Below are positions 1-64,000 of a DNA stretch of 64,000 bases, piece after piece. Within the stretch, counting starts at the first letter, position 1, and every line of letters begins with the position of its first letter. The position numbers and the translations under genes were made by a program. Origin of the DNA: an uncultured delta proteobacterium (lineage in GTDB: Bacteria; Desulfobacterota; Binatia; UBA9968). Where the stretch lies: assembly GCA_963755715.1 (NCBI GenBank), contig CAVWLW010000021.1, positions 1 to 64,000 of the forward strand, given 5' to 3'. Under the pieces are notes generated by a model. That model saw only the letters and a list, made by a program, of their open reading frames with translations, had not been told where the DNA came from and searched no databases.

Positions 1-355
1 ATTTATCAATAATTGATTTGATTACGGCCGACTGAATTGGTTTTTGCAGATATTCGGCCATTCCCACGCGCAATGCTTCTTCGCGCCATTCCCATCCACT
101 CAAGGCGCTGCAAGCAACGATAGGGATATTGGCAGTCGTTGGATTTTTCTTAATCACTCTGGCGGCATCGATACCGGTTATATCAGGGAGATCAAGGTCC
201 AACAGAATAAGATTGGGTTTGGCCGAAACGGCTTTTTCTATCGCCTGAGTTCCGGTTCCCGCCTCGAGGATTTCGTAGCCGGAAAATCTTAGGATCGACG
301 CGAGAATGTGCCGCAAGTGTTCATGGTCGTCAACTATGAGGACAGTCTTTGCCAT
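1..355 (-). CDS. CheY-like response regulator receiver domain protein (runs off window start; absent from ORF track)
   Basis: Manual translation of minus strand from ATG at 355: MAKTVLIVDDHEHLRHILASILRFSGYEILEAGTGTQAIEKAVSAKPNLILLDLDLPDITG...IPIVACSA...YLQKP; acidic pocket DD, phosphoacceptor D (LLDLDLP), conserved S and KP. Confidence 0.85.
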   Translation of the reverse strand, partial: MAKTVLIVDDHEHLRHILASILRFSGYEILEAGTGTQAIEKAVSAKPNLILLDLDLPDITGIDAARVIKKNPTTANIPIVACSALSGWEWREEALRVGMAEYLQKPIQSAVIKSIIDK

Positions 356-538
356 GTCGCCCAGCTTGCCCACCAAGACGCGCTACTGAGTTACCCGATT
401 CATTGAAGCATGCCAAAATGGCAAAGGAAATGGGTGAGCTTAGTAACAATTGGTGCGGCCCGAAACGGAAGCTTTTAGAGGAGATGATTAAAACGGATCG
501 AGCAAAACGGCAGCAAACGAGAAGAGGACTGTTTTAAA

Positions 539-615
539 TGGTCGGGGCGAGTGGATTTGAACCACCGACTTCACGGTCCCGAACCGTGCGCTCTACCAAG
601 CTGAGCCACGCCCCG
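539..615 (-). tRNA. tRNA-Pro (anticodon CGG)
   Basis: Reverse complement CGGGGCGTGGCTCAGCTTGGTAGAGCGCACGGTTCGGGACCGTGAAGTCGGTGGTTCAAATCCACTCGCCCCGACCA: 77 nt, D-loop, anticodon stem CACGG/CCGTG with TT-CGG-GA loop, GTTCAAATC T-loop, encoded CCA. Confidence 0.97.
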
Positions 616-713
616 ACCCGCACAACGTAGCACACCGAAACGATAAAACAACAGTTCGGCGACGCTTCGGGCCACGTCGAAGCGCCAATCTCAGGACCAA
701 AGGTTGGCGCGCC

Positions 714-1382
714 TCAGCTACAGTCGGCCGTGGCTTCACGCATTCGCCGGATCGTGTCGGTGTAGTTGGGTGTCTTGAAAATGCCGGAACCCGAAACGAT
801 GACTTCGCCGCCAGCGCGGCAGACACGATCAATGTTGTCGGTTTTGATCCCACCGTCGACTTCTACCAAGATCGCTAATCGACTTTGATCAATCCGTTTT
901 CTGACCTCCTCGATCTTGGGCAGCACGTCGGGAATAAAAGCCTGGCCGCCGAAGCCGGGAAACACGGTCATCATCAGCACCATGTCGATGTCCGAAAAGC
1001 AGCCTTCGACTTTTTTCAAAGGAACGTCAGGATTCACGGCAATAGAAGACTTGGCGCCGAGATCGCGTATTTTGTTGAGCGTTGCATTCGGATTGGGACA
1101 GGTGTCGGGATGAACGGAGATCCAATCGGCGCCGGCTTTGATGAATTCCGGCGCATACTTATCAGGGTCGGTGATCATTAAATGAACGTCGATGGGAATT
1201 TTAGTTACCTTGCGCACCCATTCCACGACGACCGGACCGATGGTGATGTTGGGCACGAAATGACCGTCCATTACGTCGACGTGTAACCAATCGGCGCCGG
1301 CCGCTTCGACGGCCTGAATTTCGTCTTTCAGCCGGCTAAAGTCCGCGGAGAGAATCGACGGGGCGATTTTGAGCGATTTCAT
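714..1382 (-). CDS. rpe: Ribulose-phosphate 3-epimerase
   Basis: IAPSILSADF, LHVDVMDGHFVPN, DVHLMI, VFPGFGGQ, EVDGGI motifs. Confidence 0.97.
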   Translation of the reverse strand: MKSLKIAPSILSADFSRLKDEIQAVEAAGADWLHVDVMDGHFVPNITIGPVVVEWVRKVTKIPIDVHLMITDPDKYAPEFIKAGADWISVHPDTCPNPNATLNKIRDLGAKSSIAVNPDVPLKKVEGCFSDIDMVLMMTVFPGFGGQAFIPDVLPKIEEVRKRIDQSRLAILVEVDGGIKTDNIDRVCRAGGEVIVSGSGIFKTPNYTDTIRRMREATADCS

Positions 1383-2753
1383 TCAGGAGCCCTTTCTCAT
1401 ACGCGCGGCGAAAAAACCATCGGTGTGGTCGCGCTGCGGCAGCGCTTGGTAAAACTTGTCCCGCACCATCCGGCTTGCCTGTATCGGAAGATAGCGCGCG
1501 GCCTCCTGCAACTCAAACTCTGGGTGCTCAGCCAAAAAGAATTCGATGTTTTGTTCATTCTCGGCGCGGCTGAGAGTACAGGTCGCATAAACCAAGACCC
1601 CGCCAGGCTTCAAGTAAGCGACGACTCGACGGAGAATTTTTGCTTGCAAGCGACTCAGCCTTTGAATGTCGCTTTCGTTTCGCTGCCATTTGATTTCGGG
1701 ATGGGAGCGAAGCGTGCCGAGACCGCTGCAAGGCGCGTCGACAAGAACACGGTCGAAGTATCCCGCGGTGAGGGTCGGCAGTTTTTCACCGATGTCGGCG
1801 CACACGAGATGCAGCGATTTAAGGCCGAGCCGGTTGACGTTTTGGCGAATCCTTTCGATCCCCGGCGCCGACTTGTCGATCGCCACCAGTTCGCCTTGAT
1901 CCTTCATCAGCTCGGCGACATGCGTGCTTTTCCCGCCCGGCGCGGCGCAGGCGTCGAGGATCCGTTCGCCCGGTAAAGGCGATAAAAGAAAAGCGACGAG
2001 CTGCGAGGCCTCGCCTTGCACTTGAAAAAGCCCGGCGGAAAAACCCGGCAGATTTTCCACTGCGCCCGCTGACTGCACTGAAATTGCTTGAGGCGAGCAG
2101 TTGCCGGCAGTTGCGTCGACGCCGGCTGTGGCGAAGCGTTGCAATAGTTCTTCTCTGGCGCACTGGAGCGAATTCACGCGCAGCACCAGCGGCGATCTTT
2201 CGTTATTCGCCCGCATGAGTTCTCGCGCCGATTCGACACCGAATTCTTCGCTCCAGCATTGAACGAGCCACGGCGGATGAGAATACTCGATGGCGAGCGC
2301 TTCAAGGGATAAATCTTCCGAGTTTGGCGCAATATTGCGGTGCGCTTGTCTAAGAAAACTGCGCAGAACGCCGTTGACAAAGCCTGCAGCCTTGGCGCCG
2401 CCGCGCGTCTTGGCCAACGCCACCGCTTCATTCACCGCGGCGTAATCGGGAATTCTGTCGAGGAAAACCAGTTGATAGCAAGTGAGGCGTAGTAAATTTC
2501 TGAGCCCGCCGTCGGTTTGCTCCAACGGGCGGCGTAAGTGATGACTTAACTGCGCGTCAATTTTTCCGCGCCAACGAAGCGTGCCGTAGACCAGTTCCGT
2601 GAGGAGCGATCGATCGCGCTCGGTCAAGGACTCGGTTTTTAGCGCCTGATTGAGCAGAATGTCGGCATAGGATTTTTTGGTATCGACTTTGAGCAGGATC
2701 TCACAGGCGAGGCGACGAACGCTCGCTTTTGCTATTTCAGCCGAGGCGGTCAC
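1383..2753 (-). CDS. rsmB: 16S rRNA m5C967 methyltransferase RsmB/Sun
   Basis: N-terminal NusB-like domain (AAVNEAV, FVNGVLR), DACAAPGGKS, LVDAPCSG, YATCT, DGFF; downstream of fmt. Confidence 0.95.
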   Translation of the reverse strand: MTASAEIAKASVRRLACEILLKVDTKKSYADILLNQALKTESLTERDRSLLTELVYGTLRWRGKIDAQLSHHLRRPLEQTDGGLRNLLRLTCYQLVFLDRIPDYAAVNEAVALAKTRGGAKAAGFVNGVLRSFLRQAHRNIAPNSEDLSLEALAIEYSHPPWLVQCWSEEFGVESARELMRANNERSPLVLRVNSLQCAREELLQRFATAGVDATAGNCSPQAISVQSAGAVENLPGFSAGLFQVQGEASQLVAFLLSPLPGERILDACAAPGGKSTHVAELMKDQGELVAIDKSAPGIERIRQNVNRLGLKSLHLVCADIGEKLPTLTAGYFDRVLVDAPCSGLGTLRSHPEIKWQRNESDIQRLSRLQAKILRRVVAYLKPGGVLVYATCTLSRAENEQNIEFFLAEHPEFELQEAARYLPIQASRMVRDKFYQALPQRDHTDGFFAARMRKGS

Positions 2754-3678
2754 CGGCTTTGATCCTCGCGCCTTTGATGAATTCAGCGGCGGGAAGTCGC
2801 TTTTTGTTTTCTAGCTGTACTTCTTCCAAGGCGATGACTCCCGAAGAGGTCCTCACCCAGAAAGCATCGGCGTGCGCGCGCACGATTTCGCCTGGACTTC
2901 CTGCGAATTCACTAGATATGAGCGTGGCGCGGTGTACTTTAAGCAATTTGCCGGCTAGGTAAGTGTAACTGCCGGGCCAAGGATCGAAACCGCGCACACG
3001 CCTTTCGATCTCGACCGCGGACCGGCGCCAATCCATCAACCCATCTTCTTTTTTTAAGATCGGCGCCAAAGTCGCCTGCGCTTCGTCCTGTTCCTGGGGC
3101 CTTAGCGTTCCTTGCTTGAGTCTGCGAATGGTTTCCAAGAGCAAACTAGCGCCGATAGGTGTGAGTTTTTTTTGCAGCGAGCCGGTGGTTTCGTCAGAAG
3201 CCAGAGGAAGCGCGTCTTGCAAATAGATGGCGCCAGCGTCCATTTTTTCCACCAAGCGCATCGTCGTCACGCCGCCCTGGAGTTCACCGTTGATGATTGT
3301 CCAGGCCGCGGGCGCGGCGCCGCGATATTTGGGTAAAAGCGAATAATGCACGTTGAGACATCCGTGCGGCGCCAATTCAAGAATTGCCTTGGGTAAGATT
3401 CTGCCATAAGCGACGACGACGATGATCATTGGCTGCCAAGCACGCAGCACGTCGAGAAACTCCGGTGTTCTGATTTTTTCCGGCGCGACGACGGGGATGC
3501 CGCGTGCTTCAGCAATCCTGTGCACAGGTGGTGGTGCCGTCTTTTGACCACGACCGGACGGACGATCGGGCTGTGTAACCACGCCGACGACGGAATCAGA
3601 TCCATCGCAAAGCCGCTCCAGCGTATCGGCGGCGATCTGGGGCGTTCCCATGAATACGATCGGCCAATTCGTGGACAT
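2737..3678 (-). CDS. fmt: Methionyl-tRNA formyltransferase
   Basis: IVFMGTP, VVTQPDRP, LNVHYSLLPKYRGAAP, MDAG; start set to ATG 3678. Confidence 0.96.
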   Translation of the reverse strand: MSTNWPIVFMGTPQIAADTLERLCDGSDSVVGVVTQPDRPSGRGQKTAPPPVHRIAEARGIPVVAPEKIRTPEFLDVLRAWQPMIIVVVAYGRILPKAILELAPHGCLNVHYSLLPKYRGAAPAAWTIINGELQGGVTTMRLVEKMDAGAIYLQDALPLASDETTGSLQKKLTPIGASLLLETIRRLKQGTLRPQEQDEAQATLAPILKKEDGLMDWRRSAVEIERRVRGFDPWPGSYTYLAGKLLKVHRATLISSEFAGSPGEIVRAHADAFWVRTSSGVIALEEVQLENKKRLPAAEFIKGARIKAGDRLG

Positions 3679-3737
3679 TGGAAATTCGTTGTGATTACAC
3701 GATTCGGAAATGCTGTGTTGGGAGCGTGGGCGCACGC

Positions 3738-4280
3738 TTAAATCATTACGCGAGCACCTTCTTTGGGTGGTTCAATGCCGGTCTTCAGCATTTTCTTGCG
3801 CCTACGACTGTAGAGATCGCGTTTCAGCCGACTGATTCGATCGATGAAAAGTTTCCCGTCCAGATGATCGATTTCATGTTGCAAGGCGACAGCGAGCAGC
3901 CCTTCGGCCTCAATCTTGAACTCCTTTTCGTTTTCATCGAGAGCAACCACTTCGACTTGCGCCGCGCGTTTAACTTCGGCGGTGAAATCGACGACGCTCA
4001 AACAGCCTTCTTCCCAGATGATTTCCCCTTCCGCCCGAGTGACCACCGGGTTGATCAGCTTATAGATCTGTTTATGCGGATTTTCGTGATCGACATCCAT
4101 GACGATGATTCGTTCCAACGCGCCGACCTGCGGCGCAGCGAGCCCAACCCCAGGCGCCGCGTACATGGTATCGAGCATGTCATCAATCAGTTGCACCGTT
4201 TGGGCGGTGATGTTTTTCACCGGCGCCGAGGTTTTTTGCAGCGTCGGCTCAGGATATTTTAGGATTTCCAAAATCGCCAT
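3738..4280 (-). CDS. def: Peptide deformylase
   Basis: GVGLAAPQVG, EGCLS, QHEIDHLDG; start set to ATG 4280 (MAILEILKYP). Confidence 0.97.
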   Translation of the reverse strand: MAILEILKYPEPTLQKTSAPVKNITAQTVQLIDDMLDTMYAAPGVGLAAPQVGALERIIVMDVDHENPHKQIYKLINPVVTRAEGEIIWEEGCLSVVDFTAEVKRAAQVEVVALDENEKEFKIEAEGLLAVALQHEIDHLDGKLFIDRISRLKRDLYSRRRKKMLKTGIEPPKEGARVMI

Positions 4281-4293
4281 ACTTAGAAAAAAT

Positions 4294-6579
4294 TCATAAC
4301 ATACTGTAGGGATCGACATCAATGTGGAGGCGCACGGCGCGCCCAGGCGGCAAGAGTTGTCTTGCCTGCCTGGCAAATTCCAACAAAGCTGAGCTCTGTT
4401 TGCCTCTGAGAAGAAGCTGCCAACGATAACGATTTCTAAGCTTTTCGATCGGCGCGGCCGCCGGCCCCAGCACTTCGATTTGCGCGAACACCTCGGGCTT
4501 GCGCGTCTTCAATTCCCTTAATTGCAGCGCCAACTCTTGCGATTTTTTCTCGACCTCCGACAGCTTAGGCCCATCGATACGCAAATTCACCAGCCGGCTG
4601 AAGGGCGGATAGTTGAGCGCCTGGCGAAATTCACTCTCGGCGGCGAAAAAATTTTTATAATCGTGACGCACGAGATGTTGAATCGCGTAATGATCGGGCG
4701 CGTAAGTCTGGACGATAACTCGCCCGGGATTATCGCCGCGCCCCGACCTTCCGCCAACTTGGCTTAACAACTGAAAGGTTCGCTCGGCAGCGCGGAAATC
4801 CGGCAAATTGAGCGACAGATCGGCGAGCAAAGCGCCGACCAGCGTCACGCCGGAGACGTCGTGGCCCTTGGTAATCATCTGAGTGCCAACTAAAATATCG
4901 ATCTCGCCTCTTTCCCACCGGCGGATTAACTGTTCATGAGAGCCGCGCTTCGTCGTCGTGTCTCGGTCCATCCGCGCCACGCGCGCTTGCGGCACAAAAC
5001 CCTTGAGCGCCTGTTCGATCCGCTCGGTGCCGCTGCCAATTCCAGTAAGAGTCGGATGATGGCACTGTGGGCAAATGTCGGTCGTCGGCCGGCGATAATC
5101 ACAGTGATGACAGGAAATTCTTTTCAATCTTAAGTGCAAGGTCAACGTCACGCTGCAATACGGACAGCGCCACACGTAGCCGCATGAAGTACACTGAAGA
5201 AAGTTAGCAAAGCCACGGCGATTCAAAAATATCAACGTCTGGTGGCCAGCTTGGAGATTTTCCTTGAGCGCATTGGCGAAGGGCTCGGTGATGAGTTGGC
5301 TGTCCGTGTCATTGACATTAGTTGTCGCCGTCGATTGTTTCGCGTTGGCAGGACGGGCTTGCACGCGAAATTGCCTGCGTAAATCAATCGCCTCGATCGT
5401 CGGTAAAGGACGCTGTTCGACCCTGCGGGTCATCTCAAGAAGTTGATAACGGCCGTGGCGGCAGTTTTCATAGCTCTCGAGGGCTGGCGTGGCAGAGCCC
5501 AAGATGACAGGGCAGTTGAGAAACTTGCCGCGCACCACGGCCACGTCGCGACCGTTATAACGGAGTCCATCTTCTTGCTTGTACGACGAATCATGTTCCT
5601 CATCGACGATGATGAGACCGAGACCGGGAATCGGCGCGAACACCGCCGAGCGAGCGCCGACGACGACATCGACCTTTCCATGACAGATCTCTTGCCACTG
5701 CGCCCAGCGTTCCGCCTCGGTGAGGGCGCTGTGAAGCACGCCGACCTTTTGTGGGAAGCGAGCATGGAGTCGATCCAAAAGTTGCGGTGTCAAGGAGATT
5801 TCGGGAATCAAAATAAGACTTTTCCGGCCAAGCTCTTTGGCTCGCTCCATCGCGCGGATGTAAACTTCGGTTTTGCCGCTGCCAGTGACGCCGTGCAGCA
5901 AAAAAGTTTCGAAGCCGCTCATTTTGATTCGACTTTCGATTGCGCGCAGCGCGTTGTCTTGCTCGGTGGTCAAGTCAAATCTCACTGGAATGTTGATTGT
6001 CAGTAGGTCGGTCGCGGCAAGAAGCTGGCTTTTTTTACGTCGTTGTCCGGCCAAATGCTCGTCAACTCGGATCGCTCCGAGCGCTTCGAGGCGAGTGAGA
6101 ATGCGATCGAGACTGCGGCCGGGAAATCTCGCCGCGAGTGTCTTCACGGTCATTTTCCCTTTTTGGCGCTGTAACTCGTCGAGCACTTTTCGTCCGAATC
6201 CCTCCGTGTTCAACATCTCGGTTTTCTCTAGGGTGATCGTTTTTTGGCTTTGGCGCCGCGATTTCGCTGGCAGCATCGTGGCGATAACTTCGCCCAGAGA
6301 GGCCAAGTAGTACTGCGCAATCCAGCGGGCCAGCTTGAGCAGATGATGATCGAAAATTGGCTCTTCATCCAACGGTGCGACGATCGACTTGGTCTTGGCC
6401 ACCGGGCTGGCTCCAACAACTTCGATCACAATTCCTGTAACCGTTCGCTTTTGCAGCGGAATCAAGACTCTGGTGCCTGGCTTAAGATGGCCTTCTAGGG
6501 CTTTGGGAATGCTGTAAACGAGCGGCTCTTTTAGCGGCGCCGGCACGACAACGAGAGCAAATTTTTCTCCCTCGGTCAT
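4294..6579 (-). CDS. priA: Primosomal protein N' (replication restart helicase)
   Basis: GVTGSGKTEVY, DEEHD, SATP, CxxC zinc-finger pairs, GTQMITKGHD, QVGGRSGR, DVDP C-terminus; start set to ATG 6579. Confidence 0.96.
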   Translation of the reverse strand: MTEGEKFALVVVPAPLKEPLVYSIPKALEGHLKPGTRVLIPLQKRTVTGIVIEVVGASPVAKTKSIVAPLDEEPIFDHHLLKLARWIAQYYLASLGEVIATMLPAKSRRQSQKTITLEKTEMLNTEGFGRKVLDELQRQKGKMTVKTLAARFPGRSLDRILTRLEALGAIRVDEHLAGQRRKKSQLLAATDLLTINIPVRFDLTTEQDNALRAIESRIKMSGFETFLLHGVTGSGKTEVYIRAMERAKELGRKSLILIPEISLTPQLLDRLHARFPQKVGVLHSALTEAERWAQWQEICHGKVDVVVGARSAVFAPIPGLGLIIVDEEHDSSYKQEDGLRYNGRDVAVVRGKFLNCPVILGSATPALESYENCRHGRYQLLEMTRRVEQRPLPTIEAIDLRRQFRVQARPANAKQSTATTNVNDTDSQLITEPFANALKENLQAGHQTLIFLNRRGFANFLQCTSCGYVWRCPYCSVTLTLHLRLKRISCHHCDYRRPTTDICPQCHHPTLTGIGSGTERIEQALKGFVPQARVARMDRDTTTKRGSHEQLIRRWERGEIDILVGTQMITKGHDVSGVTLVGALLADLSLNLPDFRAAERTFQLLSQVGGRSGRGDNPGRVIVQTYAPDHYAIQHLVRHDYKNFFAAESEFRQALNYPPFSRLVNLRIDGPKLSEVEKKSQELALQLRELKTRKPEVFAQIEVLGPAAAPIEKLRNRYRWQLLLRGKQSSALLEFARQARQLLPPGRAVRLHIDVDPYSML

Positions 6580-6723
6580 CGCTCGATTTGTATCCAGCGA
6601 CCTGGATAAAAGCAATCTGAGACAAACTCCCCGTCGGCGAACTATTTTGTCCAATTCTGTTGCCGAAGAGTGCCGATTTAGCGGATCAGGTTTTCAAAAA
6701 ATTCCCGATATAGCGAATAATAG

Positions 6724-6739
6724 TGACAAATTCATGTCA
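6724..6739. promoter_or_regulatory. Inverted repeat TGACA-N6-TGTCA, candidate transcription-factor site in the priA / HTH-pilM divergent region
   Basis: tgacaaattcatgtca in an AT-rich intergenic region, about 20 bp upstream of a sigma54-like element. Confidence 0.4.
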
Positions 6740-6757
6740 GCAAGGAATTACACCGTT

Positions 6758-6773
6758 TGGCAACTACTTTGCT
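6758..6773 (+). promoter_or_regulatory. Putative sigma54 (-24/-12) promoter for HTH-pilMNOPQ
   Basis: TGGCAA-CTACT-TTGCT: GG (6759-60) and GC (6771-72) at the spacing of consensus TGGCAC-N5-TTGCW. Confidence 0.55.
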
Positions 6774-6907
6774 TTAATAGCGCCACCAAATGTCATAATT
6801 AGGTATAATTGCGCACAATTTTATTTTGACGCTTGGAATCCTTAATTGATTAAAAAAATCAAACCCTTACGCACTCCTAGGTCCTTCCATAGGAGGGACT
6901 AGCGGCG

Positions 6908-7108
6908 ATGGATCAGGAAAACAACGTCAAGAAGCTGCGCGAAGCGAAAATGTTGAGCAAGACCGAGCTCGCGCGCTTGGCCGGCATATCTCCTTTGACC
7001 CTCGATCGCATTGAGAAAGGCAAAGCTTGCCGCATGGCGACCAAACGGAAAATCCTTTTCGCTCTCGGTTTAACCATCGAACAAAAGCAGACGCTTTTTG
7101 AGCAATGA
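6908..7108 (+). CDS. XRE/Cro-family helix-turn-helix protein
   Basis: LREAKMLSKTELARLAGISPLTLDRIEKG; RBS AGGAGG; first gene of the pil operon. Confidence 0.88.
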   Translation: MDQENNVKKLREAKMLSKTELARLAGISPLTLDRIEKGKACRMATKRKILFALGLTIEQKQTLFEQ

Positions 7109-7112
7109 ATTC

Positions 7113-8213
7113 ATGTTTTCATTTTTGAAAAACGTTAACTTGGGATTTTTGAATCCTTTAGGCGCAGGCGACGATTACGTCGCTCTCGATATCGGCTCCA
7201 GTTCCATCAAGCTGGTGGAAACGGTCGTCGATAAGAACGGCTATCGCGTTCTGAGTCTCGGCATCTTGCCGCTGCCGGAGTACGCTATCCAAAACAACAT
7301 GGTTGTGGACTCGAAACCGGTGGTGGAAATTATTCGCAAGTTGATTCACGAAAACGGGGTCAAATCCAAACAGGTCATCTCCGCAGTTCCCGGCCGGGCG
7401 GTGATTATGAAGAAAGTGCAAATGCCCAAACAGGAGCCGGCGGAACTCGAAGCGAATATCGAGTTTGAGGCGCAGAACGTTATTCCCGAGAATTTAGAAA
7501 ACGTCAATCTCGATCATCAGGTTTTGCAAGAGGCGGAAGACGGCAACAAGATGGACGTGCTTTTGGTCGCCGTCAAGAAGGAAATCGTCAACAGCTATGC
7601 CGACGCGATCCAAGAAGCGGGGCTAATGCCGACCGTGATGGACGTCGACTACTTCGCATTGGAAAATATGTACGAAGCCAATTACGCCGGTGAAAGCGAG
7701 AACGGCGTGGTCGGAATCATTCATATCGGCGCGCAATACACCAGCATTACGCTATTGCAAAACGGTATTTCCACGTTCACCGGCGATCTTTCACTCGGTG
7801 GAGCTTATTTCACCGACAGCCTTGCCAAGCAACTGGGCGTGTCCGTTGAAGCCGCCGAGACATTCAAAGCAACCGGGATGCTCGACGGCAAGAAAGGCTT
7901 GGACCTCGATGCGACCCTGCGTTCGACAACTGAAGAATTGGCCGAGGAGATCAGGAGAACCGTGAGTCTCTACGGGGCGGTCCCATCCGAGGACGGCGAC
8001 GGGCTCAAAATGATTTTTCTCAGCGGTGGCGGCGCGAAACTCGCCGGTCTGCGAATCCTACTCGAAGAGCGCATGGGCGTGCCGGTGCGGCTAAGCGAGC
8101 CGTTTCGTGGTTTTAACGTCAGTAAGAACATCGATCGCGATTACCTCCTCGACGCGGCGCCATATTTTGCGGTGGGAGCGGGATTATCGATCCGTCGGCC
8201 GGGGGATAAATGA
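7113..8213 (+). CDS. pilM: Type IV pilus assembly protein PilM
   Basis: Actin-like LDIGSSSIK, VLLVAVKK, LSGGGAKL, AVGAGL; start set to ATG 7113. Confidence 0.93.
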   Translation: MFSFLKNVNLGFLNPLGAGDDYVALDIGSSSIKLVETVVDKNGYRVLSLGILPLPEYAIQNNMVVDSKPVVEIIRKLIHENGVKSKQVISAVPGRAVIMKKVQMPKQEPAELEANIEFEAQNVIPENLENVNLDHQVLQEAEDGNKMDVLLVAVKKEIVNSYADAIQEAGLMPTVMDVDYFALENMYEANYAGESENGVVGIIHIGAQYTSITLLQNGISTFTGDLSLGGAYFTDSLAKQLGVSVEAAETFKATGMLDGKKGLDLDATLRSTTEELAEEIRRTVSLYGAVPSEDGDGLKMIFLSGGGAKLAGLRILLEERMGVPVRLSEPFRGFNVSKNIDRDYLLDAAPYFAVGAGLSIRRPGDK

Positions 8214-8824
8214 TCCGCATCAATCTGCTACCGGTCAAAGCGCTCCAGGCGGAGGTTACCCGGCGCCGTGAAATCGTCATCGGCGCAGTGGTGTTCGGCG
8301 CTGTGCTGGCTTTACTGATCGGTACTCATATTTATCAAACTTTAGAGCTGTCGGGCTTGCAGAGCGAACTCGCGTCATTGCGCGCCGACCTTCAAGCGCT
8401 CAACGTAAAAATCAAGGAAGTGGGCGATCTCCAAAATAAGATCAAGGACCTGCGAAGCAAGAACAAGATCATTGAGAATCTGAATAAGAAAAAAAGCGGC
8501 CCGGTGCTGGTCATGGAAAATCTTTCGAGCGCGACACCGAACAGTCTTTGGCTCACCGATCTCAGAGAAAGCGGCGGCAATGTCACGATGAACGGTCTCG
8601 CGGTCGATAATCAGACGATCGCGGATTTTATGAAGGCGATCGCGCTTTCGAAACATTTTAACAACGTCGAGCTCGTCGAAACTACCCAGGGGGCGGGACC
8701 GACGGCGGCGCTAAAGAAATTTTCCATCAGGACCGGGGTCCTGTACAGGTCGCCTGAGGCGGTTCCCGCGGCGACTAAAACTAAAATTGATACACCTACG
8801 AAAAAAGAGGAGAAGAAGGGTTGA
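8210..8824 (+). CDS. pilN: Type IV pilus assembly protein PilN
   Basis: MIRINLLP motif, TM helix, coiled coil. Confidence 0.93.
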   Translation: MIRINLLPVKALQAEVTRRREIVIGAVVFGAVLALLIGTHIYQTLELSGLQSELASLRADLQALNVKIKEVGDLQNKIKDLRSKNKIIENLNKKKSGPVLVMENLSSATPNSLWLTDLRESGGNVTMNGLAVDNQTIADFMKAIALSKHFNNVELVETTQGAGPTAALKKFSIRTGVLYRSPEAVPAATKTKIDTPTKKEEKKG

Positions 8825-9444
8825 ATCAGTTGGTCGACAACATTCTCGAACGATCGACGGCGCAAAAGGTTGCGATCCTCGGCGGGACGATTATCTTGCT
8901 CGCGGCGCTTTACTACAGTTTTTTATATAGCCCGGGCGCCGACGAAACGGCCAAGTTGGCGGACAGCGTCGAAATCGCGCGCAATGAAAAAGCCGTGAAA
9001 ACCCAGAAAGCGGCAAACTTGGTGCGGCTGCGAAAAGACCTGCAGCAACTCGACGCCGAGCTTAAGCTGGCGATCTCCCAACTTCCTGAGAAAAGGGAAA
9101 TCCCCGATCTGCTCAGCAGCATCTCGGCGAAAGCGCAGCAGTCGGGGTTAGACGTTCTTTTGTTTCGTCCGCGTGTGGAAACCTTTCAGGATTTCTACGC
9201 GGAAATCCCGGTCGATATCACGGTCAAGGGCAATTTTCAGAACACCGTCAGCTTCTTTGACGAGGTCGGGCATCTGAGCCGGCTGGTCAACATCGACAAC
9301 ATCGGATTTAAAAATCCCACGGTAAACGGCGACCAGGTCCTGTTGGAAACGACCAGTGTCGCCACCGCCTTTCGCTTTCTTGATGAAGCGGAGCGCAAGA
9401 AAATCGCCGAGGAAAAGGCCAAAGCGGCCAAGACCAAGAAATAA
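8821..9444 (+). CDS. pilO: Type IV pilus assembly protein PilO
   Basis: TM helix, coiled coil, QLPEKREIPDLL, FYAEIPV, LSRLVNI. Confidence 0.92.
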   Translation: MNQLVDNILERSTAQKVAILGGTIILLAALYYSFLYSPGADETAKLADSVEIARNEKAVKTQKAANLVRLRKDLQQLDAELKLAISQLPEKREIPDLLSSISAKAQQSGLDVLLFRPRVETFQDFYAEIPVDITVKGNFQNTVSFFDEVGHLSRLVNIDNIGFKNPTVNGDQVLLETTSVATAFRFLDEAERKKIAEEKAKAAKTKK

Positions 9445-9452
9445 GCGGCACG

Positions 9453-10079
9453 ATGAATTTACGCAATATCCAAAGACTAGCCTTGTTGACATGTTTCGTC
9501 GGCCTTACGGCCGGAAATACGCGCGCTCAAGAGGCGATCCCGACCCCGTCGGAAAAAATGCAGGAGGCGGTCGGCAAGCTCAACAAAGCGCCGGCGACGA
9601 TCGGCCAGTCGTTGCAGGGATTACGCGATGCGGCAGCGGCGAAGCTAAAACAAACTCTCGGCGCCGGCGCCAAGCCGGACGCCAAAGCGGCTCCGGTCGA
9701 TCTCGACCTGCCGCAAAAAGCTGCCGAAATTCCGGCGGGCGCCTCGGCTTTGAAAGAAAACGGTCGTGACCCGTTTAGGCCGATGACGCTGCGCAGCAAG
9801 GTCACTTCGCGGCAGCGTGAAAATCTCTCGCCGCTCGAGCGCTTCGAGCTCGGTCAACTCAAAATTGTCGGCATCGTCTGGGATATAAAAGAACCGCGGG
9901 CGATGATCGAGGACACGGCAGGGCTCGGTTACGTCGTAAAAATAGGGACTCCGATTGGGAGCAACGATGGCAAAGTGAAGACGATCCACCGCGATCAGAT
10001 TGTTATAGAAGAAAACTACACGGATGCCTACGGTGGACAAAAAAAACGTGATGTCAGAATGAGACTCTCGACGGAGTAA
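9453..10079 (+). CDS. pilP: Type IV pilus assembly protein PilP
   Basis: GRDPF, SPLERFELGQLKIVGIVW, GTPIGSNDGKV; between pilO and pilQ; no obvious lipobox. Confidence 0.88.
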   Translation: MNLRNIQRLALLTCFVGLTAGNTRAQEAIPTPSEKMQEAVGKLNKAPATIGQSLQGLRDAAAAKLKQTLGAGAKPDAKAAPVDLDLPQKAAEIPAGASALKENGRDPFRPMTLRSKVTSRQRENLSPLERFELGQLKIVGIVWDIKEPRAMIEDTAGLGYVVKIGTPIGSNDGKVKTIHRDQIVIEENYTDAYGGQKKRDVRMRLSTE

Positions 10080-10084
10080 AGACG

Positions 10085-12088
10085 ATGATAAAAACCAGAA
10101 ACTTTCTTATATTGCCTCCCGACAAGCTCCGCGAGAATTGCGCCAAGACGCTTTCAATGTTCGCTCTGCTTGGCTCGATTGTTGGAGCCCACGGCCTAAC
10201 CGGTTGTGCAAGCGGCAAGGAGACGGTCTTGCAACCTGACAGTCAAACGGCGAGCCCGGCTAAGCCCGCGCCGGCGAAGCCGCAAAGTTCCGGTGCGCCA
10301 AGCCAAAGCTTACAAGAGTTGAGCGTACGCGAGGAGCAGGGCCAGACTACGTTGTTGGTGAAATTTGCTCAGCCTGTAACCCAGTACCGCCATTTCACAC
10401 TCCCACAACCCGCGCGGATTGTACTGGATGTCCTCGACGCCAACAAAGTAACGGCGGCAGACGAAACCTACCGCATCGATACTAACTGGGTATCGGCGTT
10501 ACGATTAAACGCCAACGACAGCAATCTTCGTCTGGTTGCCGAAATATCCGCCGCGTCCGTTCCCGCCTACACGATCGTAGCGGAGGATGGTGGATTGAAG
10601 ATCGTTATCGGCGCCCGGGATCCAAACGCGACCGCGAGAAGAAATAGCTTACTCGTTGAAGGCGGCCGGCGGGTGGGTGCGCGTCAACTCGTGCCGGCTA
10701 CTGGCGCGGAAGCGCGAGCGTCATCAGGCGGCTTGGAGGATCGATCATCAAGTGAAAAAACCTACACGGGTCAAAAGATATCGCTGGACTTCAAAGACGC
10801 TGATATAAAAAACGTCTTTCGCTTGCTCGCGGAAGTGAGCGGGTTGAACATAGTGGTGACGAACGATGTAAACCGCCGGGTGACCGTGCGGCTCGTGGAA
10901 GTGCCATGGGATCAAGCGATGGACTTGATTATCACGACCAATGGCCTCGATAAGGAGCAGATCGGTAATGTGGTGCGCATCTCCACCGCGGGAACTTTAA
11001 AGACTGAAAAGGATGCTTTGGTAGCGGCGAAGAAATCAAAAGAGGACTTGGAACCATTACAGACGATCTATTTCAGCGTAAATTATGCAAGAGCCAAAGA
11101 CCTTGAAAGCAAGGTTCGGCCGTTAATGAGTAAACGGTCTGATAACGCGCTCGTCACCGATGACCGTAGCAACACGATAATGGTTCGCGATATTCAGAAA
11201 AGCGTCGAAGACGTCGCTTCTTTGATTACGAAGCTCGACGCGAGAACGCCCCAAGTTCTCATTGAGTCGAATATTATTGAGACAAACCCGACCTTCGCAA
11301 GAGCCTTGGGAACAAAGTTCAATTTCACCAGAGGAGGCGCGACAATTACGAGTGACTTCACCCCAGGTGGCGGCACAGCGGCTGCAGGCGTGGCGCCGAT
11401 AGTCTCGGTTTTTCAGAATAGGGTCGGAGGTCTGACAGATCTCAATGTGACGTTAACCGCGGCAGAGAACGAAGGACTGGTAAAGGTGATATCGAGACCC
11501 TCTGTTGCGACTCTCAACAATGTGGAGTCGACAATACAGGCCTTGCGGATTCTCCGAATTGCTCTACCCTCGTCGACGAATATCGCGAGCGGAAGCGGTG
11601 CGGCGGCGGGCACGGCTGTGGCTACGGAACAAATTCCAACCGGCATCACTCTTACGGTAACACCCCAAGTGTCTTCCGATGGGTTTATTCTGATGAAAAT
11701 CGGCGTGAAATCCAGCTCTGTTGCACCGACAGCGAGTCCTTCATCTGGAATCGGCTCTTCGGGAGTAATACCTTTCGACGAGATTAGTAGACAAGCGATC
11801 GCCAACGTCCTGGTCAGAGATGGGGAAACTATCGTCGTTGGCGGCATTCTAAAAGATACCAATTCGACTAACGAAGCGGGCATTCCTTGGATTAAAGAGG
11901 TTCCCGTATTCGGCTGGCTATTTAAGACCATCTCGTGGCAAAAACAATTTGAAGAGATGATGGTTTTCATCACTCCACGGATTGCTTCGGCCGGCTCTGC
12001 GGATATGCCTACCGCCGAGGAGCTTTGGCGCGATCAAATGAAAAAAACTAGTGGGAATCAACCGGCGAGTTCTCAAAGCAGTCCTTAG
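10085..12088 (+). CDS. pilQ: Type IV pilus secretin PilQ (AMIN + secretin domains)
   Basis: AMIN-like (FTLPQPARIVLD), YTGQKISLDFKDADIKNV, VPWDQA, QVLIES, GETIVVGGI, GIPWIKEVPVFGWLFK, VFITPRI. Confidence 0.95.
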   Translation: MIKTRNFLILPPDKLRENCAKTLSMFALLGSIVGAHGLTGCASGKETVLQPDSQTASPAKPAPAKPQSSGAPSQSLQELSVREEQGQTTLLVKFAQPVTQYRHFTLPQPARIVLDVLDANKVTAADETYRIDTNWVSALRLNANDSNLRLVAEISAASVPAYTIVAEDGGLKIVIGARDPNATARRNSLLVEGGRRVGARQLVPATGAEARASSGGLEDRSSSEKTYTGQKISLDFKDADIKNVFRLLAEVSGLNIVVTNDVNRRVTVRLVEVPWDQAMDLIITTNGLDKEQIGNVVRISTAGTLKTEKDALVAAKKSKEDLEPLQTIYFSVNYARAKDLESKVRPLMSKRSDNALVTDDRSNTIMVRDIQKSVEDVASLITKLDARTPQVLIESNIIETNPTFARALGTKFNFTRGGATITSDFTPGGGTAAAGVAPIVSVFQNRVGGLTDLNVTLTAAENEGLVKVISRPSVATLNNVESTIQALRILRIALPSSTNIASGSGAAAGTAVATEQIPTGITLTVTPQVSSDGFILMKIGVKSSSVAPTASPSSGIGSSGVIPFDEISRQAIANVLVRDGETIVVGGILKDTNSTNEAGIPWIKEVPVFGWLFKTISWQKQFEEMMVFITPRIASAGSADMPTAEELWRDQMKKTSGNQPASSQSSP

Positions 12089-12197
12089 CTCATCGTAAAG
12101 GTGAGTCGGCGCGTCCTTGCGACGGGGTCATGAATTTGCCGGCGTCGATTGGCCATAGTGTCGTCGGTTCCTCGCAGCGCAATAAGAAAGACATTAA

Positions 12198-12569
12198 ATG
12201 CCGCGACCGAGGCCTAGGAAGATACTAATCGCCGGCTTTTGTTTTTTCGCGTTAATTCCATCGGTTAATTCACTGGCGTTCGCGCCAGCCGAGTTTCGAT
12301 CTTTCCAGACAGCGCAAGTTTCTGTCTTTAGTTCTTGGCGTCCGTATAGCAATCCGGATCGTTTGATTTCTGTTGGCATGAATAAAGGCGAAGTACTTGC
12401 TATCGCGGGCAAGCCTGATCATGAAGAATCCTATTATCAGGGGGGCGGCGGCCGGCTTATCAGAATCTCTGATTGGTGCTATATTCGCTCCGGTTTCGAC
12501 GCTCAGACGACGATATTGAAATTTGCTCAAGAGAGCTTGGTAAGTATCACTTCGACATCAACTCGTTAG
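12198..12569 (+). CDS. Exported hypothetical protein, DUF2845/BamE-like small domain
   Basis: Signal-peptide-like N-terminus; ISVGMNKGEVLAIAGKPD...W-x-Y pattern. Confidence 0.5.
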   Translation: MPRPRPRKILIAGFCFFALIPSVNSLAFAPAEFRSFQTAQVSVFSSWRPYSNPDRLISVGMNKGEVLAIAGKPDHEESYYQGGGGRLIRISDWCYIRSGFDAQTTILKFAQESLVSITSTSTR

Positions 12570-12683
12570 TAACCGATCCGATTCCGCGTTTGCCGTCCTC
12601 GAGTGTCGCTCAGCGCCGAGCTTGACTTGAAAGGATCCGGCTCTCTCTGTAGTCTAAGCTGAACTGATTAGGACAACTACGAA

Positions 12684-13882
12684 ATGTTGCGCTACTTCAC
12701 GGCTGGGGAGTCCCACGGCCCCTGTTTGACGATGATCATCGACGGCGTGCCGGCGGGATTTGCCATTCAAATCGACAAAATCAATCACGATCTTTGGCGC
12801 CGTCAGCAAGGTTACGGCCGTGGCGGGCGCATGCTTATCGAGAAAGATGAGGCACAGGTTCGTTCCGGGATTCGCTGGGGCGAAACCATTGGTGCCCCGG
12901 TCGCTTTGGGAATCGAGAACCGTGACTGGAAAAACTGGACAAAGAAAATGTCCGCCTCTGCCTGAAGATCGCGATGATAAAATCGCCGTCACCAAACCGC
13001 GTCCGGGACATGCCGACTTGAATGGCGCGCTCAAGTACGACCGTCGGGACGTTCGCGATATCCTGGAACGCGCTAGTGCGCGGGAAACGGTGGCGCGCAC
13101 CGCCGTCGGGTCTTTTGCCAAACAACTGCTGGCGCCGTTCGGCGTTCGCGTCATGGGTTACATTCGCTCCATCGGCAACGTCGCGGCGAATTTGCAAGAT
13201 CTTACTTTCGATGAAATCTACGCGCGTTCGGAAGAGTCGGCGGTTCGAACCGCCGATCCCGCAGCCGAAGAAAAGATGATCGCCTTGATCGAAGAGTGCA
13301 AGAAAGAAGGCAACACGCTCGGCGGTATCTTCGAAGTTGTCGTGCTCGGTTTGCCGCCCGGATTGGGTTCGCACACACAATGGGATCGCAAACTCGACGG
13401 ACGCTTGGCCCAAGCGCTGATGAGCATTCAAGCGATGAAAGGCGTCGAGATCGGTCTCGGCTTCGAGATGGCGCGGCGCCGCGGTTCGCAAGTGCATGAC
13501 GAAATTTTTTTCGATCCGACCAAGGATGTCACGGAAGGCACACCAAGAATCGTGCCCACGGGGTTTTATCGGGGTAGCAACAATTCCGGCGGCACCGAGG
13601 GCGGCATGACGAACGGCGCCCCGCTCATTGCCCGGGTCGCCATGAAGCCGATCTCGACTCTCATGAGTCCGTTACAGTCGGTGGATTTACGGACCAAGCA
13701 GCCTACCGATGCGTCCGTCGAGCGGTCCGATGTTTGCGCCGCTCCAGCCGCCGCCGTCGTCGGCGAATCCGTAGTCGCATTCGAGGTCGCCAAGGCATTT
13801 TCTGGAAAAATTCGGCGGCGACTCCTTGCGCGAAATCCGGCGCAACTATGAGCATTATTTAGAACAAATCAAAAATTATTAA
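12684..13882 (+). CDS. aroC: Chorismate synthase (two apparent +1 frameshifts at about 12955 and 13800)
   Basis: [12 protein letters not shown]...[12 protein letters not shown], then second frame [19 protein letters not shown], then third frame [17 protein letters not shown] to TAA 13880-82. Confidence 0.93.
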
Positions 13883-13886
13883 GCCG

Positions 13887-14441
13887 TTGTCGAAAACGCC
13901 GGTTCAAAACATCGCACTGATCGGCTTCATGGCCGTCGGAAAGAGTGCCATCGGGCGGAACTTAGCGAAGAGGCTGCATCGGCGCTTTGTCGATCTCGAC
14001 GCGCTGATTGAGAAAACCGAAGGGATGAAGGTGCGGGAAATCTTCGCACAAAAAGGCGAGAACTATTTTCGCCAACTGGAAAAGCGCGTGCTCGACGACG
14101 TATTGCGCCGGGAAGGGCAAGTTATCGCCACCGGCGGCGGCGTTGTGATGGACGATGAGAATCTCCATTGGCTGCGCGCGAGAGCATTGCTTGTCGGCCT
14201 GACCGCGTCGATCGATATTTTGTTGACCAGGGCCGGCACGGGAGCTAAACGCCCGTTGCTCCAGGGAGTCAATCGCAAAGAGCGCATCGAGACCTTGTTA
14301 AAGGAGCGCGAGCCGAGGTATGCACAAGCTCATGTGATCATCGACACGAGTGATTTAGTCATTGATCAAGTGGTGGGAAAAATCGTGGAAGCTCTCGGTT
14401 TAGAAAAAGAGCCACATGCAGACTCTAATCGTCAATCTTAG
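13887..14441 (+). CDS. aroK: Shikimate kinase
   Basis: LIGFMAVGKS P-loop, DLD, GENYFR, ATGGG, RPLL. Confidence 0.95.
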   Translation: MSKTPVQNIALIGFMAVGKSAIGRNLAKRLHRRFVDLDALIEKTEGMKVREIFAQKGENYFRQLEKRVLDDVLRREGQVIATGGGVVMDDENLHWLRARALLVGLTASIDILLTRAGTGAKRPLLQGVNRKERIETLLKEREPRYAQAHVIIDTSDLVIDQVVGKIVEALGLEKEPHADSNRQS

Positions 14442-15492
14442 CGACCGTTCGTATCCGATTCACGTCGGCGCCGAAATCATCGAGCGCGCCGGCCAACTGA
14501 TGCAGCAGGCGGGATTGCTCGGCAAGGTGGCCATCGTTACCAATCCCACGGTGGCGCAACTCTATCTCGACCCGATCCATGGAGCTTTGAGTCAAGCCGG
14601 ATTCGAAACGACGCCGGTCCTCCTGCCGGACGGCGAGGAGCACAAAACTCTCAAATCACTCTCGACCATTTACGATCGTTTAGTTGCCGAACGATTCGAA
14701 CGAAAGTCTTGCGTGCTGGCGCTCGGTGGCGGCGTGATCGGCGATCTCGCCGGCTTCGCCGCGGCGACTTATCTGCGCGGCATTCCTTATGTGCAAGTGC
14801 CGACGACTCTGCTCGCCCAGGTTGATTCCAGCGTCGGTGGCAAGACCGGCGTCAATCACGATGCAGGTAAGAATCTGATCGGTGCTTTTTACCAGCCTAA
14901 ATTGGTTTTGATCGATGTCGCGGCTTTGCGTTCGCTGCCGCGCCGAGAGCTCGTCGCCGGTCTCGCTGAAGTGATTAAATACGGTGTTATCTGCGACCGC
15001 TACTTGTTTGAGTTGCTCGAGCAAAATTTGGAAAAAATCCTCGCCCTGGACCGCGAGCTGCTCACCCAGATCATCGTCCGATCCTGTGAAAATAAAGTCC
15101 GCGTCGTCGAGGCCGACGAGCGCGAGGACGACTACCGGGCCGTGCTCAACTTTGGCCACACGATCGGTCACGCTTTAGAGGCCGCGACCGGCTACCGCCA
15201 ATTTCTGCATGGAGAAGCGGTGGGCATCGGCATGGTAAAAGCAGCTGCGCTTTCTGTGCAGCAGGGTTTTTGTGACCCGAAGAGCTTTGAGCGGATTACC
15301 AGGCTGATCAAAAAGGCAGGCCTGCCGACCGAGTTTCCTCCCGGTATGTCGGTGTCAAGTTTGGTTCAAGGCATGGAGGTCGACAAAAAAGCGACAGCCG
15401 GGCAGATCAAGTTTGTCATCTCGGAAGGTCTCGGCAAGACGCGTTTTCATTGGCTTGCGCCTGGCGAGATTTTAGACGCACTGGGTGGCTAG
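14416..15492 (+). CDS. aroB: 3-dehydroquinate synthase
   Basis: [40 protein letters not shown]. Confidence 0.96.
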
Positions 15493-15518
15493 TTTTTTCT
15501 GCCTGCAAAGGATTTTTC

Positions 15519-15962
15519 ATGGCGAAGAAAAAAATCCTCGTGCTGAACGGTCCCAATCTAAATCTTTTGGGCAAACGCCAGCCGGAGATTTACGGGACGT
15601 TGACGCTGGCACAAATCGAGCAGAGGATTCGCGCGCTTGCCAAGGAGCTCGGCATCGAAATCGAGGTGCGCCAGTCCAACAGCGAGGGCGAGCTGGTCAC
15701 CTGGATCCAAGAAGCCGCGAATAAGTTCGGCGCAATCGTGATCAATCCTGCCGCGTACACTCATACGAGCTTGGCGATGCGCGATGCGGTTTCAGCGGTC
15801 GGCATCCCCACCGTGGAGATTCACATTTCCAATATTCACAAGCGTGAGCCGTTCCGCCACCACTCCTTTATCGCCGAAGTTGCGGTTGGGCAAATTGCTG
15901 GATTTGGGGTGGACAGTTATCTGTTGGGGCTTCGCGCCGCGGCCGATTTAATCCAAGAATAG
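15519..15962 (+). CDS. aroQ: Type II 3-dehydroquinate dehydratase
   Basis: [34 protein letters not shown]. Confidence 0.96.
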
Positions 15963-16686
15963 CGAGCCGATCTCGAAATTTTTTGCTTTCATTTCCTCGA
16001 TGAGTTGCTGGCGCTCGTTCTCAGCTTGTGTTATCCGAGCTCGCATATCGCTCAGCTCCTTCTCCCTTTCGGTATAAGGGGGTGGCGGATCAATCGAAAA
16101 AGGGTGGCGTCTGAGACGCGCTGCCAGTGGGCAGTCCTTGCGCCTTATATTGAGCGTCGCGTAGACGCGACATCAAGTCGGCCTGCTGGCCTTTATATGC
16201 TTCTTCGGTGGTAAAGAAACTTGGCTCGGGGCCCTTGGTTCCGCGCGTAATCCAGGAGTACCGATCGCGTAATTCTTTGATCTCTGCGGTAAGCCCCTTC
16301 ACTTTATCCTCATACGCTTTTTGTTCCTCAGCTCTTTTCTTGGCTAGCTGTCCGTCTCCCGCAGATACCGAAGGCGGTTTTACTTCTGGGGCTTTGGTCG
16401 GTCTCGGCGGCGGCTCCGGTGCGACCGTCGTGGGAGCCTGATTCACACTGAGACTAGGCGAGCCGAGCCGGTCACCTTCTTCGGCGCGGCGAATGGTTTG
16501 AACTTGGTCCTTACTTATAGCGATCTCGCCGCCGAGGCCGGAAAATTTGATCATTGAACCGTCGTCGCGATAACTCTGAACATGGATTTGCCGGCCATTT
16601 TTCAAGACCAGCAGGTATTGTGCTTGCGCCACACCTGCCCAGCTTATGACTCCCACAAGCATGACGATAAAATGCGGTCTAAACAT
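15948..16686 (-). CDS. Exported hypothetical protein with Pro-rich linker and coiled coils (apparent +1 frameshift near 16100)
   Basis: Signal peptide ending AQA; small beta domain (LVLKNGRQI); removing one T from the T5 run extends the ORF by [49 protein letters not shown] to TAA at 15948. Confidence 0.65.
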
Positions 16687-16799
16687 GGAGCCGATTATAG
16701 CACGCGGAGGTGGTCGTTGGTATCTCGGAATTTTGGCAATGTGCGGCTCTTTTACGCTTAGTTCAATCATGCTAGCGTTTGCATGTCGGCGAGGTCGTC

Positions 16800-18050
16800 A
16801 TGAACCTGTTTCGATTGTCGCTCGTTGTTTTTTGCGTGTTTCTTTTTGCCGTCAGCTTGGACAGTGTCGGCTTTGCCGAGCCCAAGGTGCAAATCCTCTC
16901 ACCCAAGGATGGCAGCCGCATCACCCAGGATCAGAAATCAATTTTTGTCAGCGGAAAAGTCGCGCGCGAGGCCGGTCGATCCGAAAGGGTCGACATTTTC
17001 CTCGTCATCGATATTTCCGGCAGCACCGCATTGTATGCCGGCGCGGATTTGGGCGAGGCCGATCAACCGCCGGAAACTTCCGGATTTCCCATGCCGCAGA
17101 TCTCGATCGGCGGCATGAGTCTCGGCAGGCCCCCGCTACGAAACCCGCGCAACTCGATCCTCGCCGCCGAAGTCGCCGCGGCGCGGCGATTGCTTCTTCA
17201 ACTCAATCGCGACACGACCCGGGTCGGTGTATTGACCTTCAGCGAAAACGCAAGATTGCTCCAACCACTGACCCAAGATTTCGATCAGGTGCGCCGCATT
17301 TTAACCGAGGTGCTGCGTGCGGGTCCTTACGGCGGCACCAACATGGTCGAAGGTATACGCATGGGGATCACCGAATTAATGGGATTGGGAACCAGCGAAA
17401 AGCGAACCGATGCGATCAAAGTGCAGTTTCTGCTGACCGACGGATTTCCATCATTGCCGATCGGCGGCGGTAAAAGAATGGCCCCCGAAGACATAGATTT
17501 AACGATCAACGCGGCGCGACTGTCCGGCAAAGCGGGTATCAAGGTTCATGTATTCGCTCTCGGCGACGAAGCTCTTTCCTATCCGCGCGCGGCGATGGGG
17601 ATCGCCAAAGAAAGCGGCGGCACTTATACGCCGGTGATGCGTCCGGCGGACGCGCTGGCGGTGCTCGAAAATATCTCCGTCGTTGGTGTTGATTATGTGC
17701 AAGTTGTCAATCAGACGATCGGGCAAAAGGCGACGCAGCTGCGGCTTGCCGCCGACGGATTTTTTTCCTCGGCGGTGCCGGTAGCGGAAGGTCGAAATCA
17801 GATTGATGTCTTGGCGCGCGCCAGCGACGGCACCAATAGCCGCGAGTCGATCACGGTTTACTACCAGCCCGGAACGCAAAAATCTTTGGAGTTGGAAGTA
17901 TTCCTGGAAAAAGAAAAAAACCTCCAACTGGAGGTTGACCGGCTCGGAAAAAGCTCAGCGGAAATCCAGCGCGAAGTCGAGCACAATCGTGAAGATACCC
18001 TCAGGCGGCCACAACAACTGCCGCCGCCGAGCGATGGACCGCCGAGATGA
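16800..18050 (+). CDS. Secreted von Willebrand factor A domain protein with flanking Ig-like segments
   Basis: Signal peptide; MIDAS DISGS, GGTN, LLTDG; flanking ILSPKDG and EGRNQIDVLA beta-sandwich-like segments. Confidence 0.85.
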   Translation: MNLFRLSLVVFCVFLFAVSLDSVGFAEPKVQILSPKDGSRITQDQKSIFVSGKVAREAGRSERVDIFLVIDISGSTALYAGADLGEADQPPETSGFPMPQISIGGMSLGRPPLRNPRNSILAAEVAAARRLLLQLNRDTTRVGVLTFSENARLLQPLTQDFDQVRRILTEVLRAGPYGGTNMVEGIRMGITELMGLGTSEKRTDAIKVQFLLTDGFPSLPIGGGKRMAPEDIDLTINAARLSGKAGIKVHVFALGDEALSYPRAAMGIAKESGGTYTPVMRPADALAVLENISVVGVDYVQVVNQTIGQKATQLRLAADGFFSSAVPVAEGRNQIDVLARASDGTNSRESITVYYQPGTQKSLELEVFLEKEKNLQLEVDRLGKSSAEIQREVEHNREDTLRRPQQLPPPSDGPPR

Positions 18051-18082
18051 GAGGATTGGTTTGAATCTCGACGCGGTGCAGG

Positions 18083-18508
18083 CTAGCGAACTTTTCTTTC
18101 CGCCTCCGCCGCGATGGCGATCTCCGAAGCGCCGGCGCGCTTGATGATCGACATCACTTTCACTGTGTCTCCCAATAAAACATCCTTATCGCCGCGGAGA
18201 ATCACGGTCTTGTCGGTGCGCGTGTTCAAGGCGTCCTGCAGGGTTTTTTCCAAAGCTTCTTCTTTGACGACTTTTTGATCGACAAAAATTTCATGCTTGG
18301 GTGTGATCGTCACGGTCGTGCCGCGCGATTCCGACTGGGTGGCGACGGCTTTCGGCAGGTTTATTTTGCCGCCTGACTCGATCATCGCCGAGCTCGTGAT
18401 CATGAAAATGATCAGCAACACGAGAAAGATATCGGTCAACGGCGTGATATTGATCTCCGCGACGATTTCAGAACTGTCGTCGTTGCCGCCGAGCGGGGTG
18501 ATCGCCAT
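18083..18508 (-). CDS. exbD: ExbD/TolR family protein
   Basis: EINITPLTDIFLVLLIIFMI, INLPKA, VILRGDK. Confidence 0.9.
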   Translation of the reverse strand: MAITPLGGNDDSSEIVAEINITPLTDIFLVLLIIFMITSSAMIESGGKINLPKAVATQSESRGTTVTITPKHEIFVDQKVVKEEALEKTLQDALNTRTDKTVILRGDKDVLLGDTVKVMSIIKRAGASEIAIAAEAERKVR

Positions 18509-18516
18509 GGAATTCC

Positions 18517-19143
18517 TCAGACGCTCATGTTCTGGACGATTTTGCCGACTTGAATGCGAAACAAGCCGTTGAGCGTCGAAATGCGCGTTTGAAAGTAGTT
18601 GTAAAAGATAACCGCGATGATCGCGACGGCCAATCCGAGCGCCGTCGCGACCAGCGCCTCGGAAATACCCGCTGCGACGACGGCGAAACCGCCGGTGCCG
18701 GCGATCGCCATGCTTTCGAACGATTTAATAATGCCGACAACGGTTCCGAGCAGGCCGATGAACGGCGCGCTGCTGGCGACCGTGCCGAGGATCCAGAGAT
18801 GTTTTTTCAGCTTCTGGTTTTCCTCGAACATCGCTTCGGCGGCGATGCTGTTGGCGACTTCCAGGCGGGCGCTCGCATCGCGTTCCAAGATGTTCAGAAA
18901 TATGCGGCCCGCCGGCGAGTGCGAGTTTTGCTTGCAGATCGCAATGGCCAGATCTCTTTGTCCTTTCTTAATCGGTTCGAGAATCGATTCCGTCACTCTC
19001 AGGGTGATCGCGCCAATATTTCTGAGCGACCATAAACGCTCAAACACGACCGCGACGCTGACGATCGACAGAAGAATCAATGGATAGGTGGCGATGGCGC
19101 CCTTGTGAATAATATCGATGAGATCGAGACCTTGCGGTTGCAT
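18517..19143 (-). CDS. exbB: MotA/TolQ/ExbB proton channel protein
   Basis: APFIGLLGTVVGII, VAAGISEALVATALGLAVAI. Confidence 0.9.
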   Translation of the reverse strand: MQPQGLDLIDIIHKGAIATYPLILLSIVSVAVVFERLWSLRNIGAITLRVTESILEPIKKGQRDLAIAICKQNSHSPAGRIFLNILERDASARLEVANSIAAEAMFEENQKLKKHLWILGTVASSAPFIGLLGTVVGIIKSFESMAIAGTGGFAVVAAGISEALVATALGLAVAIIAVIFYNYFQTRISTLNGLFRIQVGKIVQNMSV

Positions 19144-19237
19144 GACACGTCCTTCGTGCAGTTCGGATGATGATTACCTTAAATGAAAATTATTGCAATG
19201 AAACCGGATGCGGGTTTGTGATTCGCTATGAGGCTGC

Positions 19238-20263
19238 TTAGCCGCGCACGCCTATGGTGACGGTGAACTGCATGCGCAACGGAGTGTTGGCGAGATCTTT
19301 CAAGCTTTCCGGGATCGGCGGAAAAGGCGCGGCGCGCTTCATCGCTTCCACCGCGCTCGCGTTCAGTCTTGCATCGGTCGAGTCTAGAACTTCAGAGCGC
19401 ACAAGTCGGCCGGCTTTATCGAGTGTAAATAGCAGCGCAACTTTTTGTACTCCGGCGACGCCGTCGGGATATTTCCAGACTGACTCGACGCGTTTCTTCA
19501 GTTGACTGAGATATTGATTGTAATCGGCGCTCGACAAGCCCTTCAACCCGGTCGTGCTGCCGCCGCCGCTGCCCGCGCCCGTGCCGTTTCCCGCCAAGCC
19601 GCTTCCGCTCGGACTTCCGCCGGGGACGCCGTAAGGACCCGACCCCGTGCCAGTCCCTTTGAGCGCGCCGGGAATTTGCGCGCCTTCTTTCAGCCCTTTG
19701 ATGCCGGGTCCTTCGCCGGCGCCTTTGAGCGCAGCCAGAGTTTTTTGATTAGCTTCGAGATCGGCAGCGCTGCTTCCCGGTAGATGAGTCGGACTCTCTT
19801 TTGTCGGCAAGCGAACTAACGAGTCCACCGACGTCTCTTTCACGTTCACCGACTCGGAGTGTTGATCAGCGGCCAAAACTTTTGGACCGGGCAATGTCAC
19901 CGGCTTGGGCGCGGGAGCGGCTTCAACCGGGCTGCTGCTCGGAACTGAAGTTTCGCTTGAACCGCTGTCCAATTTGCCGCTTCGTTGGGTCGGTGGCGTC
20001 GGTGTACCGAGCTTCGGCATGGTACGCGGCCCGCCGGGACCACTCCCCGCACCGATGCTCTTGTTTGAAGATCCGCCATCGCGAATTTCCAGCAACTGCA
20101 CCGAAATCGGCGTGTCCTCGGTCTTGGCGACCGGCAAGGTTACGGCGCGCAGCGCCAGCAAGAAGAGCATCGTGTGAAAGAGCACGGAGGGGATTAGAAA
20201 AGGGCTGCGCAAGAGCGAAACAAGACCTGCGTCGCCCCAATCAGAGGAAGTCGGCTCGACCAT
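19238..20263 (-). CDS. TonB/TolA family energy transducer
   Basis: N-terminal TM with S-x3-H (SVLFH), Pro/Gly-rich linker, TonB_C/TolA-type C-terminus (LNASAVEAMKRAAPFPPIP). Confidence 0.85.
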   Translation of the reverse strand: MVEPTSSDWGDAGLVSLLRSPFLIPSVLFHTMLFLLALRAVTLPVAKTEDTPISVQLLEIRDGGSSNKSIGAGSGPGGPRTMPKLGTPTPPTQRSGKLDSGSSETSVPSSSPVEAAPAPKPVTLPGPKVLAADQHSESVNVKETSVDSLVRLPTKESPTHLPGSSAADLEANQKTLAALKGAGEGPGIKGLKEGAQIPGALKGTGTGSGPYGVPGGSPSGSGLAGNGTGAGSGGGSTTGLKGLSSADYNQYLSQLKKRVESVWKYPDGVAGVQKVALLFTLDKAGRLVRSEVLDSTDARLNASAVEAMKRAAPFPPIPESLKDLANTPLRMQFTVTIGVRG

Positions 20264-20264
20264 T

Positions 20265-21434
20265 TCAGCTTCCTGGCAAGGATATTTTTGTTATCTCGGT
20301 AGCCGGCGCGGGAAGCTGTTCTTTCTTGGAGAGGATTTCTAACCCGGCGGCACTGACGTCGCGGCGAACCAGGCGCCCGTTCTCATAGTAAGACCACAAA
20401 TCTGCGATACCATCACCGTTGAGGTCGCGCTCCTCTTTGAGCACGATCTCCCCGTCGGCGCTCGTGTCATAATAGATCCACAGATCGGCTCGGCCGCTTG
20501 CGCTTGTGTCCTTTTCGACCTTGGCGAGGCGTCCGTTTTGGTAGATCGCCCGATAGGTCATGCTTCCCTGTCCGGTTTCGTCGCGGTCCTCGCGAACGAG
20601 CTTATCGTTGTCATAAAAATAGATGGTGTCCGGCCGACCGATTTGCTTGGTATCGATTTCTCGCCGGACCATTTTGCCATCTTTGAAATAGCTCCAGGTG
20701 TCGACGCGGCCATCGCCCTTGGTCGACTCTTCTTGACGGATCACTTCACCTGGTTTTTGCGGATTGTAATAAATCCAAAGGTCCGGCACGCCGTCGCCGT
20801 TGATGTCCCTAATTTCGACGTTTTTGAATGGGCTTGGCGCGGTCTGGTTGTTGGGTGGTTTGCTCAAAGAAGCCAGATTTTCGCCGCTCTTGTTTTGAGA
20901 GCCGGTTGCTCTTGGCGGCGTTTCAGCTGGCGGCGGAGCTGATAAGGGCTTTTGCGTTTGACTCGGCGTCCCGGCAGCCGAGACGGGTTGGATTGCAGAT
21001 TCGCCGCCGGCCGGCGTTGTCGTTGCGCTCGCCACTTGATTTTCTAGGTCCCTCTGGTGCGCCAGCTCCTGCTCGATGGCGGCTTCAAGTTGTTGGTCTT
21101 TTTTTTGTTCGGTATAAATCTGGTTGTTGATTTGCCCATAATGTGAGTCGGCGGTGATCAAGCCGGTAATCAAACCAATAATCAATCCACCGCCTGCACC
21201 GTAGGGGCCGCCGATAGAGCCGCCCATGGCAATGCCTTCCATGGCTTTGCTCCAGGCGTGTTGCCAGCGTTGTGAGCTGCTGACCGCTGGTGGTGGTTGC
21301 GGCGCTGGGGAAGGAGTATTCGAATTGGGATAAGGGTATTGCGCGGAACTTGGTGGGTATTGCACCGCCACGGGATCGCAACCGCAAATTGCGCTCAAAA
21401 ACGCCAGCCCGAATAATCCCAATCGCTGTTTCAT
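20265..21434 (-). CDS. Lipoprotein with glycine-zipper-like segment and six DxxGDG..W.YY repeats
   Basis: Lipobox-like ICG-C; GIAMGGSIGGPYGAGGGLIIGLITG; coiled coil; six 24-28 aa repeats from DINGDGVPDLWIYY to DLNGDGIADLWSYY. Confidence 0.75.
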   Translation of the reverse strand: MKQRLGLFGLAFLSAICGCDPVAVQYPPSSAQYPYPNSNTPSPAPQPPPAVSSSQRWQHAWSKAMEGIAMGGSIGGPYGAGGGLIIGLITGLITADSHYGQINNQIYTEQKKDQQLEAAIEQELAHQRDLENQVASATTTPAGGESAIQPVSAAGTPSQTQKPLSAPPPAETPPRATGSQNKSGENLASLSKPPNNQTAPSPFKNVEIRDINGDGVPDLWIYYNPQKPGEVIRQEESTKGDGRVDTWSYFKDGKMVRREIDTKQIGRPDTIYFYDNDKLVREDRDETGQGSMTYRAIYQNGRLAKVEKDTSASGRADLWIYYDTSADGEIVLKEERDLNGDGIADLWSYYENGRLVRRDVSAAGLEILSKKEQLPAPATEITKISLPGS

Positions 21435-21466
21435 CCCTCATCCTATGCCAAGGGGCAAAGCTTACT

Positions 21467-22690
21467 TTATTCCGGGCCGGACTCCAACCCCAAAATGGCC
21501 GCCGTTGCCGGCTGCGCGCCGACCATCGCCGCGCCCTCCATAATATTGCGCCGTTCGTCTTCGACCCGCGCGAACGGCGCGGAAACGCGCGGTGGCTCGG
21601 CATTTTCCAATTGCTCCTGGCTGATGACTTGATCGCCCTTGAAGACGTAGCGCGCGGTGATTTTACCCTGATACTTCTGGTCTTCGAGTTGCTCCACCTT
21701 CTCACCGTTGCGGAAATTTACCCAGACATCGACCTTGTGATCGCCGTTCGTGTCGACTTCCTGGGCGATGATCTGGCCCTTTTCGTAGATCGTTCTGAAA
21801 TCAAACAGACCATCTCCCTTGGTGTCGCGTTCTTCGCGGACGAGTTGATTATCCTGAAAATAGGCAACGGTGTCCCACTTGCCGTTTCCCTTGGTGTCGC
21901 GCAGACGTTTTGTCAATCGACCTTGAGAGAAAATTTCAATCATGTCCAAGCGACCACGGTGCGCGGTATCTTCCTCCCGGCGCACGACTTCGTCACCACG
22001 GAAATAGACGCTTCGGCCGACTTTGCCGTCGCCATGCAAATCTTCGTCTTGTCTAACCAGGCGACCATCTTGATAGTGCCCCCAAAGATCGATCTTGCCG
22101 ATGTGTTTGCGGTCCAGCTCCTTGCGCACCAACTGGCCATTTTCGAAATAGGAAAAACTATCGGGCTTGCCATCGCCGTCGGTATCTTCTTCAATCCGGC
22201 TAATCTTGCCGTCTTTGTAGAAGACGCGTCGGTTTGCGGCGCCGCCCGCTTTGGCGGTCTCCTCGCTGCGCACCGGTTGGCCGTTTTCATAGTAGATCCA
22301 GAGAGTCGGTTTCCCCGAGCGCTCGGTGTCTTGGCCCTTGCGTTCGATTTCTCCCTTGGCGTTCAAGTAGAGCCACGTATCGAATTGGCCGTCATTCTTA
22401 CTGGCAATTTCCTGACGCGCCGGCTTGCCGGCCTCGTAATAAATCACGATGTCGGCTTTGCCGTCAAAATTGACGTCCTGCTCGATGCGCTCGGTTTTCC
22501 CCTGGGCATCGTAATAAATCCAGCGGTCCATCTTGCCGTCGCCATTGGTGTCTTGCGCCTGGCGAATCACATTGCCGCGATCGTCATAATAAAAGCTGGC
22601 GATGGGCTGTTGGGAATGTGTTTGTGACGGTAGAGCAAGGAGCCAGAGCGCCGCAAAAACCAGCCAGCCCGCTTTTACTCGGTCATTCAT
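21467..22690 (-). CDS. Exported protein of about 13 tandem 24-25 aa DxxGDG..W.YY..G..R.E repeats
   Basis: Signal peptide from ATG 22690; repeats such as DTNGDGKMDRWIYYDAQGKTERIEQ and DTDGDGKPDSFSYFENGQLVRKEL. Confidence 0.8.
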   Translation of the reverse strand: MNDRVKAGWLVFAALWLLALPSQTHSQQPIASFYYDDRGNVIRQAQDTNGDGKMDRWIYYDAQGKTERIEQDVNFDGKADIVIYYEAGKPARQEIASKNDGQFDTWLYLNAKGEIERKGQDTERSGKPTLWIYYENGQPVRSEETAKAGGAANRRVFYKDGKISRIEEDTDGDGKPDSFSYFENGQLVRKELDRKHIGKIDLWGHYQDGRLVRQDEDLHGDGKVGRSVYFRGDEVVRREEDTAHRGRLDMIEIFSQGRLTKRLRDTKGNGKWDTVAYFQDNQLVREERDTKGDGLFDFRTIYEKGQIIAQEVDTNGDHKVDVWVNFRNGEKVEQLEDQKYQGKITARYVFKGDQVISQEQLENAEPPRVSAPFARVEDERRNIMEGAAMVGAQPATAAILGLESGPE

Positions 22691-22727
22691 CGCTCGCCTA
22701 GAGTCGCGCAGCGCGAGACGAATCGAA

Positions 22728-22931
22728 TCAGGACTTGTTTGTATCGTGGGCGTCGTTTGATGACGGCGCACTATCGATGGGAGTCTTATCCGGCTCGTTG
22801 ACCGCTTTTTTGAAGCCACGGATAGCTTCGCCGAGCGATTTGCCGAATTCCGGGAGTTTGCTTGGACCGAATACGATCAGAGCGACGATAAATATGACGA
22901 TCAGCTCCGGAGCGCCGAGACTTCCTAACAT
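22728..22931 (-). CDS. tatA: Twin-arginine translocase TatA/TatE subunit
   Basis: MLGSLGAPELIVIFIVALIVFGPSKLPEFGKSLGEAIRGFKKA; RBS GGAGG upstream of ATG 22931. Confidence 0.93.
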   Translation of the reverse strand: MLGSLGAPELIVIFIVALIVFGPSKLPEFGKSLGEAIRGFKKAVNEPDKTPIDSAPSSNDAHDTNKS

Positions 22932-23166
22932 AAAGCACCTCCCGCAAGGCACTTTCACGCTACGCCACGAGATAAATGAAGTCAACGCGCCTGCGGTGAA
23001 GAATAATGCGTACGAGAGTCGAGCAAAATAGAGCGATTTTTCGAGGCAGCATGATCCATGGGCCATCATTGGGCCATTATCCAAGAGATTCTACCTTATG
23101 CACCTTGCAAATCGGCGGGTGTCAGGTAAATCTGCATACTTAAAATCCCTCCCGAACTATCCAGCG

Positions 23167-24913
23167 ATGAACACCGCCGAGAAAATCGAAGCTTCGTCCC
23201 TCGATCCACGTACTGCTGCAATCAGCAGAGCGTTGGCTAGCTTGGCTCTTGGCAGCGGCGGTCGTGTTCTTCTTGTTTTATCAGCTTGGTGGTGCGCCTC
23301 TCTATGAGCCGGATGAAGGGCGCAATGCAGAGAAAGCGCGTGAAATTCTCGTGCTCAACGATTGGATCACACCGCATGAGAACTTCCATACCGTGCTTGA
23401 CAAGCCGGTGTTTTACTATTGGCTGGTGGCGCTCTCTTACAAACTTTTTGGTGTGTCCGAATGGTCCGCGCGGCTGCCCTCCGCGCTGGCGGCCATGGCT
23501 TGCGCCTGGTTGGTTTTTTACTTCGCCCGCGCACGCTGGGGCCGCTGGGAGGCATTCTGGGCTGTGCTCATTTTGCTGACCAGCACTGAATTTTTCCTGC
23601 TTGGTCGAATCGTAATCTTCGATATGACGTTGACGTTTTGTCAGACCCTTGCTTTGGCGTCTTTCTATGAAGCGGCTCACACCGACGGCACGGTCCGGCG
23701 AAGAATTTTCTGTACAATGATGTATCTCGCCCTCGGAGCGGGGACGCTGATCAAAGGTCTTATCGGAGTGGTCATCCCGGGAATGGTGATCTTTTTTTAT
23801 ATGCTGCTAGGAAAGCGTTGGGAGATTTTACGGCGCATCTATTTTATTCCCGGCGTTTTGTTGTTTTTTGCGGTGGTTTTGCCGTGGTATCTCCAAGCTA
23901 ACGCGCGCAATCCCGGTTTTCTCAGTTATTACATTTGGCAAGAGCATTTCGGCCGCTATGCCACCGTCGACTTCGACCGTTCCGAGCCCTGGTATTATTT
24001 TATTGTCGTCGGTTTACTCGGATTTTTCCCCTGGACTTTCGTTTTGCCCATCGTGGCCAAAGATTATTGGAAAAAAACCTTGGATGACAAAACGCTTTTC
24101 CTCATCCTCTGGCTGGTTCTGCCGTTCTTGTTTTTCTCTGTTTCGAAATCCAAACTACCTCACTATATACTGCCGATATTTCCCGCCTTGGCAATCTTGA
24201 CCGCCGCCACCCTGGTTCGGCTGTACCGGCAATCCGAATCGAAGTTGCGTTTCGCCTTAGCACTCGGGTGGTTAATGCAAATCTTAAACACGGTCTATTT
24301 GGCCGCCGGAACGATTTTTCCCTCGATTCTCCCGAGCCACGTTCGCGAGAGCGTCAATGGCCTAGCCTCCTTTATTTGGTTTTATGTGCTTTTCTCGGTG
24401 CTAATGCTTGGCTACATGATCATTTCCAGGGCGGACGGGGCGGAACGACAGCGGACGCTTTTTCTGGTTCACGGTTTGAGTATGTGCGTCTTTTTGGTTT
24501 TTTTAACGCGCATGGTGATTGCGATTGCGCCGACCCGTTCCGCGCAGGCGCTTGCCGAGCAAGTGCGATCCCAACTCACCACCACGACTCAGGTCGTATT
24601 TTTCGATACCTATTTGGCGGGGATGCCGTTCTACTTACAGACCGAGCGGCCGATTTGGTTTGTTACCCATACCAACAAGAGACGCACTTTTCTGGGAAAT
24701 TATTTTGCGATGAACAAACGAGCTGAGCCGCGGATGCCGTGGGGAAAAGCCGTCCTGGATTTCGCCGAGTTCCGCGCGCGTTGGTACACTGCGACGCAAC
24801 CCCTGTTGGTCATTTTGAAAGAAAAAAACCTGCCGCGAATGGCACAGGAAGTGGGGCAAATGCCGAAGCGCGTCGCTGGCGTCGATGAATACGTCTTGGT
24901 TTTAAAACAGTGA
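23167..24913 (+). CDS. ArnT/PMT-family (GT-C) membrane glycosyltransferase (probable +1 frameshift near 23200)
   Basis: PDEGRNAE, DKPVFYYW, EWSARLPSA, IKG, PWY, SKSKLPHYILPIFP; the upstream ATG 23167 joins the main frame if one C is removed. Confidence 0.85.
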
Positions 24914-24983
24914 GAGAAAAAACGTTCACTCGGCGGATGAAACGCCGCCGTGATTGTGCCGAATCGGGTCGCAGAGCTTGACT

Positions 24984-25808
24984 ATGAATAGTTGGATTGT
25001 CGCGGTTATTCTGGGCATCGTCGAAGGTCTCACCGAGTTCCTGCCGGTTTCTTCCACGGGTCATTTGATCGTTGTTGGATCTCTGCTTGGGTTTGTCGGC
25101 GAGAGGGCGGCGAGTTTCGAGGTGGTCATTCAACTCGGCGCAATCCTTTCGGTCGTTCTGTTGTACTGGCGCCGGTTTGTTCGACTGATTCCGGCGCGCC
25201 GCCGATCCCTCCTCGGCGCTCGATCCACCCTGGACGGATGGGCCGGGCTTTGGCGCATCGGGTTCGCGACAGCGCCGGCGTTGCTGGTCGGTTATCTAGC
25301 ACGGCACGCGATAAAAGAGCGACTGTTTAATCCTGAGGCAGTGACATTGGCGCTGGCGGCCGGCGGTATAGCGATCCTGCTGGCGGAGCGCTATGGCTCT
25401 CGCCGCAGCACCAACACGCTCGATACGCTCACGCTCGGGCAAGCCGTCGGTGTCGGCTTCTTTCAAGTGCTATCGCTCTGGCCCGGCACGTCGCGGGCCG
25501 CCGCGACGATCGTCGGCGGCATGCTGCTTGGTTTGGAACGGAAAAGCGCGGCGGAATTCTCGTTTCTCATTGCCGTGCCGGTTATGTTTGCCGCGACCGG
25601 TTATGAGCTGATCAAGATGCGCGACCAAATGGCTTTTGCAGATTCTCTGCAGCTCGCTGTCGGATTTGTCATTTCATTTGTAGTGGCGTTGATTGCCGTG
25701 AAGGGGTTTATCAGCTTTCTTCAGCGCGGTAAGCTCACGCCGTTTGCCTGGTATCGAATCATCGCCGCGCTGGGTTTCTATTTTCTCACCCGCGGTTCGA
25801 GCTTCTAA
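24984..25808 (+). CDS. uppP: Undecaprenyl-diphosphate phosphatase BacA/UppP
   Basis: GIVEGLTEFLPVSSTGH, IQLGAIL, PGTSRA, AAEFSFL. Confidence 0.95.
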   Translation: MNSWIVAVILGIVEGLTEFLPVSSTGHLIVVGSLLGFVGERAASFEVVIQLGAILSVVLLYWRRFVRLIPARRRSLLGARSTLDGWAGLWRIGFATAPALLVGYLARHAIKERLFNPEAVTLALAAGGIAILLAERYGSRRSTNTLDTLTLGQAVGVGFFQVLSLWPGTSRAAATIVGGMLLGLERKSAAEFSFLIAVPVMFAATGYELIKMRDQMAFADSLQLAVGFVISFVVALIAVKGFISFLQRGKLTPFAWYRIIAALGFYFLTRGSSF

Positions 25809-25836
25809 TAAAATATTATCGTCAGGACGCGACGGA

Positions 25837-26568
25837 CTATTTATGTTCGTGGCGGTGCTTGATCCATGCAAAGAGCTGGTTTCGGTAGTAATACGCGGCC
25901 CCTAACGCGACGATTGAGCCAAGCGCGAGCAGGATAAACGTGTGGTACTCTTCGTTTCGAATCGTCGCGCCCTGCATGGTCAGAAGGTAGGTTCCCGGTA
26001 GCCGTCCGATGATTGACACAATCAGAAAGGTGCCGAGCTTCATTCGACTCAGCCCGAGAACATAACAGAGATAATCCTTGGGAAACCCGGGAAAAAGAAA
26101 CAGCACGAAGCAAATCAATGTGCCGGTCTTGGTCGTGAGAAAATTGAACTTCTCCAAAACTTCGCGCTTGACGAATCGCTCGACGAACGGCCGACCGAGA
26201 ATACTCGCTAGCTCAAAGGCGACCCAGGAACCTAAAGAAAGACCGATGGTCGAAAGCAAAAAGCCAAAAGTTTCGCCGTAGACATAGCCGCCCGCGACGC
26301 CTGTCAACTCGCCGGGAAAGGGCGCCGCGATCACCTGCAATACTTGCAAGAGCACGAAAACCGCGGGCGAGTAGGGCCCGAGATTTTGCAGAAATTTACT
26401 GAGTTTATCACTGCTCGAATATATTCCCTCGAAATCATCGAAGTCCTCGCCGGCCGGGGCAAAAGCACTGAAGGGCCGTGGAATATAACGGCTGAAAAAA
26501 AACAAGAGCACGATCAGGACAACAAAAATTAGACCCCGGATAGCCAGTTGACGACGCGGGTTGCTCAT
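25837..26568 (-). CDS. DedA/TVP38/TMEM64 family membrane protein
   Basis: LQVIAAPFPGE, GYVYG, LFPGFPKDYLCYVLGL, GRLPG. Confidence 0.88.
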   Translation of the reverse strand: MSNPRRQLAIRGLIFVVLIVLLFFFSRYIPRPFSAFAPAGEDFDDFEGIYSSSDKLSKFLQNLGPYSPAVFVLLQVLQVIAAPFPGELTGVAGGYVYGETFGFLLSTIGLSLGSWVAFELASILGRPFVERFVKREVLEKFNFLTTKTGTLICFVLFLFPGFPKDYLCYVLGLSRMKLGTFLIVSIIGRLPGTYLLTMQGATIRNEEYHTFILLALGSIVALGAAYYYRNQLFAWIKHRHEHK

Positions 26569-26774
26569 CGGATTGCTATAACAATAAAAAAATCAGAAGA
26601 CGAGCGGGGTTGACGAAAGGTCTAAAATTGTTATCCGGGTGCACGCCTATCACAGAGCTGCTTGCATGTTTTCGAGCAGCGCTTCGATTCTTGAGGTCTT
26701 CTCTGTAGCCCATCGACGACGTTATTGTTAAATGAGGACGAATTTCGAGAAGGTGTTAAGTCCGATAAATCAAT

Positions 26775-26810
26775 AAAAAAGGGGCGCTGGATTCAGCCAG
26801 CGCCCCTTTT
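26775..26810 (-). terminator. Intrinsic terminator downstream of ABC permease (potentially bidirectional)
   Basis: aaaaggggcgctgg-attcag-ccagcgcccctttt, perfect 14-bp stem with A6 on the left (U-tract on minus strand) and T4 on the right. Confidence 0.85.
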
Positions 26811-26838
26811 GCTAACTTGCGTCTGTTCAGAGCCGTAT

Positions 26839-27681
26839 TTATTCGGCGCCCACCTTGGGCCGCCACTTGTCGAAGCGCGTTTCGTACCGATCGATGACGT
26901 CGGTCATTATCATGCCGGTTATGGCAAAAATCAGCACGCCGACGAAGACCTTATCAGTCTGAAAGGTTGCGCCAGCGACCGTGATCATGAAACCGATGCC
27001 CGCCGTGGCGGCATAGAGCTCGCCGACCATGACGCCGATCAGGGCGCGACCGACCGCTAAACGGAGGCCGGTCAAGATGAACGGAACGGTCGACGGCAAC
27101 ACGACCGATTTGAAAATTTGCCATTCCGAGGCGCCAAAGCTCCGCGCTGCGGTGAGCAGATTGGCCGGCGTGGTTTTGACTCCATCCCGAGTATTGATCA
27201 AGAGTGGAAACACCGCGCCGAGGAAAATGATGCCGACCTTCGACAGGATGCCGATGCCGAGCCATATGATAACCAGAGGTAACAGGGCAACGCGCGGCGT
27301 AGCGTTCATGGCGTTAACAAAGGGGTCGCAAACGTAGGCGAACTTTTTATACCAGCCGATGGCTATGCCGAATGGAATCGCAAAGATGATGGATAGAAAA
27401 TACCCCCAGAAAAACTCAATGCCGCTAACATAAAGATCATTCCAGATTTCGCCCGACGCGAACATCTGCCAAGCCGCCTTCCCAATCATTGATGGCGCGC
27501 TCATAAACATGGGGTTAATGAGACCAGCCCAGTTGCCGATGGTTTCCCAGGTTAAGAGAAACCCAATCACCGAGATCGTGCCGAGGATTTTTCGTTCTTG
27601 ATTGAGGTAGAATTTATATGCGGCGGACGCTTCGGCGACCCGTACATCTAACAATTGTTCTTCTTGAGCGGCATGAGCCAT
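26839..27681 (-). CDS. NitT/TauT (SsuC-like) ABC transporter permease
   Basis: PRVALLPLVIIWLGIG, EAA-like loop AARSFGAS, TGLRLAVGRALIGVMVGE. Confidence 0.92.
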   Translation of the reverse strand: MAHAAQEEQLLDVRVAEASAAYKFYLNQERKILGTISVIGFLLTWETIGNWAGLINPMFMSAPSMIGKAAWQMFASGEIWNDLYVSGIEFFWGYFLSIIFAIPFGIAIGWYKKFAYVCDPFVNAMNATPRVALLPLVIIWLGIGILSKVGIIFLGAVFPLLINTRDGVKTTPANLLTAARSFGASEWQIFKSVVLPSTVPFILTGLRLAVGRALIGVMVGELYAATAGIGFMITVAGATFQTDKVFVGVLIFAITGMIMTDVIDRYETRFDKWRPKVGAE

Positions 27682-27824
27682 AAAGTGACCCCTCCTGTTA
27701 TCTGGTTAGGAAAACGATACCATTTGTTCAGCCTGCGCACCAGTACCAAAAGGGCTTGACCTTGTCAACAGATATCCGTCAGCATTTTGGAGCGAATGAT
27801 GACGGAGTATATTCGTCTGTTATC

Positions 27825-27853
27825 TTGACATTTGTTTAGGTATTAAATATTTT
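27825..27853 (+). promoter_or_regulatory. Putative sigma70 promoter of the radical SAM operon
   Basis: TTGACA (27825-30), 17 bp spacer, TATTTT (27848-53), about 40 bp upstream of ATG 27896. Confidence 0.55.
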
Positions 27854-27895
27854 CATCTTTAGTATTCCTGCCCGTTATTATTTTGGGAGAAGACT

Positions 27896-29377
27896 ATGAA
27901 ACTTCTTTTTGTCACACCGCCGATGGGAAATTGGGCGCCTTGGGGGGACCGACATCTAGCGGTCAACTCGCTGCATGCTCAGGTTGCTGCCTTTATTCGA
28001 GAGAAGAAGGTCGCGGACGTGTCGGTTCTCGATTGCCGTGCCCTTGGACTGGACGATGAGCAGATGCTCGATGAGGTCAAAAGGCGGCAGCCCGATGCGG
28101 TGTTTTTCGGGGCGATGATCGCCGCTGCCGGCGGGGCCGCGCAGCTCAACCGTTTTCATGCGGCGATGCAAGGGATCAAAGAAGTTTTACCGAAAACGAT
28201 CACGATCGGCGGCGGCTTGATGTATACGGCCGTGCCGCAGAAGGTCATGGCGGAGAATCCACAGTTGGATTTCGCCATCGTTGGCGTGTTCGGCGACAAC
28301 GAATATCCGCTCTGGGAATTGCTCGAGGAATTGAAAAAGACGGCGCCGAAGCTCGGCGCCATCCGCGGCTTGGCTTGGCGCGATGGCGATGAAATCGTTC
28401 TTAATGCGGCGCGCCCGGTGATTAGCAATCTCGACGAGCTGCCGATGCCCGCATACGACCTTTTCCCGATGGACAAGTACTACGGCTACTCTGTGATTCC
28501 CAACTACAATGAGGCTGTCACTTCCCGAGGCTGCGAAGGGGCATGTCACTTCTGCTATGAATGGTGGTTGGTCGACCCGCGCAATCCGCGTGATTTCAGC
28601 TCCCATCGCACGCGCGGCGGGCGGGCCGTGGCTGATGAAATGGAGCTGCTCAACAAGAAGTATGGCGTCAAAGCGCTGACCTTTATGGACGATGACTTCA
28701 ATTCGGATCGCCAGAAAATGGTCGATCTGGTCGAAGCGCTGGAAGAAAAGAAGCTCGATATGAGCTGGTTTTGTTTAAGCCGGGCGCAGAACTTCATCCG
28801 TGACGCCGATTTGGTGCCGCGCTTGCGAAAAGTCGGTCTTTATCAAGTTCTGATCGGCATCGACGGCGGCACCGACGAGGAAATCGCCGAAGCGCACAAA
28901 GGCCCGATGAAAGTCGGCGTTAAGGAATTGAAAGACCTGATTCAATTCCTGCGCAAGAACGACATCTCGACGATTTCCACCTATCTGAACGGCTTTTGGG
29001 AAGACGACGAAGCCAAAATTCGCCAGCGCGCCAAGGCGGTCGACGAAATCGACCCCGACATCGTCATGATTCAATTGCTCAACCCGATTCCCGGCTCGCC
29101 GATCTACAAGAAAGCCGTCAAGGAAAGCTTGATTGAAATTGACAATCTCAGCCTTTACGACCTCGAGCATTGTGTGATGCCGACCAAACATCTCTCCCGC
29201 CAGCAACTCGGCGAACTGACCGGTTGGGCATTCCAATCTTTCTATGGCAAGCCGGGCAGAGTCGATCGGATCTTGAACGGCTACAGCTCCCCCTATGTGA
29301 AAATGAAATTTCTGTCTTTTAAAGGGAACGCTGCCAAGTACGAAAAAGGCGCGGCGGAAGATGCCGTCGCGATCTAA
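27896..29377 (+). CDS. Cobalamin-binding radical SAM enzyme (class B / BchE-like architecture)
   Basis: N-terminal B12-binding Rossmann domain; TSRGCEGACHFC (CxxxCxxC); FMDDDF; IRDADLV; PIPGSPIY. Confidence 0.9.
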   Translation: MKLLFVTPPMGNWAPWGDRHLAVNSLHAQVAAFIREKKVADVSVLDCRALGLDDEQMLDEVKRRQPDAVFFGAMIAAAGGAAQLNRFHAAMQGIKEVLPKTITIGGGLMYTAVPQKVMAENPQLDFAIVGVFGDNEYPLWELLEELKKTAPKLGAIRGLAWRDGDEIVLNAARPVISNLDELPMPAYDLFPMDKYYGYSVIPNYNEAVTSRGCEGACHFCYEWWLVDPRNPRDFSSHRTRGGRAVADEMELLNKKYGVKALTFMDDDFNSDRQKMVDLVEALEEKKLDMSWFCLSRAQNFIRDADLVPRLRKVGLYQVLIGIDGGTDEEIAEAHKGPMKVGVKELKDLIQFLRKNDISTISTYLNGFWEDDEAKIRQRAKAVDEIDPDIVMIQLLNPIPGSPIYKKAVKESLIEIDNLSLYDLEHCVMPTKHLSRQQLGELTGWAFQSFYGKPGRVDRILNGYSSPYVKMKFLSFKGNAAKYEKGAAEDAVAI

Positions 29378-29391
29378 CGAATTCCCGCGCA

Positions 29392-30165
29392 ATGGCTGCG
29401 CCGTTAAATAATCGCCCCTTGACGGGTAAAATCGCGCTCGTAACCGGCGCGAGCCGCGGTATCGGCGCCGCCGCGGCCGTTCGTCTGGCTCAGGCCGGCG
29501 CCGCGGTTGCCATCAATTATCATCAGAACAAAGAGGCTGCCGAAAAAATAGCCGATCAAATTGCCGAGAGCGGGGGGCGCAGCGCGATCATTCAAGCCGA
29601 CGTGACCGACAAAAACCAAGTCGAGCAGATGGTTGCGGTCGCGCAGCGTGAGTTAGGTGCGATCGACGTTTTGGTTAACAATGCCTATTTTCCCTTCGAC
29701 GTCGGTGCGCTGCACGAACTCTCGTGGGAAAGCTTTCACCGCGCCATCGAGCATGAGCTGTCGGCACTGTTTCATTGTACCCGCGCGTGCGTACCGGCGA
29801 TGAAGGGAAAAAAAGCTGGCCGAATTATAGTCGTCAGCACACGCTTGGCGCAGCAGCCGTTGCCCAGGATGGGAGCCTATGCCGCCGCCAAGTCCGCCCT
29901 CGAGTCGATGGCCAACACCATGGCGATCGAGTTGGGACCCTTGGGGATCTCGGTCAACGTCGTCACGCCGGCGTTCACGTTGACCGATGCGTCGATGATC
30001 ATGCCCGAGGCGTATCGGGAGCGAGTGAAGGAAACTCGGCCGTTGAAAAAGCATCTCTATCCTGAAGATGTCGCCGGCACGATCGCATTTTTGGCCGGTG
30101 ATGAAGCCAGTATGCTCACCGGGAGCCATATCTTGATTACCGGCGGCAGTCATCTGCAACTCTAA
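29392..30165 (+). CDS. Short-chain dehydrogenase/reductase (FabG-like)
   Basis: TGASRGIG, LVNNA, YAAAK catalytic motif. Confidence 0.92.
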   Translation: MAAPLNNRPLTGKIALVTGASRGIGAAAAVRLAQAGAAVAINYHQNKEAAEKIADQIAESGGRSAIIQADVTDKNQVEQMVAVAQRELGAIDVLVNNAYFPFDVGALHELSWESFHRAIEHELSALFHCTRACVPAMKGKKAGRIIVVSTRLAQQPLPRMGAYAAAKSALESMANTMAIELGPLGISVNVVTPAFTLTDASMIMPEAYRERVKETRPLKKHLYPEDVAGTIAFLAGDEASMLTGSHILITGGSHLQL

Positions 30166-30166
30166 A

Positions 30167-30234
30167 AATTGATAATGGATAATTGAGAACGCCCGGATTC
30201 TAAATTTTCAATTATCCATTCTCCATTATCAATT
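30167..30234. repeat. AT-rich palindromic element built of heptamer units
   Basis: aattgat-aatggat-aattgag-aa ... ttttcaa-ttatcca-ttctcca-ttatcaa-tt; arms are mutually reverse-complementary. Confidence 0.7.
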
Positions 30235-30242
30235 GTTTGCCT

Positions 30243-31727
30243 ATGCTTTCTCTCGACGAGATCATCGCTAGACTGACCGAGATTGTCGGTTCGCGACGCG
30301 TTTCCACCAACCCCATCGACAAGATCAACTATCAGCACACGCTCGCTTATGGCGCTTATCGCGCGCTGCCAGATGTCATCGTGCGAATCGAGTCCGATGC
30401 AAACGGCCATCACAAAGTCGCCGATATTTTAAGATTCGCCAATGAGCACAAGATCCCGATCGTCGCCAAAGGCGGCGTCGGTATGGGCATCAGCTCGCCG
30501 CTCAAAGGTGGCTTGCTTCTCGATATGCTCGGCATGGACAAAATCCTTGAAGTCAATCCTGCCCTGCAATACGTGATCGCGGAGGGCGGCGCGAGCGTGT
30601 ACGGCATTCATCACGCCTTGCGCCAGCATGGACTGATGCTGCCGAATTTCGGCACCTATGGTCCCGCGGTCGTCATCGGCGCGATGATCAATAAAGGCGG
30701 CATCGGCTACGGCATGACGCGCTACGGCTGGATTGCCGACATGGTGCTCGGTTTGGAAGTGATATTTGCCAACGGCGAGACCATTCGGCTCGGCGCGCTC
30801 GCGAATCAGGGCACGACATTCGGTCCCTTTCAAAAATGGATTCACCTGCCGGACTTGCTTGGTCTTTTCACCCTCGCCGCCGGTTCCATGGGTATTATCA
30901 GTAAGGTTTGTTTGCGCGCCATCGAAGGCAGGCGCGAGTGGCTGCATGATTACTGCTATTCATTCCGGCGCGATCAACTTGCGGAAGCGCAGGACGCGCT
31001 GATGCAGTTGGTCAAAGGTGAGGTGGTTTACGACATTCATTTCACCGACCGTTGGCAATACCATTGGCCGATGGAAGACGGTTTGTACGATAAACGCAAA
31101 GTTCCTGACGATAGCTGGTTTTTCTTAAAGACGATGTTGATGGCGCGCGATGCAGACGAATTGGCATTTAAAGAGAAACGCATGCGGCGCATTTATCATG
31201 ACGCGGGGGGCATCGACGTACCTGAGATCGCCGAAAAGGGAATGGGCGCTGAAGCGCAAGAGCATGGTCTGCATGGCTGGCCGGACTGGCATATTATGGG
31301 GCCGGACGGCTGGTGTGGCTCGGTGGTGCGCCACACCGGCATGTTCGCGGTCACGTCCAAGATGTATCCGCTGACGTTTCTCAAAGAAATGTATGATCTT
31401 GACGAAGCCGCCAAGCGTGAGAGCGGGCTTTGGGACGCCGAGCATTCGCCGCAGCATGACAGTTACGTCACGCGCGATCTCGGCATCAAAGAAGAGTATT
31501 TCGTCTTCTACAATCCCTATGACGACGAAGACGTCGGCAAACTTCGCAAGTGGATGGGTATGGTGCAGCAATTCAGTAACGAGCGCGGCGTGGTCTGGAC
31601 CGCGCCGACTTTGAGCACCAAAGGGCCGATGCCCTATCAGCGGCTGGGCAACCTTTACGACGTGATCAAGGAGATTAAGCAACTGGTCGATCCCAACAAT
31701 ATTCTGAACCCCGGCGCGCTCTATTAA
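30243..31727 (+). CDS. FAD-binding oxidoreductase, VAO/PCMH (GlcD/D-lactate dehydrogenase-like) family
   Basis: PDVIVR, IPIVAKGG, GLEVIFANGE, GSMGIISK, C-terminal IKQLVDPNNILNPG. Confidence 0.88.
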   Translation: MLSLDEIIARLTEIVGSRRVSTNPIDKINYQHTLAYGAYRALPDVIVRIESDANGHHKVADILRFANEHKIPIVAKGGVGMGISSPLKGGLLLDMLGMDKILEVNPALQYVIAEGGASVYGIHHALRQHGLMLPNFGTYGPAVVIGAMINKGGIGYGMTRYGWIADMVLGLEVIFANGETIRLGALANQGTTFGPFQKWIHLPDLLGLFTLAAGSMGIISKVCLRAIEGRREWLHDYCYSFRRDQLAEAQDALMQLVKGEVVYDIHFTDRWQYHWPMEDGLYDKRKVPDDSWFFLKTMLMARDADELAFKEKRMRRIYHDAGGIDVPEIAEKGMGAEAQEHGLHGWPDWHIMGPDGWCGSVVRHTGMFAVTSKMYPLTFLKEMYDLDEAAKRESGLWDAEHSPQHDSYVTRDLGIKEEYFVFYNPYDDEDVGKLRKWMGMVQQFSNERGVVWTAPTLSTKGPMPYQRLGNLYDVIKEIKQLVDPNNILNPGALY

Positions 31728-31747
31728 TCAAAGAAGGAGAGAAGATT

Positions 31748-32542
31748 ATGGGACTCGGAAGGCAAGATTTTTCCGGCAAGAGGCTTGCGCCCCCTGAAGC
31801 CGACGCCGTGGTGGCCGATCTAAAAAAATATCTGGCTGATATCGCAGAGCGCTGGCTCATCAAAGGACGTTTCCATACCGATATGGCTAAGGGCACGCTG
31901 CCGATGGAAGCGATCCAAGTATTTTGGCAGAACTGGTACGGCTTTGTCGCCGAGATCAACAATTTTCACGGCGTCGCCTACCAGCGCCACTTGCCTTTTT
32001 TCAAGCGCCATCCCGAGCTGCAAAAACACTTTGCCAACCATGTCGCAGACGAAATGATCCATCCCAAACCGCCGGGGCACATTCAAATCGTGCTCGAGCA
32101 AGGCCGCAACTTCGGTCTCACCAACGATCAAATGATCGAATATGAGATGCTGCCCGAGTGCCGAGCGTTTCTCGAATATTATCGCGGCGTGCTCTATGAA
32201 GGCACGATGGTCGAGTGGTGGGCATCGTTCTGTGTCGAGGAAGCCGTGGGCCACTGGGCCAAGTTCTTCGGCGGTACGCTCCGGAAGAACTTTAATATTC
32301 CGGAAGACAAGATCGTTTACTTCCGCATGCACGCGCAGGCCGATCTCGAAGAGCACGACGGCGTGATGGCGCACGCCGACCTGGATTGGATGGTTCTGAA
32401 AAAATTGCTCGAAGAAGGCAAAGCCGACACCCGGCCGGGATTCAATTTAGAATATTGCCTGCGCACCGGCACAGCCTATTTTGCCTGGTTCTTCGAGGGG
32501 GTCTACCAATGCGTTAAAAAAGAAGGATTCTACAAAGTTTAA
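31748..32542 (+). CDS. Heme-oxygenase-like helical diiron enzyme (PqqC/CADD/TenA superfamily)
   Basis: All-helical pattern with DE...H (DEMIHPKPPGH), VEE, and YFRMHAQADLEEH matching the HDO E/H/E/H/D/H ligand arrangement. Confidence 0.72.
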   Translation: MGLGRQDFSGKRLAPPEADAVVADLKKYLADIAERWLIKGRFHTDMAKGTLPMEAIQVFWQNWYGFVAEINNFHGVAYQRHLPFFKRHPELQKHFANHVADEMIHPKPPGHIQIVLEQGRNFGLTNDQMIEYEMLPECRAFLEYYRGVLYEGTMVEWWASFCVEEAVGHWAKFFGGTLRKNFNIPEDKIVYFRMHAQADLEEHDGVMAHADLDWMVLKKLLEEGKADTRPGFNLEYCLRTGTAYFAWFFEGVYQCVKKEGFYKV

Positions 32543-32544
32543 TC

Positions 32545-33567
32545 ATGGGCGAAACCAACAACGAAGAGCTGTCGCCCCGCCGGTTGATGCGGATCCTGGG
32601 AGATTTCGCGAATAGCCAAATCCTCGACGCCTCAATCGAATACGATTTTTTCACACTCATCCACAAAGGCCTCCAATCCGCCGAAGAAATCGCGCGCGCG
32701 GCCGGAACGGATGCACGCGCCACGCGTATTGTTCTCGATAGCCTGCCGGCTTTAGGCTTGATCGAAAAGCGCGGTGGTAAATACTTTCTCACCCCCACGG
32801 CCGACGTATTTCTGGTCAAAGAGAAGCCCTCTTATGTCGGGGATTTTCGCCACGTGGCGCTGGCGCTTTGGGACGGCATGGCTCATCTCAAGGAGTCGCT
32901 CAAGACCGGCAAACCGCTCAGCCGCATGGACACCGGTGCCGAATTGCAAGTGTGGGAAAAGTTAGTGCTCGGCATCATCGTCATCGCCGAGCCTGCGGCG
33001 AAAGCGCTCTGCGATATCCTAAAAATCGGCAGCGCGCGCAAAGGGATCAAAGTTCTCGACATCGCCGGTGGTTCGAGCATTTTCGGCATGACTATTTTGT
33101 CCCGGGATCCATCAGCGCAGGTCACACAACTGGATTGGCCCAATGTGAATGCGGTCGCTAAGAAAGCTAATAAAGAGCGTGGTCTGGACGGCAAGATCCG
33201 TTTCATCGACGGCGAGCACCATACGGCGCCCATCGAAACGAATTATTACGACTTAGTTCTCGCCAGCAATTTTTGCCGCTTCGAATCGCCCAGAGGGAAT
33301 CAGGAACTATTTGCTAAAGCCTATTCGGCGCTCAAACCCGGCGGTATCTTCGTCGTCAACGACTTTGTACCGAACGAGGAGCGCACCGAACCGACTTTCG
33401 CGTTGCGCTTTTCCGTTTACACTTTGACGCACACGCCGGAAGGCGAGTGCTGGACGTTGTCGCAGTATTCCGACTGGTTACAGAAGGCGGGCTTCAAGTC
33501 GATTGAAATCCATGGCGATATTCCGAAGACATTGCCAGGAACGACTTTGATTGTGGCGAAGAAATAA
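32545..33567 (+). CDS. SAM-dependent methyltransferase, O-methyltransferase family 2 (dimerisation domain + Rossmann)
   Basis: Winged-helix N-terminus (SAEEIARAAGTD...LGLI), VLDIAGGS, LDWP, ALKPGG, WLQKAGF. Confidence 0.88.
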   Translation: MGETNNEELSPRRLMRILGDFANSQILDASIEYDFFTLIHKGLQSAEEIARAAGTDARATRIVLDSLPALGLIEKRGGKYFLTPTADVFLVKEKPSYVGDFRHVALALWDGMAHLKESLKTGKPLSRMDTGAELQVWEKLVLGIIVIAEPAAKALCDILKIGSARKGIKVLDIAGGSSIFGMTILSRDPSAQVTQLDWPNVNAVAKKANKERGLDGKIRFIDGEHHTAPIETNYYDLVLASNFCRFESPRGNQELFAKAYSALKPGGIFVVNDFVPNEERTEPTFALRFSVYTLTHTPEGECWTLSQYSDWLQKAGFKSIEIHGDIPKTLPGTTLIVAKK

Positions 33568-33633
33568 ACGATGAATACCGGCGCTAGCGCGCAAATCGAA
33601 TGAACTTTCTAGCTCTTACTGCAAAAGGGATTT

Positions 33634-34542
33634 TTAGATTACTTTTTTACCGCCCGACTCCCAACGACTTAAGCCACGGCCTTGTGCTTTGCGGCTGGCG
33701 ACGATGCGCCGCCATTTTTCCTGATCGGAGAGCAGTTCTTCCACTTGATTCGGCGCATGAGCGGTGATCTGCAATCGATTATTATCGGGGTCGAAAAAGT
33801 AAATGCTGCGCTCGCCTGGCGGTCGCAAACCGTCCTCGGCGCGTCTGTCGCCTTGCGTCTTACCACCGTAGCGCTCGACCAGTGCAACCATAGAGTCGAA
33901 GTCATCTTGCGGCACGTCCATGGCCATGTGACAACCGCGGCCATGCTTTTTGCTCCGGTCCGATAATTTTTCGACTTCCACCAAGCCGATCATTTGACCG
34001 TTTTGCGCGGGAATCAGCATCTCGTTATCAGAGGCGATCGGCACGCCGCTGCCGAGTGCTTCTGAATAAAAGGTCATGGCTTTTTTCATGTTCAGTGTTT
34101 CGAAAACCGTGTGGCTGATGCATTCGCCCAACGGTTCGCTGCGACGAAGGCAAAACTCCAGATGATTACCGTCCAAGTCGTCGAAGTAAATCGACAATGC
34201 CAAGGGTCCGTCATCACCGTGCTCTATGGGGCCACGGAACGGATGATGGGCTGCTTTGAGATTTTGCTGGGTTTGCTCGAGTCGTTCGCGCGTGACGCCG
34301 ACACCGATGCGCGGAGCGGCGCTTAAAGATGGTCCGGCGACCACCCCAGGCAGATGCAGGCCGATGATATTGTTGCCAGCGAGCACGTAGGTCTGGCGCG
34401 GCGTGCCATCGGGATTGCGCCTGGTCGTTTTGAATTGCAACCCAAGCACATCGACATAAAACGCTTGATTGATTGCCAGATCGCGCACCGGAATGGCGAT
34501 GTGGTCGATGCTTTCGACGCCAAAACGTATTTCTGCAACCAT
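33634..34542 (-). CDS. Tandem-domain VOC (glyoxalase/extradiol dioxygenase fold) protein
   Basis: IDHIAIPVRDL...SIYFDDLDGNHLE and ISHTVFE...SIYFFDPDNNRLQ. Confidence 0.85.
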   Translation of the reverse strand: MVAEIRFGVESIDHIAIPVRDLAINQAFYVDVLGLQFKTTRRNPDGTPRQTYVLAGNNIIGLHLPGVVAGPSLSAAPRIGVGVTRERLEQTQQNLKAAHHPFRGPIEHGDDGPLALSIYFDDLDGNHLEFCLRRSEPLGECISHTVFETLNMKKAMTFYSEALGSGVPIASDNEMLIPAQNGQMIGLVEVEKLSDRSKKHGRGCHMAMDVPQDDFDSMVALVERYGGKTQGDRRAEDGLRPPGERSIYFFDPDNNRLQITAHAPNQVEELLSDQEKWRRIVASRKAQGRGLSRWESGGKKVI

Positions 34543-34654
34543 GGATGAATCCTCTGCTGCTGTATCGCTTGTTTGTGCGGAACCTACAAGAAATCGGAGT
34601 GGAACGTCAACAGATGTTGAGACAAAAATTCGCGTTTTGATCGATGCCAGCGGT

Positions 34655-35885
34655 TTAGATGATTTCCGGAAAGATAAACTTTCTCTTGCCCAAGCGGCGT
34701 GCGCCGCTTTTCTCGATCACCACGGTATCGCCGCAGCGGATCGAGTCGGGTGCGTCGCCCGGCATCGCTCCCGGTTTAAGCACAAAGACATTGCCCTCGA
34801 CCAAGGGCAGATCGAGATGTTGTGTGTAAGTCGCGCTCGTGTACATATCGCCTTCGACCTCGCCGGTGATCTGCGGCCGATCTTCACCGATGCCGCGGCC
34901 GTGCAGCAACATCCCTTTCGGCGTATGGCCCGCCTCGCGCACGAGCTTTTGATAAAGCATCACCACCTGGCGAAATGACACACCGGGCTTCATAAATTTC
35001 ACCAGCTCGTCGAAAACTTTTACGCTCACGTCGAAAGCGCGGGTTAATTCGTCGGGGATTTTTCCCAGGCACGCGGCCTGCACAGTTTGCGCGATATAGC
35101 CTCCATACTTTGCCTCAAGCTCGGTGTTAACCATATCGCCGGCTTGGAGCGGGCGGTGCGGCGCGATGCGACAGGCCCAGGGCACGCCGGCTCCCGCGCC
35201 CCAGTGCGTCATCGACGGGTAGTCTCCGCCGTTGGCGATGATCGTTTGCCAGATCGTGGCGACCATGTCGTTTTCCATGACGCCCGGCTTCGCCTTGGAG
35301 ATGATTGCAGCGACGACCCTGTCGAGAATCTCCGCGGCGCGCTCGATCCAAGCGACTTCTTCAGCGCCTTTGACGGAGCGGGCCTCTTGTAAGAGCTCTG
35401 TGGCGTTCTCAAACCTCGCCTTGGGAAAGGCCTGGCGCACTTTGTCGAGCATGCCTGTCACGACGGTGCCTTCAGGCGCGCGCAAGAGACCGCTCAAACC
35501 GCTCACACCGATGCGCGCGCTTTGCAATTGCAATTCCGTCATTCGTTCGATGACGGGCTCGCCCCAGGAGCGCCGGCTCGGGCGTATATCGGTTAGCCAA
35601 TCCTGGGCGATGCTCCACCATTCCACTTCGTTGCCGCCGCGGACGAAGGCGGTCACCGCGCCGGAGAGCGGGAACACGACCGCGACTTCGGTTTGATGGC
35701 CGCCGATGTGGGTCAGATAGCGAATGTCCGCCTGAAATTGATCCCAGTGGCTTTGATTGGGAAAGCCGATAATCGCGTCGAGCTGCTTTTGGCTGCATGA
35801 GCTCGCGCACGCGCGACCAGCGCCGCTCACGCTCTGCATGACTGAACTTAGGTAAGCCAAAGCCTCGTTCGCCGCTATTGATCAT
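34655..35885 (-). CDS. M24 (pita-bread fold) Xaa-Pro peptidase/creatinase-like hydrolase (apparent +1 frameshift near 35791)
   Basis: N-terminus FSHAERERRWSRVRELM joins QKQLDAII; RSVKGAEEV, AKPGVME, HGRG, GDTVVI; metal ligands degenerate. Confidence 0.82.
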
Positions 35886-36161
35886 CACGCCCCCCGCTTT
35901 CATTCACTTTTCTTGAATTTATATGGTGAGCTGTCAGGCCGTTCAAGCACCGTCCTTGGACCCTTGGAAATATGCCTTGAAGCGCCGGTTTCGAAAGCCC
36001 GCGGCGACATGAAAACGAAGCCCAAGTGCACCCAAGCGGTCGATTTTACCACTAGCATTGCCAAAACTCAGGTGCTAGACTCCGGCCGTGCTGATCAGAG
36101 ATCTGTCCGTCAAACTCACCCGGCAAAAACTCGCGCACTAGAGCCTCACTAGGGGCACACC

Positions 36162-37562
36162 ATGCAATACCTAGCGATTTGCGAGGACGATCTATTATTC
36201 CAGTTTATGCGCAACGTTGCCGACGAGCAGGGCGAGGTGCGCTACCTGGTTCCCAATGACAAGATCGCGCGCGCGATCAAGCGTCAAGGCGGCAAGGTAT
36301 GGCACGGTGACTTGCTCAAGGAAGAGACTTACAAGAAGGTCAAGCTTCACTACATCGATCAAGCGATCGTGTTTATCCGCGACGGCGACTTGCAAGACCG
36401 CGTCTGCCGGCTCCTGCGCAGTCTCGACAAGATGGTTTCGATCGTGTCGTTGACTTCGGACAATAACGGTAATCATAAGGAACCCGCCGATCCCCTGCTG
36501 CGCCACCTTCAGTTGTCCAATATTTTCGAAGAGTTTTGCGCTTCGCAACTGCTTGACACGTTGAATATCAAGAAGGTCGAGCGCATACGCTCGCTGTTCG
36601 CCAGCGGCAAGAAGATCCATATTTTGCTACAACACGATCCCGACCCGGACGCCATCGGCAGCGCTTTGGCGCTGCGCGAGTTGCTCGGGCGCAATCGGGC
36701 GACGACCCCGATCGTCACTTTTGGCACCATCACGCGGCCGGAGAATTTGGCCATGGTGCGTTTGCTCGACATCCAGATCGAGCAGATTTCCTACGAGGAT
36801 CTGCACAAGGACGGCGCCCGCTTGGCGCTTGTCGATGTGCAGCCGCCTTACTTCGAGAAGCCGTTGGGGCGTGTCGACCTCGTGGTCGATCACCATCCCA
36901 AAAGAATCGCCTTCAAAGCGCGCTTCGCCGATCTGCGCAGCAACTATGGCGCGACCTCGACGATCTTCACCGAGTATTTGCGCGCCGCGGGCATGGAACC
37001 GTCGCAGCGCCTGGCGACCGCGTTGGTTTACGGCATCAAGACCGACACGTTGTTTCTCGAGCGCGGCAGCAACCTGGCCGACCTGAGCGCGTTTAATTTT
37101 CTCTACCCGATCGCCAATAAGGCGATGATCTCGCGCATCGAGCGGCCGGCATTGCCGCGGGAAGATTTGGAAGCGATGGGACGCGCGCTGAGCCGGCTGC
37201 AAGTCGAAAACGGCGTCGCCGTCATCCATTTGGGAGAAATCAATCGCGAAGATGTGATTCCGCAACTGGCGGAGTTCTGTTTGCAAATCGAAGGGGTCGA
37301 TTGGAGCGTGGTTTCGGGTCTGGTCAAGGACCGGGTGGTCATCTCGGTGCGCAACGTCGGCTATGTCAAAAGCGCCGGCGAAATCATGAAAAAACTCTAC
37401 GACGACATCGGCAGCGCGGGCGGTCATCGGGCGATGGCCAAAGCGGTTGTGCCCCTAGACCGTTTCAAGGAAAGATTCGGCGAAGTGAGCGAGCGAGTGA
37501 TACGAGAGGCCATGGTGCCGATGATCGTCGACCGCGATCAGATCGAGCTCGTCTTAAATTAG
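36162..37562 (+). CDS. DHH/DHHA1 phosphoesterase with N-terminal TrkA-N/RCK-like domain
   Basis: DPDAIGSA, LVD, VDHH, GIKTDT, SVR, AGGH; N-terminal Rossmann-like segment (HGDLLKEETYKK). Confidence 0.85.
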   Translation: MQYLAICEDDLLFQFMRNVADEQGEVRYLVPNDKIARAIKRQGGKVWHGDLLKEETYKKVKLHYIDQAIVFIRDGDLQDRVCRLLRSLDKMVSIVSLTSDNNGNHKEPADPLLRHLQLSNIFEEFCASQLLDTLNIKKVERIRSLFASGKKIHILLQHDPDPDAIGSALALRELLGRNRATTPIVTFGTITRPENLAMVRLLDIQIEQISYEDLHKDGARLALVDVQPPYFEKPLGRVDLVVDHHPKRIAFKARFADLRSNYGATSTIFTEYLRAAGMEPSQRLATALVYGIKTDTLFLERGSNLADLSAFNFLYPIANKAMISRIERPALPREDLEAMGRALSRLQVENGVAVIHLGEINREDVIPQLAEFCLQIEGVDWSVVSGLVKDRVVISVRNVGYVKSAGEIMKKLYDDIGSAGGHRAMAKAVVPLDRFKERFGEVSERVIREAMVPMIVDRDQIELVLN

Positions 37563-37705
37563 CTCCTGCTGGCTGCTCATGCGAGCCAACTATGATAAAA
37601 GCTCATGAGCCTGCCCGCCGCATCCAGAGCTGCCCACTTCCTTGACAACTCCCGCCTCGGCGGACTAAGGGTGAAGCAAATCAACGCTTCAAAAGGGAGG
37701 TCTCT

Positions 37706-38098
37706 ATGCCTAAACTACGCCATTTGGCCATCCGCACCGAAGACACCGGCAAACTCGCGTCGTTTTATATGGACGTTTTCGAGATGCAGATGCTGCACAA
37801 AGACAAGAACGAAGGCGGTGCGATATTTCTAACCGACGGTTATTTCAATCTGGCGATTCTGCCGAACCATGAGCAGCAAGCGCCCAATGGTCTTTACCAC
37901 TTTGGCTTCGAGGTTGAGAACGGCGAAAAGATCGTCGAACGCTTGAAGAAGGTCAACCCCAACAAATTACCCAAGCCGCGTCCCAACGGTCGGCCCTACG
38001 CCGAGACCCGCGGTTCCGATCCGGACGGAAACTATTTCGACATTTCCGAGCATGGTTTCGAGAATGTCGTGCCGCTGGGTGAGAAAAAAGATAACTAG
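37706..38098 (+). CDS. VOC family protein
   Basis: LRHLAI, LYHFGFEV, DPDGNYFD; RBS GGAGG. Confidence 0.88.
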   Translation: MPKLRHLAIRTEDTGKLASFYMDVFEMQMLHKDKNEGGAIFLTDGYFNLAILPNHEQQAPNGLYHFGFEVENGEKIVERLKKVNPNKLPKPRPNGRPYAETRGSDPDGNYFDISEHGFENVVPLGEKKDN

Positions 38099-38138
38099 CA
38101 CTTGCGCCGTCTTTCCGGTAATCTCTTAAGTTCCGCGA

Positions 38139-38166
38139 GTAGGGGACGGTCGCAACCGTCCCCTAC
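38139..38166. repeat. GTAG-type REP palindrome
   Basis: GTAGGGGACGG-TCGCAA-CCGTCCCCTAC, perfect 11-bp inverted repeat bounded by GTAG/CTAC. Confidence 0.75.
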
Positions 38167-38200
38167 GTAAAAAATTTTCACGCCGAGTGCGCGAGGCGAG

Positions 38201-39247
38201 GTGATCGCCGTGACGAATTGGCCAGCTGCAAGATTCTGTTGGCGCCTGACGTTCATTGGCATCGCCTCACTCGGATTGCTACTCCCTTTCATTGCTCCAC
38301 GGCGAGCAGTCGGGCAAATCAAATCAAACCTGTCCTCCAGCGTCACCAGCGAGAGCATGACCCACGTCTGGGTGGCGCGCGACCGCGGCTTGTTCAAAAA
38401 ATATGGCCTCGACATGCAGTTCATTCTCATGCCGCGCAATCCTCTGGCCATCGCTGCGTTGCTTGCCGGCGAGATCGACGCCGCGATCGTCGGTCCCGGC
38501 CACCTCGTCAATGCCGGATTGAGCGGCGCGGATGTCATCGGTATCGCCAACTTTAATCAAAAACTGGACTTCCGTCTTAATACGCGACCAGAGATCAAGA
38601 AGCCGGAAGACCTCCACGGCAAACGGATCGCAATCAGCGGTCCGGGATCGACGTCGCATCTGGTTACGATGCTTTCGCTCCAGGGACTCAACGTCGATCC
38701 GATTCAAGCGAAGATTGCATTTCTGACGATACCGGGGACGGAAATGAACCGGCGCCTGGCGCTTGAGAGCGGCAGCGTAGACGCAACAACGCTCAGAGGC
38801 GCGATGGGCGATCTTTATGCCAACAAGGGTTACACCCTGCTTTATAATTTAAAGGCTGCCGGTGTAACGCTGCCGCAAAACATGATGGTGACGACGCGGC
38901 GCACAGCAGCAACCAAGCCGGCGGTGATCGAAGGCTACTTGAAAGCGACCATCGAGGCGATCGCGATGATCAGCGATCCCGCAAACAAGGAACTCGTGAG
39001 TCGGCTTTTGGCCTCGAACCTGCGCTTGAGCAATCCGGCCGATGTCGAGGAGTCCTATCAGGCCGTGATTTCCAATTATGAACGCGCGCCGCACACCACC
39101 ATAGAAGGAATGAAGCGGCTGCAAAAGCTTTTGATTCAGCTCAACCCCAAGATCGCTGAAGTGCGCGTCGAGACTCTCATCGATAACTCGTTCATGAACA
39201 AGCTCGAAAGCTCCGGTTTTATCCAGAGCCTGTATAAGAAAAACTGA
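38201..39247 (+). CDS. NitT/TauT (SsuA/THI5-like) ABC substrate-binding protein
   Basis: WVARDRGLFKKYGLD, ALLAGEID, DLHGKRIAISGPGS; start uncertain. Confidence 0.85.
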   Translation: MIAVTNWPAARFCWRLTFIGIASLGLLLPFIAPRRAVGQIKSNLSSSVTSESMTHVWVARDRGLFKKYGLDMQFILMPRNPLAIAALLAGEIDAAIVGPGHLVNAGLSGADVIGIANFNQKLDFRLNTRPEIKKPEDLHGKRIAISGPGSTSHLVTMLSLQGLNVDPIQAKIAFLTIPGTEMNRRLALESGSVDATTLRGAMGDLYANKGYTLLYNLKAAGVTLPQNMMVTTRRTAATKPAVIEGYLKATIEAIAMISDPANKELVSRLLASNLRLSNPADVEESYQAVISNYERAPHTTIEGMKRLQKLLIQLNPKIAEVRVETLIDNSFMNKLESSGFIQSLYKKN

Positions 39248-39296
39248 GCACTCGCACGCCAAATACAACTATCGCCAAATACGGAGATCATGAATC

Positions 39297-40763
39297 GTGA
39301 GAACTGAAAACATTCCCGTAGTCGTAGTCGGCGGCGGCAGCGCCGCTTTTGAGGCGGCGGTCGCGGCTAAGCAAGCGGGCGCGCCGCAAGTCGTCATGCT
39401 CGAAAAAGCGCCGGAGCCCGAGTTCGGCGGCAACGCGCGGTTTTCCCATACCGGATTTCGCTGGGTGTTTTCCGGCGCGGATGAAATCCGTAAGTTTCTG
39501 CCCGATTTGGATGCGGCGACGTTTCAGAAATTGAACTTGCCTGCCTATTCCGCGGACCAATTTCACGCCGATTTGCAGCGGGTCACACGCGGCCGCATCG
39601 ATAAGACGCTGGCGGACAGTCTCGTCAATCAATCTAATGCCGCGATTCATTGGATGCGCGAACTCGGTATCCGATGGGAGATCGATAGCCACGTGATCAT
39701 CGATGGTCGCTATTATTTTGAGCCGGGGCTCGTGATCCATCCCGTGGGCGGCGTCACCGGGGGCCTCGGGCAACTGGGGCAATGGCGTGAAATAGCGCTC
39801 GGCATGGGCGTCGAGCTTCGCTATGAGTCACGGGTGCGAAACTTGCTCGGTAATGACCGCCGGATCGAGGGCGTGGTCGTTTCCGATCCGAACGAAGAAT
39901 ACGAAATCAAGACGGGTTCGATCATTCTATGCGCGGGCGGTTTTCAAGCCAATGCTGAAATGCGCGCGCGCTATCTCGGCTCCAACGCCGACTTGATGAA
40001 GGTGCGGGGCAGCAAGCATGACACCGGCGAGGTGCTGATGATGGCTCTCGCCATGGGCGCGAAAGCGGCCGGCCATTGGCAAGGCGCCCATGCCACGCCG
40101 ATCGATTCGACGTACCCCGACGTGGAGATCGGCAGTAAAGCCAATCGCTATGGTTATCCGTACGGCATCACCGTCAATACTTTGGGACAGCGTTTTTTCG
40201 ACGAAGGCGAAGCGCGCCACTCGTACACCTATGCGAAAACAGGCTGGGCAGTGCTGGGTCAGCCGGGCGCGCTCGCCTATCAGATCTACGACCAGAAGAC
40301 CATTCCACTGCTCGGCACAAGATACGAGTTTTCCACGCCCATAGAAGCCAACACCATTGATGAACTAGCCAGCAAGATCGGCATCGAATCCGCTGTGCTC
40401 AATCACACGATAAAAGAATTCAACAATGCTGCACGCAAAGACGTTCCGTTCGATGCGACGAAGCTAGACGGCAAGTGCACGGAAGGGATCACGCCGAAAA
40501 AATCCAACTGGTCAAGCCCCATCGACAAGCCGCCGTATTGGGCGTTTTCGATCACCGGCGGTGTCACGTTCACCTTCGGCGGATTGCAGATCAATACTCA
40601 AGCGCAGGTACTCAACACATCGAACAATCCAATCCGCGGTTTGTTCGCCTCCGGTGACATCATCGGCTTGTTTTTCCATAACTATCCTTCTTGCACTGGG
40701 CAGACTCGCAACGTGGTTTTTTCGCGGTTAGCTGGACGAAACGCGGCGGCGCTGGGGCTTTAG
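39297..40763 (+). CDS. FAD-dependent oxidoreductase, TcuA/flavocytochrome c (SdhA/FrdA) family
   Basis: VVGGGSAA, LEKAP..GGNARFS, AGGFQAN, VRGS, GVTFTFGGL, FFHNYP. Confidence 0.85.
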   Translation: MRTENIPVVVVGGGSAAFEAAVAAKQAGAPQVVMLEKAPEPEFGGNARFSHTGFRWVFSGADEIRKFLPDLDAATFQKLNLPAYSADQFHADLQRVTRGRIDKTLADSLVNQSNAAIHWMRELGIRWEIDSHVIIDGRYYFEPGLVIHPVGGVTGGLGQLGQWREIALGMGVELRYESRVRNLLGNDRRIEGVVVSDPNEEYEIKTGSIILCAGGFQANAEMRARYLGSNADLMKVRGSKHDTGEVLMMALAMGAKAAGHWQGAHATPIDSTYPDVEIGSKANRYGYPYGITVNTLGQRFFDEGEARHSYTYAKTGWAVLGQPGALAYQIYDQKTIPLLGTRYEFSTPIEANTIDELASKIGIESAVLNHTIKEFNNAARKDVPFDATKLDGKCTEGITPKKSNWSSPIDKPPYWAFSITGGVTFTFGGLQINTQAQVLNTSNNPIRGLFASGDIIGLFFHNYPSCTGQTRNVVFSRLAGRNAAALGL

Positions 40764-40834
40764 ATTTGCAGAATTGAGTTGACCACCGATACTCTCGGCA
40801 GCTTCACTCAGTCCCATCCGACGTTCTGGTTTTT

Positions 40835-42196
40835 CTACAGCTCGATAGTTCCTACCCCATCACGATTCACGACCTTCGAGCCATAGCGCTTTGACAACCG
40901 GGCGACACGTCCCAGGACGCGATTGGCGACTTCGCCTTCGGCGAGCAAGGGTCTGCCTCGTTGTGGGCGTGGACGGCCGAAGCCTTGGTCGATCGGATGA
41001 ATTTTGATTGTCTTGAGTTTGCTTCGGCTGAACTCGCAGAGAGCGAACATGTTTTCCCAATAGGCGGGCTCGCTCGGGTGGCCCTTTTTGCCACCGTTGG
41101 TGCGGGCGTCGAGGAAGTCGGACGGTGTGGCTTTCAGATCCAAGTCGAAACGCTCATAGGCGTCGGCCGGGAAGAAGCCGACGGTTTCGTTTTGAAAGAT
41201 CAAATTGCCGACGCTGTAAAAGATTGGCCGCTCTTTGTAGATTTCGATGCCCAAGGGGAAATGGGGGCCGTGACCGACGACGATGTCGGCGCCGGCGTCG
41301 ATGGCGCTGTGGGCGAATTCGACGATGAAATCCGCGGGCTCTTCGAGTTCGGCACGGGTCGCGGCCGTGAGCAAACTGGCGCCGCCGAATTCATGACAGT
41401 GCACGCTGACCACGACCCAGTCGGCCTGGCGGCGCGCCTCGCGGATCCAGCGCAGATTGTCCTGCAGGTCGCGTTCGTTGACCTGGGTCGCGATGGAAAA
41501 ACCTTCGCTGCCGACGAAGCGGCTACCGAGCAGACTCAGCTCCGCCGACTTGGCATCGGGAATTTCTTTGTCACTGTAAAAATGCTTTCGCGCTCTTTCA
41601 TGGCTTTTTTCAAAACCGAGTTCGCGGCTGATGCGTTTTAGTTGTTCGAAGGCTGCGGGGTCGACACGGTGCGTCGTTTGAAATCCTAAAGGATTGATTC
41701 CTGGCCGGCCGCGCAAGTCGGGACGCTGCTCGCCGGCTTGATTCCAGGGTCTGAACGTCGCCGTGGTGGCAACGAGCGCCACGCGACCATTCGGCGTATC
41801 GAGATAAGCCGGCGCCCGCGCCTCAGCGAGATTTTTCCCAGTGCCGGCATGCGCCAGGCCGGCACTGTCGAGATGTTTGATATTCGCCAGCACACCGCCT
41901 TCACCGTAATCGAAGGCGTGATTGTTGGCGCAGCAAATCAGATTGATGCCGAGCCATTTCAAGTCCTCAAGCAAATTTGGATCGGTCGTCATGAAGGTGC
42001 CCTGCGTAATTCCGGGCGTGCCCTCGTCCCAATCGTGCACGGTACCTTCGAGATTGGCGAAGGCGGCGTCGGCGCTGCGCAGAATTTCGCGCAAAGCCAA
42101 GAAGCGTGGTTCTGTGAAAGGCGTGAGTTTACGCGTGAGCATGGTGTCGCCGGCGAGCGCAATGGTGAAATTTCCCGTTTCGGCTTGGTAAATCAT
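40835..42196 (-). CDS. CapA/PGA_cap family metallophosphoesterase-fold protein
   Basis: AGDTML, ANLEG, ANNHAFDYG, SVHCHE, GHGPH, YSVGN. Confidence 0.9.
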   Translation of the reverse strand: MIYQAETGNFTIALAGDTMLTRKLTPFTEPRFLALREILRSADAAFANLEGTVHDWDEGTPGITQGTFMTTDPNLLEDLKWLGINLICCANNHAFDYGEGGVLANIKHLDSAGLAHAGTGKNLAEARAPAYLDTPNGRVALVATTATFRPWNQAGEQRPDLRGRPGINPLGFQTTHRVDPAAFEQLKRISRELGFEKSHERARKHFYSDKEIPDAKSAELSLLGSRFVGSEGFSIATQVNERDLQDNLRWIREARRQADWVVVSVHCHEFGGASLLTAATRAELEEPADFIVEFAHSAIDAGADIVVGHGPHFPLGIEIYKERPIFYSVGNLIFQNETVGFFPADAYERFDLDLKATPSDFLDARTNGGKKGHPSEPAYWENMFALCEFSRSKLKTIKIHPIDQGFGRPRPQRGRPLLAEGEVANRVLGRVARLSKRYGSKVVNRDGVGTIEL

Positions 42197-42361
42197 TTTT
42201 ATCTCCCGACTTCTTGATTCGTGTCTTTCGCAGTCGATGCCGAGGAATCTCGTTTTGAGTCGAGACCCTCCATCACAGAATTCAAGATGACGCCGTGACG
42301 TTCATTGCGGATAAGCCATTATTCGATTCTTTGAACGCGATTGGCGATTTTAGTCTCAAAT

Positions 42362-43372
42362 TTATTTCAATCCCATCACCTTCCGGTACGTTTGAAAATA
42401 TTCGTTGTAGCGTGACGCCAGTGTCATCGGCAGCGGTACGATTTTCGTTTTTGGCGGCGCTTCACTGAGAATAGGCGAACTGACATCCGTGCGCGGCGCG
42501 AAGTAGCCGGCTGCGCCGAGGATTTCCTGGCCCTCGCGCGATAATAGAAAATCAACGAGCAAACGCGCCGCGCTCGGATGGGGCGCGTCTTTGACGACGC
42601 CGAGGCCGAAGGTGAGGCCGATGACTGGCTCGGGCGCGATCCAGTCGATCGGCGCGCCGTCTTTTTTCAGACGATCGACGCCATTGGCAAAAGCGACCAC
42701 GGCGACGGGGCGCTCGCCGGCGGCGACCATGGTTTGGATCAACGAGTGGCCGGTGCGAAACTGAATATCCTGGGCGGCGAGCTTGCGTAAAAGGTCCAAA
42801 GTTTTTGCCTCGCCTGAGTAGGTCATCATGCCAGCCATCCATTTGCTCTCGTTTTCATCCATGATCAGTTGGCCTTTCCATTTGGGCTCGGTTAAATCCC
42901 AGAAGCCCTTCGGCATCGGCAGGCCGGGAAATCGGCGCGTATTGTAGGCGATCACGTTGAGCGTGGCCGAGTGCAGAGTCCAAAGACCTTTGTCGTCTTT
43001 GTAGTCGGCGGGAAAAGCGGCGCGCTCGGGAGAATGGTAGCTGTCGAAGATTCCCTTCTGTAGCACGCCGTAAAAATCGAACCCCGATTGGTGCACGACG
43101 TCGGCGGAAATCTTGCGCGCTTGTGCTTCGGCAACCAGGCGCGTGGCCATTTTTTCCGAACCGATGCGCACGGCGTCAACTTTGATGAAGGGATATTTCT
43201 TTTCAAAGGCGGCGGTGAGCCGTTGCGCAGACTGAGCTTCCATCGAAGCGTAAAGGACGACTTGTGCTTCTTTCCTCGCACCGTCAAGCGCCGGCTGTGC
43301 CGCCCCCGCTTCGAAATTGAGAAAAACCAGAGCGAAGATTAGACACCGGTTCGAACCTGAGCGAAACGTCAT
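42362..43372 (-). CDS. ABC substrate-binding protein, Fe(III)/thiamine/polyamine-type
   Basis: AFEKKYPFIKV, YNT, DLTEPKWKGQ, APHPSAARLLVDFLLSREGQ. Confidence 0.85.
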   Translation of the reverse strand: MTFRSGSNRCLIFALVFLNFEAGAAQPALDGARKEAQVVLYASMEAQSAQRLTAAFEKKYPFIKVDAVRIGSEKMATRLVAEAQARKISADVVHQSGFDFYGVLQKGIFDSYHSPERAAFPADYKDDKGLWTLHSATLNVIAYNTRRFPGLPMPKGFWDLTEPKWKGQLIMDENESKWMAGMMTYSGEAKTLDLLRKLAAQDIQFRTGHSLIQTMVAAGERPVAVVAFANGVDRLKKDGAPIDWIAPEPVIGLTFGLGVVKDAPHPSAARLLVDFLLSREGQEILGAAGYFAPRTDVSSPILSEAPPKTKIVPLPMTLASRYNEYFQTYRKVMGLK

Positions 43373-43507
43373 GGTACCGCTCCTTGAGATTGGTTTATGA
43401 CGCGTTGCGGAGATGAACCACCGACTAACACCAACGGCGCTGGATCGTCAACGTCAACCTTGCCGGTGAATCTGAAACTCATAAAACCGTGTGGCTTCAC
43501 CGTTACC

Positions 43508-43536
43508 TTGACTTCGCTAAATTTTTCTCGTAGAAA
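43508..43536 (+). promoter_or_regulatory. Putative sigma70 promoter of the nuo operon
   Basis: TTGACT, 17 bp, TAGAAA upstream of nuoA. Confidence 0.4.
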
Positions 43537-43599
43537 AAACTTAACAATCTTGATGATTTGCCTTGAAATTGTTCCATACCTTTTTCATTGCCACCGGAC

Positions 43600-43956
43600 A
43601 TGAATAATCCTTATTTCCCGCTGCTCGTGATCTTTGCGCTGGCGGCGGTCGTGGTACTGGCGCTGCTGTTGATTGCCTCGAAGGTCGGACCCAAATCGAG
43701 CAATCCGGCCAAAGCGGAGCCCTTCGAATCCGGCAACCCGCCGCGCGGCGACGCGCGCATTCGCATCTCGGTTAAATTCTATCTGATCGCGATGTTATTT
43801 CTGATCTTCGATCTCGAAGTCGTGTTCCTCTATCCGTGGGCGATTTATCTTCGTCAGTTGGGAGTTTTTGGCTTGGTACAGATGGGAATTTTCCTCGTCA
43901 TTCTGACGATCGGCTATGTCTACATGTGGAAAAAGGGCGCTCTGGACTGGGATTGA
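43600..43956 (+). CDS. nuoA: NADH-quinone oxidoreductase subunit A
   Basis: PFESG, KFYLIAMLFLIFDLEVVFLYPWA, KKGALDW. Confidence 0.95.
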   Translation: MNNPYFPLLVIFALAAVVVLALLLIASKVGPKSSNPAKAEPFESGNPPRGDARIRISVKFYLIAMLFLIFDLEVVFLYPWAIYLRQLGVFGLVQMGIFLVILTIGYVYMWKKGALDWD

Positions 43957-43962
43957 TGGCCA

Positions 43963-44526
43963 ATGGCGGAAACCAACTCTCAACTTTCAGCCGTTCAGGG
44001 GAAACTTGGTTCCAAGGTTATCGAGACTTCGGAGCCGCAGGGCGATGACGTGTTGATTCTTGACCGCAGCGACCTGCGAGAAAGTTTTCGCATCTTGAAG
44101 GAAGACCCGGAGCTCGATTTTGCTTTTTTATCGGATATCACGGCGGTGGATTATTGGCACAAGAAAGAACCACGTTTCGAAGTCGTCTATCAGATTTTGT
44201 CGCGCGCCAAACGAAGACGGCTGCGGATTCGAGTGCCGGTGCCGGAAAATGATCCGTCCGTGGAGTCGCTCACGCCGCTTTGGCGCGGCGCGAATTTCAT
44301 GGAGCGCGAAGTCTGGGATCTTTTCGGCATCCGTTTTATCGATCATCCGGATTTGCGACGCATTCTTTTGTATGATGAATTTAAAGGCTATCCGCTGCGC
44401 AAAGACTATCCGGTCAACTTAGTCCAGCCGCGGGTTCCCGAGCGGCCCGTCGATGGCACGTTTGTCGATGAGCGCTCACGGAATAAATTATTGCGCCTGC
44501 AAAAATCTTTGGGCAGCAAGATTTAA
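43963..44526 (+). CDS. nuoC: NADH-quinone oxidoreductase subunit C
   Basis: DITAVDY, RFEVVY, EREVWDLFGI, GYPLRKDYP. Confidence 0.95.
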   Translation: MAETNSQLSAVQGKLGSKVIETSEPQGDDVLILDRSDLRESFRILKEDPELDFAFLSDITAVDYWHKKEPRFEVVYQILSRAKRRRLRIRVPVPENDPSVESLTPLWRGANFMEREVWDLFGIRFIDHPDLRRILLYDEFKGYPLRKDYPVNLVQPRVPERPVDGTFVDERSRNKLLRLQKSLGSKI

Positions 44527-44535
44527 CGCATTGCG

Positions 44536-45726
44536 ATGAAAGCAGAAACCAAAGAGCTTCCTTCGGAGATCATGGAACTGCAGATGGGGCCGTCCCATCC
44601 AGCGACCCATGGGACCATCAAGTTTAATCTCAAGCTCGACGGCGAGAAAGTGCTCGATTGCGACGTCGAAGTCGGATTTCTCCATCGCGGTTTTGACAAG
44701 AGCTGTGAGCAAGCGACCTGGACTCAAGTCATTCCTTATACGGACCGTCTGAACTACGCCTCGTCGCTGATCAACAACGTGGGTTACGCCCTGGCCGTGG
44801 AAAAACTGATCGGCGCCGAAACGCCGTTGCGCTGCCAGTACATTCGCGTGATCGTCAGCGAGCTGGCGCGGCTTTACGATCACCTCACCTGCTGTGGCAT
44901 GGCGTCATCGGAGCTCGGCGCGATCACCGCCGGTTTTTACATGATCGAGGCGCGCGAGCTGATTACTCGAATTATCGAGAATTTAACCGGCGCGCGCCTC
45001 ACAGTGACTTATGTGCGCATCGGTGGCTTGAAACACGACCTGCCGCACGACTTTGCCGAGAGCGTAACCCGGGCCTTTAAGACCATCCGCAAGCTGCTCG
45101 ACGATTGCGATCGTTTGCTTTCGCGTAACCGGATTTTTCTCGACCGCGTGTCGAACGTCGGCGTTATTTCCCAGGAAACCGCGTTGAGCTATTGCCTCAC
45201 CGGGCCGATCCTGCGCTCCACCGGCGTCGATTACGACGTACGCAAGGCTTTTCCCTATTTGGTTTATGACCAGCTCGATTTCGAGGTGCCGGTGGGCAGT
45301 CGGGGTGATAACTACGACCGGTTCCTTTGCCGCATCCGTGAGATCGAGCAGAGCATGAAGATCGTCGAGCAGGCACTGGCGAACCTGCCGGTGGGGCCGG
45401 TATGGATCGAAGACCCGCGCTTCGTCTTGCCGGAGAAAGAAAAAGTTTACGGCAGCATCGAAGGGCTGATGCATCATTTCAAGATCATCATGGAAGGGAT
45501 CCATGTTCCCGCCGGTGAAACTTACTTCGCGGTCGAAGGCGGCAACGGCGAATTGGGCTTCTACATCGTCAGCGACGGCGGCGGCAGGCCCTACCGCATC
45601 CGCGTGCGCCCGCCGTGCTTTATCGCCATGGGAGCGTTTCACGAAATGATCAAAGGTTACATGGTCGCCGATATTGTGCCGACGTTCGGCATGGTGAACA
45701 TGATCGGCGGGGAGTGCGATAGGTAA
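44536..45726 (+). CDS. nuoD: NADH-quinone oxidoreductase subunit D
   Basis: MGPSHPATHG, GFLHRG, DRLNY, GELG, GECDR. Confidence 0.96.
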   Translation: MKAETKELPSEIMELQMGPSHPATHGTIKFNLKLDGEKVLDCDVEVGFLHRGFDKSCEQATWTQVIPYTDRLNYASSLINNVGYALAVEKLIGAETPLRCQYIRVIVSELARLYDHLTCCGMASSELGAITAGFYMIEARELITRIIENLTGARLTVTYVRIGGLKHDLPHDFAESVTRAFKTIRKLLDDCDRLLSRNRIFLDRVSNVGVISQETALSYCLTGPILRSTGVDYDVRKAFPYLVYDQLDFEVPVGSRGDNYDRFLCRIREIEQSMKIVEQALANLPVGPVWIEDPRFVLPEKEKVYGSIEGLMHHFKIIMEGIHVPAGETYFAVEGGNGELGFYIVSDGGGRPYRIRVRPPCFIAMGAFHEMIKGYMVADIVPTFGMVNMIGGECDR

Positions 45727-45790
45727 GTCGGGGATAGAAGGATAGGAGTTCTTCTATCTTCCGATCTTCCATGCTCGGTTCAAACGAAAA

Positions 45791-46264
45791 ATGGCACTAG
45801 AATTTTCACCTGGGACACTGAAGAAGTTCGAAGAAACTGTGGCGCGCTACCCGAAAAAGGAAGCGGCCATGTTGCCGGTGCTTTACCTGGCGCAAGAGGA
45901 ATTTGGCCATTTGGGGCCTGAGGCGATTGAATATGTCGCCACATTGATGGAGCAGACGCCGGCGCGGGTGCATGGCGTGGTGAGCTTTTACACCATGTTC
46001 AACATGAAGCCGATCGGCCGCCATCATATTCAAGTTTGCCGTACGCTGTCTTGCGCCCTCGGCGGCGCCGAAAAGATGACGGCGTTCATTAAACAAAAAC
46101 TCGGTATCGAGATCGGGCAAACCACGGCTGACGGACGATTTACTTTAAGCGAAGTGGAATGTCTCGCCTCGTGCGGCACCGCGCCGATGATGCAAATCAA
46201 CGACGAATATTACGAAAATCTCAACGAAGACAAAGTAGCGGTCATTCTGGAAAACCTGAAATAG
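45791..46264 (+). CDS. nuoE: NADH-quinone oxidoreductase subunit E
   Basis: SFYTMF, CRTLSC, ECLASCGTAP (2Fe-2S ligands). Confidence 0.95.
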   Translation: MALEFSPGTLKKFEETVARYPKKEAAMLPVLYLAQEEFGHLGPEAIEYVATLMEQTPARVHGVVSFYTMFNMKPIGRHHIQVCRTLSCALGGAEKMTAFIKQKLGIEIGQTTADGRFTLSEVECLASCGTAPMMQINDEYYENLNEDKVAVILENLK

Positions 46265-46330
46265 CGACGAGGACCGAAGAGCACTGAGCGTCGTCGAATC
46301 TCCGGTTTACGTCGTTTCTATCTGATCGAG

Positions 46331-47596
46331 ATGGAAAAAATTCTGCTCCGTAACGTCGGTGTTGCCGACTCCCACACGCTGGCGGCCTATGCTGGGCGGG
46401 GCGGTTATCGCTCTTGGCAGAAAGTCGTCGAGAGCATGAAGCCGGCGGAGCTGATCGACGAAGTCAAAGCGTCCGGGCTACGCGGCCGCGGCGGCGCGGG
46501 GTTCCCCACCGGCATGAAGTGGAGCTTTGTCCCGAAAGACAACCCAAAGCCCAAATACCTCGTCTGCAACGCGGACGAAAGCGAGCCGGGCACTTTCAAA
46601 GATCGCTTGCTGATTGAGCAAGATCCCCATGCGGTCATAGAAGGGACTTTGATTTCAGCTTACGCGATTCAGTCGCACACGGCCTTTATTTATATTCGGG
46701 GCGAGATGGTCTACGGCGCCACGCGGCTGGAGCGCGCCGTCGAGGAGGCTTATCGAGCCGGCTTCATCGGTAAGAATATTTTTGGCTCCGGTTACGACTT
46801 GGACCTAATCGTCCATCGTGGCGCGGGCGCCTATATCTGCGGCGAAGAAACCGCGTTGCTGTCGTCATTGGAAGGCAGCCGCGGCTGGCCTAAACTGAAG
46901 CCGCCGTTTCCAGCGACCCACGGCCTTTTCGGTTGTCCGACGGTGGTGAACAATGTCGAGACGCTGGCCGCCTTGCCCTGGATCATCGAGCGCGGCGCGC
47001 CGGCTTATGCCGCTATTGGCACAGAGAAAAGCAAGGGGACGAAGCTCTTCAGCGTCAGCGGTCATATCGCCAAGCCCGGCGTCTACGAGTTGGAAATGGG
47101 TTATCCGTTCAAAAAGTTTCTCGAAGAGGATTGCGGCGGCGTGCCGGGCGGCAAAAAACTCAAAGGCGTGATTCCCGGCGGCGGTTCGATGCCCGTGATG
47201 CTTCCCGACGAGATTGACAAAGTGAACCTCGACTACGAATCAGTTCAGGCCGCGGGCAGTCTGCTCGGTTCGGGCGGCGTGATCGTCATGGACGAAAGCA
47301 CCTGCATGGTGCGGGCCGCGTTGAACCTTTCTCGATTCTTCGCGCACGAGTCCTGCGGCCAATGCAGCCCATGCCGCGAAGGCTGCCACTGGATGGAGAA
47401 GATTCTGCACCGGATCGAATATGGCCAGGGCGAACAAGGTGATTTGGATCTGATTCTCAACATCGCGGGCAACATCGCGGGCAACACGATCTGCCCCTTC
47501 GGTGATGCCGCCGCCTGGCCGCCGGGCGCATTCATACGCAAATTTCGCGGCGAATTTGAAGCGCACGTCGCAGAGAAACGGTGCACGGTGGGATAA
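46331..47596 (+). CDS. nuoF: NADH-quinone oxidoreductase subunit F
   Basis: GLRGRGGAGFPTG, NADESEPGTFKDR, GAGAYICGEET, ESCGQCSPCREG, TICPFG. Confidence 0.97.
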   Translation: MEKILLRNVGVADSHTLAAYAGRGGYRSWQKVVESMKPAELIDEVKASGLRGRGGAGFPTGMKWSFVPKDNPKPKYLVCNADESEPGTFKDRLLIEQDPHAVIEGTLISAYAIQSHTAFIYIRGEMVYGATRLERAVEEAYRAGFIGKNIFGSGYDLDLIVHRGAGAYICGEETALLSSLEGSRGWPKLKPPFPATHGLFGCPTVVNNVETLAALPWIIERGAPAYAAIGTEKSKGTKLFSVSGHIAKPGVYELEMGYPFKKFLEEDCGGVPGGKKLKGVIPGGGSMPVMLPDEIDKVNLDYESVQAAGSLLGSGGVIVMDESTCMVRAALNLSRFFAHESCGQCSPCREGCHWMEKILHRIEYGQGEQGDLDLILNIAGNIAGNTICPFGDAAAWPPGAFIRKFRGEFEAHVAEKRCTVG

Positions 47597-47602
47597 TAAA
47601 CC

Positions 47603-47663
47603 GTAGGGGCGGACCTGCGTGTCCGCCCTGTTCGGACGGGCGACCACACAGGGTCGCCCCTAC
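47603..47663. repeat. GTAG-type REP doublet (REPIN-like) between nuoF and nuoG
   Basis: GTAGGGGCGGACCTGCGTGTCCGCCC, 9-bp spacer, GGGCGACCACACAGGGTCGCCCCTAC: two inverted, individually hairpin-forming units with GTAG feet. Confidence 0.8.
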
Positions 47664-47678
47664 ATAAAAATTAGATTC

Positions 47679-49281
47679 ATGGATCCGGTAAAGATCACTA
47701 TCGACGGCAAGGAAGTCGTCACCACCAAAGGCAAGACGGTCATTCAGGCGGCCGACGATGTCGGCATCCCGATTCCGATTCCGCGCTATTGCTATCATCC
47801 GAAGCTTTCCATCGCGGGCAATTGCCGCATGTGCATGGTCGAGATCGAGAAAATGCCCAAGCTGCAGATCGCCTGCAACACGCAGGTGGCCGAGGGCATG
47901 TCTGTTTTGACCCAAAGCCCCAAGGTCTTGGCGGTGCGCAAGTCGGTCTTGGAATTCTTGCTGGTCAATCATCCCGTGGACTGTCCGATCTGCGATCAAG
48001 CCGGCGAGTGCTTGCTCCAAGACTATTACATGGAGCACGACCGCCAGGAGAGCCGCTTCGACGTGGGCAAGGTCCACGATCGCAAGAAAACGATTTTTGG
48101 GCCCAACGTTATTTTCGACGGCGAGCGCTGCATCAAATGCACGCGTTGCGTGCGTTTCTGCCAGGAGATCACCAAGACCGACGAGCTGACGGTGATCAAT
48201 CGCGGCGATCACTCGACCATTGCGCTGTTCGACAACACGGTGCTCGACAATCCGCTGTCGGCCAACGTCGTCGACATTTGTCCGGTCGGCGCGCTGACCG
48301 ATCGGGATTTTCGCTTCAAAGTGCGAGTCTGGTATCTGCAAAAAACCCCGTCGATCTGCCCGGGCTGCAGCACCGGCTGCAACATCAGCGTCGAAGCCTA
48401 TCAGAATCGGATCGCGCGCTTTAAGCCGCGGATCAATGAAGCGGTCAACAGCCATTGGCTTTGCGACGAGGGGCGCTATTGCTTTCACGATCTGGCCGGT
48501 GGCGAACGTTTGACCACGCCGATGATTCGCCAAGAAGGCGGACTGGTGCCAACGACCTGGGAAAAGGCGCTCCAAGCCGTTTATTCCGGTCTTAAATCGG
48601 CGCAGCCCGTGGCCGGGATTCTTTCCGGAAGAAATACCAACGAAGAAGCGTTTCTTGTTTGCCAAGCTCGTTAAGAAGCTCGCCGCCGACTATGCGCTCG
48701 AAGTGTTTTACCAGGAACGCGAGCTCACCCAAGTGCAAAAGATTCTCATGAGCCCGGATCGCTCGCCCAACTTTCGCGGCGCGCGCGCGATGGGCGTGAG
48801 CACCAACGGCGGTTTCGATGCGCTCATGCAAAAACTGATCGCCGGGAGCTTCTCTGCTGCCTATGTCGTCGGTGAAGATCTGCTCGCCAGCGCGGCCGAG
48901 CCGGATCAAGCGCGGGCCGCGTTGCAAAAACTTCCCTTTTTGGTCGTGCAGGATACGCGCATGACGGAGACCGTGAAGCTCGCGCATGTGGTTTTGCCGG
49001 CGACGCACTTCGGCGAAAAGGAGGGGACCTACACCAATCGCCAAGGCCGCCTGCAAAAACTCAACGCCGCCCTGATCCCGCCCGAGGGCGCGCTGCAGGA
49101 CAGCGAGATATTCACGCGTTTGTTGGATCTTGCCGGAGAGAAAAACGGGTATACGACGACGGCGGAGATTTTTGCGGCGTTGAGCCATGAAGTTTCCGCC
49201 TATGCGAATATAGACTACGATTCGATCGATGATCAGGGGATAGAGCTGGAAGCGGCGGTGGCGGAAAATCATGATCGTTGA
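47679..49281 (+). CDS. nuoG: NADH-quinone oxidoreductase subunit G, short form (about 533 aa; apparent +1 frameshift near 48652)
   Basis: CYHP..GNCRMC, HPVDCPICDQAGEC, RCIKCTRCVRFC, CPVGAL, CPGCSTGC...LCDEGR; second frame VVLPAT..EKEGTYTN.QGRLQ. Confidence 0.9.
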
Positions 49282-50402
49282 TGTCGCGATTGTTGCGCTC
49301 AAGGCCTTTCTCGTTCTCTTCATGGTGCTCAACCTGGCCGGCGTCTTGGGCTGGGTCGAGCGCAAGGGCAGCGCGCTGATTCAAGACCGCATCGGCGCCA
49401 ACCGCGCTTCCATCTTCGGCTTCGCCGGCATGGGATTGGTGAATACCTTGATCGCCGATCCGCTCAAGTTTCTCACCAAAGAAGATTTCATTCCGCCGGA
49501 CGGGCGACAAGCTGCTGCACACCTTGGCGCCTTGCATGGCGTTTTTTCCGGCGCTGGTCACTTTCGCGGTCATTCCCTTTGGCGATGTGCTCAACATCGG
49601 CGAACGCGCCATCAACCTGCAAGTCGCCAATCTCAACATCGGCATTCTTTACGTCTTTGCCATGGGCTCGCTCGGTGTTTACGGCATCGTGATCGGCGCC
49701 TGGGCGTCGAACAATAAATTTTCCCTGCTCGGCGGCGTGCGCGGCTCGGCGCAAATGATCTCCTACGAAGTCGCCATGGGGCTGTCGGTGATGGGTGTGC
49801 TGATGATTTATGGCACCCTCGAGCTGCAAGAAATCGCACGCGACCAAGGCACGCTGATTCGCGAGCTATTGCCGCAATGGCTAAGCTTCTTGCGGCCGAT
49901 TATCGGTTGGCTCCCCGCCTGGGGCATCTTTCTCCAGCCGTTGGGATTCTTACTCTTTTTTACTGCTGCGGTGGCGGAGACCAAACGGATTCCCTTCGAC
50001 CTGCCGGAAGGCGAATCGGAGCTCGTCGCTGGTTACCACGTCGAATACTCCGGCGGTAAATTTCTCATGTTCTTTGCCGGCGAATTCGCCGAGATCGTCA
50101 CTGCGGCGGGCTTGATCACCACGTTGTTCTTCGGCGGGTGGCAAGTGCCCTATCTGATGCGCGATGGATTTCACTTCCCCTGGGGCGCGGCTTGGCTGCT
50201 GCCGCATCTGGTGGTCGTCGTTCTCCAATTGGTCGCATTTACCGTGAAAGTCATCTTCTTTTGCTGGTTGCAGATTCTTTTGCGCTGGAGCGTGCCGCGT
50301 TTTCGTTACGATCAGGTGATGCGCCTCGGCTGGAAAATGATGCTGCCCGCGGCTTTACTCAACGTCGCGGTCACGGCGATCGTGATCGTCCTGGCGCAAT
50401 AG
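49271..50402 (+). CDS. nuoH: NADH-quinone oxidoreductase subunit H (apparent +1 frameshift near 49503)
   Basis: ERK..A.IQDRIG, AD.LK..TKE; then WASNNKFSLLGG, AQMISYE, PFDLPEGESELVAG, PRFRYDQ. Confidence 0.93.
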
Positions 50403-50409
50403 TCCAGTT

Positions 50410-50913
50410 ATGGATTTTTCAACATTCGTATTTTTCTTATTGGCCGGTCTCCTGGTGCTCTCGTCGCTGCTGGTGGTCTTTCTCCGCAACGTCGTGCACT
50501 GCGCTCTCGCGCTGGTCAGCGCGCTTCTAATTATCGCGATCCTGTTCGTGACTTTGCATGCGCCGATGCTCGGCGTCCTGCAGGTGATGGTCTACGCCGG
50601 CGCGATCATGGTGCTTTTTTTGTTCGTCATCATGTTTCTCAATCCCGCCGTTTTGGAGCGGGCAGGCACACTTTGGTGGAGCACGGCAACGGTGCTGGCT
50701 GTGCTGCTCGGCGGTTTGTTGGTGCCGTTATTTTTTAATAACGAGGTGGCGGGCGATCCGGTGGCGTCGACTGAATTCTTCGGCAGCCCGGAAATGCTCG
50801 CCAAAAGCCTGTTCAACGATTTTGTTCTGCCCTTCGAAATCGCTTCGGTCTTATTGTTGGTCGCGATCGTCGGCGCGGTGGTGCTGGCGAAACGGGAGCG
50901 CGTGGTCCGATGA
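50410..50913 (+). CDS. nuoJ: NADH-quinone oxidoreductase subunit J
   Basis: [37 protein letters not shown]. Confidence 0.95.
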
Positions 50914-51212
50914 TGCCGCTCAATTACTATCTTATTCTGAGCGCGGTCGTTTTTGCCATCGGCGTAATCGGCGTGTTGATCCGGCGTAATTTAATCGTCG
51001 TTCTCATGTCGATCGAATTGATGCTCAACGCCGTAAACCTCACTTTCATCGCCTTCTCGCGCTATCTCGGTTCGGCGGTCGGGCAAGTCGCGGTCTTTTT
51101 TGTCCTGGCCGTGGCCGCCGCCGAAGCGGTCATCGGCCTCGCGATCATCATCTCGGTATTTCGCCAGCGCCAAAGTCTCGATCCTCAGGACATGCAGCTA
51201 CTCAAATGGTAA
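50910..51212 (+). CDS. nuoK: NADH-quinone oxidoreductase subunit K
   Basis: [26 protein letters not shown]. Confidence 0.95.
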
Positions 51213-53131
51213 CGAACAACCTCGCCTTGGCGGACTACGATCTGCTGCGCTGGATCCCGCTGATCCCGCTACTTGCGGCTGTGTTCAATCTTTTCTGGGG
51301 CCGCGCCTTGGGCCGGAAAACCGCCGGCGCGTTGGCCTGCGCGGCGGTGGGTGCTTCGTTCGTTCTAGCGTTTTACGTTTTCTGGCAACTGCCGTCGAAC
51401 GGCGTCTTCCGCGACCTGGTTTATACCTGGATCGATTCCGGTTCCTTCAAAGTGAATCTGTCGTTCCAAGTCGATGCATTGAGCGCGGTGATGCTGCTGA
51501 TCGTCACCGGCATCGGCTTTCTGATTCATATTTATTCCCTCGGCTACATGGAGCATGACGAGGGGATGGTGCGTTTTTTCATTTATCTCAATCTATTTAT
51601 CTTTTTCATGCTCGTTCTCGTGATCGGCGACAATCTCCTAACGCTCTTTGTCGGCTGGGAAGGCGTCGGCCTTTGCTCCTATCTCCTGATCGGTTTTTGG
51701 TATCAGGATCCCAACAACGCGATCGCCGGCAACAAAGCCTTCATCGTCAACCGCATCGGCGATTTTGGTTTTCTTCTGGGAATTTTTCTTCTGGTCACGG
51801 AGCTCGGCCGCCAGGGGATTTGGACGCTCGATTTCCTCGAATTGCAAAAGCATGCATCAATGCTCAGTCCGCATGTCATCGGCGTCATCACCTTGTTGCT
51901 CTTCATCGGCGCCACCGGCAAATCGGCGCAGCTCCCGCTCTTTGTCTGGCTGCCCGACGCCATGGCCGGCCCGACGCCGGTGAGCGCGTTGATCCACGCG
52001 GCCACCATGGTCACCGCCGGTGTTTATATGACTGCGCGGCTGCATTTTCTTTTTGCTCTGGCGCCGTCGACTCTAGCGCTGATCGCTTGGATTGGCGCCG
52101 CCACGGCATTCTTCGCGGCAACGATCGCGCTGACGCAAAACGATATTAAGAAGGTCTTGGCTTATTCCACCGTGAGCCAGCTCGGCTATATGTTCCTCGC
52201 CGTCGGTATGGGCGCATTCGGCGCGGCGATCTTCCATGTTTTCACCCACGCGTTTTTCAAGGCTTGCTTATTTCTCGGCTCGGGTAGCGTCATCCATGCT
52301 CTGGACGGCGAACAAGATATGCGCCGCATGGGCGGGCTCAAGGCGCATATGCCCACGACCTACTGGACTTACGTCGTAGCGACGTTGGCGATCGCCGGCG
52401 CGCCTTTTACGGCAGGTTTTTTCTCCAAGGATTTAATTTTGTGGCAAGCCTTCAGCCACGGCGCGATGGCGCTCTGGGCAATCGGCGTGATTACGGCGGG
52501 CATGACGGCTTTTTACATGTTTCGCCAATTGTTCATGGTGTTTCACGGCGAGTGCCGCGCCGATGCTCATGCCAAGGCGCATCTTCATGAGTCACCCGCG
52601 GTGATGACCCTGCCGTTGATCGTACTTGCGATCGGTTCGGTCTTCACCGGTTGGTTGGGCGCGCCGGAATATCTCTGGGGCAGCCGCTGGGAGCATTGGT
52701 TGGCCGCCGTATTCGGCGCGGCTGAAGGCCATCACGCTTCGGTGAGCACGGAAATCGTCGTGACTCTGCTCACGCTTGGCGTGGTCGCCGTCGGCATTTA
52801 CCTGGCCTACTTAAAATATGGACGCGCCGGGAGCGCAGTCGAGCAAAAAGATTTAGCGGGCGGCTTGCTCTATCAACTTTCGCTCAACAAATACTACGTC
52901 GATGAGATTTACGATTATGTTTTTGTCCGGCCGTTTACGGCGTGCTCTCGTTTTTTTGCCGAGTTCATCGATCCTTGGGTGATCGACGGCACGGTCAACG
53001 GCGTGGCCGCGCTCGTGCGCTGGTCAAGTCAGGTCTGGCGTGGCGTCCAGACAGGCAACGTGCAACATTATGCGGCGGGACTGCTGCTTGGCACCCTGGC
53101 CCTGCTCGCCTATTACCTCGGTCAATCTTAG
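51206..53131 (+). CDS. nuoL: NADH-quinone oxidoreductase subunit L
   Basis: [52 protein letters not shown]. Confidence 0.96.
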
Positions 53132-53133
53132 TT

Positions 53134-54684
53134 ATGTTCGGCCTCGCGATCGGTCATCTGAGTATTTTGCTGGCGATCCCGGTGCTCGGCGCGGGGCTGC
53201 TGATCTTCATGCCGCGCCGGCAAACACACGCGCTCTTCGCCGTCGCGCTGTTCGCGAGCGCGCTCAACTTTCTCTGGTCGGTGAAAATTTTCGCCTTGTT
53301 CGACGGCACTAACGGTGACATGCAACTGGTCGAAAGCCTTCGATGGATGCCCAGTTTCGGCATCAACTACATCGTCGGCATCGACGGCATCAGCCTGTTT
53401 CTGGTTTTGCTGACGACCTTGCTCACGCCGATCGCCATCCTCGCGTCCTGGTCGGTGCAAGACAAAGTCAAAGAATATTTGATCTTCATGCTGCTGCTGG
53501 AGACCGGCATGCTCGGCGCTTTCGTGGCGCTGGATCTTTTTCTATTTTACGTTTTCTGGGAAGTCATGCTGGTGCCGATGTATTTTTTAATCGGCGTGTG
53601 GGGCGGGACGCGGCGCATTTATGCCGCGCTGAAATTCGTCGTCTACACGATGGCGGGCAGCCTGTTGATGTTGGTGGCGATCATCTATCTGGCGACCCGC
53701 CACGCGCAGACCGACCAAGCGCTCACTTTCGATTTGCTGAAACTCTACGGACTCCATCTGCCGATGGAGCAACAAATGTGGCTCTTTCTCGCCTTCGCTT
53801 TGTCGTTCGCGATCAAGGTGCCGCTGTTTCCCTTTCACACCTGGCTACCCGACGCTCACGTCGAAGCGCCGACGGCGGGCTCGGTGATCCTTGCCGGCGT
53901 GCTGCTCAAGCTCGGCACCTATGGTTTTCTCCGCTTTGCCATGCCGCTTTTTCCTGACGCGGCTATGGCCGCAGCCCCGGTCATTACGGCTTTAGCCGTG
54001 ATCGGCATCATTTACGGCGCGGTGGTGGCAATGATGCAGAGCGATATCAAAAAGCTCGTCGCGTATTCCTCGGTCAGTCATCTCGGTTTTGTCATGCTCG
54101 GCTTGTTCGCACTGAATATTCAAGGCGTTCAGGGCGGTATTTACCAGATGATCAATCACGGGCTTTCCACCGGCGCCCTGTTTCTGTTGGTCGGGATGAT
54201 CTACGATCGGCGTCATACAAGGGCGATCGCTGAATTCGGTGGCTTGTGGAAACAGCTGCCGATATTTTCCGCTGTCCTTCTGGTGGTGACGTTCTCTTCG
54301 ATCGGTTTGCCGGGCCTGAACGGCTTCGTCGGCGAGTTTCTTATCTTGCTCGGTTCTTTTAGCGTAACGCCGCTGTGGACCGCGGCGGCCGCGACCGGCG
54401 TCATTCTCGGTGCGATTTACATGCTCTGGATGGTTCGCCGGGTTATCTTCGGTCCGCTGTCCAACGCTGCAAATGAAAAATTGGCGGATTTAAATGCCCG
54501 GGAAATTTGTCTGCTTGCGCCGATTCTATTCTTGATCGTGCTGATGGGTGTTTACCCGCAGCCGTTTTTGCGGCGCATGCAACCGGCGGTCGAATCGACC
54601 TTGAAGAGAATGGCTGCGGTCAGCACCGCGCCCGTGGTGGCCGATCACGGATCCAGCGAAGAGACCGAGAGCAATGGACGTTAA
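53134..54684 (+). CDS. nuoM: NADH-quinone oxidoreductase subunit M
   Basis: FYVFWE, KVPLFPFHTWLPDAHVEAP, AYSSVSHLG, GFVGEF; start set to ATG 53134. Confidence 0.96.
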   Translation: MFGLAIGHLSILLAIPVLGAGLLIFMPRRQTHALFAVALFASALNFLWSVKIFALFDGTNGDMQLVESLRWMPSFGINYIVGIDGISLFLVLLTTLLTPIAILASWSVQDKVKEYLIFMLLLETGMLGAFVALDLFLFYVFWEVMLVPMYFLIGVWGGTRRIYAALKFVVYTMAGSLLMLVAIIYLATRHAQTDQALTFDLLKLYGLHLPMEQQMWLFLAFALSFAIKVPLFPFHTWLPDAHVEAPTAGSVILAGVLLKLGTYGFLRFAMPLFPDAAMAAAPVITALAVIGIIYGAVVAMMQSDIKKLVAYSSVSHLGFVMLGLFALNIQGVQGGIYQMINHGLSTGALFLLVGMIYDRRHTRAIAEFGGLWKQLPIFSAVLLVVTFSSIGLPGLNGFVGEFLILLGSFSVTPLWTAAAATGVILGAIYMLWMVRRVIFGPLSNAANEKLADLNAREICLLAPILFLIVLMGVYPQPFLRRMQPAVESTLKRMAAVSTAPVVADHGSSEETESNGR

Positions 54685-56116
54685 TCTCCTGCCGCTCCTC
54701 CCGGCCATACAGGTGCTGGTCACAGCGCTGGTCGTCCTGGTGCGCGATTTATTTATCGACGAACATGAGCCCAAGGGTTACTTGGCGTTTATCAGTCTGC
54801 TCGGCATCGGTCTTGCCGTCGCCGAGGCTCTCCTGCTTTGGGGCGGACAGGAAAGCGCTTTTGGCGAGAGTATTGTCCTCGATAGCTTTGCGCTCTATTT
54901 TTCGCTGATTTTTTTGCTGGCGGCCGCGCTCACGATTCTCTCGGCGATCCACTATCTGCGCCAGACCGGTATCCATGAAGGCGAATTTTACGCGCTGATT
55001 CTTTTCGCGACGGTCGGCATGATAATCATGGCCGCCGCCAACGATTTGTTGGTTTTTTTTCTCGGCTTGGAAACCATGTCCATCGCCGTTTACGTGCTGA
55101 CCGGCATGTGGCGCGCGAGCGCTCGCTCCAGCGAAGCGGCGATGAAGTATTTTATCATGGGCGCTTTTGCCACCGGGTTTCTCCTCTACGGCATCGCGTT
55201 GATCTACGGTGCCACCGGCTCGACGAACCTCAATTTGATCGCCGACTTTCTCATCGAACAGCCGAGCGATTGGCCGCTTTATTTGATCGGCGGCGGGTTT
55301 CTCTTGCTGGTCGGCTTCGCATTCAAAGTCGGCGCCGTGCCGTTTCATTTCTGGGTGCCGGACGTCTATGAAGGCGCGCCCACACCAGTCACCGGATTTA
55401 TGGCCGTCGCCGTCAAGGCCGCGGCGTTTGCCGCCTGGGCGCGCATCCTGCTTCACAAGTTCTCGCCGCTCGACACGGACTGGGTTTTCCCCCTGTGGGT
55501 GATTGCCATCGCCACGATGACATTCGGCAACCTACTAGCAATCACCCAAACCAGCGTGAAGCGCATGCTGGCTTACTCCAGTATCGCCCATGCGGGTTAC
55601 CTGCTGATCGCCATCGTCGTCGGCGAAGAATGGGGCGGCCTGCCGCTGGTCTTTTATGTGGCGACTTACGCCTTCATGACGCTCGGCGCTTTCGCGGTGT
55701 TGACCTGCGTGGCGGACGGCGATGCGCTCAACGAGAGCTATCGTGATTTTGCCGGATTAGGATTCAAACGACCCTTTCTCGGCTTGGCCATGTCGCTGTT
55801 TATGTTGTCCCTCGCCGGTTTTCCGCCGCTCGCCGGTTTCGCCGGGAAATTTTATATTTTCCGCGGCGCGGTGCTGTCCGGCCATCTCGGCTTGGCGATT
55901 ATCGGCGTGCTGAACAGTCTGCTCTCCGTGATTTACTATCTGCGAGTTATCGTCGCCATGTATATGGAAGAAGGTGGCGCCGCGGGCAAGAGCTTCGCTC
56001 AAGCGCCGTACGTTTACATCGCGATCGCTCTCGCGGTGATCGGCACGATTTATCTGGGAGTCCTGCCGGCGACGGCTCTCGACTGGAGCCGCGTGGCGTT
56101 TTCTTCCCTGGAGTGA
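54674..56116 (+). CDS. nuoN: NADH-quinone oxidoreductase subunit N
   Basis: EAAMKYF, FKVGAVPFHFWVPDVYEGAP, KRMLAYSSIAHAG. Confidence 0.96.
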   Translation: MDVNLLPLLPAIQVLVTALVVLVRDLFIDEHEPKGYLAFISLLGIGLAVAEALLLWGGQESAFGESIVLDSFALYFSLIFLLAAALTILSAIHYLRQTGIHEGEFYALILFATVGMIIMAAANDLLVFFLGLETMSIAVYVLTGMWRASARSSEAAMKYFIMGAFATGFLLYGIALIYGATGSTNLNLIADFLIEQPSDWPLYLIGGGFLLLVGFAFKVGAVPFHFWVPDVYEGAPTPVTGFMAVAVKAAAFAAWARILLHKFSPLDTDWVFPLWVIAIATMTFGNLLAITQTSVKRMLAYSSIAHAGYLLIAIVVGEEWGGLPLVFYVATYAFMTLGAFAVLTCVADGDALNESYRDFAGLGFKRPFLGLAMSLFMLSLAGFPPLAGFAGKFYIFRGAVLSGHLGLAIIGVLNSLLSVIYYLRVIVAMYMEEGGAAGKSFAQAPYVYIAIALAVIGTIYLGVLPATALDWSRVAFSSLE

Positions 56117-56133
56117 GGTTCGCTCTGCCGCGG

Positions 56134-56970
56134 TCAATGGGGTTTGAGAAAAAAACCGATGCCGACGGGCACTTCCGCGGTGCCGGGCAGCCAGTCTTCG
56201 AATTTTCCCGACCTGACGTAAAGCTGAGCCGAACCGCCGCCGTCGAGGTTCAAAAGTTCTGGCGTTTCTAACTGCCATTTTGAGTTGGTGAAGATTTCTT
56301 GCAACTCGGAGAAACTCAATCCGCCAATCAACGCGTCAGTTACGCCGACGATAATCTGTCCCTGCTTGTCGATGCCGATCACGGCTCGGCGCGCGTAACG
56401 CCCGAGTCCGCTGGTGATTTCCACCGGTGCGCCGCGATGCAACAACAGCGGTCCGGATTGGAGCGCTTCGCTGGCCTGAGCCGGCTGAAACTCGTCGCGA
56501 TGCGTCACGAACGGCCCTGACTCGCCGATGCCGAAGACGCCGGTATACAAGGCATGTTTGGAAATGGTGCGATTGATTTCCTGCGCTGCGCTCTTGAGAT
56601 AGGCCAGAGGCCGGCCCTTCTCATCGAAGTAGTTGGCGTTGATCGCCGCGATCGCGCCGCTTTTCTCGGCGAAGGTTTTTGCGCTGGCGCTTTTCAGTTG
56701 CCATTGTCCGGCAGTCAAAACACGCGGAATGATGATTTGGCTGTCGAAGCGCAACAATCTGAGCTCAAGCGTATAGCTCGGCTCGGAGCGTTCCAGCGCG
56801 ACGGTGCGGAGCGCGACGCCTTTTTGCAGCGTCCGCCAGTGGCCGGCATCCATGACTGAGAGCGTCGTTCCGACCGACGGTTTTGCCGGCGTCTGCGAGC
56901 GGACCCACTCGACCGGGAACAACAGCACTGTCGAGACCAAGCTGATGAATAAAAGCCGTCGTGCAATCAT
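56134..56970 (-). CDS. Exported phosphodiester glycosidase (NAGPA) family protein
   Basis: Signal peptide; AINANYF, SGPLL, RAVIGI, NLDGGGS. Confidence 0.85.
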   Translation of the reverse strand: MIARRLLFISLVSTVLLFPVEWVRSQTPAKPSVGTTLSVMDAGHWRTLQKGVALRTVALERSEPSYTLELRLLRFDSQIIIPRVLTAGQWQLKSASAKTFAEKSGAIAAINANYFDEKGRPLAYLKSAAQEINRTISKHALYTGVFGIGESGPFVTHRDEFQPAQASEALQSGPLLLHRGAPVEITSGLGRYARRAVIGIDKQGQIIVGVTDALIGGLSFSELQEIFTNSKWQLETPELLNLDGGGSAQLYVRSGKFEDWLPGTAEVPVGIGFFLKPH

Positions 56971-57100
56971 GGCTGGTTCAAGATTAGCAAATGGCGTCGA
57001 AAAAAAAAGCTAAAAACTTTTCCGATGGAGCGCGCAGCTTGCGTCCTCGCGGTGATTGCTGATAACTATTTTGAAATAACATCGGCTTAGGGAGGCAACC

Positions 57101-57317
57101 ATGAAACGATATATTTATGTGATGATTCTTTGCCGGCCTGCTCGGCGGCGTTTCGGCCTGCGGCGATAAAAAGGATACCGCGGCGCGGGATCAAGAAGTG
57201 CAAAAGGTGATGCAGGAAGGCATGCAAAAGGAGAAATCGATGATGGAAGGCATGCAAAAGGGCGTCGAGAATATGGAGAAGAAGGCGACGGAACCAAAGG
57301 AAGAGGCGAAAAAGTAG
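57101..57317 (+). CDS. Small lipoprotein, about 71 aa (apparent +1 frameshift near 57130; absent from ORF track)
   Basis: RBS GGAGG; removing one T gives MKRYIYVMILAGLLGGVSA-CGDKKDTAARDQEVQKVMQEGMQKEKSMMEGMQKGVENMEKKATEPKEEAKK-stop with lipobox VSAC. Confidence 0.7.
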
Positions 57318-57356
57318 TCGCAGTCTCTGTCGGTTGCAATTCTACCCGGAGCGCTA

Positions 57357-57674
57357 TCAATCGCGGCGCCTGATCTCGAACACCACCCGATCCATGAGCG
57401 GCGGTGAATCCCGCAATGTAAGGATTTGCCGCCGCAAGTCCGCGTCGACCACTTGTGTCACGGTACACGGGAGCGTCTCTCCTTTCACCCGGAGCTCGAC
57501 AATCGGATTCTGAAGCATATTCTGACACCAGTGCTTGCCCTGGACGCGAGCCGATGATGCATAAAAGCATCCTTGGTAGTAGACAAAGCGAAGCTCCACG
57601 CGGCGCGGCTGTCCAGTCTTGCGTCCGGTCGTGGTCACATGCGCGACTACTGATGATCCGTCTTTTAGATTCAT
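57357..57674 (-). CDS. Deazaflavin (F420)-dependent nitroreductase-like (Ddn/split-barrel) protein
   Basis: TTTGRKTGQPRRV, WCQNMLQNP motifs; start set to ATG 57674. Confidence 0.75.
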   Translation of the reverse strand: MNLKDGSSVVAHVTTTGRKTGQPRRVELRFVYYQGCFYASSARVQGKHWCQNMLQNPIVELRVKGETLPCTVTQVVDADLRRQILTLRDSPPLMDRVVFEIRRRD

Positions 57675-57842
57675 GGGCGTAAATATAGGGTGATGCGTAG
57701 TTTGAAACAAGCGAGCTTAATGCTCGGATCTAACGAGCTATGCCGATATCACGATCGCCTTGACTCGTTCGAGTGGGCAAGGATAAGCTTGGCGGAATTT
57801 GATTAACAATCGGCGCGAGCCAAATTTCGTCGGAGGCGAATC

Positions 57843-58667
57843 ATGGCGACAAAGAAATCGACGGGAATCAATCCGACAATGGTCAAATACGGCGGCGGCA
57901 TCAGCGCGGTGCGCGCTTTACCGAAGGCCAAGGGCAAGCGTCCGGCGGTTATCATTCTGCACGAACGCTACGGCATCGATCAGCATACGAAAGATTTAAC
58001 GGTCAAATTGGCTCAGGCGGGCTTCGTCGGCCTGGCGCCCGATTTGTTTCATCGTTTCGCCGGCGATCGTAAAGCAGTCTTGCGCGGCGAGCAGAGGGTC
58101 GATCTGACCGACGACGGCGCGCTGGAGGATTTGAACGGCGCGGTGGAATACCTGAAAAAACTGAAAGAAGTCGACGGCGCGCGGATTGGCATCATCGGCG
58201 TTTGCCAAACCGGTCGGCAACCGGTGCTGTTGGCGGCGAAACGAAATGACGTCGCGGGCGCGGTGGTGCTTTACGGCGCTGTCGGCGGCCGGGAGTGGCA
58301 GGGCAACGAGCTCCGCCCGACGCCGATCGAAGAGTTGATCGCGCAGGTGAATTGTCCCGTGCTCGGGGTCTTCGGCGAAGCCGACCACATCATCTCCCTC
58401 GACGATGTCCTACGGTTTCGCAACTGCTTGGAAAAGTCGAAGAAGAATTATCATATTCGCGTTTATCCCGGCGCACCGCACGGCTGGCTGAACGACACCA
58501 TGCCGGGGCGCTACCGCAAGGACGCGGCGAAGGACGCCTGGAGCCTGATGATGTCGTTTCTAAAGCAATGCTTTGCCGGAGGCTGGAGCAAGGATAAGAT
58601 CGTCGGCAAGTACGAAAGCGAATACTCAGCGAATTACGATTTCTCCAAAAACGTTCGGCTCGAATAG
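57843..58667 (+). CDS. Dienelactone hydrolase family protein
   Basis: HERYG, APDLF, nucleophile GVCQTG, GEAD, YPGAPHGW. Confidence 0.9.
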   Translation: MATKKSTGINPTMVKYGGGISAVRALPKAKGKRPAVIILHERYGIDQHTKDLTVKLAQAGFVGLAPDLFHRFAGDRKAVLRGEQRVDLTDDGALEDLNGAVEYLKKLKEVDGARIGIIGVCQTGRQPVLLAAKRNDVAGAVVLYGAVGGREWQGNELRPTPIEELIAQVNCPVLGVFGEADHIISLDDVLRFRNCLEKSKKNYHIRVYPGAPHGWLNDTMPGRYRKDAAKDAWSLMMSFLKQCFAGGWSKDKIVGKYESEYSANYDFSKNVRLE

Positions 58668-58684
58668 GAGATCCGCTTGCGGCC

Positions 58685-59653
58685 ATGAAAAGAAAACGAA
58701 TTTTTCATCGACTTCGATTCGCGATTTTCTGCAGCTTGGTTATGACAGTGTCATCGCTCGGCTCGCCGTCATTGCTGCAAGCCGAACGCGTGACCATCGC
58801 GACACCGAGCCGCGGTCTGTTCGAATTTCCCGTCGTCGTCGCCACGCGCAAGGGATTTTATAAAAGCGAAGGGATCGACGTGGACAAAGTTCAGATGCAG
58901 CCGGCCGTCGGCGTCAAAGCTTTAATCTCCGGCGATGTCGATTATTTGCTCGCTTGGGGATCGGCGCTACGCGCGGCGGTGACCGGCGTCCCCATCAAAG
59001 CCGTGGTCGGCATCGCCGGCCGGCCCTTGCATGTCCTGGTTGCCCGCCCTGAAATCAAGACGCCAAAAGACCTGAAAGGAAAAGTGATCGGCGTCGACTC
59101 GGTTGCCGGCACGGTGGATTACCTTTCGCGAGTCGCCGTGCGCCATTTTGGCTTCGAGCCGGAGAAGGACGTAAAGATCATCGTCACCGGCGAAAGCCCG
59201 ACGCGCTTGGCTGCGCTGCACGCCGGCTCGATCGATGCGACGGCGATCGATGTCGCCTTTGCCGTGAAGGCCGAAGACGAAGGTTTTAGGCGACTCGTTT
59301 ATCTCGGAGACCTCATCGAATTGCCGTTGTCGGGTATGGCGGTCACGGACCATAAGCTCCAAACCCAGAGGGATCAAGTGAGACGAGTCGTGCGTGCCAC
59401 GGTGCGCGGCACGCGCTACTTGAAGCAGAATCGGAGCGAGATGGTGCAGATGCTTGCCGATTATCTGCATATTACGCCGGGGCAGGCGGCCAGAGCCTAC
59501 GACGCCTCGATCAACTCGTTCAGCGACGACGGCACGATTTCCGACAAAGGCGTGCAGCTGGACGTGCAGCTTACGAAAGAAAGACTCAAGCTGACCAAGG
59601 ATATTCCGTTGAGCCAATTGGTGGATTGGAGTTTGGTGAAGGAGATAAAATAA
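58685..59653 (+). CDS. NitT/TauT family ABC substrate-binding protein
   Basis: KGFYKSEGIDV, ALISGDVD, DLKGKVIGV, AALHAGSIDA. Confidence 0.87.
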   Translation: MKRKRIFHRLRFAIFCSLVMTVSSLGSPSLLQAERVTIATPSRGLFEFPVVVATRKGFYKSEGIDVDKVQMQPAVGVKALISGDVDYLLAWGSALRAAVTGVPIKAVVGIAGRPLHVLVARPEIKTPKDLKGKVIGVDSVAGTVDYLSRVAVRHFGFEPEKDVKIIVTGESPTRLAALHAGSIDATAIDVAFAVKAEDEGFRRLVYLGDLIELPLSGMAVTDHKLQTQRDQVRRVVRATVRGTRYLKQNRSEMVQMLADYLHITPGQAARAYDASINSFSDDGTISDKGVQLDVQLTKERLKLTKDIPLSQLVDWSLVKEIK

Positions 59654-59780
59654 GAACTGGTTTTGCTTTACGTCAATATGTTTGTGATGTGCTGCCGATT
59701 TGGATCATTCAGATGCGCTGTTAAAGATCTTAGAATTTAATACCGGCTGAAAGCGGTAATGGCATTACGAGGGAATTTTC

Positions 59781-60167
59781 ATGTTAACAGGTTCATGTCT
59801 CTGTGGCGGCGTTCGATATGAAATCGACGGTGAGCTTGGCGCGGTGACTAATTGTCATTGCAGTCTCTGCCGTAAGATGTCGGGATCGGCTTTTTCGAGT
59901 GGGTCGACGATTCCGACGGCTTCGTTCCGTTTTGTCGCCGGTGAAGATTTGCTCAAGCAGTGGGAATCGTCGCCGGGTTATCATCGCGTGTTTTGCGGGC
60001 GCTGCGGATCACCGATTCTAAAGAAAAAAGATAAAGACCCTGAACACCTTCGCTTCCGTCCGGGAACTTTGGACAGCGATCCTGGGGTGAAAGCATCAAA
60101 GCACATTCATGTTGGATCGAAAGCACCGTGGGTGGAAATCAAAGACGGCTTGCCGCAGTCCGAATAA
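59781..60167 (+). CDS. GFA/CENP-V family Zn-binding protein
   Basis: [25 protein letters not shown]. Confidence 0.92.
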
Positions 60168-60169
60168 GG

Positions 60170-60824
60170 ATGCAGAAGGCGCCTGTCAGTGACCAGAGTT
60201 CACAAGCGACGTCTCCGCAATCAGCTCTCGTTAGCTCGGCCTTGAAGCTTCCCCGCGCATTCTACGAACAAAAGACCATCAGCGTCGCCAAGCAATTGTT
60301 GGGCAAATATTTGATCCGCAAACATCCGCAAGGCGACACGGTCGGTCGTATCGTCGAAACCGAAGCTTACATCGGACCGCAGGATTTGGCGTGTCACGCG
60401 GCGAAAGGACGAACGGCGCGCACGGAAGTGATGTTCGGTCAGGCCGGTCATGCCTACGTCTATTTCATCTATGGTGTTTTACAACATGCTCAATCTGGTC
60501 ACCGAGAAAAAGGAGTATCCAGCGGCGGTCTTGATCCGCGCGGTGGAGCCGGTGGACGGTGTCGATTTAATGAAATCCCGCAGGGGACTCGATAAACTGC
60601 GCGAGCTCGCCAGCGGGCCGGGAAAACTTTGCCAGGCCTTCGCCATCGACCGCTCGCTCAACGGCGCCGATCTGTTCGGCGACGTCCTTTACGTCGAGGA
60701 TCGCGGCGAGCCGGTGCCGAAATTTAACGCCACGCCGCGCATCGGCGTCGACTACGCCGGCAAGTGGAAAGATAAACCGTATCGGTTCCTCGTTCGGAAT
60801 AGCGAATATGTTTCGAAAATCTAA
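60170..60824 (+). CDS. DNA-3-methyladenine glycosylase (AAG/MPG family; apparent +1 frameshift near 60478)
   Basis: [18 protein letters not shown]; second frame [20 protein letters not shown]. Confidence 0.9.
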
Positions 60825-60883
60825 CCAATGGTAGCAAGCGCGGGAGTCGTTCCGTTTGAGGCGATTTAGCTTCGTTGTGGCGC

Positions 60884-61345
60884 ATGGAAAACCGGTCCTA
60901 TCGAATAGAAGTCGTTAGTAATCGCGAACGCCTAAAATCGATCGGTCCGCTGATCCCCGGCGCGTGGAGTCGCCACGACGATGAGCTCGGTCGGGAAGCG
61001 CGCGGTGAATTTCTGATCGATACCGGCGCTTACGGAGCAATGATCGATTACGATGTCGCTGTATCGCTCCAGCTTCGCGAGCAGGGCACGAGGGAAATTC
61101 ACGGCATTCACGGCTACGGCACGCTGCAGCAGTATCTCGCCAGGGTGCGCCTGCCGGCCAAGACTGCGAGCGGCGCTGACGATTGTTTCGAACAGGTCAT
61201 AGAATGCGTCGGCGTCCCTGCTTTGTTGGAGAAAAGCCGTGAACAGAACGCACAGGTAATCGGAATATTGGGAAGAGCATTTCTGCAAACGGCCTGTCTC
61301 GAAATTGACAGCAAGATTGGCCGGATCGTCCTGCAGATGGGTTAG
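60884..61345 (+). CDS. Retropepsin-like (clan AA) single-domain aspartic protease
   Basis: FLIDTGA catalytic motif, flap-like IHGIHG, GILGRAFL. Confidence 0.75.
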   Translation: MENRSYRIEVVSNRERLKSIGPLIPGAWSRHDDELGREARGEFLIDTGAYGAMIDYDVAVSLQLREQGTREIHGIHGYGTLQQYLARVRLPAKTASGADDCFEQVIECVGVPALLEKSREQNAQVIGILGRAFLQTACLEIDSKIGRIVLQMG

Positions 61346-61419
61346 CTCGTTCGACACAACGCTGAATGATGAGAACTGCCGGCTCGATGGCGGCGGCGAG
61401 GCGGGAGCGAAGACAGACG

Positions 61420-62181
61420 ATGGCGGAGTCACAAGAGAAGGAACTCGAAGAGGTTATCGCCGAGCGCTTGCGCGAAGCGGGATTAAAATTTGCGACGGAA
61501 CGCGCGATCGGCGGACTCGCGCCCGATTTCATCGTGTACGCACCGGACGGGCGCCAGTTTGTCGTCGAGACGCGCAACTGGGATTTTCCGGGATTGACGA
61601 CGGAAGCAAGCCGACAGGCGCAGCATTACCAGGATACGGCAAAGGCTGATGGCGCGTTCATCGTGATCGCCGGTTTGAAGAGAAATTTGCCGTCTAAAGG
61701 TGTCGTAACGATCGATGGGCTCGTGCCGGCCCTTCAAGCAGAATTTCAAGAGACAAAAACGCGCGGACATTCTGCCGAGGTGACGAAAGTAGATAAACTA
61801 ATCTTCGCGGCCATGCCGTTCGCGCCGCAATACGAAGATGTTTTTTTCGTAGCGATGAGCTATGCCGCAGAACAGGTCGGCGCGGTTTGTGACCGAGTGG
61901 ACCGGCGCGAGTTTCAAGGCAACGTGGTGGAAGAGGTGCACCGACTGATTCGTAAATCGACTGCAGTGATTGTCGACCTGTCGGAATCAAAACCCAACGT
62001 GCTCTACGAGGCGGGCTTCGCCCACGCCTTGAAGAAGCCCTGTATCCACATTTGCTCGACCGCGCTGGAGAAACTCCCTTTTGATGTGGCGCAGTGGAAA
62101 ACCACCCCCTACGAAGCGGGGCAAACTCACAAGTTGCGCAGAGATCTTACCCAGCGCTTGAAGACAATTTTTGAATCTTAG
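61420..62181 (+). CDS. PD-(D/E)xK nuclease-like domain fused to a nucleoside 2-deoxyribosyltransferase-like domain
   Basis: N-terminal E..V...L..AG...PDFIV...VVETR; C-terminal IFAAMPF, IVDLSESKPNVLYEAGFAHALKKP, LPFDV. Confidence 0.72.
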   Translation: MAESQEKELEEVIAERLREAGLKFATERAIGGLAPDFIVYAPDGRQFVVETRNWDFPGLTTEASRQAQHYQDTAKADGAFIVIAGLKRNLPSKGVVTIDGLVPALQAEFQETKTRGHSAEVTKVDKLIFAAMPFAPQYEDVFFVAMSYAAEQVGAVCDRVDRREFQGNVVEEVHRLIRKSTAVIVDLSESKPNVLYEAGFAHALKKPCIHICSTALEKLPFDVAQWKTTPYEAGQTHKLRRDLTQRLKTIFES

Positions 62182-62186
62182 CGCCA

Positions 62187-62810
62187 ATGGCTCTACCGAC
62201 GACGATTTACGTCGATCTCGACGACGTGCTGTGCCAGGCGGCTTGCCATTTTCTCGTTATCATCGAACGCGAGTTCGGCAAACAAATCGCTTACGAGCAA
62301 TTGACCAATTTCGACGTCGGTCATTCTTGCGGGCTAACGCCCGGCGAACGCGACGAGTTGTATCGCATCGTGCATCGGCCGGAGGAATTGCTGCGCATGG
62401 CGCCGATTGCGGAGGCGATCGAAGCTGTAAAGCATTGGCGTGCAGAGGGATTTGACATCGCCATCGTCACGGGCCGTCCGCCGGAAAGCTACGAAGTGTC
62501 GCTTGCCTGGTTGGCGAAGCACGAGATACCCCATAGTTCATTGACCGTGGTCGACAAATACTCACGCTTTGCCACGGAAAACACCAAGGCAATCACATTG
62601 GCCGAACTGTCGACGAGGCAATTTTGCTGGGCCGTGGAAGACTCGCTGCCGATGGCGCAGTTTTTAGCCGGCCAAATGAAGTTGCCGGTAGCGCTGATCG
62701 ATTGTCCGTGGAACCAGTCCGACGTCCAGCATGAGCGGATCAACCGTTTCCGCGATTGGCGAATCATGGCCAAAGTAACGAGCGATCTCGCGCTTTCGGA
62801 GCGGAGGTAG
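62187..62810 (+). CDS. HAD-family 5'(3')-deoxyribonucleotidase (NT5C-like)
   Basis: IYVDLDDVL, IVTGRP, WL..H.IP, VEDS, PWN; starts 6 bp after the previous gene. Confidence 0.78.
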   Translation: MALPTTIYVDLDDVLCQAACHFLVIIEREFGKQIAYEQLTNFDVGHSCGLTPGERDELYRIVHRPEELLRMAPIAEAIEAVKHWRAEGFDIAIVTGRPPESYEVSLAWLAKHEIPHSSLTVVDKYSRFATENTKAITLAELSTRQFCWAVEDSLPMAQFLAGQMKLPVALIDCPWNQSDVQHERINRFRDWRIMAKVTSDLALSERR

Positions 62811-62812
62811 AA

Positions 62813-63826
62813 ATGCAGATAAAAGTCGCGGTGCTTTGTCTTTTGCTGCTGCCCGGTTTGTGCGCGGTCGCCCACGGCGGCGAAGCGGACTCGCGATCGG
62901 CGCTGGTCGAGGGCGCTAAAAAAGATGGCAAAATGGTTTTCTACACTTCGGTAGAAACCGAGTTCGCGAGGTCGTTAACCAGCGCCTTCGAAGCTAAATA
63001 TCCTTTCATCAAGACCGATATTTTTCGCTCGAGCCACGAGAAGATTCTTAGCCGCATGAATGTCGAGCGCCAGACCGGCACTTTCACGGCCGACGTCGTG
63101 AGCGTCGGCGAGTTCGAGACTTTTCACTTGCAGAGGCGGGGATTCATCGCGCCGTACAAATCGCCACAGGCCATGGCATATCCGGAAGGGTTCAAAGATC
63201 CCAACGGCTATTGGACCGATCTTTACGATAATCTCATCGTCACGGCTTTTAACACGACGAGGGTCAAGCGCGAGGAGATTCCCAAACGCTACGAAGACCT
63301 GCTCCAGCCGCGCTGGAAAGGCCGCATGGTGCTCGATCAAAACGAGGATCGGTGGTTTGCCAACCTGGTCTACTTAATGGGCGAGAAGAAAGGACTGGAG
63401 TTCATGCAGGCGCTGGCCAAGCAGGATATCGCGATTCGCGGCGGGCGGTCGCTGGTCACGCAACTGCTCGGCGCCGGTGAATACGACCTGCAAGTCGTCG
63501 CGTACTGGTATCGTCCGCACCTGATGAAGCGACAGGGCGCACCGGTTGATTGGGTGGGTTTCGAGCCGGCTATCGTGGCGCTGCATCCGATCAGCATGGT
63601 TGAAAAGGCGCCACACCCGAACGCGGCCAAGCTGTTCATTGATTTTGCGTTATCCGACGAGGGTCAAAAGATTTTCATACAGCGCGGCCGAGAGTCGGCA
63701 AAACCGGGACTCAAGCCTGAGGGTTATCCAACCCACTTAAAAGTCGTGCCGAGTCGAGTCCAGTTGGCTGAGAAGCTGGCAGATTACACCCGACAATACG
63801 AGTCGCTGTTCGTGCGCGCACGTTAA
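62813..63826 (+). CDS. ABC substrate-binding protein, Fe(III)/thiamine/polyamine-type (paralog of 42362-43372)
   Basis: AFEAKYPFIK, DLLQPRWKG, APHPNAAKLFIDFALSDEGQ; start set to ATG 62813. Confidence 0.87.
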   Translation: MQIKVAVLCLLLLPGLCAVAHGGEADSRSALVEGAKKDGKMVFYTSVETEFARSLTSAFEAKYPFIKTDIFRSSHEKILSRMNVERQTGTFTADVVSVGEFETFHLQRRGFIAPYKSPQAMAYPEGFKDPNGYWTDLYDNLIVTAFNTTRVKREEIPKRYEDLLQPRWKGRMVLDQNEDRWFANLVYLMGEKKGLEFMQALAKQDIAIRGGRSLVTQLLGAGEYDLQVVAYWYRPHLMKRQGAPVDWVGFEPAIVALHPISMVEKAPHPNAAKLFIDFALSDEGQKIFIQRGRESAKPGLKPEGYPTHLKVVPSRVQLAEKLADYTRQYESLFVRAR

Positions 63827-63898
63827 TGCGGCAATGGCCGCAGGCAAAAAATTGTTAGGAATCCCCAGGCGCTGTTAAAGGAGCGACTAAGCGCTATT

Positions 63899-64000
63899 TC
63901 AGCTCACTTTCACAGGTGGGCCGCTCTTCGAGTGGCGTTCGGTGAGCTCCAATGTGTAGCCATCGGGATCTTCGATGAAAGCAACTTTATCTTGGCTACC
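63899..64000 (-). CDS. C-terminus of a VOC / lactoylglutathione lyase-like protein (runs off window end)
   Basis: Manual translation GSQDKVAFIEDPDGYTLELTERHSKSGPPVKVS-stop; AFIEDPDGY motif. Confidence 0.7.
   Translation of the reverse strand, partial: GSQDKVAFIEDPDGYTLELTERHSKSGPPVKVS

Follow-up and report, generated by a model that had tools for sequence, protein, structure and literature searches.

The locus described here lies in a contiguous stretch of 64,000 nucleotides (hereafter the window) and points to an undescribed partner family of TonB/Tol-type envelope motors. Beside the genes for an ExbB-ExbD motor and a TonB-like protein it encodes two exported proteins, Rep1 and RepLipo. Like their distant homologues, these have a signal peptide and hairpins of 24 residues in tandem, and they are encoded next to exbB-exbD-tonB. 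We define this grouping here as the ribbon partner family of ExbBD-TonB; no description of it was found in the literature. The ribbon is a dedicated partner of Ton-type motors, and the lineage examined here carries an expanded variant without a linked TonB-dependent transporter (TBDT).

Organization of the Locus

Six minus-strand genes, from TatA through Rep1, RepLipo, the TonB-like protein and ExbB to ExbD, form a run that converges on the gene of a secreted vWA protein (Table 1). The spacing is identical to that of the initial annotation: the gaps between tatA and exbD are 37, 32, 1, 94, and 8 bp (the TonB-like gene starts 1 bp past the RepLipo stop) and 32 bp separate the stops of exbD and the vWA gene, the intact MIDAS of which is also evident from an alignment. 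Two details had to be revised. The small neighboring gene, x226, had been started at 15948, while its real span is 16090-16686/16770, and TatA had been counted as an operon member. It is one of four TatA/B paralogues retrieved by a genome search and is not conserved in the set: it is absent upstream of Rep1 in L019, L022, L023, and family f2, and of the 25 metagenome loci extending past Rep1, 19 have it. The translations of the exported proteins of the locus contain no twin-arginine signal. TatA is, therefore, probably a neighbor and not part of the system.

The absence of a TBDT, TolB, and Pal from the window was borne out by profile searches of the whole contig, including the 64-kb window, which yielded no TBDT, no OmpA/Pal domain, and neither tolB nor pal; TolB and a gene with an OmpA domain sit with the other tolQRA genes of this genome, on contig C57.

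Table 1. Genes of the ribbon-motor locus, with positions in the window.
Feature	Position	Strand	Evidence
TatA/E-family gene, 67 aa	22728..22931	-	Pfam TatA_B_E 72.7 bits
Rep1, secreted, 407 aa	21467..22690	-	AF2 ribbon, period 24/48
RepLipo, lipoprotein, 389 aa	20265..21434	-	Lipobox C19, AF2, 16-orthologue alignment
TonB/TolA-type transducer, 341 aa	19238..20263	-	PF13103, TIGR01352
ExbB/TolQ-type proton channel subunit, 208 aa	18517..19143	-	PF01618
ExbD/TolR-type subunit with TM Asp, 141 aa	18083..18508	-	PF02472
Exported vWA protein, 423 aa	16779..18050	+	VWA, Glucodextran_B
x226, small exported protein, divergent from vWA	16090..16686	-	Sub-threshold hits only

The Ribbon Proteins

A 24-residue repeat common to both exported proteins had been noticed before, and this is confirmed by the periodicity of Rep1 and by the similarity between the two. 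The self-identity of Rep1 is 0.217 at lag 24 and 0.255 at lag 48, with a maximum of 0.128 in 1000 shuffles; the signal of RepLipo is weaker (0.174 at lag 24; shuffles: mean 0.118, maximum 0.192), and its repeat region matches Rep1 at E = 1e-24. The AF2 model of Rep1 (pLDDT 89.3, pTM 0.75) consists of 28 strands, forming 14 hairpins of 24 residues, and a C-terminal helix. RepLipo had rightly been called a lipoprotein, its lipobox cysteine C19 being invariant among 16 orthologues (alignment A4), and it possesses the conserved motif C-[DE]-P-V-x-V-Q-Y-P-P. Its Gly-rich helical hairpin is followed by a coiled coil and a disordered linker, and then by about seven ribbon hairpins and a conserved tail; AF2 (pLDDT 68 overall, about 90 in the ribbon) predicts helices at residues 53-73 and 79-137 and strands at 205-360. 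The segment previously likened to a glycine zipper has no Pfam match; what remains of it is the Gly-rich helical hairpin, modeled at a pLDDT of about 70. RepLipo contains no peptidoglycan-binding domain.

Membership in MORN_2 (PF07661; YwqK-like), DUF6802 (PF20615), or Lsa25.6 (NF050087), which also consist of short beta-hairpins repeated every 22-24 residues and match weakly in sequence, was rejected as the window proteins fall under the curated cut-offs: they reach 24.1 bits for MORN_2 (cut-off 29.6) and 56.7 and 42.2 bits for Lsa25.6 (cut-off 150), and the DUF6802 cut-off is reached only in distant homologues, e.g., P0007. An FG-GAP match in Rep1 is likewise below cut-off. No link between TonB and the MORN_2/YwqK-like, DUF6802, or Lsa25.6 families was found in the papers searched. 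Sheets of successive beta-hairpins also occur in Rhs/YD-repeat and teneurin shells and in the single-layer sheet of OspA (Foldseek E down to 1.7e-10), but TM-scores are merely 0.07-0.39 and the global shape differs; moreover, a shell, toxin, or plug domain is missing here.

Occurrence in Close Relatives and Distant Bacteria

Among the close relatives of the source lineage, labeled Candidatus Binatia at NCBI, Rep1 was found in 17 of the 18 other genomes of the genus (the one without it is 80% complete), in three out of five genomes of family f2, and in none of the seven of family f3. The gene order of the window is kept in five loci of the genus and one of a second genus and fits all 80 metagenome loci, with exbD located past the vWA stop in all 70 that extend that far. 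In three f2 loci the genes are rearranged: tonB-rep1-repLipo converges on vWA-exbB-exbD, with x226 beside it, and the vWA gene immediately precedes exbB-exbD in the same orientation. Stops and starts overlap in f2, which, like the 1 bp between repLipo and the TonB-like gene of the window, speaks for tight coupling. Seven genes (x226, vWA, exbB, exbD, tonB-like, rep1, and repLipo) are thus found together in two families, and x226 adjoins vWA wherever the sequence of an f1 or f2 locus extends far enough. The vWA gene and x226, for which the initial annotation had raised this question, do travel with the motor, also through the f1/f2 rearrangement. None of the orthologous loci, 9 in genomes and 80 in metagenomes, contains a TBDT. 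Within the genus, all conserved gene order could simply be inherited; the only independent cases are the rearrangement between f1 and f2 and the distant family. Contigs from RNA libraries of four soil runs (three studies) cover parts of every gene (29/30 bins in X3), although DNA carry-over is possible.

In 85 of 99 Desulfobacterota loci the gene immediately before exbB encodes a distant Rep homologue (25-33% identity), at a median gap of 42-58 bp. Four of the remaining 14 loci end at a contig edge, and four of the 10 others have exbB-exbD-tonB elsewhere in the locus. Conservation of the repeat genes beside tonB-exbBD, on which the initial proposal depended, consequently holds for genus, f2, metagenome, and distant Desulfobacterota loci alike. 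A TBDT is present in 58 of the 99 loci (Plug and barrel, Pfam-checked on three members); the notion of a system with no receptor is, therefore, valid for the locus and its orthologues but not for the wider ribbon family. With a TBDT in 58 loci and a ribbon upstream of exbB in 85, the ribbon is a dedicated partner of the Ton-type motor and not a general replacement of the receptor. One genome (G368) contains several paralogous ribbon-motor sets (L131, L138, and L141). Outside the Desulfobacterota, the Methylomirabilales protein P0102 has the RepLipo architecture, colinear from the Gly-rich region to the end, and TonB proteins of Methylomirabilota have the same C-terminal domain as the TonB-like protein. 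P0008 is a Rep-TonB_C fusion, a single sequence on one 1.9-kb contig, with no other hit spanning both halves.

Motor, Transducer, and Relation to Ton and Tol-Pal

ExbB scores 112 bits with PF01618 (MotA_ExbB; cut-off 22.9) and ExbD 99.7 bits with PF02472 (cut-off 25.4), and the transmembrane (TM) Asp of ExbD, read from the translation, lies in TPLTDIFLVLL. The TonB-like protein passes PF13103 (TonB_2; 35 bits, cut-off 22) and TIGR01352 (38 bits, cut-off 27.1) and stays under PF03544 (20 bits, cut-off 24.6). Its N-terminal TM helix carries a Ser and a His (S26 and H30, both nearly invariant in the orthologue alignment); a long linker, rich in Pro/Gly and containing conserved motifs, leads from there to the TonB_2 domain at the C-terminus. 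The best equivalogs are TolQ for ExbB (TIGR02796; 110.6 bits, cut-off 221) and TolR for ExbD (TIGR02801; 90.1 bits, cut-off 127.3), with lower scores for ExbB (TIGR02797; 80.5 bits, cut-off 206.2) and ExbD (TIGR02803; 63.7 bits, cut-off 152.95); TolA reaches 25.7 bits (cut-off 59.45).

The genome harbors a separate tolQ-tolR-tolA-tolB-pal cluster (C57) and a separate TBDT-tonB-exbB-exbD cluster (C76) and, therefore, the motor described here is its third. Its layout of motor, transducer, soluble periplasmic beta protein, and outer-membrane lipoprotein is formally like that of Tol-Pal, but TolB and Pal are not homologous to Rep1 and RepLipo and an OmpA-type domain is missing. An assignment to Tol-Pal was rejected on these TolQ, TolR, and TolA scores, all below cut-off, and on the presence of the full Tol-Pal elsewhere. 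In a quick ExbB+ExbD tree with long branches the window motor falls on the TolQR side and the ribbon genes go with at least four separate motor clades. In agreement with the initial proposal, the motor groups neither with the TBDT-linked ExbBD nor with the Tol-Pal TolQR of this genome.

A complex prediction for the TonB-like protein (residues 118-341) with RepLipo (190-389) and Rep1 (28-407) gave 0.54, the best of three controls giving 0.28. Of 157 solved complexes, 116 reach the mark for a complex, as do 2 of 215 mismatched pairs; at values of 0.60 or below only 18 of the 157 do so, plus both passing mismatches. At least 42% of contacts are common to the prediction runs, and partner pLDDT is at least 62. 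The predicted contact of TonB with the ribbons falls, therefore, in the weak band of support. Together with the conservation of the gene set, it lends partial backing to the earlier idea that the repeat proteins are the TonB partners.

The locus shares with the Ton system the MotA_ExbB and ExbD domains, the TM Asp of ExbD, the Ser/His TM helix, and a C-terminal TonB-family domain, and TBDTs adjoin distant ribbon operons. It differs in that it scores below all ExbB/ExbD equivalog cut-offs, has no TBDT in the locus or its orthologues, and has two ribbon proteins, a vWA protein, and x226 in addition. It could nevertheless be an ordinary Ton system, the motor of which energizes TBDTs encoded elsewhere, with the ribbons as accessory periplasmic uptake subunits as in the Desulfobacterales operons and with vWA and x226 unrelated or minor. 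The TBDTs of the distant loci would fit this, as would the frequent presence there of DUF4198 (26 loci), TP_methylase (22 loci), or cobalamin genes; a DUF4198 protein is termed a periplasmic zinc capture protein in PMC12663993. The C-terminus of the TonB-like protein, which passes TIGR01352, and contig C1, where a strong TonB_C protein (an orphan TonB) lies beside a TBDT with no ExbBD nearby, also speak for it. However, no TBDT occurs in the window or the 89 orthologous loci listed above, the genome has only two TBDT loci, of which one has its own motor and the other a TBDT in two ORFs, vWA shares an operon with exbB-exbD in f2, and a lipoprotein copy of the ribbon was acquired. We consider this explanation rather unlikely.

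Alternatively, the ribbons may be periplasmic divalent-metal binders (buffers or chaperones) that are co-regulated with uptake genes and have no structural partnership with TonB. Canonical distant ribbons indeed have 16 DxDxDG-type loops in the median and an Asp+Glu content of about 20%, in loci rich in metal-uptake genes, but a loop count reveals that Rep1 and RepLipo keep the motif in only three loops each. Furthermore, a coiled-coil lipoprotein is ill-suited as a soluble buffer, and the fixed site upstream of exbB and the paralogous sets in G368 look like those of cognate subunits, which makes mere metal binding improbable.

The vWA Protein and x226

The vWA protein comprises a signal peptide, a small N-terminal beta domain, a vWA domain (VWA, 40.6 bits), a Glucodextranase_B-like Ig domain (Glucodextran_B, 33.5 bits), a coiled coil, and a Pro-rich end; its MIDAS residues D78, S80, S82, T187, and D221 are invariant in 10 orthologues. 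Orthologues of genus g5 have an extra SH3_3 domain, usually a cell-wall binder, which suggests that the protein is periplasmic. x226 consists of a signal peptide, a small beta domain, a Pro-rich stretch, and a coiled coil, and all its matches (DUF903/YgdI-like, EF-Tu D4) are sub-threshold.

The gliding machinery Agl-Glt of Myxococcus combines a TolQR-like motor, TonB_C-type proteins, and the vWA adhesin CglB, a set that, compared by description only, resembles that of the locus; Glt outer-membrane barrels are missing here, however, and the vWA protein is not a lipoprotein. By analogy, the motor might power gliding or adhesion, for which the vWA protein would serve as the adhesin. PMC12204202 describes vWA proteins syntenic with tolQR-like motors, with a speculated role in gliding; these "force transducers" replace TonB and are tethered via a TonB-like helix with His (SHLS) or an ExbD-like helix with Asp. 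The likeness lies in the genetic tie of vWA to a TolQR-like motor, with the f2 gene even in the motor operon, but our protein has a cleavable-type signal peptide and occurs with a separate TonB-like protein. Its N-terminus is signal-peptide-like without His, the Asp sits past the hydrophobic core, and the orthologues agree; a membrane-tethered force transducer as described there was, therefore, rejected. Without a lipobox, TM His, or TM Asp, with SH3_3 domains suggesting the periplasm, and with no outer-membrane beta-barrel or Glt-like gene in the locus by profile search, a surface machine of the Agl-Glt type is very unlikely. Descent alone, making the genes neighbors without shared function, is hardly credible: the aroB/aroQ flank is likewise conserved in f1 and f2, which shows that this bacterial order retains long-range synteny, but the set outlasts inversion and re-joining between these families, and distant ribbon genes are tied to exbB across many families.

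Proposed Functioning

What our data show is which genes and domains are present, the protein folds, and that the gene set is conserved; we infer the physical contacts, the placement in the outer membrane, the way in which force is directed, and the physiological output. We see about an even chance that the locus encodes a complete ExbB-ExbD motor and TonB/TolA-type transducer with the two paralogous exported ribbons as periplasmic and outer-membrane partners, in a TBDT-less, vWA-linked variant. The module would have lost its linked TBDT in the source lineage, where the ribbon gene would have been duplicated and one copy would have acquired a Gly-rich helical hairpin and a coiled coil as well as a lipid anchor; with this anchor, RepLipo is presumably located in the outer membrane. 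The set would also have been joined by the secreted vWA protein with its intact MIDAS and by the small exported protein x226. ExbB-ExbD would energize the TonB-like protein via its Ser/His TM helix, and the periplasmic part of this transducer would contact the ribbons, RepLipo being anchored in the outer membrane and Rep1 soluble. Such a trans-envelope link would exert force on a ribbon/vWA assembly and not on a transporter plug, and the vWA protein may form a bridge, either to the acidic loops of the ribbons or to the cell wall.

As output we favor tethering of the envelope or upkeep of the outer membrane rather than nutrient uptake. Against this, the distant loci argue for nutrient uptake as the ancestral role: 58 of the 99 include a TBDT, and DUF4198 or cobalamin genes are present in many. 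A more far-reaching scenario, which we regard as possible but doubtful, is a third proton-driven trans-envelope machine beside Ton and Tol-Pal, in which the transducer pulls an outer-membrane ribbon lipoprotein and, with its soluble paralogue and the MIDAS vWA protein, tethers or remodels the outer membrane; the ribbon would then be an ancestral and hitherto overlooked fourth subunit of many Ton-type motors in Desulfobacterota, Binatia-labeled bacteria, and Methylomirabilota.

Two observations on the rest of the genome do not sit easily with a tether: with a full Tol-Pal a second tether is not obviously needed, and the orphan TonB and TBDT on C1 could be served by the motor described here.

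Implications

Ton and Tol-Pal are the textbook routes by which energy reaches the outer membrane of diderm bacteria and, to our knowledge, their subunit lists are thought to be complete. The secreted ribbon whose gene precedes exbB in 85 of 99 loci, together with its lipoprotein- and vWA-linked variant in abundant soil bacteria, suggests a missing component or a new motor output. The canonical four-gene operon (rep-exbB-exbD-tonB) beside metal transporters should be amenable to simple genetics in cultivable sulfate reducers. If the ribbon binds TonB, this would bear on how force crosses the periplasm.

Gene Content and Layout of the Locus

The initial annotation described six minus-strand genes in a row and a convergent vWA gene, and the ORF list gives the same arrangement, with intergenic gaps of 37, 32, 1, 94, and 8 bp from TatA to ExbD and with 32 bp between the stops of vWA and exbD. 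The locus thus delineated holds two paralogous exported proteins built of β-hairpin repeats (hereafter ribbons), i.e., Rep1 and the lipoprotein RepLipo. The small exported-protein gene x226, divergent from vWA on the minus strand, had been placed at 15948–16686 and is corrected to 16090–16686/16770. TolQ and TolR are the top NCBIfam equivalogs for the ExbB/ExbD motor, each under its own cut-off. Domain searches of the contig revealed no TonB-dependent transporter (TBDT) and no OmpA/Pal domain, in agreement with the reported lack of a TBDT and pal at the locus. TatA is one of four TatA/B paralogs in the genome, where the tatC genes lie on other contigs. Scans for promoters (6 found vs. 3.5 expected) and terminators (12 vs. 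10.6) did not exceed the results for shuffled sequences.

Features of the ribbon-motor locus in the window
Feature	Position	Strand	Description
TatA	22728–22931	-	TatA_B_E (Pfam/NCBIfam)
Rep1	21467–22690	-	407 aa from signal-peptide start; longer ORF extends to 22819
RepLipo	20265–21434	-	Repeat-bearing lipoprotein gene (ORF list)
TonB-like gene	19238–20263	-	TonB_2/TIGR01352
ExbB	18517–19143	-	MotA_ExbB
ExbD	18083–18508	-	ExbD domain
vWA	16779–18050	+	VWA + Glucodextran_B

A shikimate-pathway run (12760–15962, plus strand) adjoins x226, a flank conserved in the window's family (f1) and in a second family (f2); BLAST comparisons among relatives gave the names aroB and aroQ, and the ORFs preceding them resemble aroC and aroK as judged by eye. 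Rep1/TatA are flanked at 23249–26568 by an ArnT/PMT_2-type glycosyltransferase gene (NF009784, 222 bits, under cut-off) followed by ORFs labeled UppP and DedA by eye, a trio found at this position within the genus, not in f2. Opposite Rep1, the plus strand holds an ORF of 445 aa (21290–22627). Ribbon genes at loci L026 and L032 are likewise overlain by long antisense ORFs, and such frames probably stem from repeat composition.

Four soil runs filed as RNA, from three studies, include contigs that match this stretch at ≥95% identity; those of run X3 cover 29 of the 30 bins, and single contigs bridge the tonB/repLipo, repLipo/rep1, and rep1/tatA junctions. As DNA may be in such libraries, and neither strand nor a single transcript is shown by these contigs, they show no more than the occurrence of the locus in RNA libraries; contig-free bins in runs X10–X12 are uninformative.

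Proteins of the Locus

The 24-residue repeat that had been noted in both exported proteins is borne out. Rep1 has a self-identity of 0.217 at lag 24 and 0.255 at lag 48, compared to a maximum of 0.128 in 1000 shuffles, and the repeat region of RepLipo matches Rep1 with E = 1e-24, even though the self-identity of RepLipo is weaker (0.174 at lag 24 vs. a shuffle mean of 0.118 and maximum of 0.192). Since the identity of Rep1 is higher at lag 48 than at lag 24, the evolutionary unit of its repeat may be a pair of hairpins. The AF2 model of Rep1 (40-row alignment; pLDDT 89.3, pTM 0.75) begins with a signal helix and ends with a C-terminal helix; between them, 28 strands pair into 14 hairpins with a period of 24. 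With this model as query, Foldseek matched nothing other than Rhs/YD shells, teneurins, and engineered OspA single-layer sheets (TM-scores 0.07–0.39), and the likeness is therefore one of hairpin-built sheets in general rather than of a known domain.

RepLipo was modeled by AF2 with a pLDDT of 68 overall and ca. 90 in the ribbon. Its N-terminal half comprises a signal helix, a disordered stretch, and helices at 53–73 and 79–137, which form a Gly-rich hairpin continuing as a coiled coil; its C-terminal half has a disordered Pro-rich linker, approximately seven hairpins, a short helix, and a tail. The N-terminus has no match to a glycine-zipper family in Pfam, and residues 45–140 have no usable match in the protein atlas. 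Among 16 orthologs, the lipobox Cys is invariant, and both the C-[DE]-P-V-x-V-Q-Y-P-P-G-S segment after it and the C-terminal tail are conserved; the N-terminal segment can be read as resembling a TonB or TolA box. Rep1 and RepLipo contain only three DxDxDG-type loops each, against a median of 16 in distant members of the family.

In the TonB-like protein, Ser26 and His30 of the transmembrane helix are nearly invariant, and the long linker carries conserved linear motifs. The MIDAS of the vWA protein had been described as intact, and its residues are indeed invariant in 10 orthologs. In genus g5, two vWA orthologs (L017:12787–14391 and L018:3685–5283) have an extra N-terminal bacterial SH3_3 domain (42.3 and 31.2 bits, cut-off 27). 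SH3_3 domains are usually cell-wall binders, which hints at a link of vWA to the wall.

It had been proposed to model TonB together with each repeat protein. The TonB-like protein (residues 118–341) was taken as partner for RepLipo (190–389, thus excluding its N-terminus) and Rep1 (28–407), using separate alignments, and the complex obtained a score of 0.54, compared to 0.28 for the best of three controls, in which the partner was kept and Rep1 replaced. This falls in the weak band: of 157 solved complexes, 116 reached our mark for a complex, as did 2 of 215 mismatched pairs, and among the cases reaching it, scores of ≤0.60 occurred in only 18 of the 157 solved complexes, yet in both passing mismatches. 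At least 42% of contacts agreed between runs and the partner pLDDT was at least 62; no interface was reported. The prediction weakly suggests that the TonB-like protein may contact the ribbons.

Relationship to Other Motors of the Genome

A PF02472 search identified three ExbD loci in the genome. Contig C57 carries tolQ-tolR-tolA-tolB with an OmpA-domain gene and one further gene, contig C76 holds a TBDT, TonB, ExbB, and ExbD together, and the locus in the window adds a third motor, complete and equipped with a TonB-type transducer. On C76 (L002/L130), the ExbD match occupies the end of an open frame of 430–446 aa that overlaps exbB in another reading frame, and the N-terminal extension of this frame is probably spurious. 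A fourth contig, C1, carries a canonical TonB (TonB_C, 84 bits) next to a TBDT split over two ORFs, and no ExbBD lies in the vicinity. One ORF, of 329 aa, contains part of the Plug, and the other, of 231 aa, the barrel end (L003, G000:C1:80000–92000, positions 4403–7488), a split that may reflect a broken gene or an assembly error.

In both quick trees, one of ExbB only and one of concatenated ExbB and ExbD (38 rows), the motor of the window forms its own long-stemmed clade, apart from the TolQR of C57 and the TBDT-linked ExbBD of C76; it thus groups with neither of the genome's other two motors, grouping with a TBDT-serving ExbBD having been named in the initial annotation as a refuting outcome. 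A split with 98% SH-aLRT support places it on the TolQR side, where a small ribbon-linked clade (L104, L108, and L109) also falls, and puts the main ribbon-linked clade and the vWA-linked motor of f2 on the other, although long branches meet here and such joins carry a warning from the tool. Judging from these trees, at least four of the motor clades are linked to ribbon genes.

Conservation in Close Relatives

Rep1 was found in 17 of the 18 other genomes of the genus (including the unpublished G005), the sole miss being 80% complete, and in three of five f2 genomes, but in none of seven genomes of a third family (f3). The gene order of the window is kept in five loci of the genus and in one of a second genus of the same family. 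In the three f2 loci, tonB-rep1-repLipo share one strand, their stops and starts overlapping, and converge on an opposite-strand vWA-exbB-exbD, with x226 divergent from vWA. Identity to the window amounts to 55–61% for vWA and 43–53% for the ribbons, and only ca. 30% for ExbB and ExbD. The seven-gene set is thus kept through the rearrangement between f1 and f2, and vWA and x226, whose association with the locus had been put forward for checking, stay with the motor and repeat genes in both arrangements. All 80 metagenome loci found with vWA fit the order of the window, although at 73–99% identity these are close relatives only, i.e., of the same genus level; exbD follows the vWA stop in all 70 that extend that far, and 19 of the 25 reaching beyond Rep1 have TatA. 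Close vWA homologs bear NCBI labels such as Candidatus Binatia bacterium.

Ribbon Genes in the Phylum and Beyond

Among 401 genomes drawn from the phylum, 31 (the source genome included) have a Rep1 match at E ≤ 1e-10. We examined 20 places from this draw and the best 80 of 336 confirmed stretches from a scan of genome contigs with the ribbon-family alignment A2, nearly all of the latter labeled Desulfobacterales, Desulfobacteraceae, Syntrophobacteria, Thermodesulfobacteriota, or Deltaproteobacteria. The two sets share at least five contigs and are, therefore, not independent. Excluding L034, a close relative, 99 loci were counted, with adjacency scored on all ORFs. In 85, exbB directly follows the ribbon gene (median gap 42–58 bp), which here encodes a protein with a signal peptide, a median length of 594–596 aa, and 25–33% identity to Rep1; in four the contig ends before the next gene, and in ten the two genes are not adjacent, four of these having exbB-exbD-tonB elsewhere in the locus. 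BLAST clustering detected ExbB in 89, ExbD in 86, TonB in 82, and a TBDT cluster in 58 of the loci, three members of the latter being Plug plus barrel by Pfam. The distant ribbon family is thus tied to exbB-exbD-tonB. Of the loci, 26 contain DUF4198 and 22 contain a corrin/porphyrin methylase; a DUF4198 protein has been reported as a periplasmic zinc capture protein (PMC12663993). One genome (G368) carries three separate ribbon-exbB-exbD(-tonB) sets (L131, L138, and L141), suggesting that each ribbon pairs with its own cognate motor.

In the long ribbons of loci L024–L123, the last 40 residues are the most conserved part (VEEDTNGDGRPD.WEEYDESEALVKRS.DLDFDG.PDI in A2) and could be a candidate docking site; Rep1 of the window lacks this ending. 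A role of ribbon length as a "ruler" for TonB length was dropped (rho of only 0.24, with non-independent loci). The ribbon also occurs in other architectures, as in P0012, where it is joined to a DUF7133 domain (129.8 bits).

Beyond the phylum, RepLipo has a colinear counterpart in P0102 (labeled Candidatus Methylomirabilales), the match running from the Gly-rich region through the last hairpin (E = 1e-28); as read by eye, P0102 has a lipobox and coiled coil as well. The type of C-terminal domain in the TonB-like protein of the window is common to TonB proteins labeled Methylomirabilota and Rokubacteria. In P0008, known from one sequence on a contig of 1.9 kb, a TonB_2 domain of that type is fused directly to a ribbon. 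Its use as a Rosetta stone was abandoned, since it is a singleton and none of 80 other matches spans both halves; it is a hint of ribbon-TonB adjacency only.

Potential Function

The initial annotation is upheld in its observations on genes, repeat, and MIDAS, and in part in its interpretation of the locus as an envelope machine. vWA proteins syntenic with tolQR-like motors have been proposed as possible force transducers, with either a His-bearing TonB-like helix or an Asp-bearing ExbD-like helix as their tether (PMC12204202, Mol Biol Evol 2025). In contrast to those described in the available part of that paper, the vWA protein of the window has a signal-peptide-like N-terminus without these residues, and its locus has a separate TonB-like protein. 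The same part makes no mention of a hairpin-repeat partner; "MORN" is absent and the passages on "repeat" concern Pro or TPR repeats. Elsewhere in the literature searched, no description of a ribbon-motor link was encountered: studies on Lsa25.6 concern leptospiral adhesins by title, those on YwqK-TonB only Fusobacterium and no such link, papers combining ExbB with MORN included no relevant one among the matches listed, and searches for DUF6802 and for exbB/exbD/FG-GAP yielded no literature.

The main rival explanation is an ordinary Ton system in which the ribbon is an accessory subunit and the motor serves TBDTs elsewhere. Two findings leave it with substantial weight: a TBDT is present in 58 of the 99 distant loci, and an orphan TonB-TBDT pair lies on C1. 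We consider the machine a variant of a known motor type, with a partner family not described in the literature searched. The ribbons would bind the TonB-like transducer, RepLipo would be located in the outer membrane, and vWA may bridge to the ribbons or the cell wall. The output of this machine in the lineage of the window would be tethering or upkeep of the envelope rather than uptake.

Follow-up and report, generated by a model that had tools for sequence, protein, structure and literature searches.

A conserved five-gene operon, confined to one Binatia family, that probably oxidises and methylates a small molecule

We observed that five co-oriented enzyme genes (27896-33567, + strand, by ORF calls) in the window, the 64-kb stretch of Binatia DNA that was analysed here, form a genuine and conserved operon, with a fixed order, joint inheritance, a conserved promoter and restriction to a single family. 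The five enzymes probably oxidise and methylate a small molecule. All five enzyme families were above the curated Pfam cut-offs, and the features are as follows.

27824-27853, + strand: sigma-70-type promoter, CTTGACA-17 bp-TATTTT, with TTGACA from 27825 (promoter scan, conservation)
27896-29377, + strand: class B (B12-binding) radical SAM enzyme (rSAM), 493 aa (PF02310 and PF04055)
29392-30165, + strand: classical short-chain dehydrogenase/reductase (SDR), 257 aa (PF13561/PF00106)
30243-31727, + strand: VAO/PCMH-superfamily FAD enzyme (flavoprotein), 494 aa (PF01565)
31748-32542, + strand: predicted CADD-like dimetal HDO (PF03070, Foldseek, conserved ligand-type residues)
32545-33567, + strand: family-2 SAM-dependent methyltransferase with N-terminal dimerisation domain, 340 aa (PF00891 and PF08100)

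The ORF calls bear out the layout described in an earlier note on this DNA, namely five co-oriented genes with gaps of 14, 77, 20 and 2 bp. The gap of 77 bp applies to the flavoprotein ATG at 30243, which is the start common to orthologues (the ORF may also start at 30237). No scaffold-forming gene (PKS, NRPS, terpene synthase or other) was found by Pfam among ORFs of at least 100 aa in the window, as the note had said of the first three; it had also seen no RiPP precursor, and the intergenic gaps are indeed too short to leave room for a precursor peptide in the operon. Among the window ORFs, Pfam detected no regulator, ATPase, binding protein or complete transporter beside the operon. It lies in a neighbourhood of housekeeping type.

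The earlier reading depended on synteny in related genomes, and this was found: the five genes were complete, in the same order and on one strand in 47 of 66 related loci, the others being cut by contig ends (15) or rearranged (4). ORF clustering gave the five genes as a conserved core between variable flanks, the SDR being the least conserved (60-86% identity in 59 loci). The flavoprotein was present in 56/63 genomes of the Binatia family f1, a group of uncultured bacteria from soil, and in none of 337 genomes from 19 other Binatia families, and the rSAM in 77/89 f1 genomes (30 of the 31 high-quality ones, counting G000). Three genomes have the locus without the rSAM, and each retains an rSAM orthologue of 76-79% identity elsewhere. 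In one genome the set is divided into rSAM-methyltransferase and HDO-SDR-flavoprotein, and in one no methyltransferase orthologue was found with the operon's query. Among the loci of outside relatives, we did not find the five genes together beyond this family, so comparative genomics offers no independent second instance.

The TTGACA-17bp-TATTTT promoter proposed in the earlier note was located at 27825-27853, and the block CTTGACAATcgTTtAgGTATTAAATAtTTT was kept in every one of the 47 related loci whose contigs reach far enough upstream, while the flanks diverge. The spacer (..GTATTAAATA) is also conserved and is a probable operator overlapping the promoter. Sites of the TTGACA-17-TATTTT type are not enriched by count (6 observed vs 5.1 expected from shuffles); the weight matrix of the operon promoter, however, matches nothing else in all 7.4 Mb of the genome G000. 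Variants of the promoter precede the relocated rSAM, and also the SDR of the four genes left behind. The operon is probably expressed, since RNA-library contigs (four libraries from four soil studies), in which DNA carry-over may be present, cover parts of all five genes; one of 2737 nt spans 28142-30875 and crosses two gene junctions. Another contig (27825-27989) already starts at the -35 hexamer, further upstream than a transcript would be expected to begin.

The rSAM matched PF02310 (38.7 bits) and PF04055 (43.7 bits) above their cut-offs and carries C213-x3-C217-x2-C220. Its best NCBIfam match was BchE (161 bits vs a cut-off of 481, residues 33-438), and the matches to HpnJ (111 bits), HpnR (71), a 'lipid biosynthesis B12-binding/radical SAM' model (81) and BzaD (68.7 vs 450) were likewise below cut-off. 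The sequence is consistent with either a methylase or a BchE-like oxidase. Among 1.84 billion representatives, only four full-length 50%-clusters lay at 40-50% identity. The 40% relatives in Omnitrophota adjoin fatty-acid-synthase-type genes, and all 80 of their loci are without the other four genes; at one (L260), the rSAM relative precedes a small ORF, a gene for a PanE-like reductase and two FabF genes.

The HDO was above the cut-off of PF03070 and just below that of PF14518. The AlphaFold and Foldseek check suggested in the earlier note gave a heme-oxygenase-like fold (AF2 model, pLDDT 92.5) with CADD/CT610 as the top match (TM 0.84 on target), followed by PqqC, TenA, UndA and BesC. Residues E69, E102, H111, E164/E165, H195, D199 and H203 were invariant in 19 sequences; E102, H111, E165, H195 and D199 fall within stretches aligning with the CADD motifs DE..H, E and HEEAD, and H203 lies one residue beyond the corresponding His of CADD. 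The HDO thus resembles the self-sacrificing p-aminobenzoate synthases CADD and NePabS in fold and, as judged from the alignment, in a 3-His/3-carboxylate-type ligand pattern, which PMC13108848 gives as the HDO signature. However, the position of Tyr27, given as the sacrificial residue of CADD in PMC9522330, is His43 in the operon HDO and Met in its relatives, and the CADD model TIGR04305 scored 26 bits vs a cut-off of 200. G000 holds nine HDO paralogues, which is a poor fit to a single-turnover cofactor synthase of the CADD type.

The SDR is a clear family member (PF13561, 192 bits; PF00106, 173 bits), with TGASRGIG at residue 18 and YAAAK at residue 163. The flavoprotein matched PF01565 with 99 bits, and a single-sequence search matched PCMH, VAO and GlcD in the FAD domain only, PCMH being the best PDB match (68 bits, residues 59-223). 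A profile search gave full-length matches to the D-lactate dehydrogenases LDHD (150 bits, positions 5-481) and LctD and to nothing else, so the label 'VAO flavoprotein' in the earlier note stands for the superfamily but not beyond it. A CCG iron-sulfur protein accompanies every one of the relatives at 29-31% identity, and also the variant at locus L059, in the manner of GlcD with a GlcF-type partner; SDRs too are adjacent to these relatives. In contrast, the operon has no CCG partner, the GlcD model gave 83 bits vs a cut-off of 568, and the HxGDGNxH stretch of LDHD, which we take to carry metal ligands, aligns with non-His residues. In 4-alkylphenol catabolism, p-cresol/4-ethylphenol methylhydroxylase works with an alcohol dehydrogenase of the SDR type, and the pairing of flavoprotein and SDR and the PCMH match recall this; but the match is confined to the FAD domain and the operon is without a cytochrome subunit. 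The flavoprotein structure model was of low confidence (pLDDT 42), and from its sequence the enzyme appears to belong to a subfamily without a characterised member.

The methyltransferase (PF00891, 45.5 bits; PF08100, 43.1 bits; LDIAGG at residue 171) had the uncharacterised 2r3s as its best solved relative (132 bits), followed by DsyB, RedM, MfnG and SibL. These nearest solved relatives presumably include S-, C- and N-methylating enzymes, so 'O-methyltransferase' in the earlier note is correct as a Pfam family name and overstated as a specificity.

We also evaluated other explanations of this gene set. In the bza pathway, a class B rSAM methylase (BzaD/BzaE type) is paired with a family-2 O-methyltransferase (BzaC type), and a similar tailoring of benzimidazole or phenolic cobamide lower ligands would suit G000, a corrinoid salvager with CobT and CobS, in which CbiC was not found and no BluB was above cut-off. 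We consider this very improbable, given the BzaD score and an operon that is not near cobT/cobS and has no ThiC-like HBI synthase nearby. BluB and the operon are also not complementary: many Binatia families are without either, and the four f1 genomes with BluB also carry the flavoprotein. The automatic annotation suggests a remnant of the bacteriochlorophyll pathway (bchE and bchU), and the operon does share with BchE and BchQ/R/U the B12-binding and radical SAM architecture, the best curated match and a family-2 methyltransferase. Murphy et al. (2021) describe bchE and bchU homologues as ubiquitous in Binatota; they also report that a reaction centre was not found and that key steps were absent. 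The rSAM scores one-third of what the equivalog cut-off demands, the BchU/CrtF match (31.5 vs 276 bits) covers the N-terminal dimerisation region only, the genes alongside encode an SDR, a flavoprotein and an HDO, the distribution is confined to one non-phototrophic family, and no bch gene lies in the window. As the curated cut-offs of BchE, BzaD, CADD and GlcD were reached by none of the operon proteins, the operon is not one for bacteriochlorophyll synthesis; we rejected this product for want of a BchE-level score and give a remnant almost no weight. The rSAM and HDO could instead be anaerobic and aerobic alternatives for one oxidation, as BchE and AcsF are, which would be compatible with our preferred reading. 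BchE, the nearest named family of the rSAM, is a non-methylating oxidase, and the HDO is of an O2-activating type. We think this improbable, since the rSAM is kept in all three genomes where it has left the operon and is as widespread in f1 as the flavoprotein, so that neither enzyme looks dispensable.

A catabolic or detoxifying operon, which would take up an aromatic or methoxylated compound from soil and break it down or render it harmless, with no product for the cell, has more in its favour. HDO relatives at 48-54% identity lie in aromatic-catabolism clusters, in ring-hydroxylating/meta-cleavage or PaaA/C contexts; the operons of those at 54% contain DmpG aldolase, Rieske dioxygenase subunits, LigB, a cupin and a meta-cleavage-type hydrolase, and a cupin-HDO fusion was found (P0049). 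Apart from the operon HDO, G000 has eight HDO paralogues, and seven of these have transport or catabolic-type neighbours (NMT1-type binding proteins, cupins, UbiD, amidohydrolase_2, Mo-hydroxylases or dienelactone hydrolase), although NMT1-type binding proteins are common across this genome and their adjacency may mean little. A distant flavoprotein relative (L263) adjoins a corrinoid methyltransferase system and OYE, a divergent TauC-type permease lies upstream in 37 of the 66 loci, and a two-domain VOC protein downstream in 19. Nevertheless we hold catabolism to be unlikely. Both class B radical SAM enzymes and SAM methyltransferases are described from biosynthetic routes and are not known as typical catabolic enzymes, the operon has no adjacent regulator, ATPase or binding protein, and the set is nearly universal in f1, vertically inherited and in a housekeeping neighbourhood. 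Tailoring of a fatty-acyl or isoprenoid membrane lipid (a methyl, methoxy, keto or unsaturation) is suggested by the Omnitrophota rSAM relatives, the matches to HpnJ, HpnR and the lipid model, the presence of UndA, a fatty-acid HDO, among the structural neighbours, and L059, where genes for a hydrolase and a PlsC-type acyltransferase come after the HDO-SDR-flavoprotein block. This too seems rather improbable: the lipid-model scores are far under their cut-offs, the closest HDO is CADD and not UndA, alkyl-DHAP synthase matches the flavoprotein profile in the FAD domain alone, with a score below those of LDHD and PCMH, and the operon is without an acyl carrier, acyl-CoA ligase or membrane-anchored enzyme.

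Our literature searches gave no described pathway for the five-gene combination, in agreement with the earlier note. Together with the synteny, and with no characterised-pathway model reached, this leaves an orphan tailoring operon as the best reading. That it is tailoring-only held; it may be biosynthetic or catabolic, because the closest HDO and flavoprotein relatives from outside the family occur in clusters of catabolic appearance. The pairing of an O2-sensitive rSAM with an O2-using enzyme, which the note had thought notable, is not unusual, since class B radical SAM and O2-using non-haem iron enzymes are also paired in the fosfomycin and thienamycin clusters.

In our working model of this tailoring operon, an oxidative trio (SDR, FAD enzyme and HDO) would act with a SAM-dependent pair (rSAM and methyltransferase), the catalytic roles being assigned at superfamily level because all five enzymes stay below the curated equivalog cut-offs. 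The SDR would interconvert alcohol and ketone, the FAD enzyme would dehydrogenate a C-H/C-OH position, and the CADD-like dimetal HDO would use O2 for C-C cleavage, desaturation or oxygenation. The rSAM would C-methylate an unactivated carbon, or oxidise a methylene without O2 like BchE, its nearest named relative, and the methyltransferase would cap a hydroxyl or another nucleophile. Our guess, from the gene contexts of relatives, is that the substrate is most likely an acid or phenol of aromatic or other hydrophobic character, either imported or drawn from primary metabolism. The relatives behind the aromatic guess are at most 54% identical, and those of the flavoprotein 30%; the FabF genes beside the nearest outside relatives of the rSAM point to lipids instead. 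Taken together, we think it reasonably likely that this is a vertically inherited, co-regulated operon specific to one Binatia family, which transforms a pre-existing small molecule and builds no scaffold.

[quoted passage not shown] The ORF calls bore out the layout described in the earlier note, with every gene on the + strand and gaps of 14, 77, 20 and 2 bp, and the five enzyme families that it had named were each recovered by a Pfam match over the curated cut-off.

Genes of the operon
27896-29377, + strand: rSAM; ORF with Pfam B12-binding and Radical_SAM matches over curated cut-offs
29392-30165, + strand: SDR; ORF with Pfam adh_short over cut-off
30243-31727, + strand: flavoprotein; ORF with Pfam FAD_binding_4 over cut-off
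31748-32542, + strand: HDO; ORF with Pfam TENA/THI-4/PQQC over cut-off, Haem_oxygenas_2 just below its cut-off
32545-33567, + strand: OMT; ORF with Pfam Methyltransf_2 and dimerisation domain over cut-offs

The flavoprotein start was placed at ATG 30243, as in the orthologues; the frame can be read from a TTG at 30237 as well. As had been claimed, no scaffold-forming biosynthetic gene was found among the Pfam matches for the window's ORFs, and the rest of the window is housekeeping (rpe, rsmB, fmt, def, priA, pilMNOPQ, aroCKBQ, exbBD/tonB, ArnT, UppP, nuo genes). A lone TauC/SsuC-type ABC permease gene (26839-27681, - strand) is divergent from the operon, with no ATPase gene nearby, and orphan NMT1-type binding-protein genes, likewise with no ATPase genes nearby, are dispersed in the window (e.g. 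38201-39247 and 58685-59653, both + strand). One 586-aa protein call (P0410), 99% identical to the window, carries HDO and methyltransferase domains; a read-through or frameshift over the 2-bp gap, and no true fusion, is the probable explanation.

The earlier note had proposed a check of five-gene co-occurrence in related genomes. When one genome per species was scanned with the HDO, 66 loci came up, almost all of them under labels of Binatia or 'Deltaproteobacteria' MAGs. Synteny was kept, with all five genes in the same order and on one strand in 47 of the 66; 15 others were cut by a contig end, and 4 were exceptions. Median protein identities among related loci were 86% (rSAM), 77% (SDR), 88% (flavoprotein), 85% (HDO) and 83% (OMT), which is about what the flanking genes show; the conservation is thus explained by relatedness, not by any unusual constraint. 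When the ORFs of the loci were clustered, the five genes formed the common core, and the flanks varied (permease in 34 loci, a DHH phosphoesterase gene in 38, an M24 gene in 23). Six loci, with HDO identities of 76-89%, are labelled Verrucomicrobiia, Udaeobacter, Limnocylindrales, Acidiferrales or Eisenbacteria; this seems to be a matter of binning or labelling.

Genomes sampled across the class were searched for the flavoprotein (at E <= 1e-30). It was present in 56 of 63 genomes of f1, the Binatia family carrying the operon, and 337 genomes from 19 other families gave no match. For the rSAM the f1 count was 77 of 89; among f1 genomes with completeness of 90% or more and contamination of 5% or less, it was 30 of 31, including the genome of the window (G000). 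These tallies include genomes flagged as unpublished, all of them matching (G630, G640 and G682 for the flavoprotein; G706, G640 and G682 for the rSAM); without them the f1 counts are 53/60 and 74/86, respectively. The operon is real, conserved and specific to f1. Two genes were each found in two overlapping pieces, a flavoprotein gene with one in-frame TGA (G672:C13:318184-319666) and an rSAM gene (G709:C7:51023-52502); these are either broken copies or assembly indel errors.

Three loci lacked the rSAM gene, and all three genomes retain an orthologue (76-79% identity) elsewhere. The relocated gene adjoins an EamA-type transporter gene in two of them. In the third, the genes lie in two groups: an rSAM-OMT pair still has the DHH gene adjoining and the promoter motif ahead of it (weight-matrix score 40.7), and the other genes lie in the order cupin-HDO-SDR-flavoprotein-CCG protein-hydrolase-acyltransferase (CCG being a CCG-domain iron-sulfur protein). 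This split suggests a SAM-dependent pair and an oxidative trio as the two sub-modules of the operon. In one genome no OMT orthologue was found with the query used. We also evaluated the DHH phosphoesterase (36162-37562) as a sixth member, as its gene follows OMT in 40 of the 66 loci and is also kept in the split genome. Since it is a distant GdpP/NrnA-like protein, and archease and RtcB come next in locus L272, it was read as a housekeeping neighbour.

The TTGACA-17-TATTTT promoter proposed in the earlier note was present at 27825-27853. Sites of this type are not enriched in the region (6 against 5.1 expected by chance), and the promoter is credible by its conservation, not by site count. Among loci with at least 150 bp of DNA upstream of rSAM, the block CTTGACAATcgTTtAgGTATTAAATAtTTT lay ahead of the gene in 47 of 47, and the surrounding sequence diverges. 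The spacer (27831-27847) is conserved across these 47 loci as strongly as the -35/-10 hexamers, which suggests a putative overlapping operator or regulator site; no regulator gene was found near the operon. A weight matrix of the block gave a single site in the 7.4-Mb genome, the operon's own, so there is no wider regulon. Weaker variants precede the relocated rSAM (L270) and the SDR of the four genes remaining behind (L039). No Rfam family matched ahead of the operon; three sub-threshold matches only were seen, near 26710-26844.

RNA-library contigs from four libraries of four studies (soil and rhizosphere) matched every one of the five genes in part, at 90-100% likeness. One of 2737 nt, with 48 differences, covers 28142-30875 across the rSAM/SDR and SDR/flavoprotein junctions, although contigs of this kind cannot prove a single transcript and DNA carry-over is possible. 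Another starts at 27825, upstream of any expected transcript start. Operon parts left uncovered do not signify absence. The operon is probably expressed.

The rSAM has the cluster motif CxxxCxxC (C213-EGA-C217-HF-C220; PF04055, 43.7 bits against a cut-off of 29.5) and an N-terminal B12-binding domain at residues 29-130 (PF02310, 38.7 bits against 32.1). Its best curated match was BchE, followed by a P-methyltransferase family, HpnJ, PhpK, lipid rSAM, HpnR and BzaD, all far under their cut-offs. JGI gives near-identical proteins the product name 'anaerobic Mg-protoporphyrin IX monomethyl ester cyclase'. However, we rejected a BchE identity, since the match (161 bits) is below the TIGR02026 equivalog cut-off (481.35 bits) and no bch-type families were found among the Pfam matches for the window's ORFs. 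According to Murphy et al. 2021 (PMC8262859), homologues of bchE, bchU and bchQ/R are ubiquitous across Binatota, with no reaction centres, and such genes are possible 'gene shrapnel'. From the JGI product names, along with these statements, we infer that the 'bchE' call in f1 is probably the rSAM of this operon, and not chlorophyll synthesis.

Of 1.84 billion 50%-cluster representatives searched, no more than four full-length clusters showed 40-50% identity to the rSAM, and the rest 36% or below; in word-index searches with the rSAM and with the OMT, the matches listed were all close (at least 84% identity). Proteins of 40% identity are widespread in Omnitrophota, where none of 80 loci had a flavoprotein, HDO or OMT gene near the rSAM. 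As outside relatives occur without the rest of the set, the five-gene combination is an invention of f1. On one Omnitrophota chromosome (L260, 5144-16070) the rSAM gene is preceded by genes for a nucleoside phosphorylase, MtnA, a class II aldolase and an aldehyde dehydrogenase, which resemble MTA/5'-deoxyadenosine salvage, and is followed by a small ORF, a PanE-like reductase gene and two FabF genes; L188 and L220 are similar. Such a locus is possibly a lipid-modifying cluster. A second rSAM paralogue (54-59% identity) occurs at L273:7977-9422, where it adjoins a hemerythrin-domain gene, and in about 25 other f1 genomes (roughly a quarter).

The flavoprotein belongs to the VAO/PCMH superfamily (FAD_binding_4, PF01565, 99.1 bits against 26.4). 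As a single sequence it matched PCMH, VAO, EUGO and GlcD in the FAD domain only, and the alignments to PCMH, VAO and EUGO ended at about residue 225-260; the AF2 model reached a pLDDT of 42 (12-sequence alignment). A profile that includes distant relatives (A7) matched D-lactate dehydrogenases over the full length (LDHD, 150 bits, positions 5-481; LctD, 130 bits). However, the HxGDGNxH stretch of LDHD, which carries the metal-binding histidines, aligns with H405-DSYVTRDL of the window protein, where Tyr and Arg occupy the positions of His and Asp, and the stretch is not conserved. The GlcD equivalog TIGR00387 scored 83 bits against a cut-off of 568, and an Atlas look-up returned unnamed FAD-oxidase clusters only. 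The four relatives at 29-31% identity (L262-L265, from other families of the phylum) each adjoin a CCG iron-sulfur protein gene, and three of them also adjoin one or two SDR genes, so the SDR-flavoprotein pair looks like an older module. The module in L263 additionally has a UroD-like methyltransferase, a corrinoid protein and an old-yellow-enzyme homologue. The SDR of the operon itself has the classical motifs (TGASRGIG at residue 18; S149...Y163-AAA-K167).

The HDO model showed the seven-helix heme-oxygenase-like fold (AF2, pLDDT 92.5). The AlphaFold and Foldseek comparison suggested in the earlier note placed CADD/CT610 nearest (TM 0.84 on target), followed by PqqC, TenA, UndA and BesC. Residues E69, E102, H111, E164/E165, H195, D199 and H203 do not vary across the 19 sequences compared, whose identities reach down to 30%; most of these residues align within the ligand-motif stretches of CADD, with H203 off by one residue. 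A 2026 mini-review on HDOs gives a set of three His and three carboxylate ligands on the core helices as the HDO signature, and about a dozen validated HDOs among more than 10,000 (PMC13108848). The window HDO fits this signature, and these residues are its predicted metal ligands. A CADD/NePabS-type self-sacrificing pABA synthase was ruled out. The sacrificial tyrosine of CADD is Tyr27 (PMC9522330), whereas a profile alignment sets F42-H43 of the window HDO against CADD F26-Y27, and the relatives have M or H in this column; the CADD-type model TIGR04305 scored 26.1 bits against a cut-off of 200.

Relatives of the HDO lie in different surroundings. Two Acidobacteria MAGs have an HDO of 54% identity in a co-oriented cluster, one with a DmpG aldolase, a 346-aa SDR and Rieske dioxygenase alpha and beta subunits, and the other with a cupin, a meta-cleavage-type hydrolase and LigB. 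A PaaA/C gene is near a 48% relative in an Actinomycetota MAG. A metagenomic protein of 388 aa (P0049, 55% identity) is a cupin-HDO fusion, and a cupin gene adjoins HDO in several loci (e.g. L059:5101-6834 and L153:1611-3258), which suggests that cupin and HDO form a functional pair. The window genome has nine HDO paralogues in all. The eight others (C30:78203, C30:82667, C64:79478, C51:16135, C51:52574, C69:175249, C34:44368 and C12:18920; loci L174-L180) share 30-43% identity, and seven are near transport or catabolic-type genes (NMT1/THI5-type binding proteins, cupins, UbiD, amidohydrolase_2, Mo-hydroxylases, dienelactone hydrolase). These paralogues represent an expanded, uncharacterised HDO family.

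The OMT has the family-2 features (PF00891, 45.5 bits, and PF08100, 43.1 bits, both over cut-off; LDIAGG at residue 171). Its nearest solved relative is the uncharacterised 2r3s (132 bits), followed by DsyB, RedM, MfnG and SibL. DsyB, SibL and RedM methylate S, C and N, respectively, and so the acceptor atom is not fixed as oxygen. We also considered a DMSP-like route (SDR as keto-acid reductase, a DsyB-like methyltransferase and an oxidative decarboxylase), because DsyB is the second-best solved relative and the M24 neighbour matches DddP weakly (37 bits, cut-off 600). Nothing further was found in its support.

A role of the operon in making a corrinoid lower ligand was likewise unsupported. 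The rSAM scored 68.7 bits against BzaD (TIGR04385, cut-off 450), and CobT is on contig C1, the operon being on C21. Neither CbiC nor an over-cut-off BluB was found in the genome (93.6% complete), which has CobT and two CobS-like genes (C1:82530-94520); judged by gene content, it looks like a corrinoid salvager that lacks a recognised DMB synthase, and cobalamin would come from salvage. Across the class, BluB is patchy (4/63 in f1, 67/94 in f6, or 62/89 without five unpublished genomes, 11/20 in f103 and 0 in most other families) and not complementary to the operon.

The operon is a co-inherited and co-regulated set of five enzymes that has no scaffold-former. The enzyme families are known, and nothing shows new chemistry; we could match the combination to no characterised pathway, and a literature search found no paper on it, in agreement with the earlier note. 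Overall, we consider a tailoring route most likely to be at work. In such a route the SDR and flavoprotein would carry out alcohol/ketone and C-H dehydrogenation steps, and the HDO an O2-dependent cleavage, desaturation or oxygenation; the rSAM and methyltransferase would add methyl groups, or the rSAM could perform a BchE-like O2-independent oxidation. That an O2-sensitive enzyme is paired here with an O2-using one was correctly noticed before, but the pairing does not stand out, since it is not unusual by the fosfomycin and thienamycin clusters.

The contexts of the HDO relatives lead us to prefer an aromatic or hydrophobic acid or phenol as the substrate class of the tailoring route. A lipid substrate is a live alternative, to which the contexts of the rSAM relatives point, and a catabolic role of the operon is live as well. 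We think it unlikely that the product is an undescribed, f1-specific methylated metabolite or cofactor for which the rSAM is no methylase but an O2-independent oxidase, acting in the route of the HDO or standing in for it at low oxygen. If this were true, anaerobic and aerobic solutions to one hard C-H oxidation would sit in a single operon, and the 'bchE/bchU gene shrapnel' of non-phototrophic Binatota would also be explained.

The widespread 'bchE' call in Binatota genomes is a likely mis-reading, which these results correct. Class B radical SAM enzymes, HDOs and an uncharacterised clade of the VAO superfamily are three families whose chemistry is much studied and mostly unassigned, and for them the operon would supply a set of genes that is well delimited and open to testing. 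It offers enzymology, and research on soil bacteria not yet in culture, a well-defined target, and its product might serve as a marker metabolite for this lineage of abundant soil bacteria.
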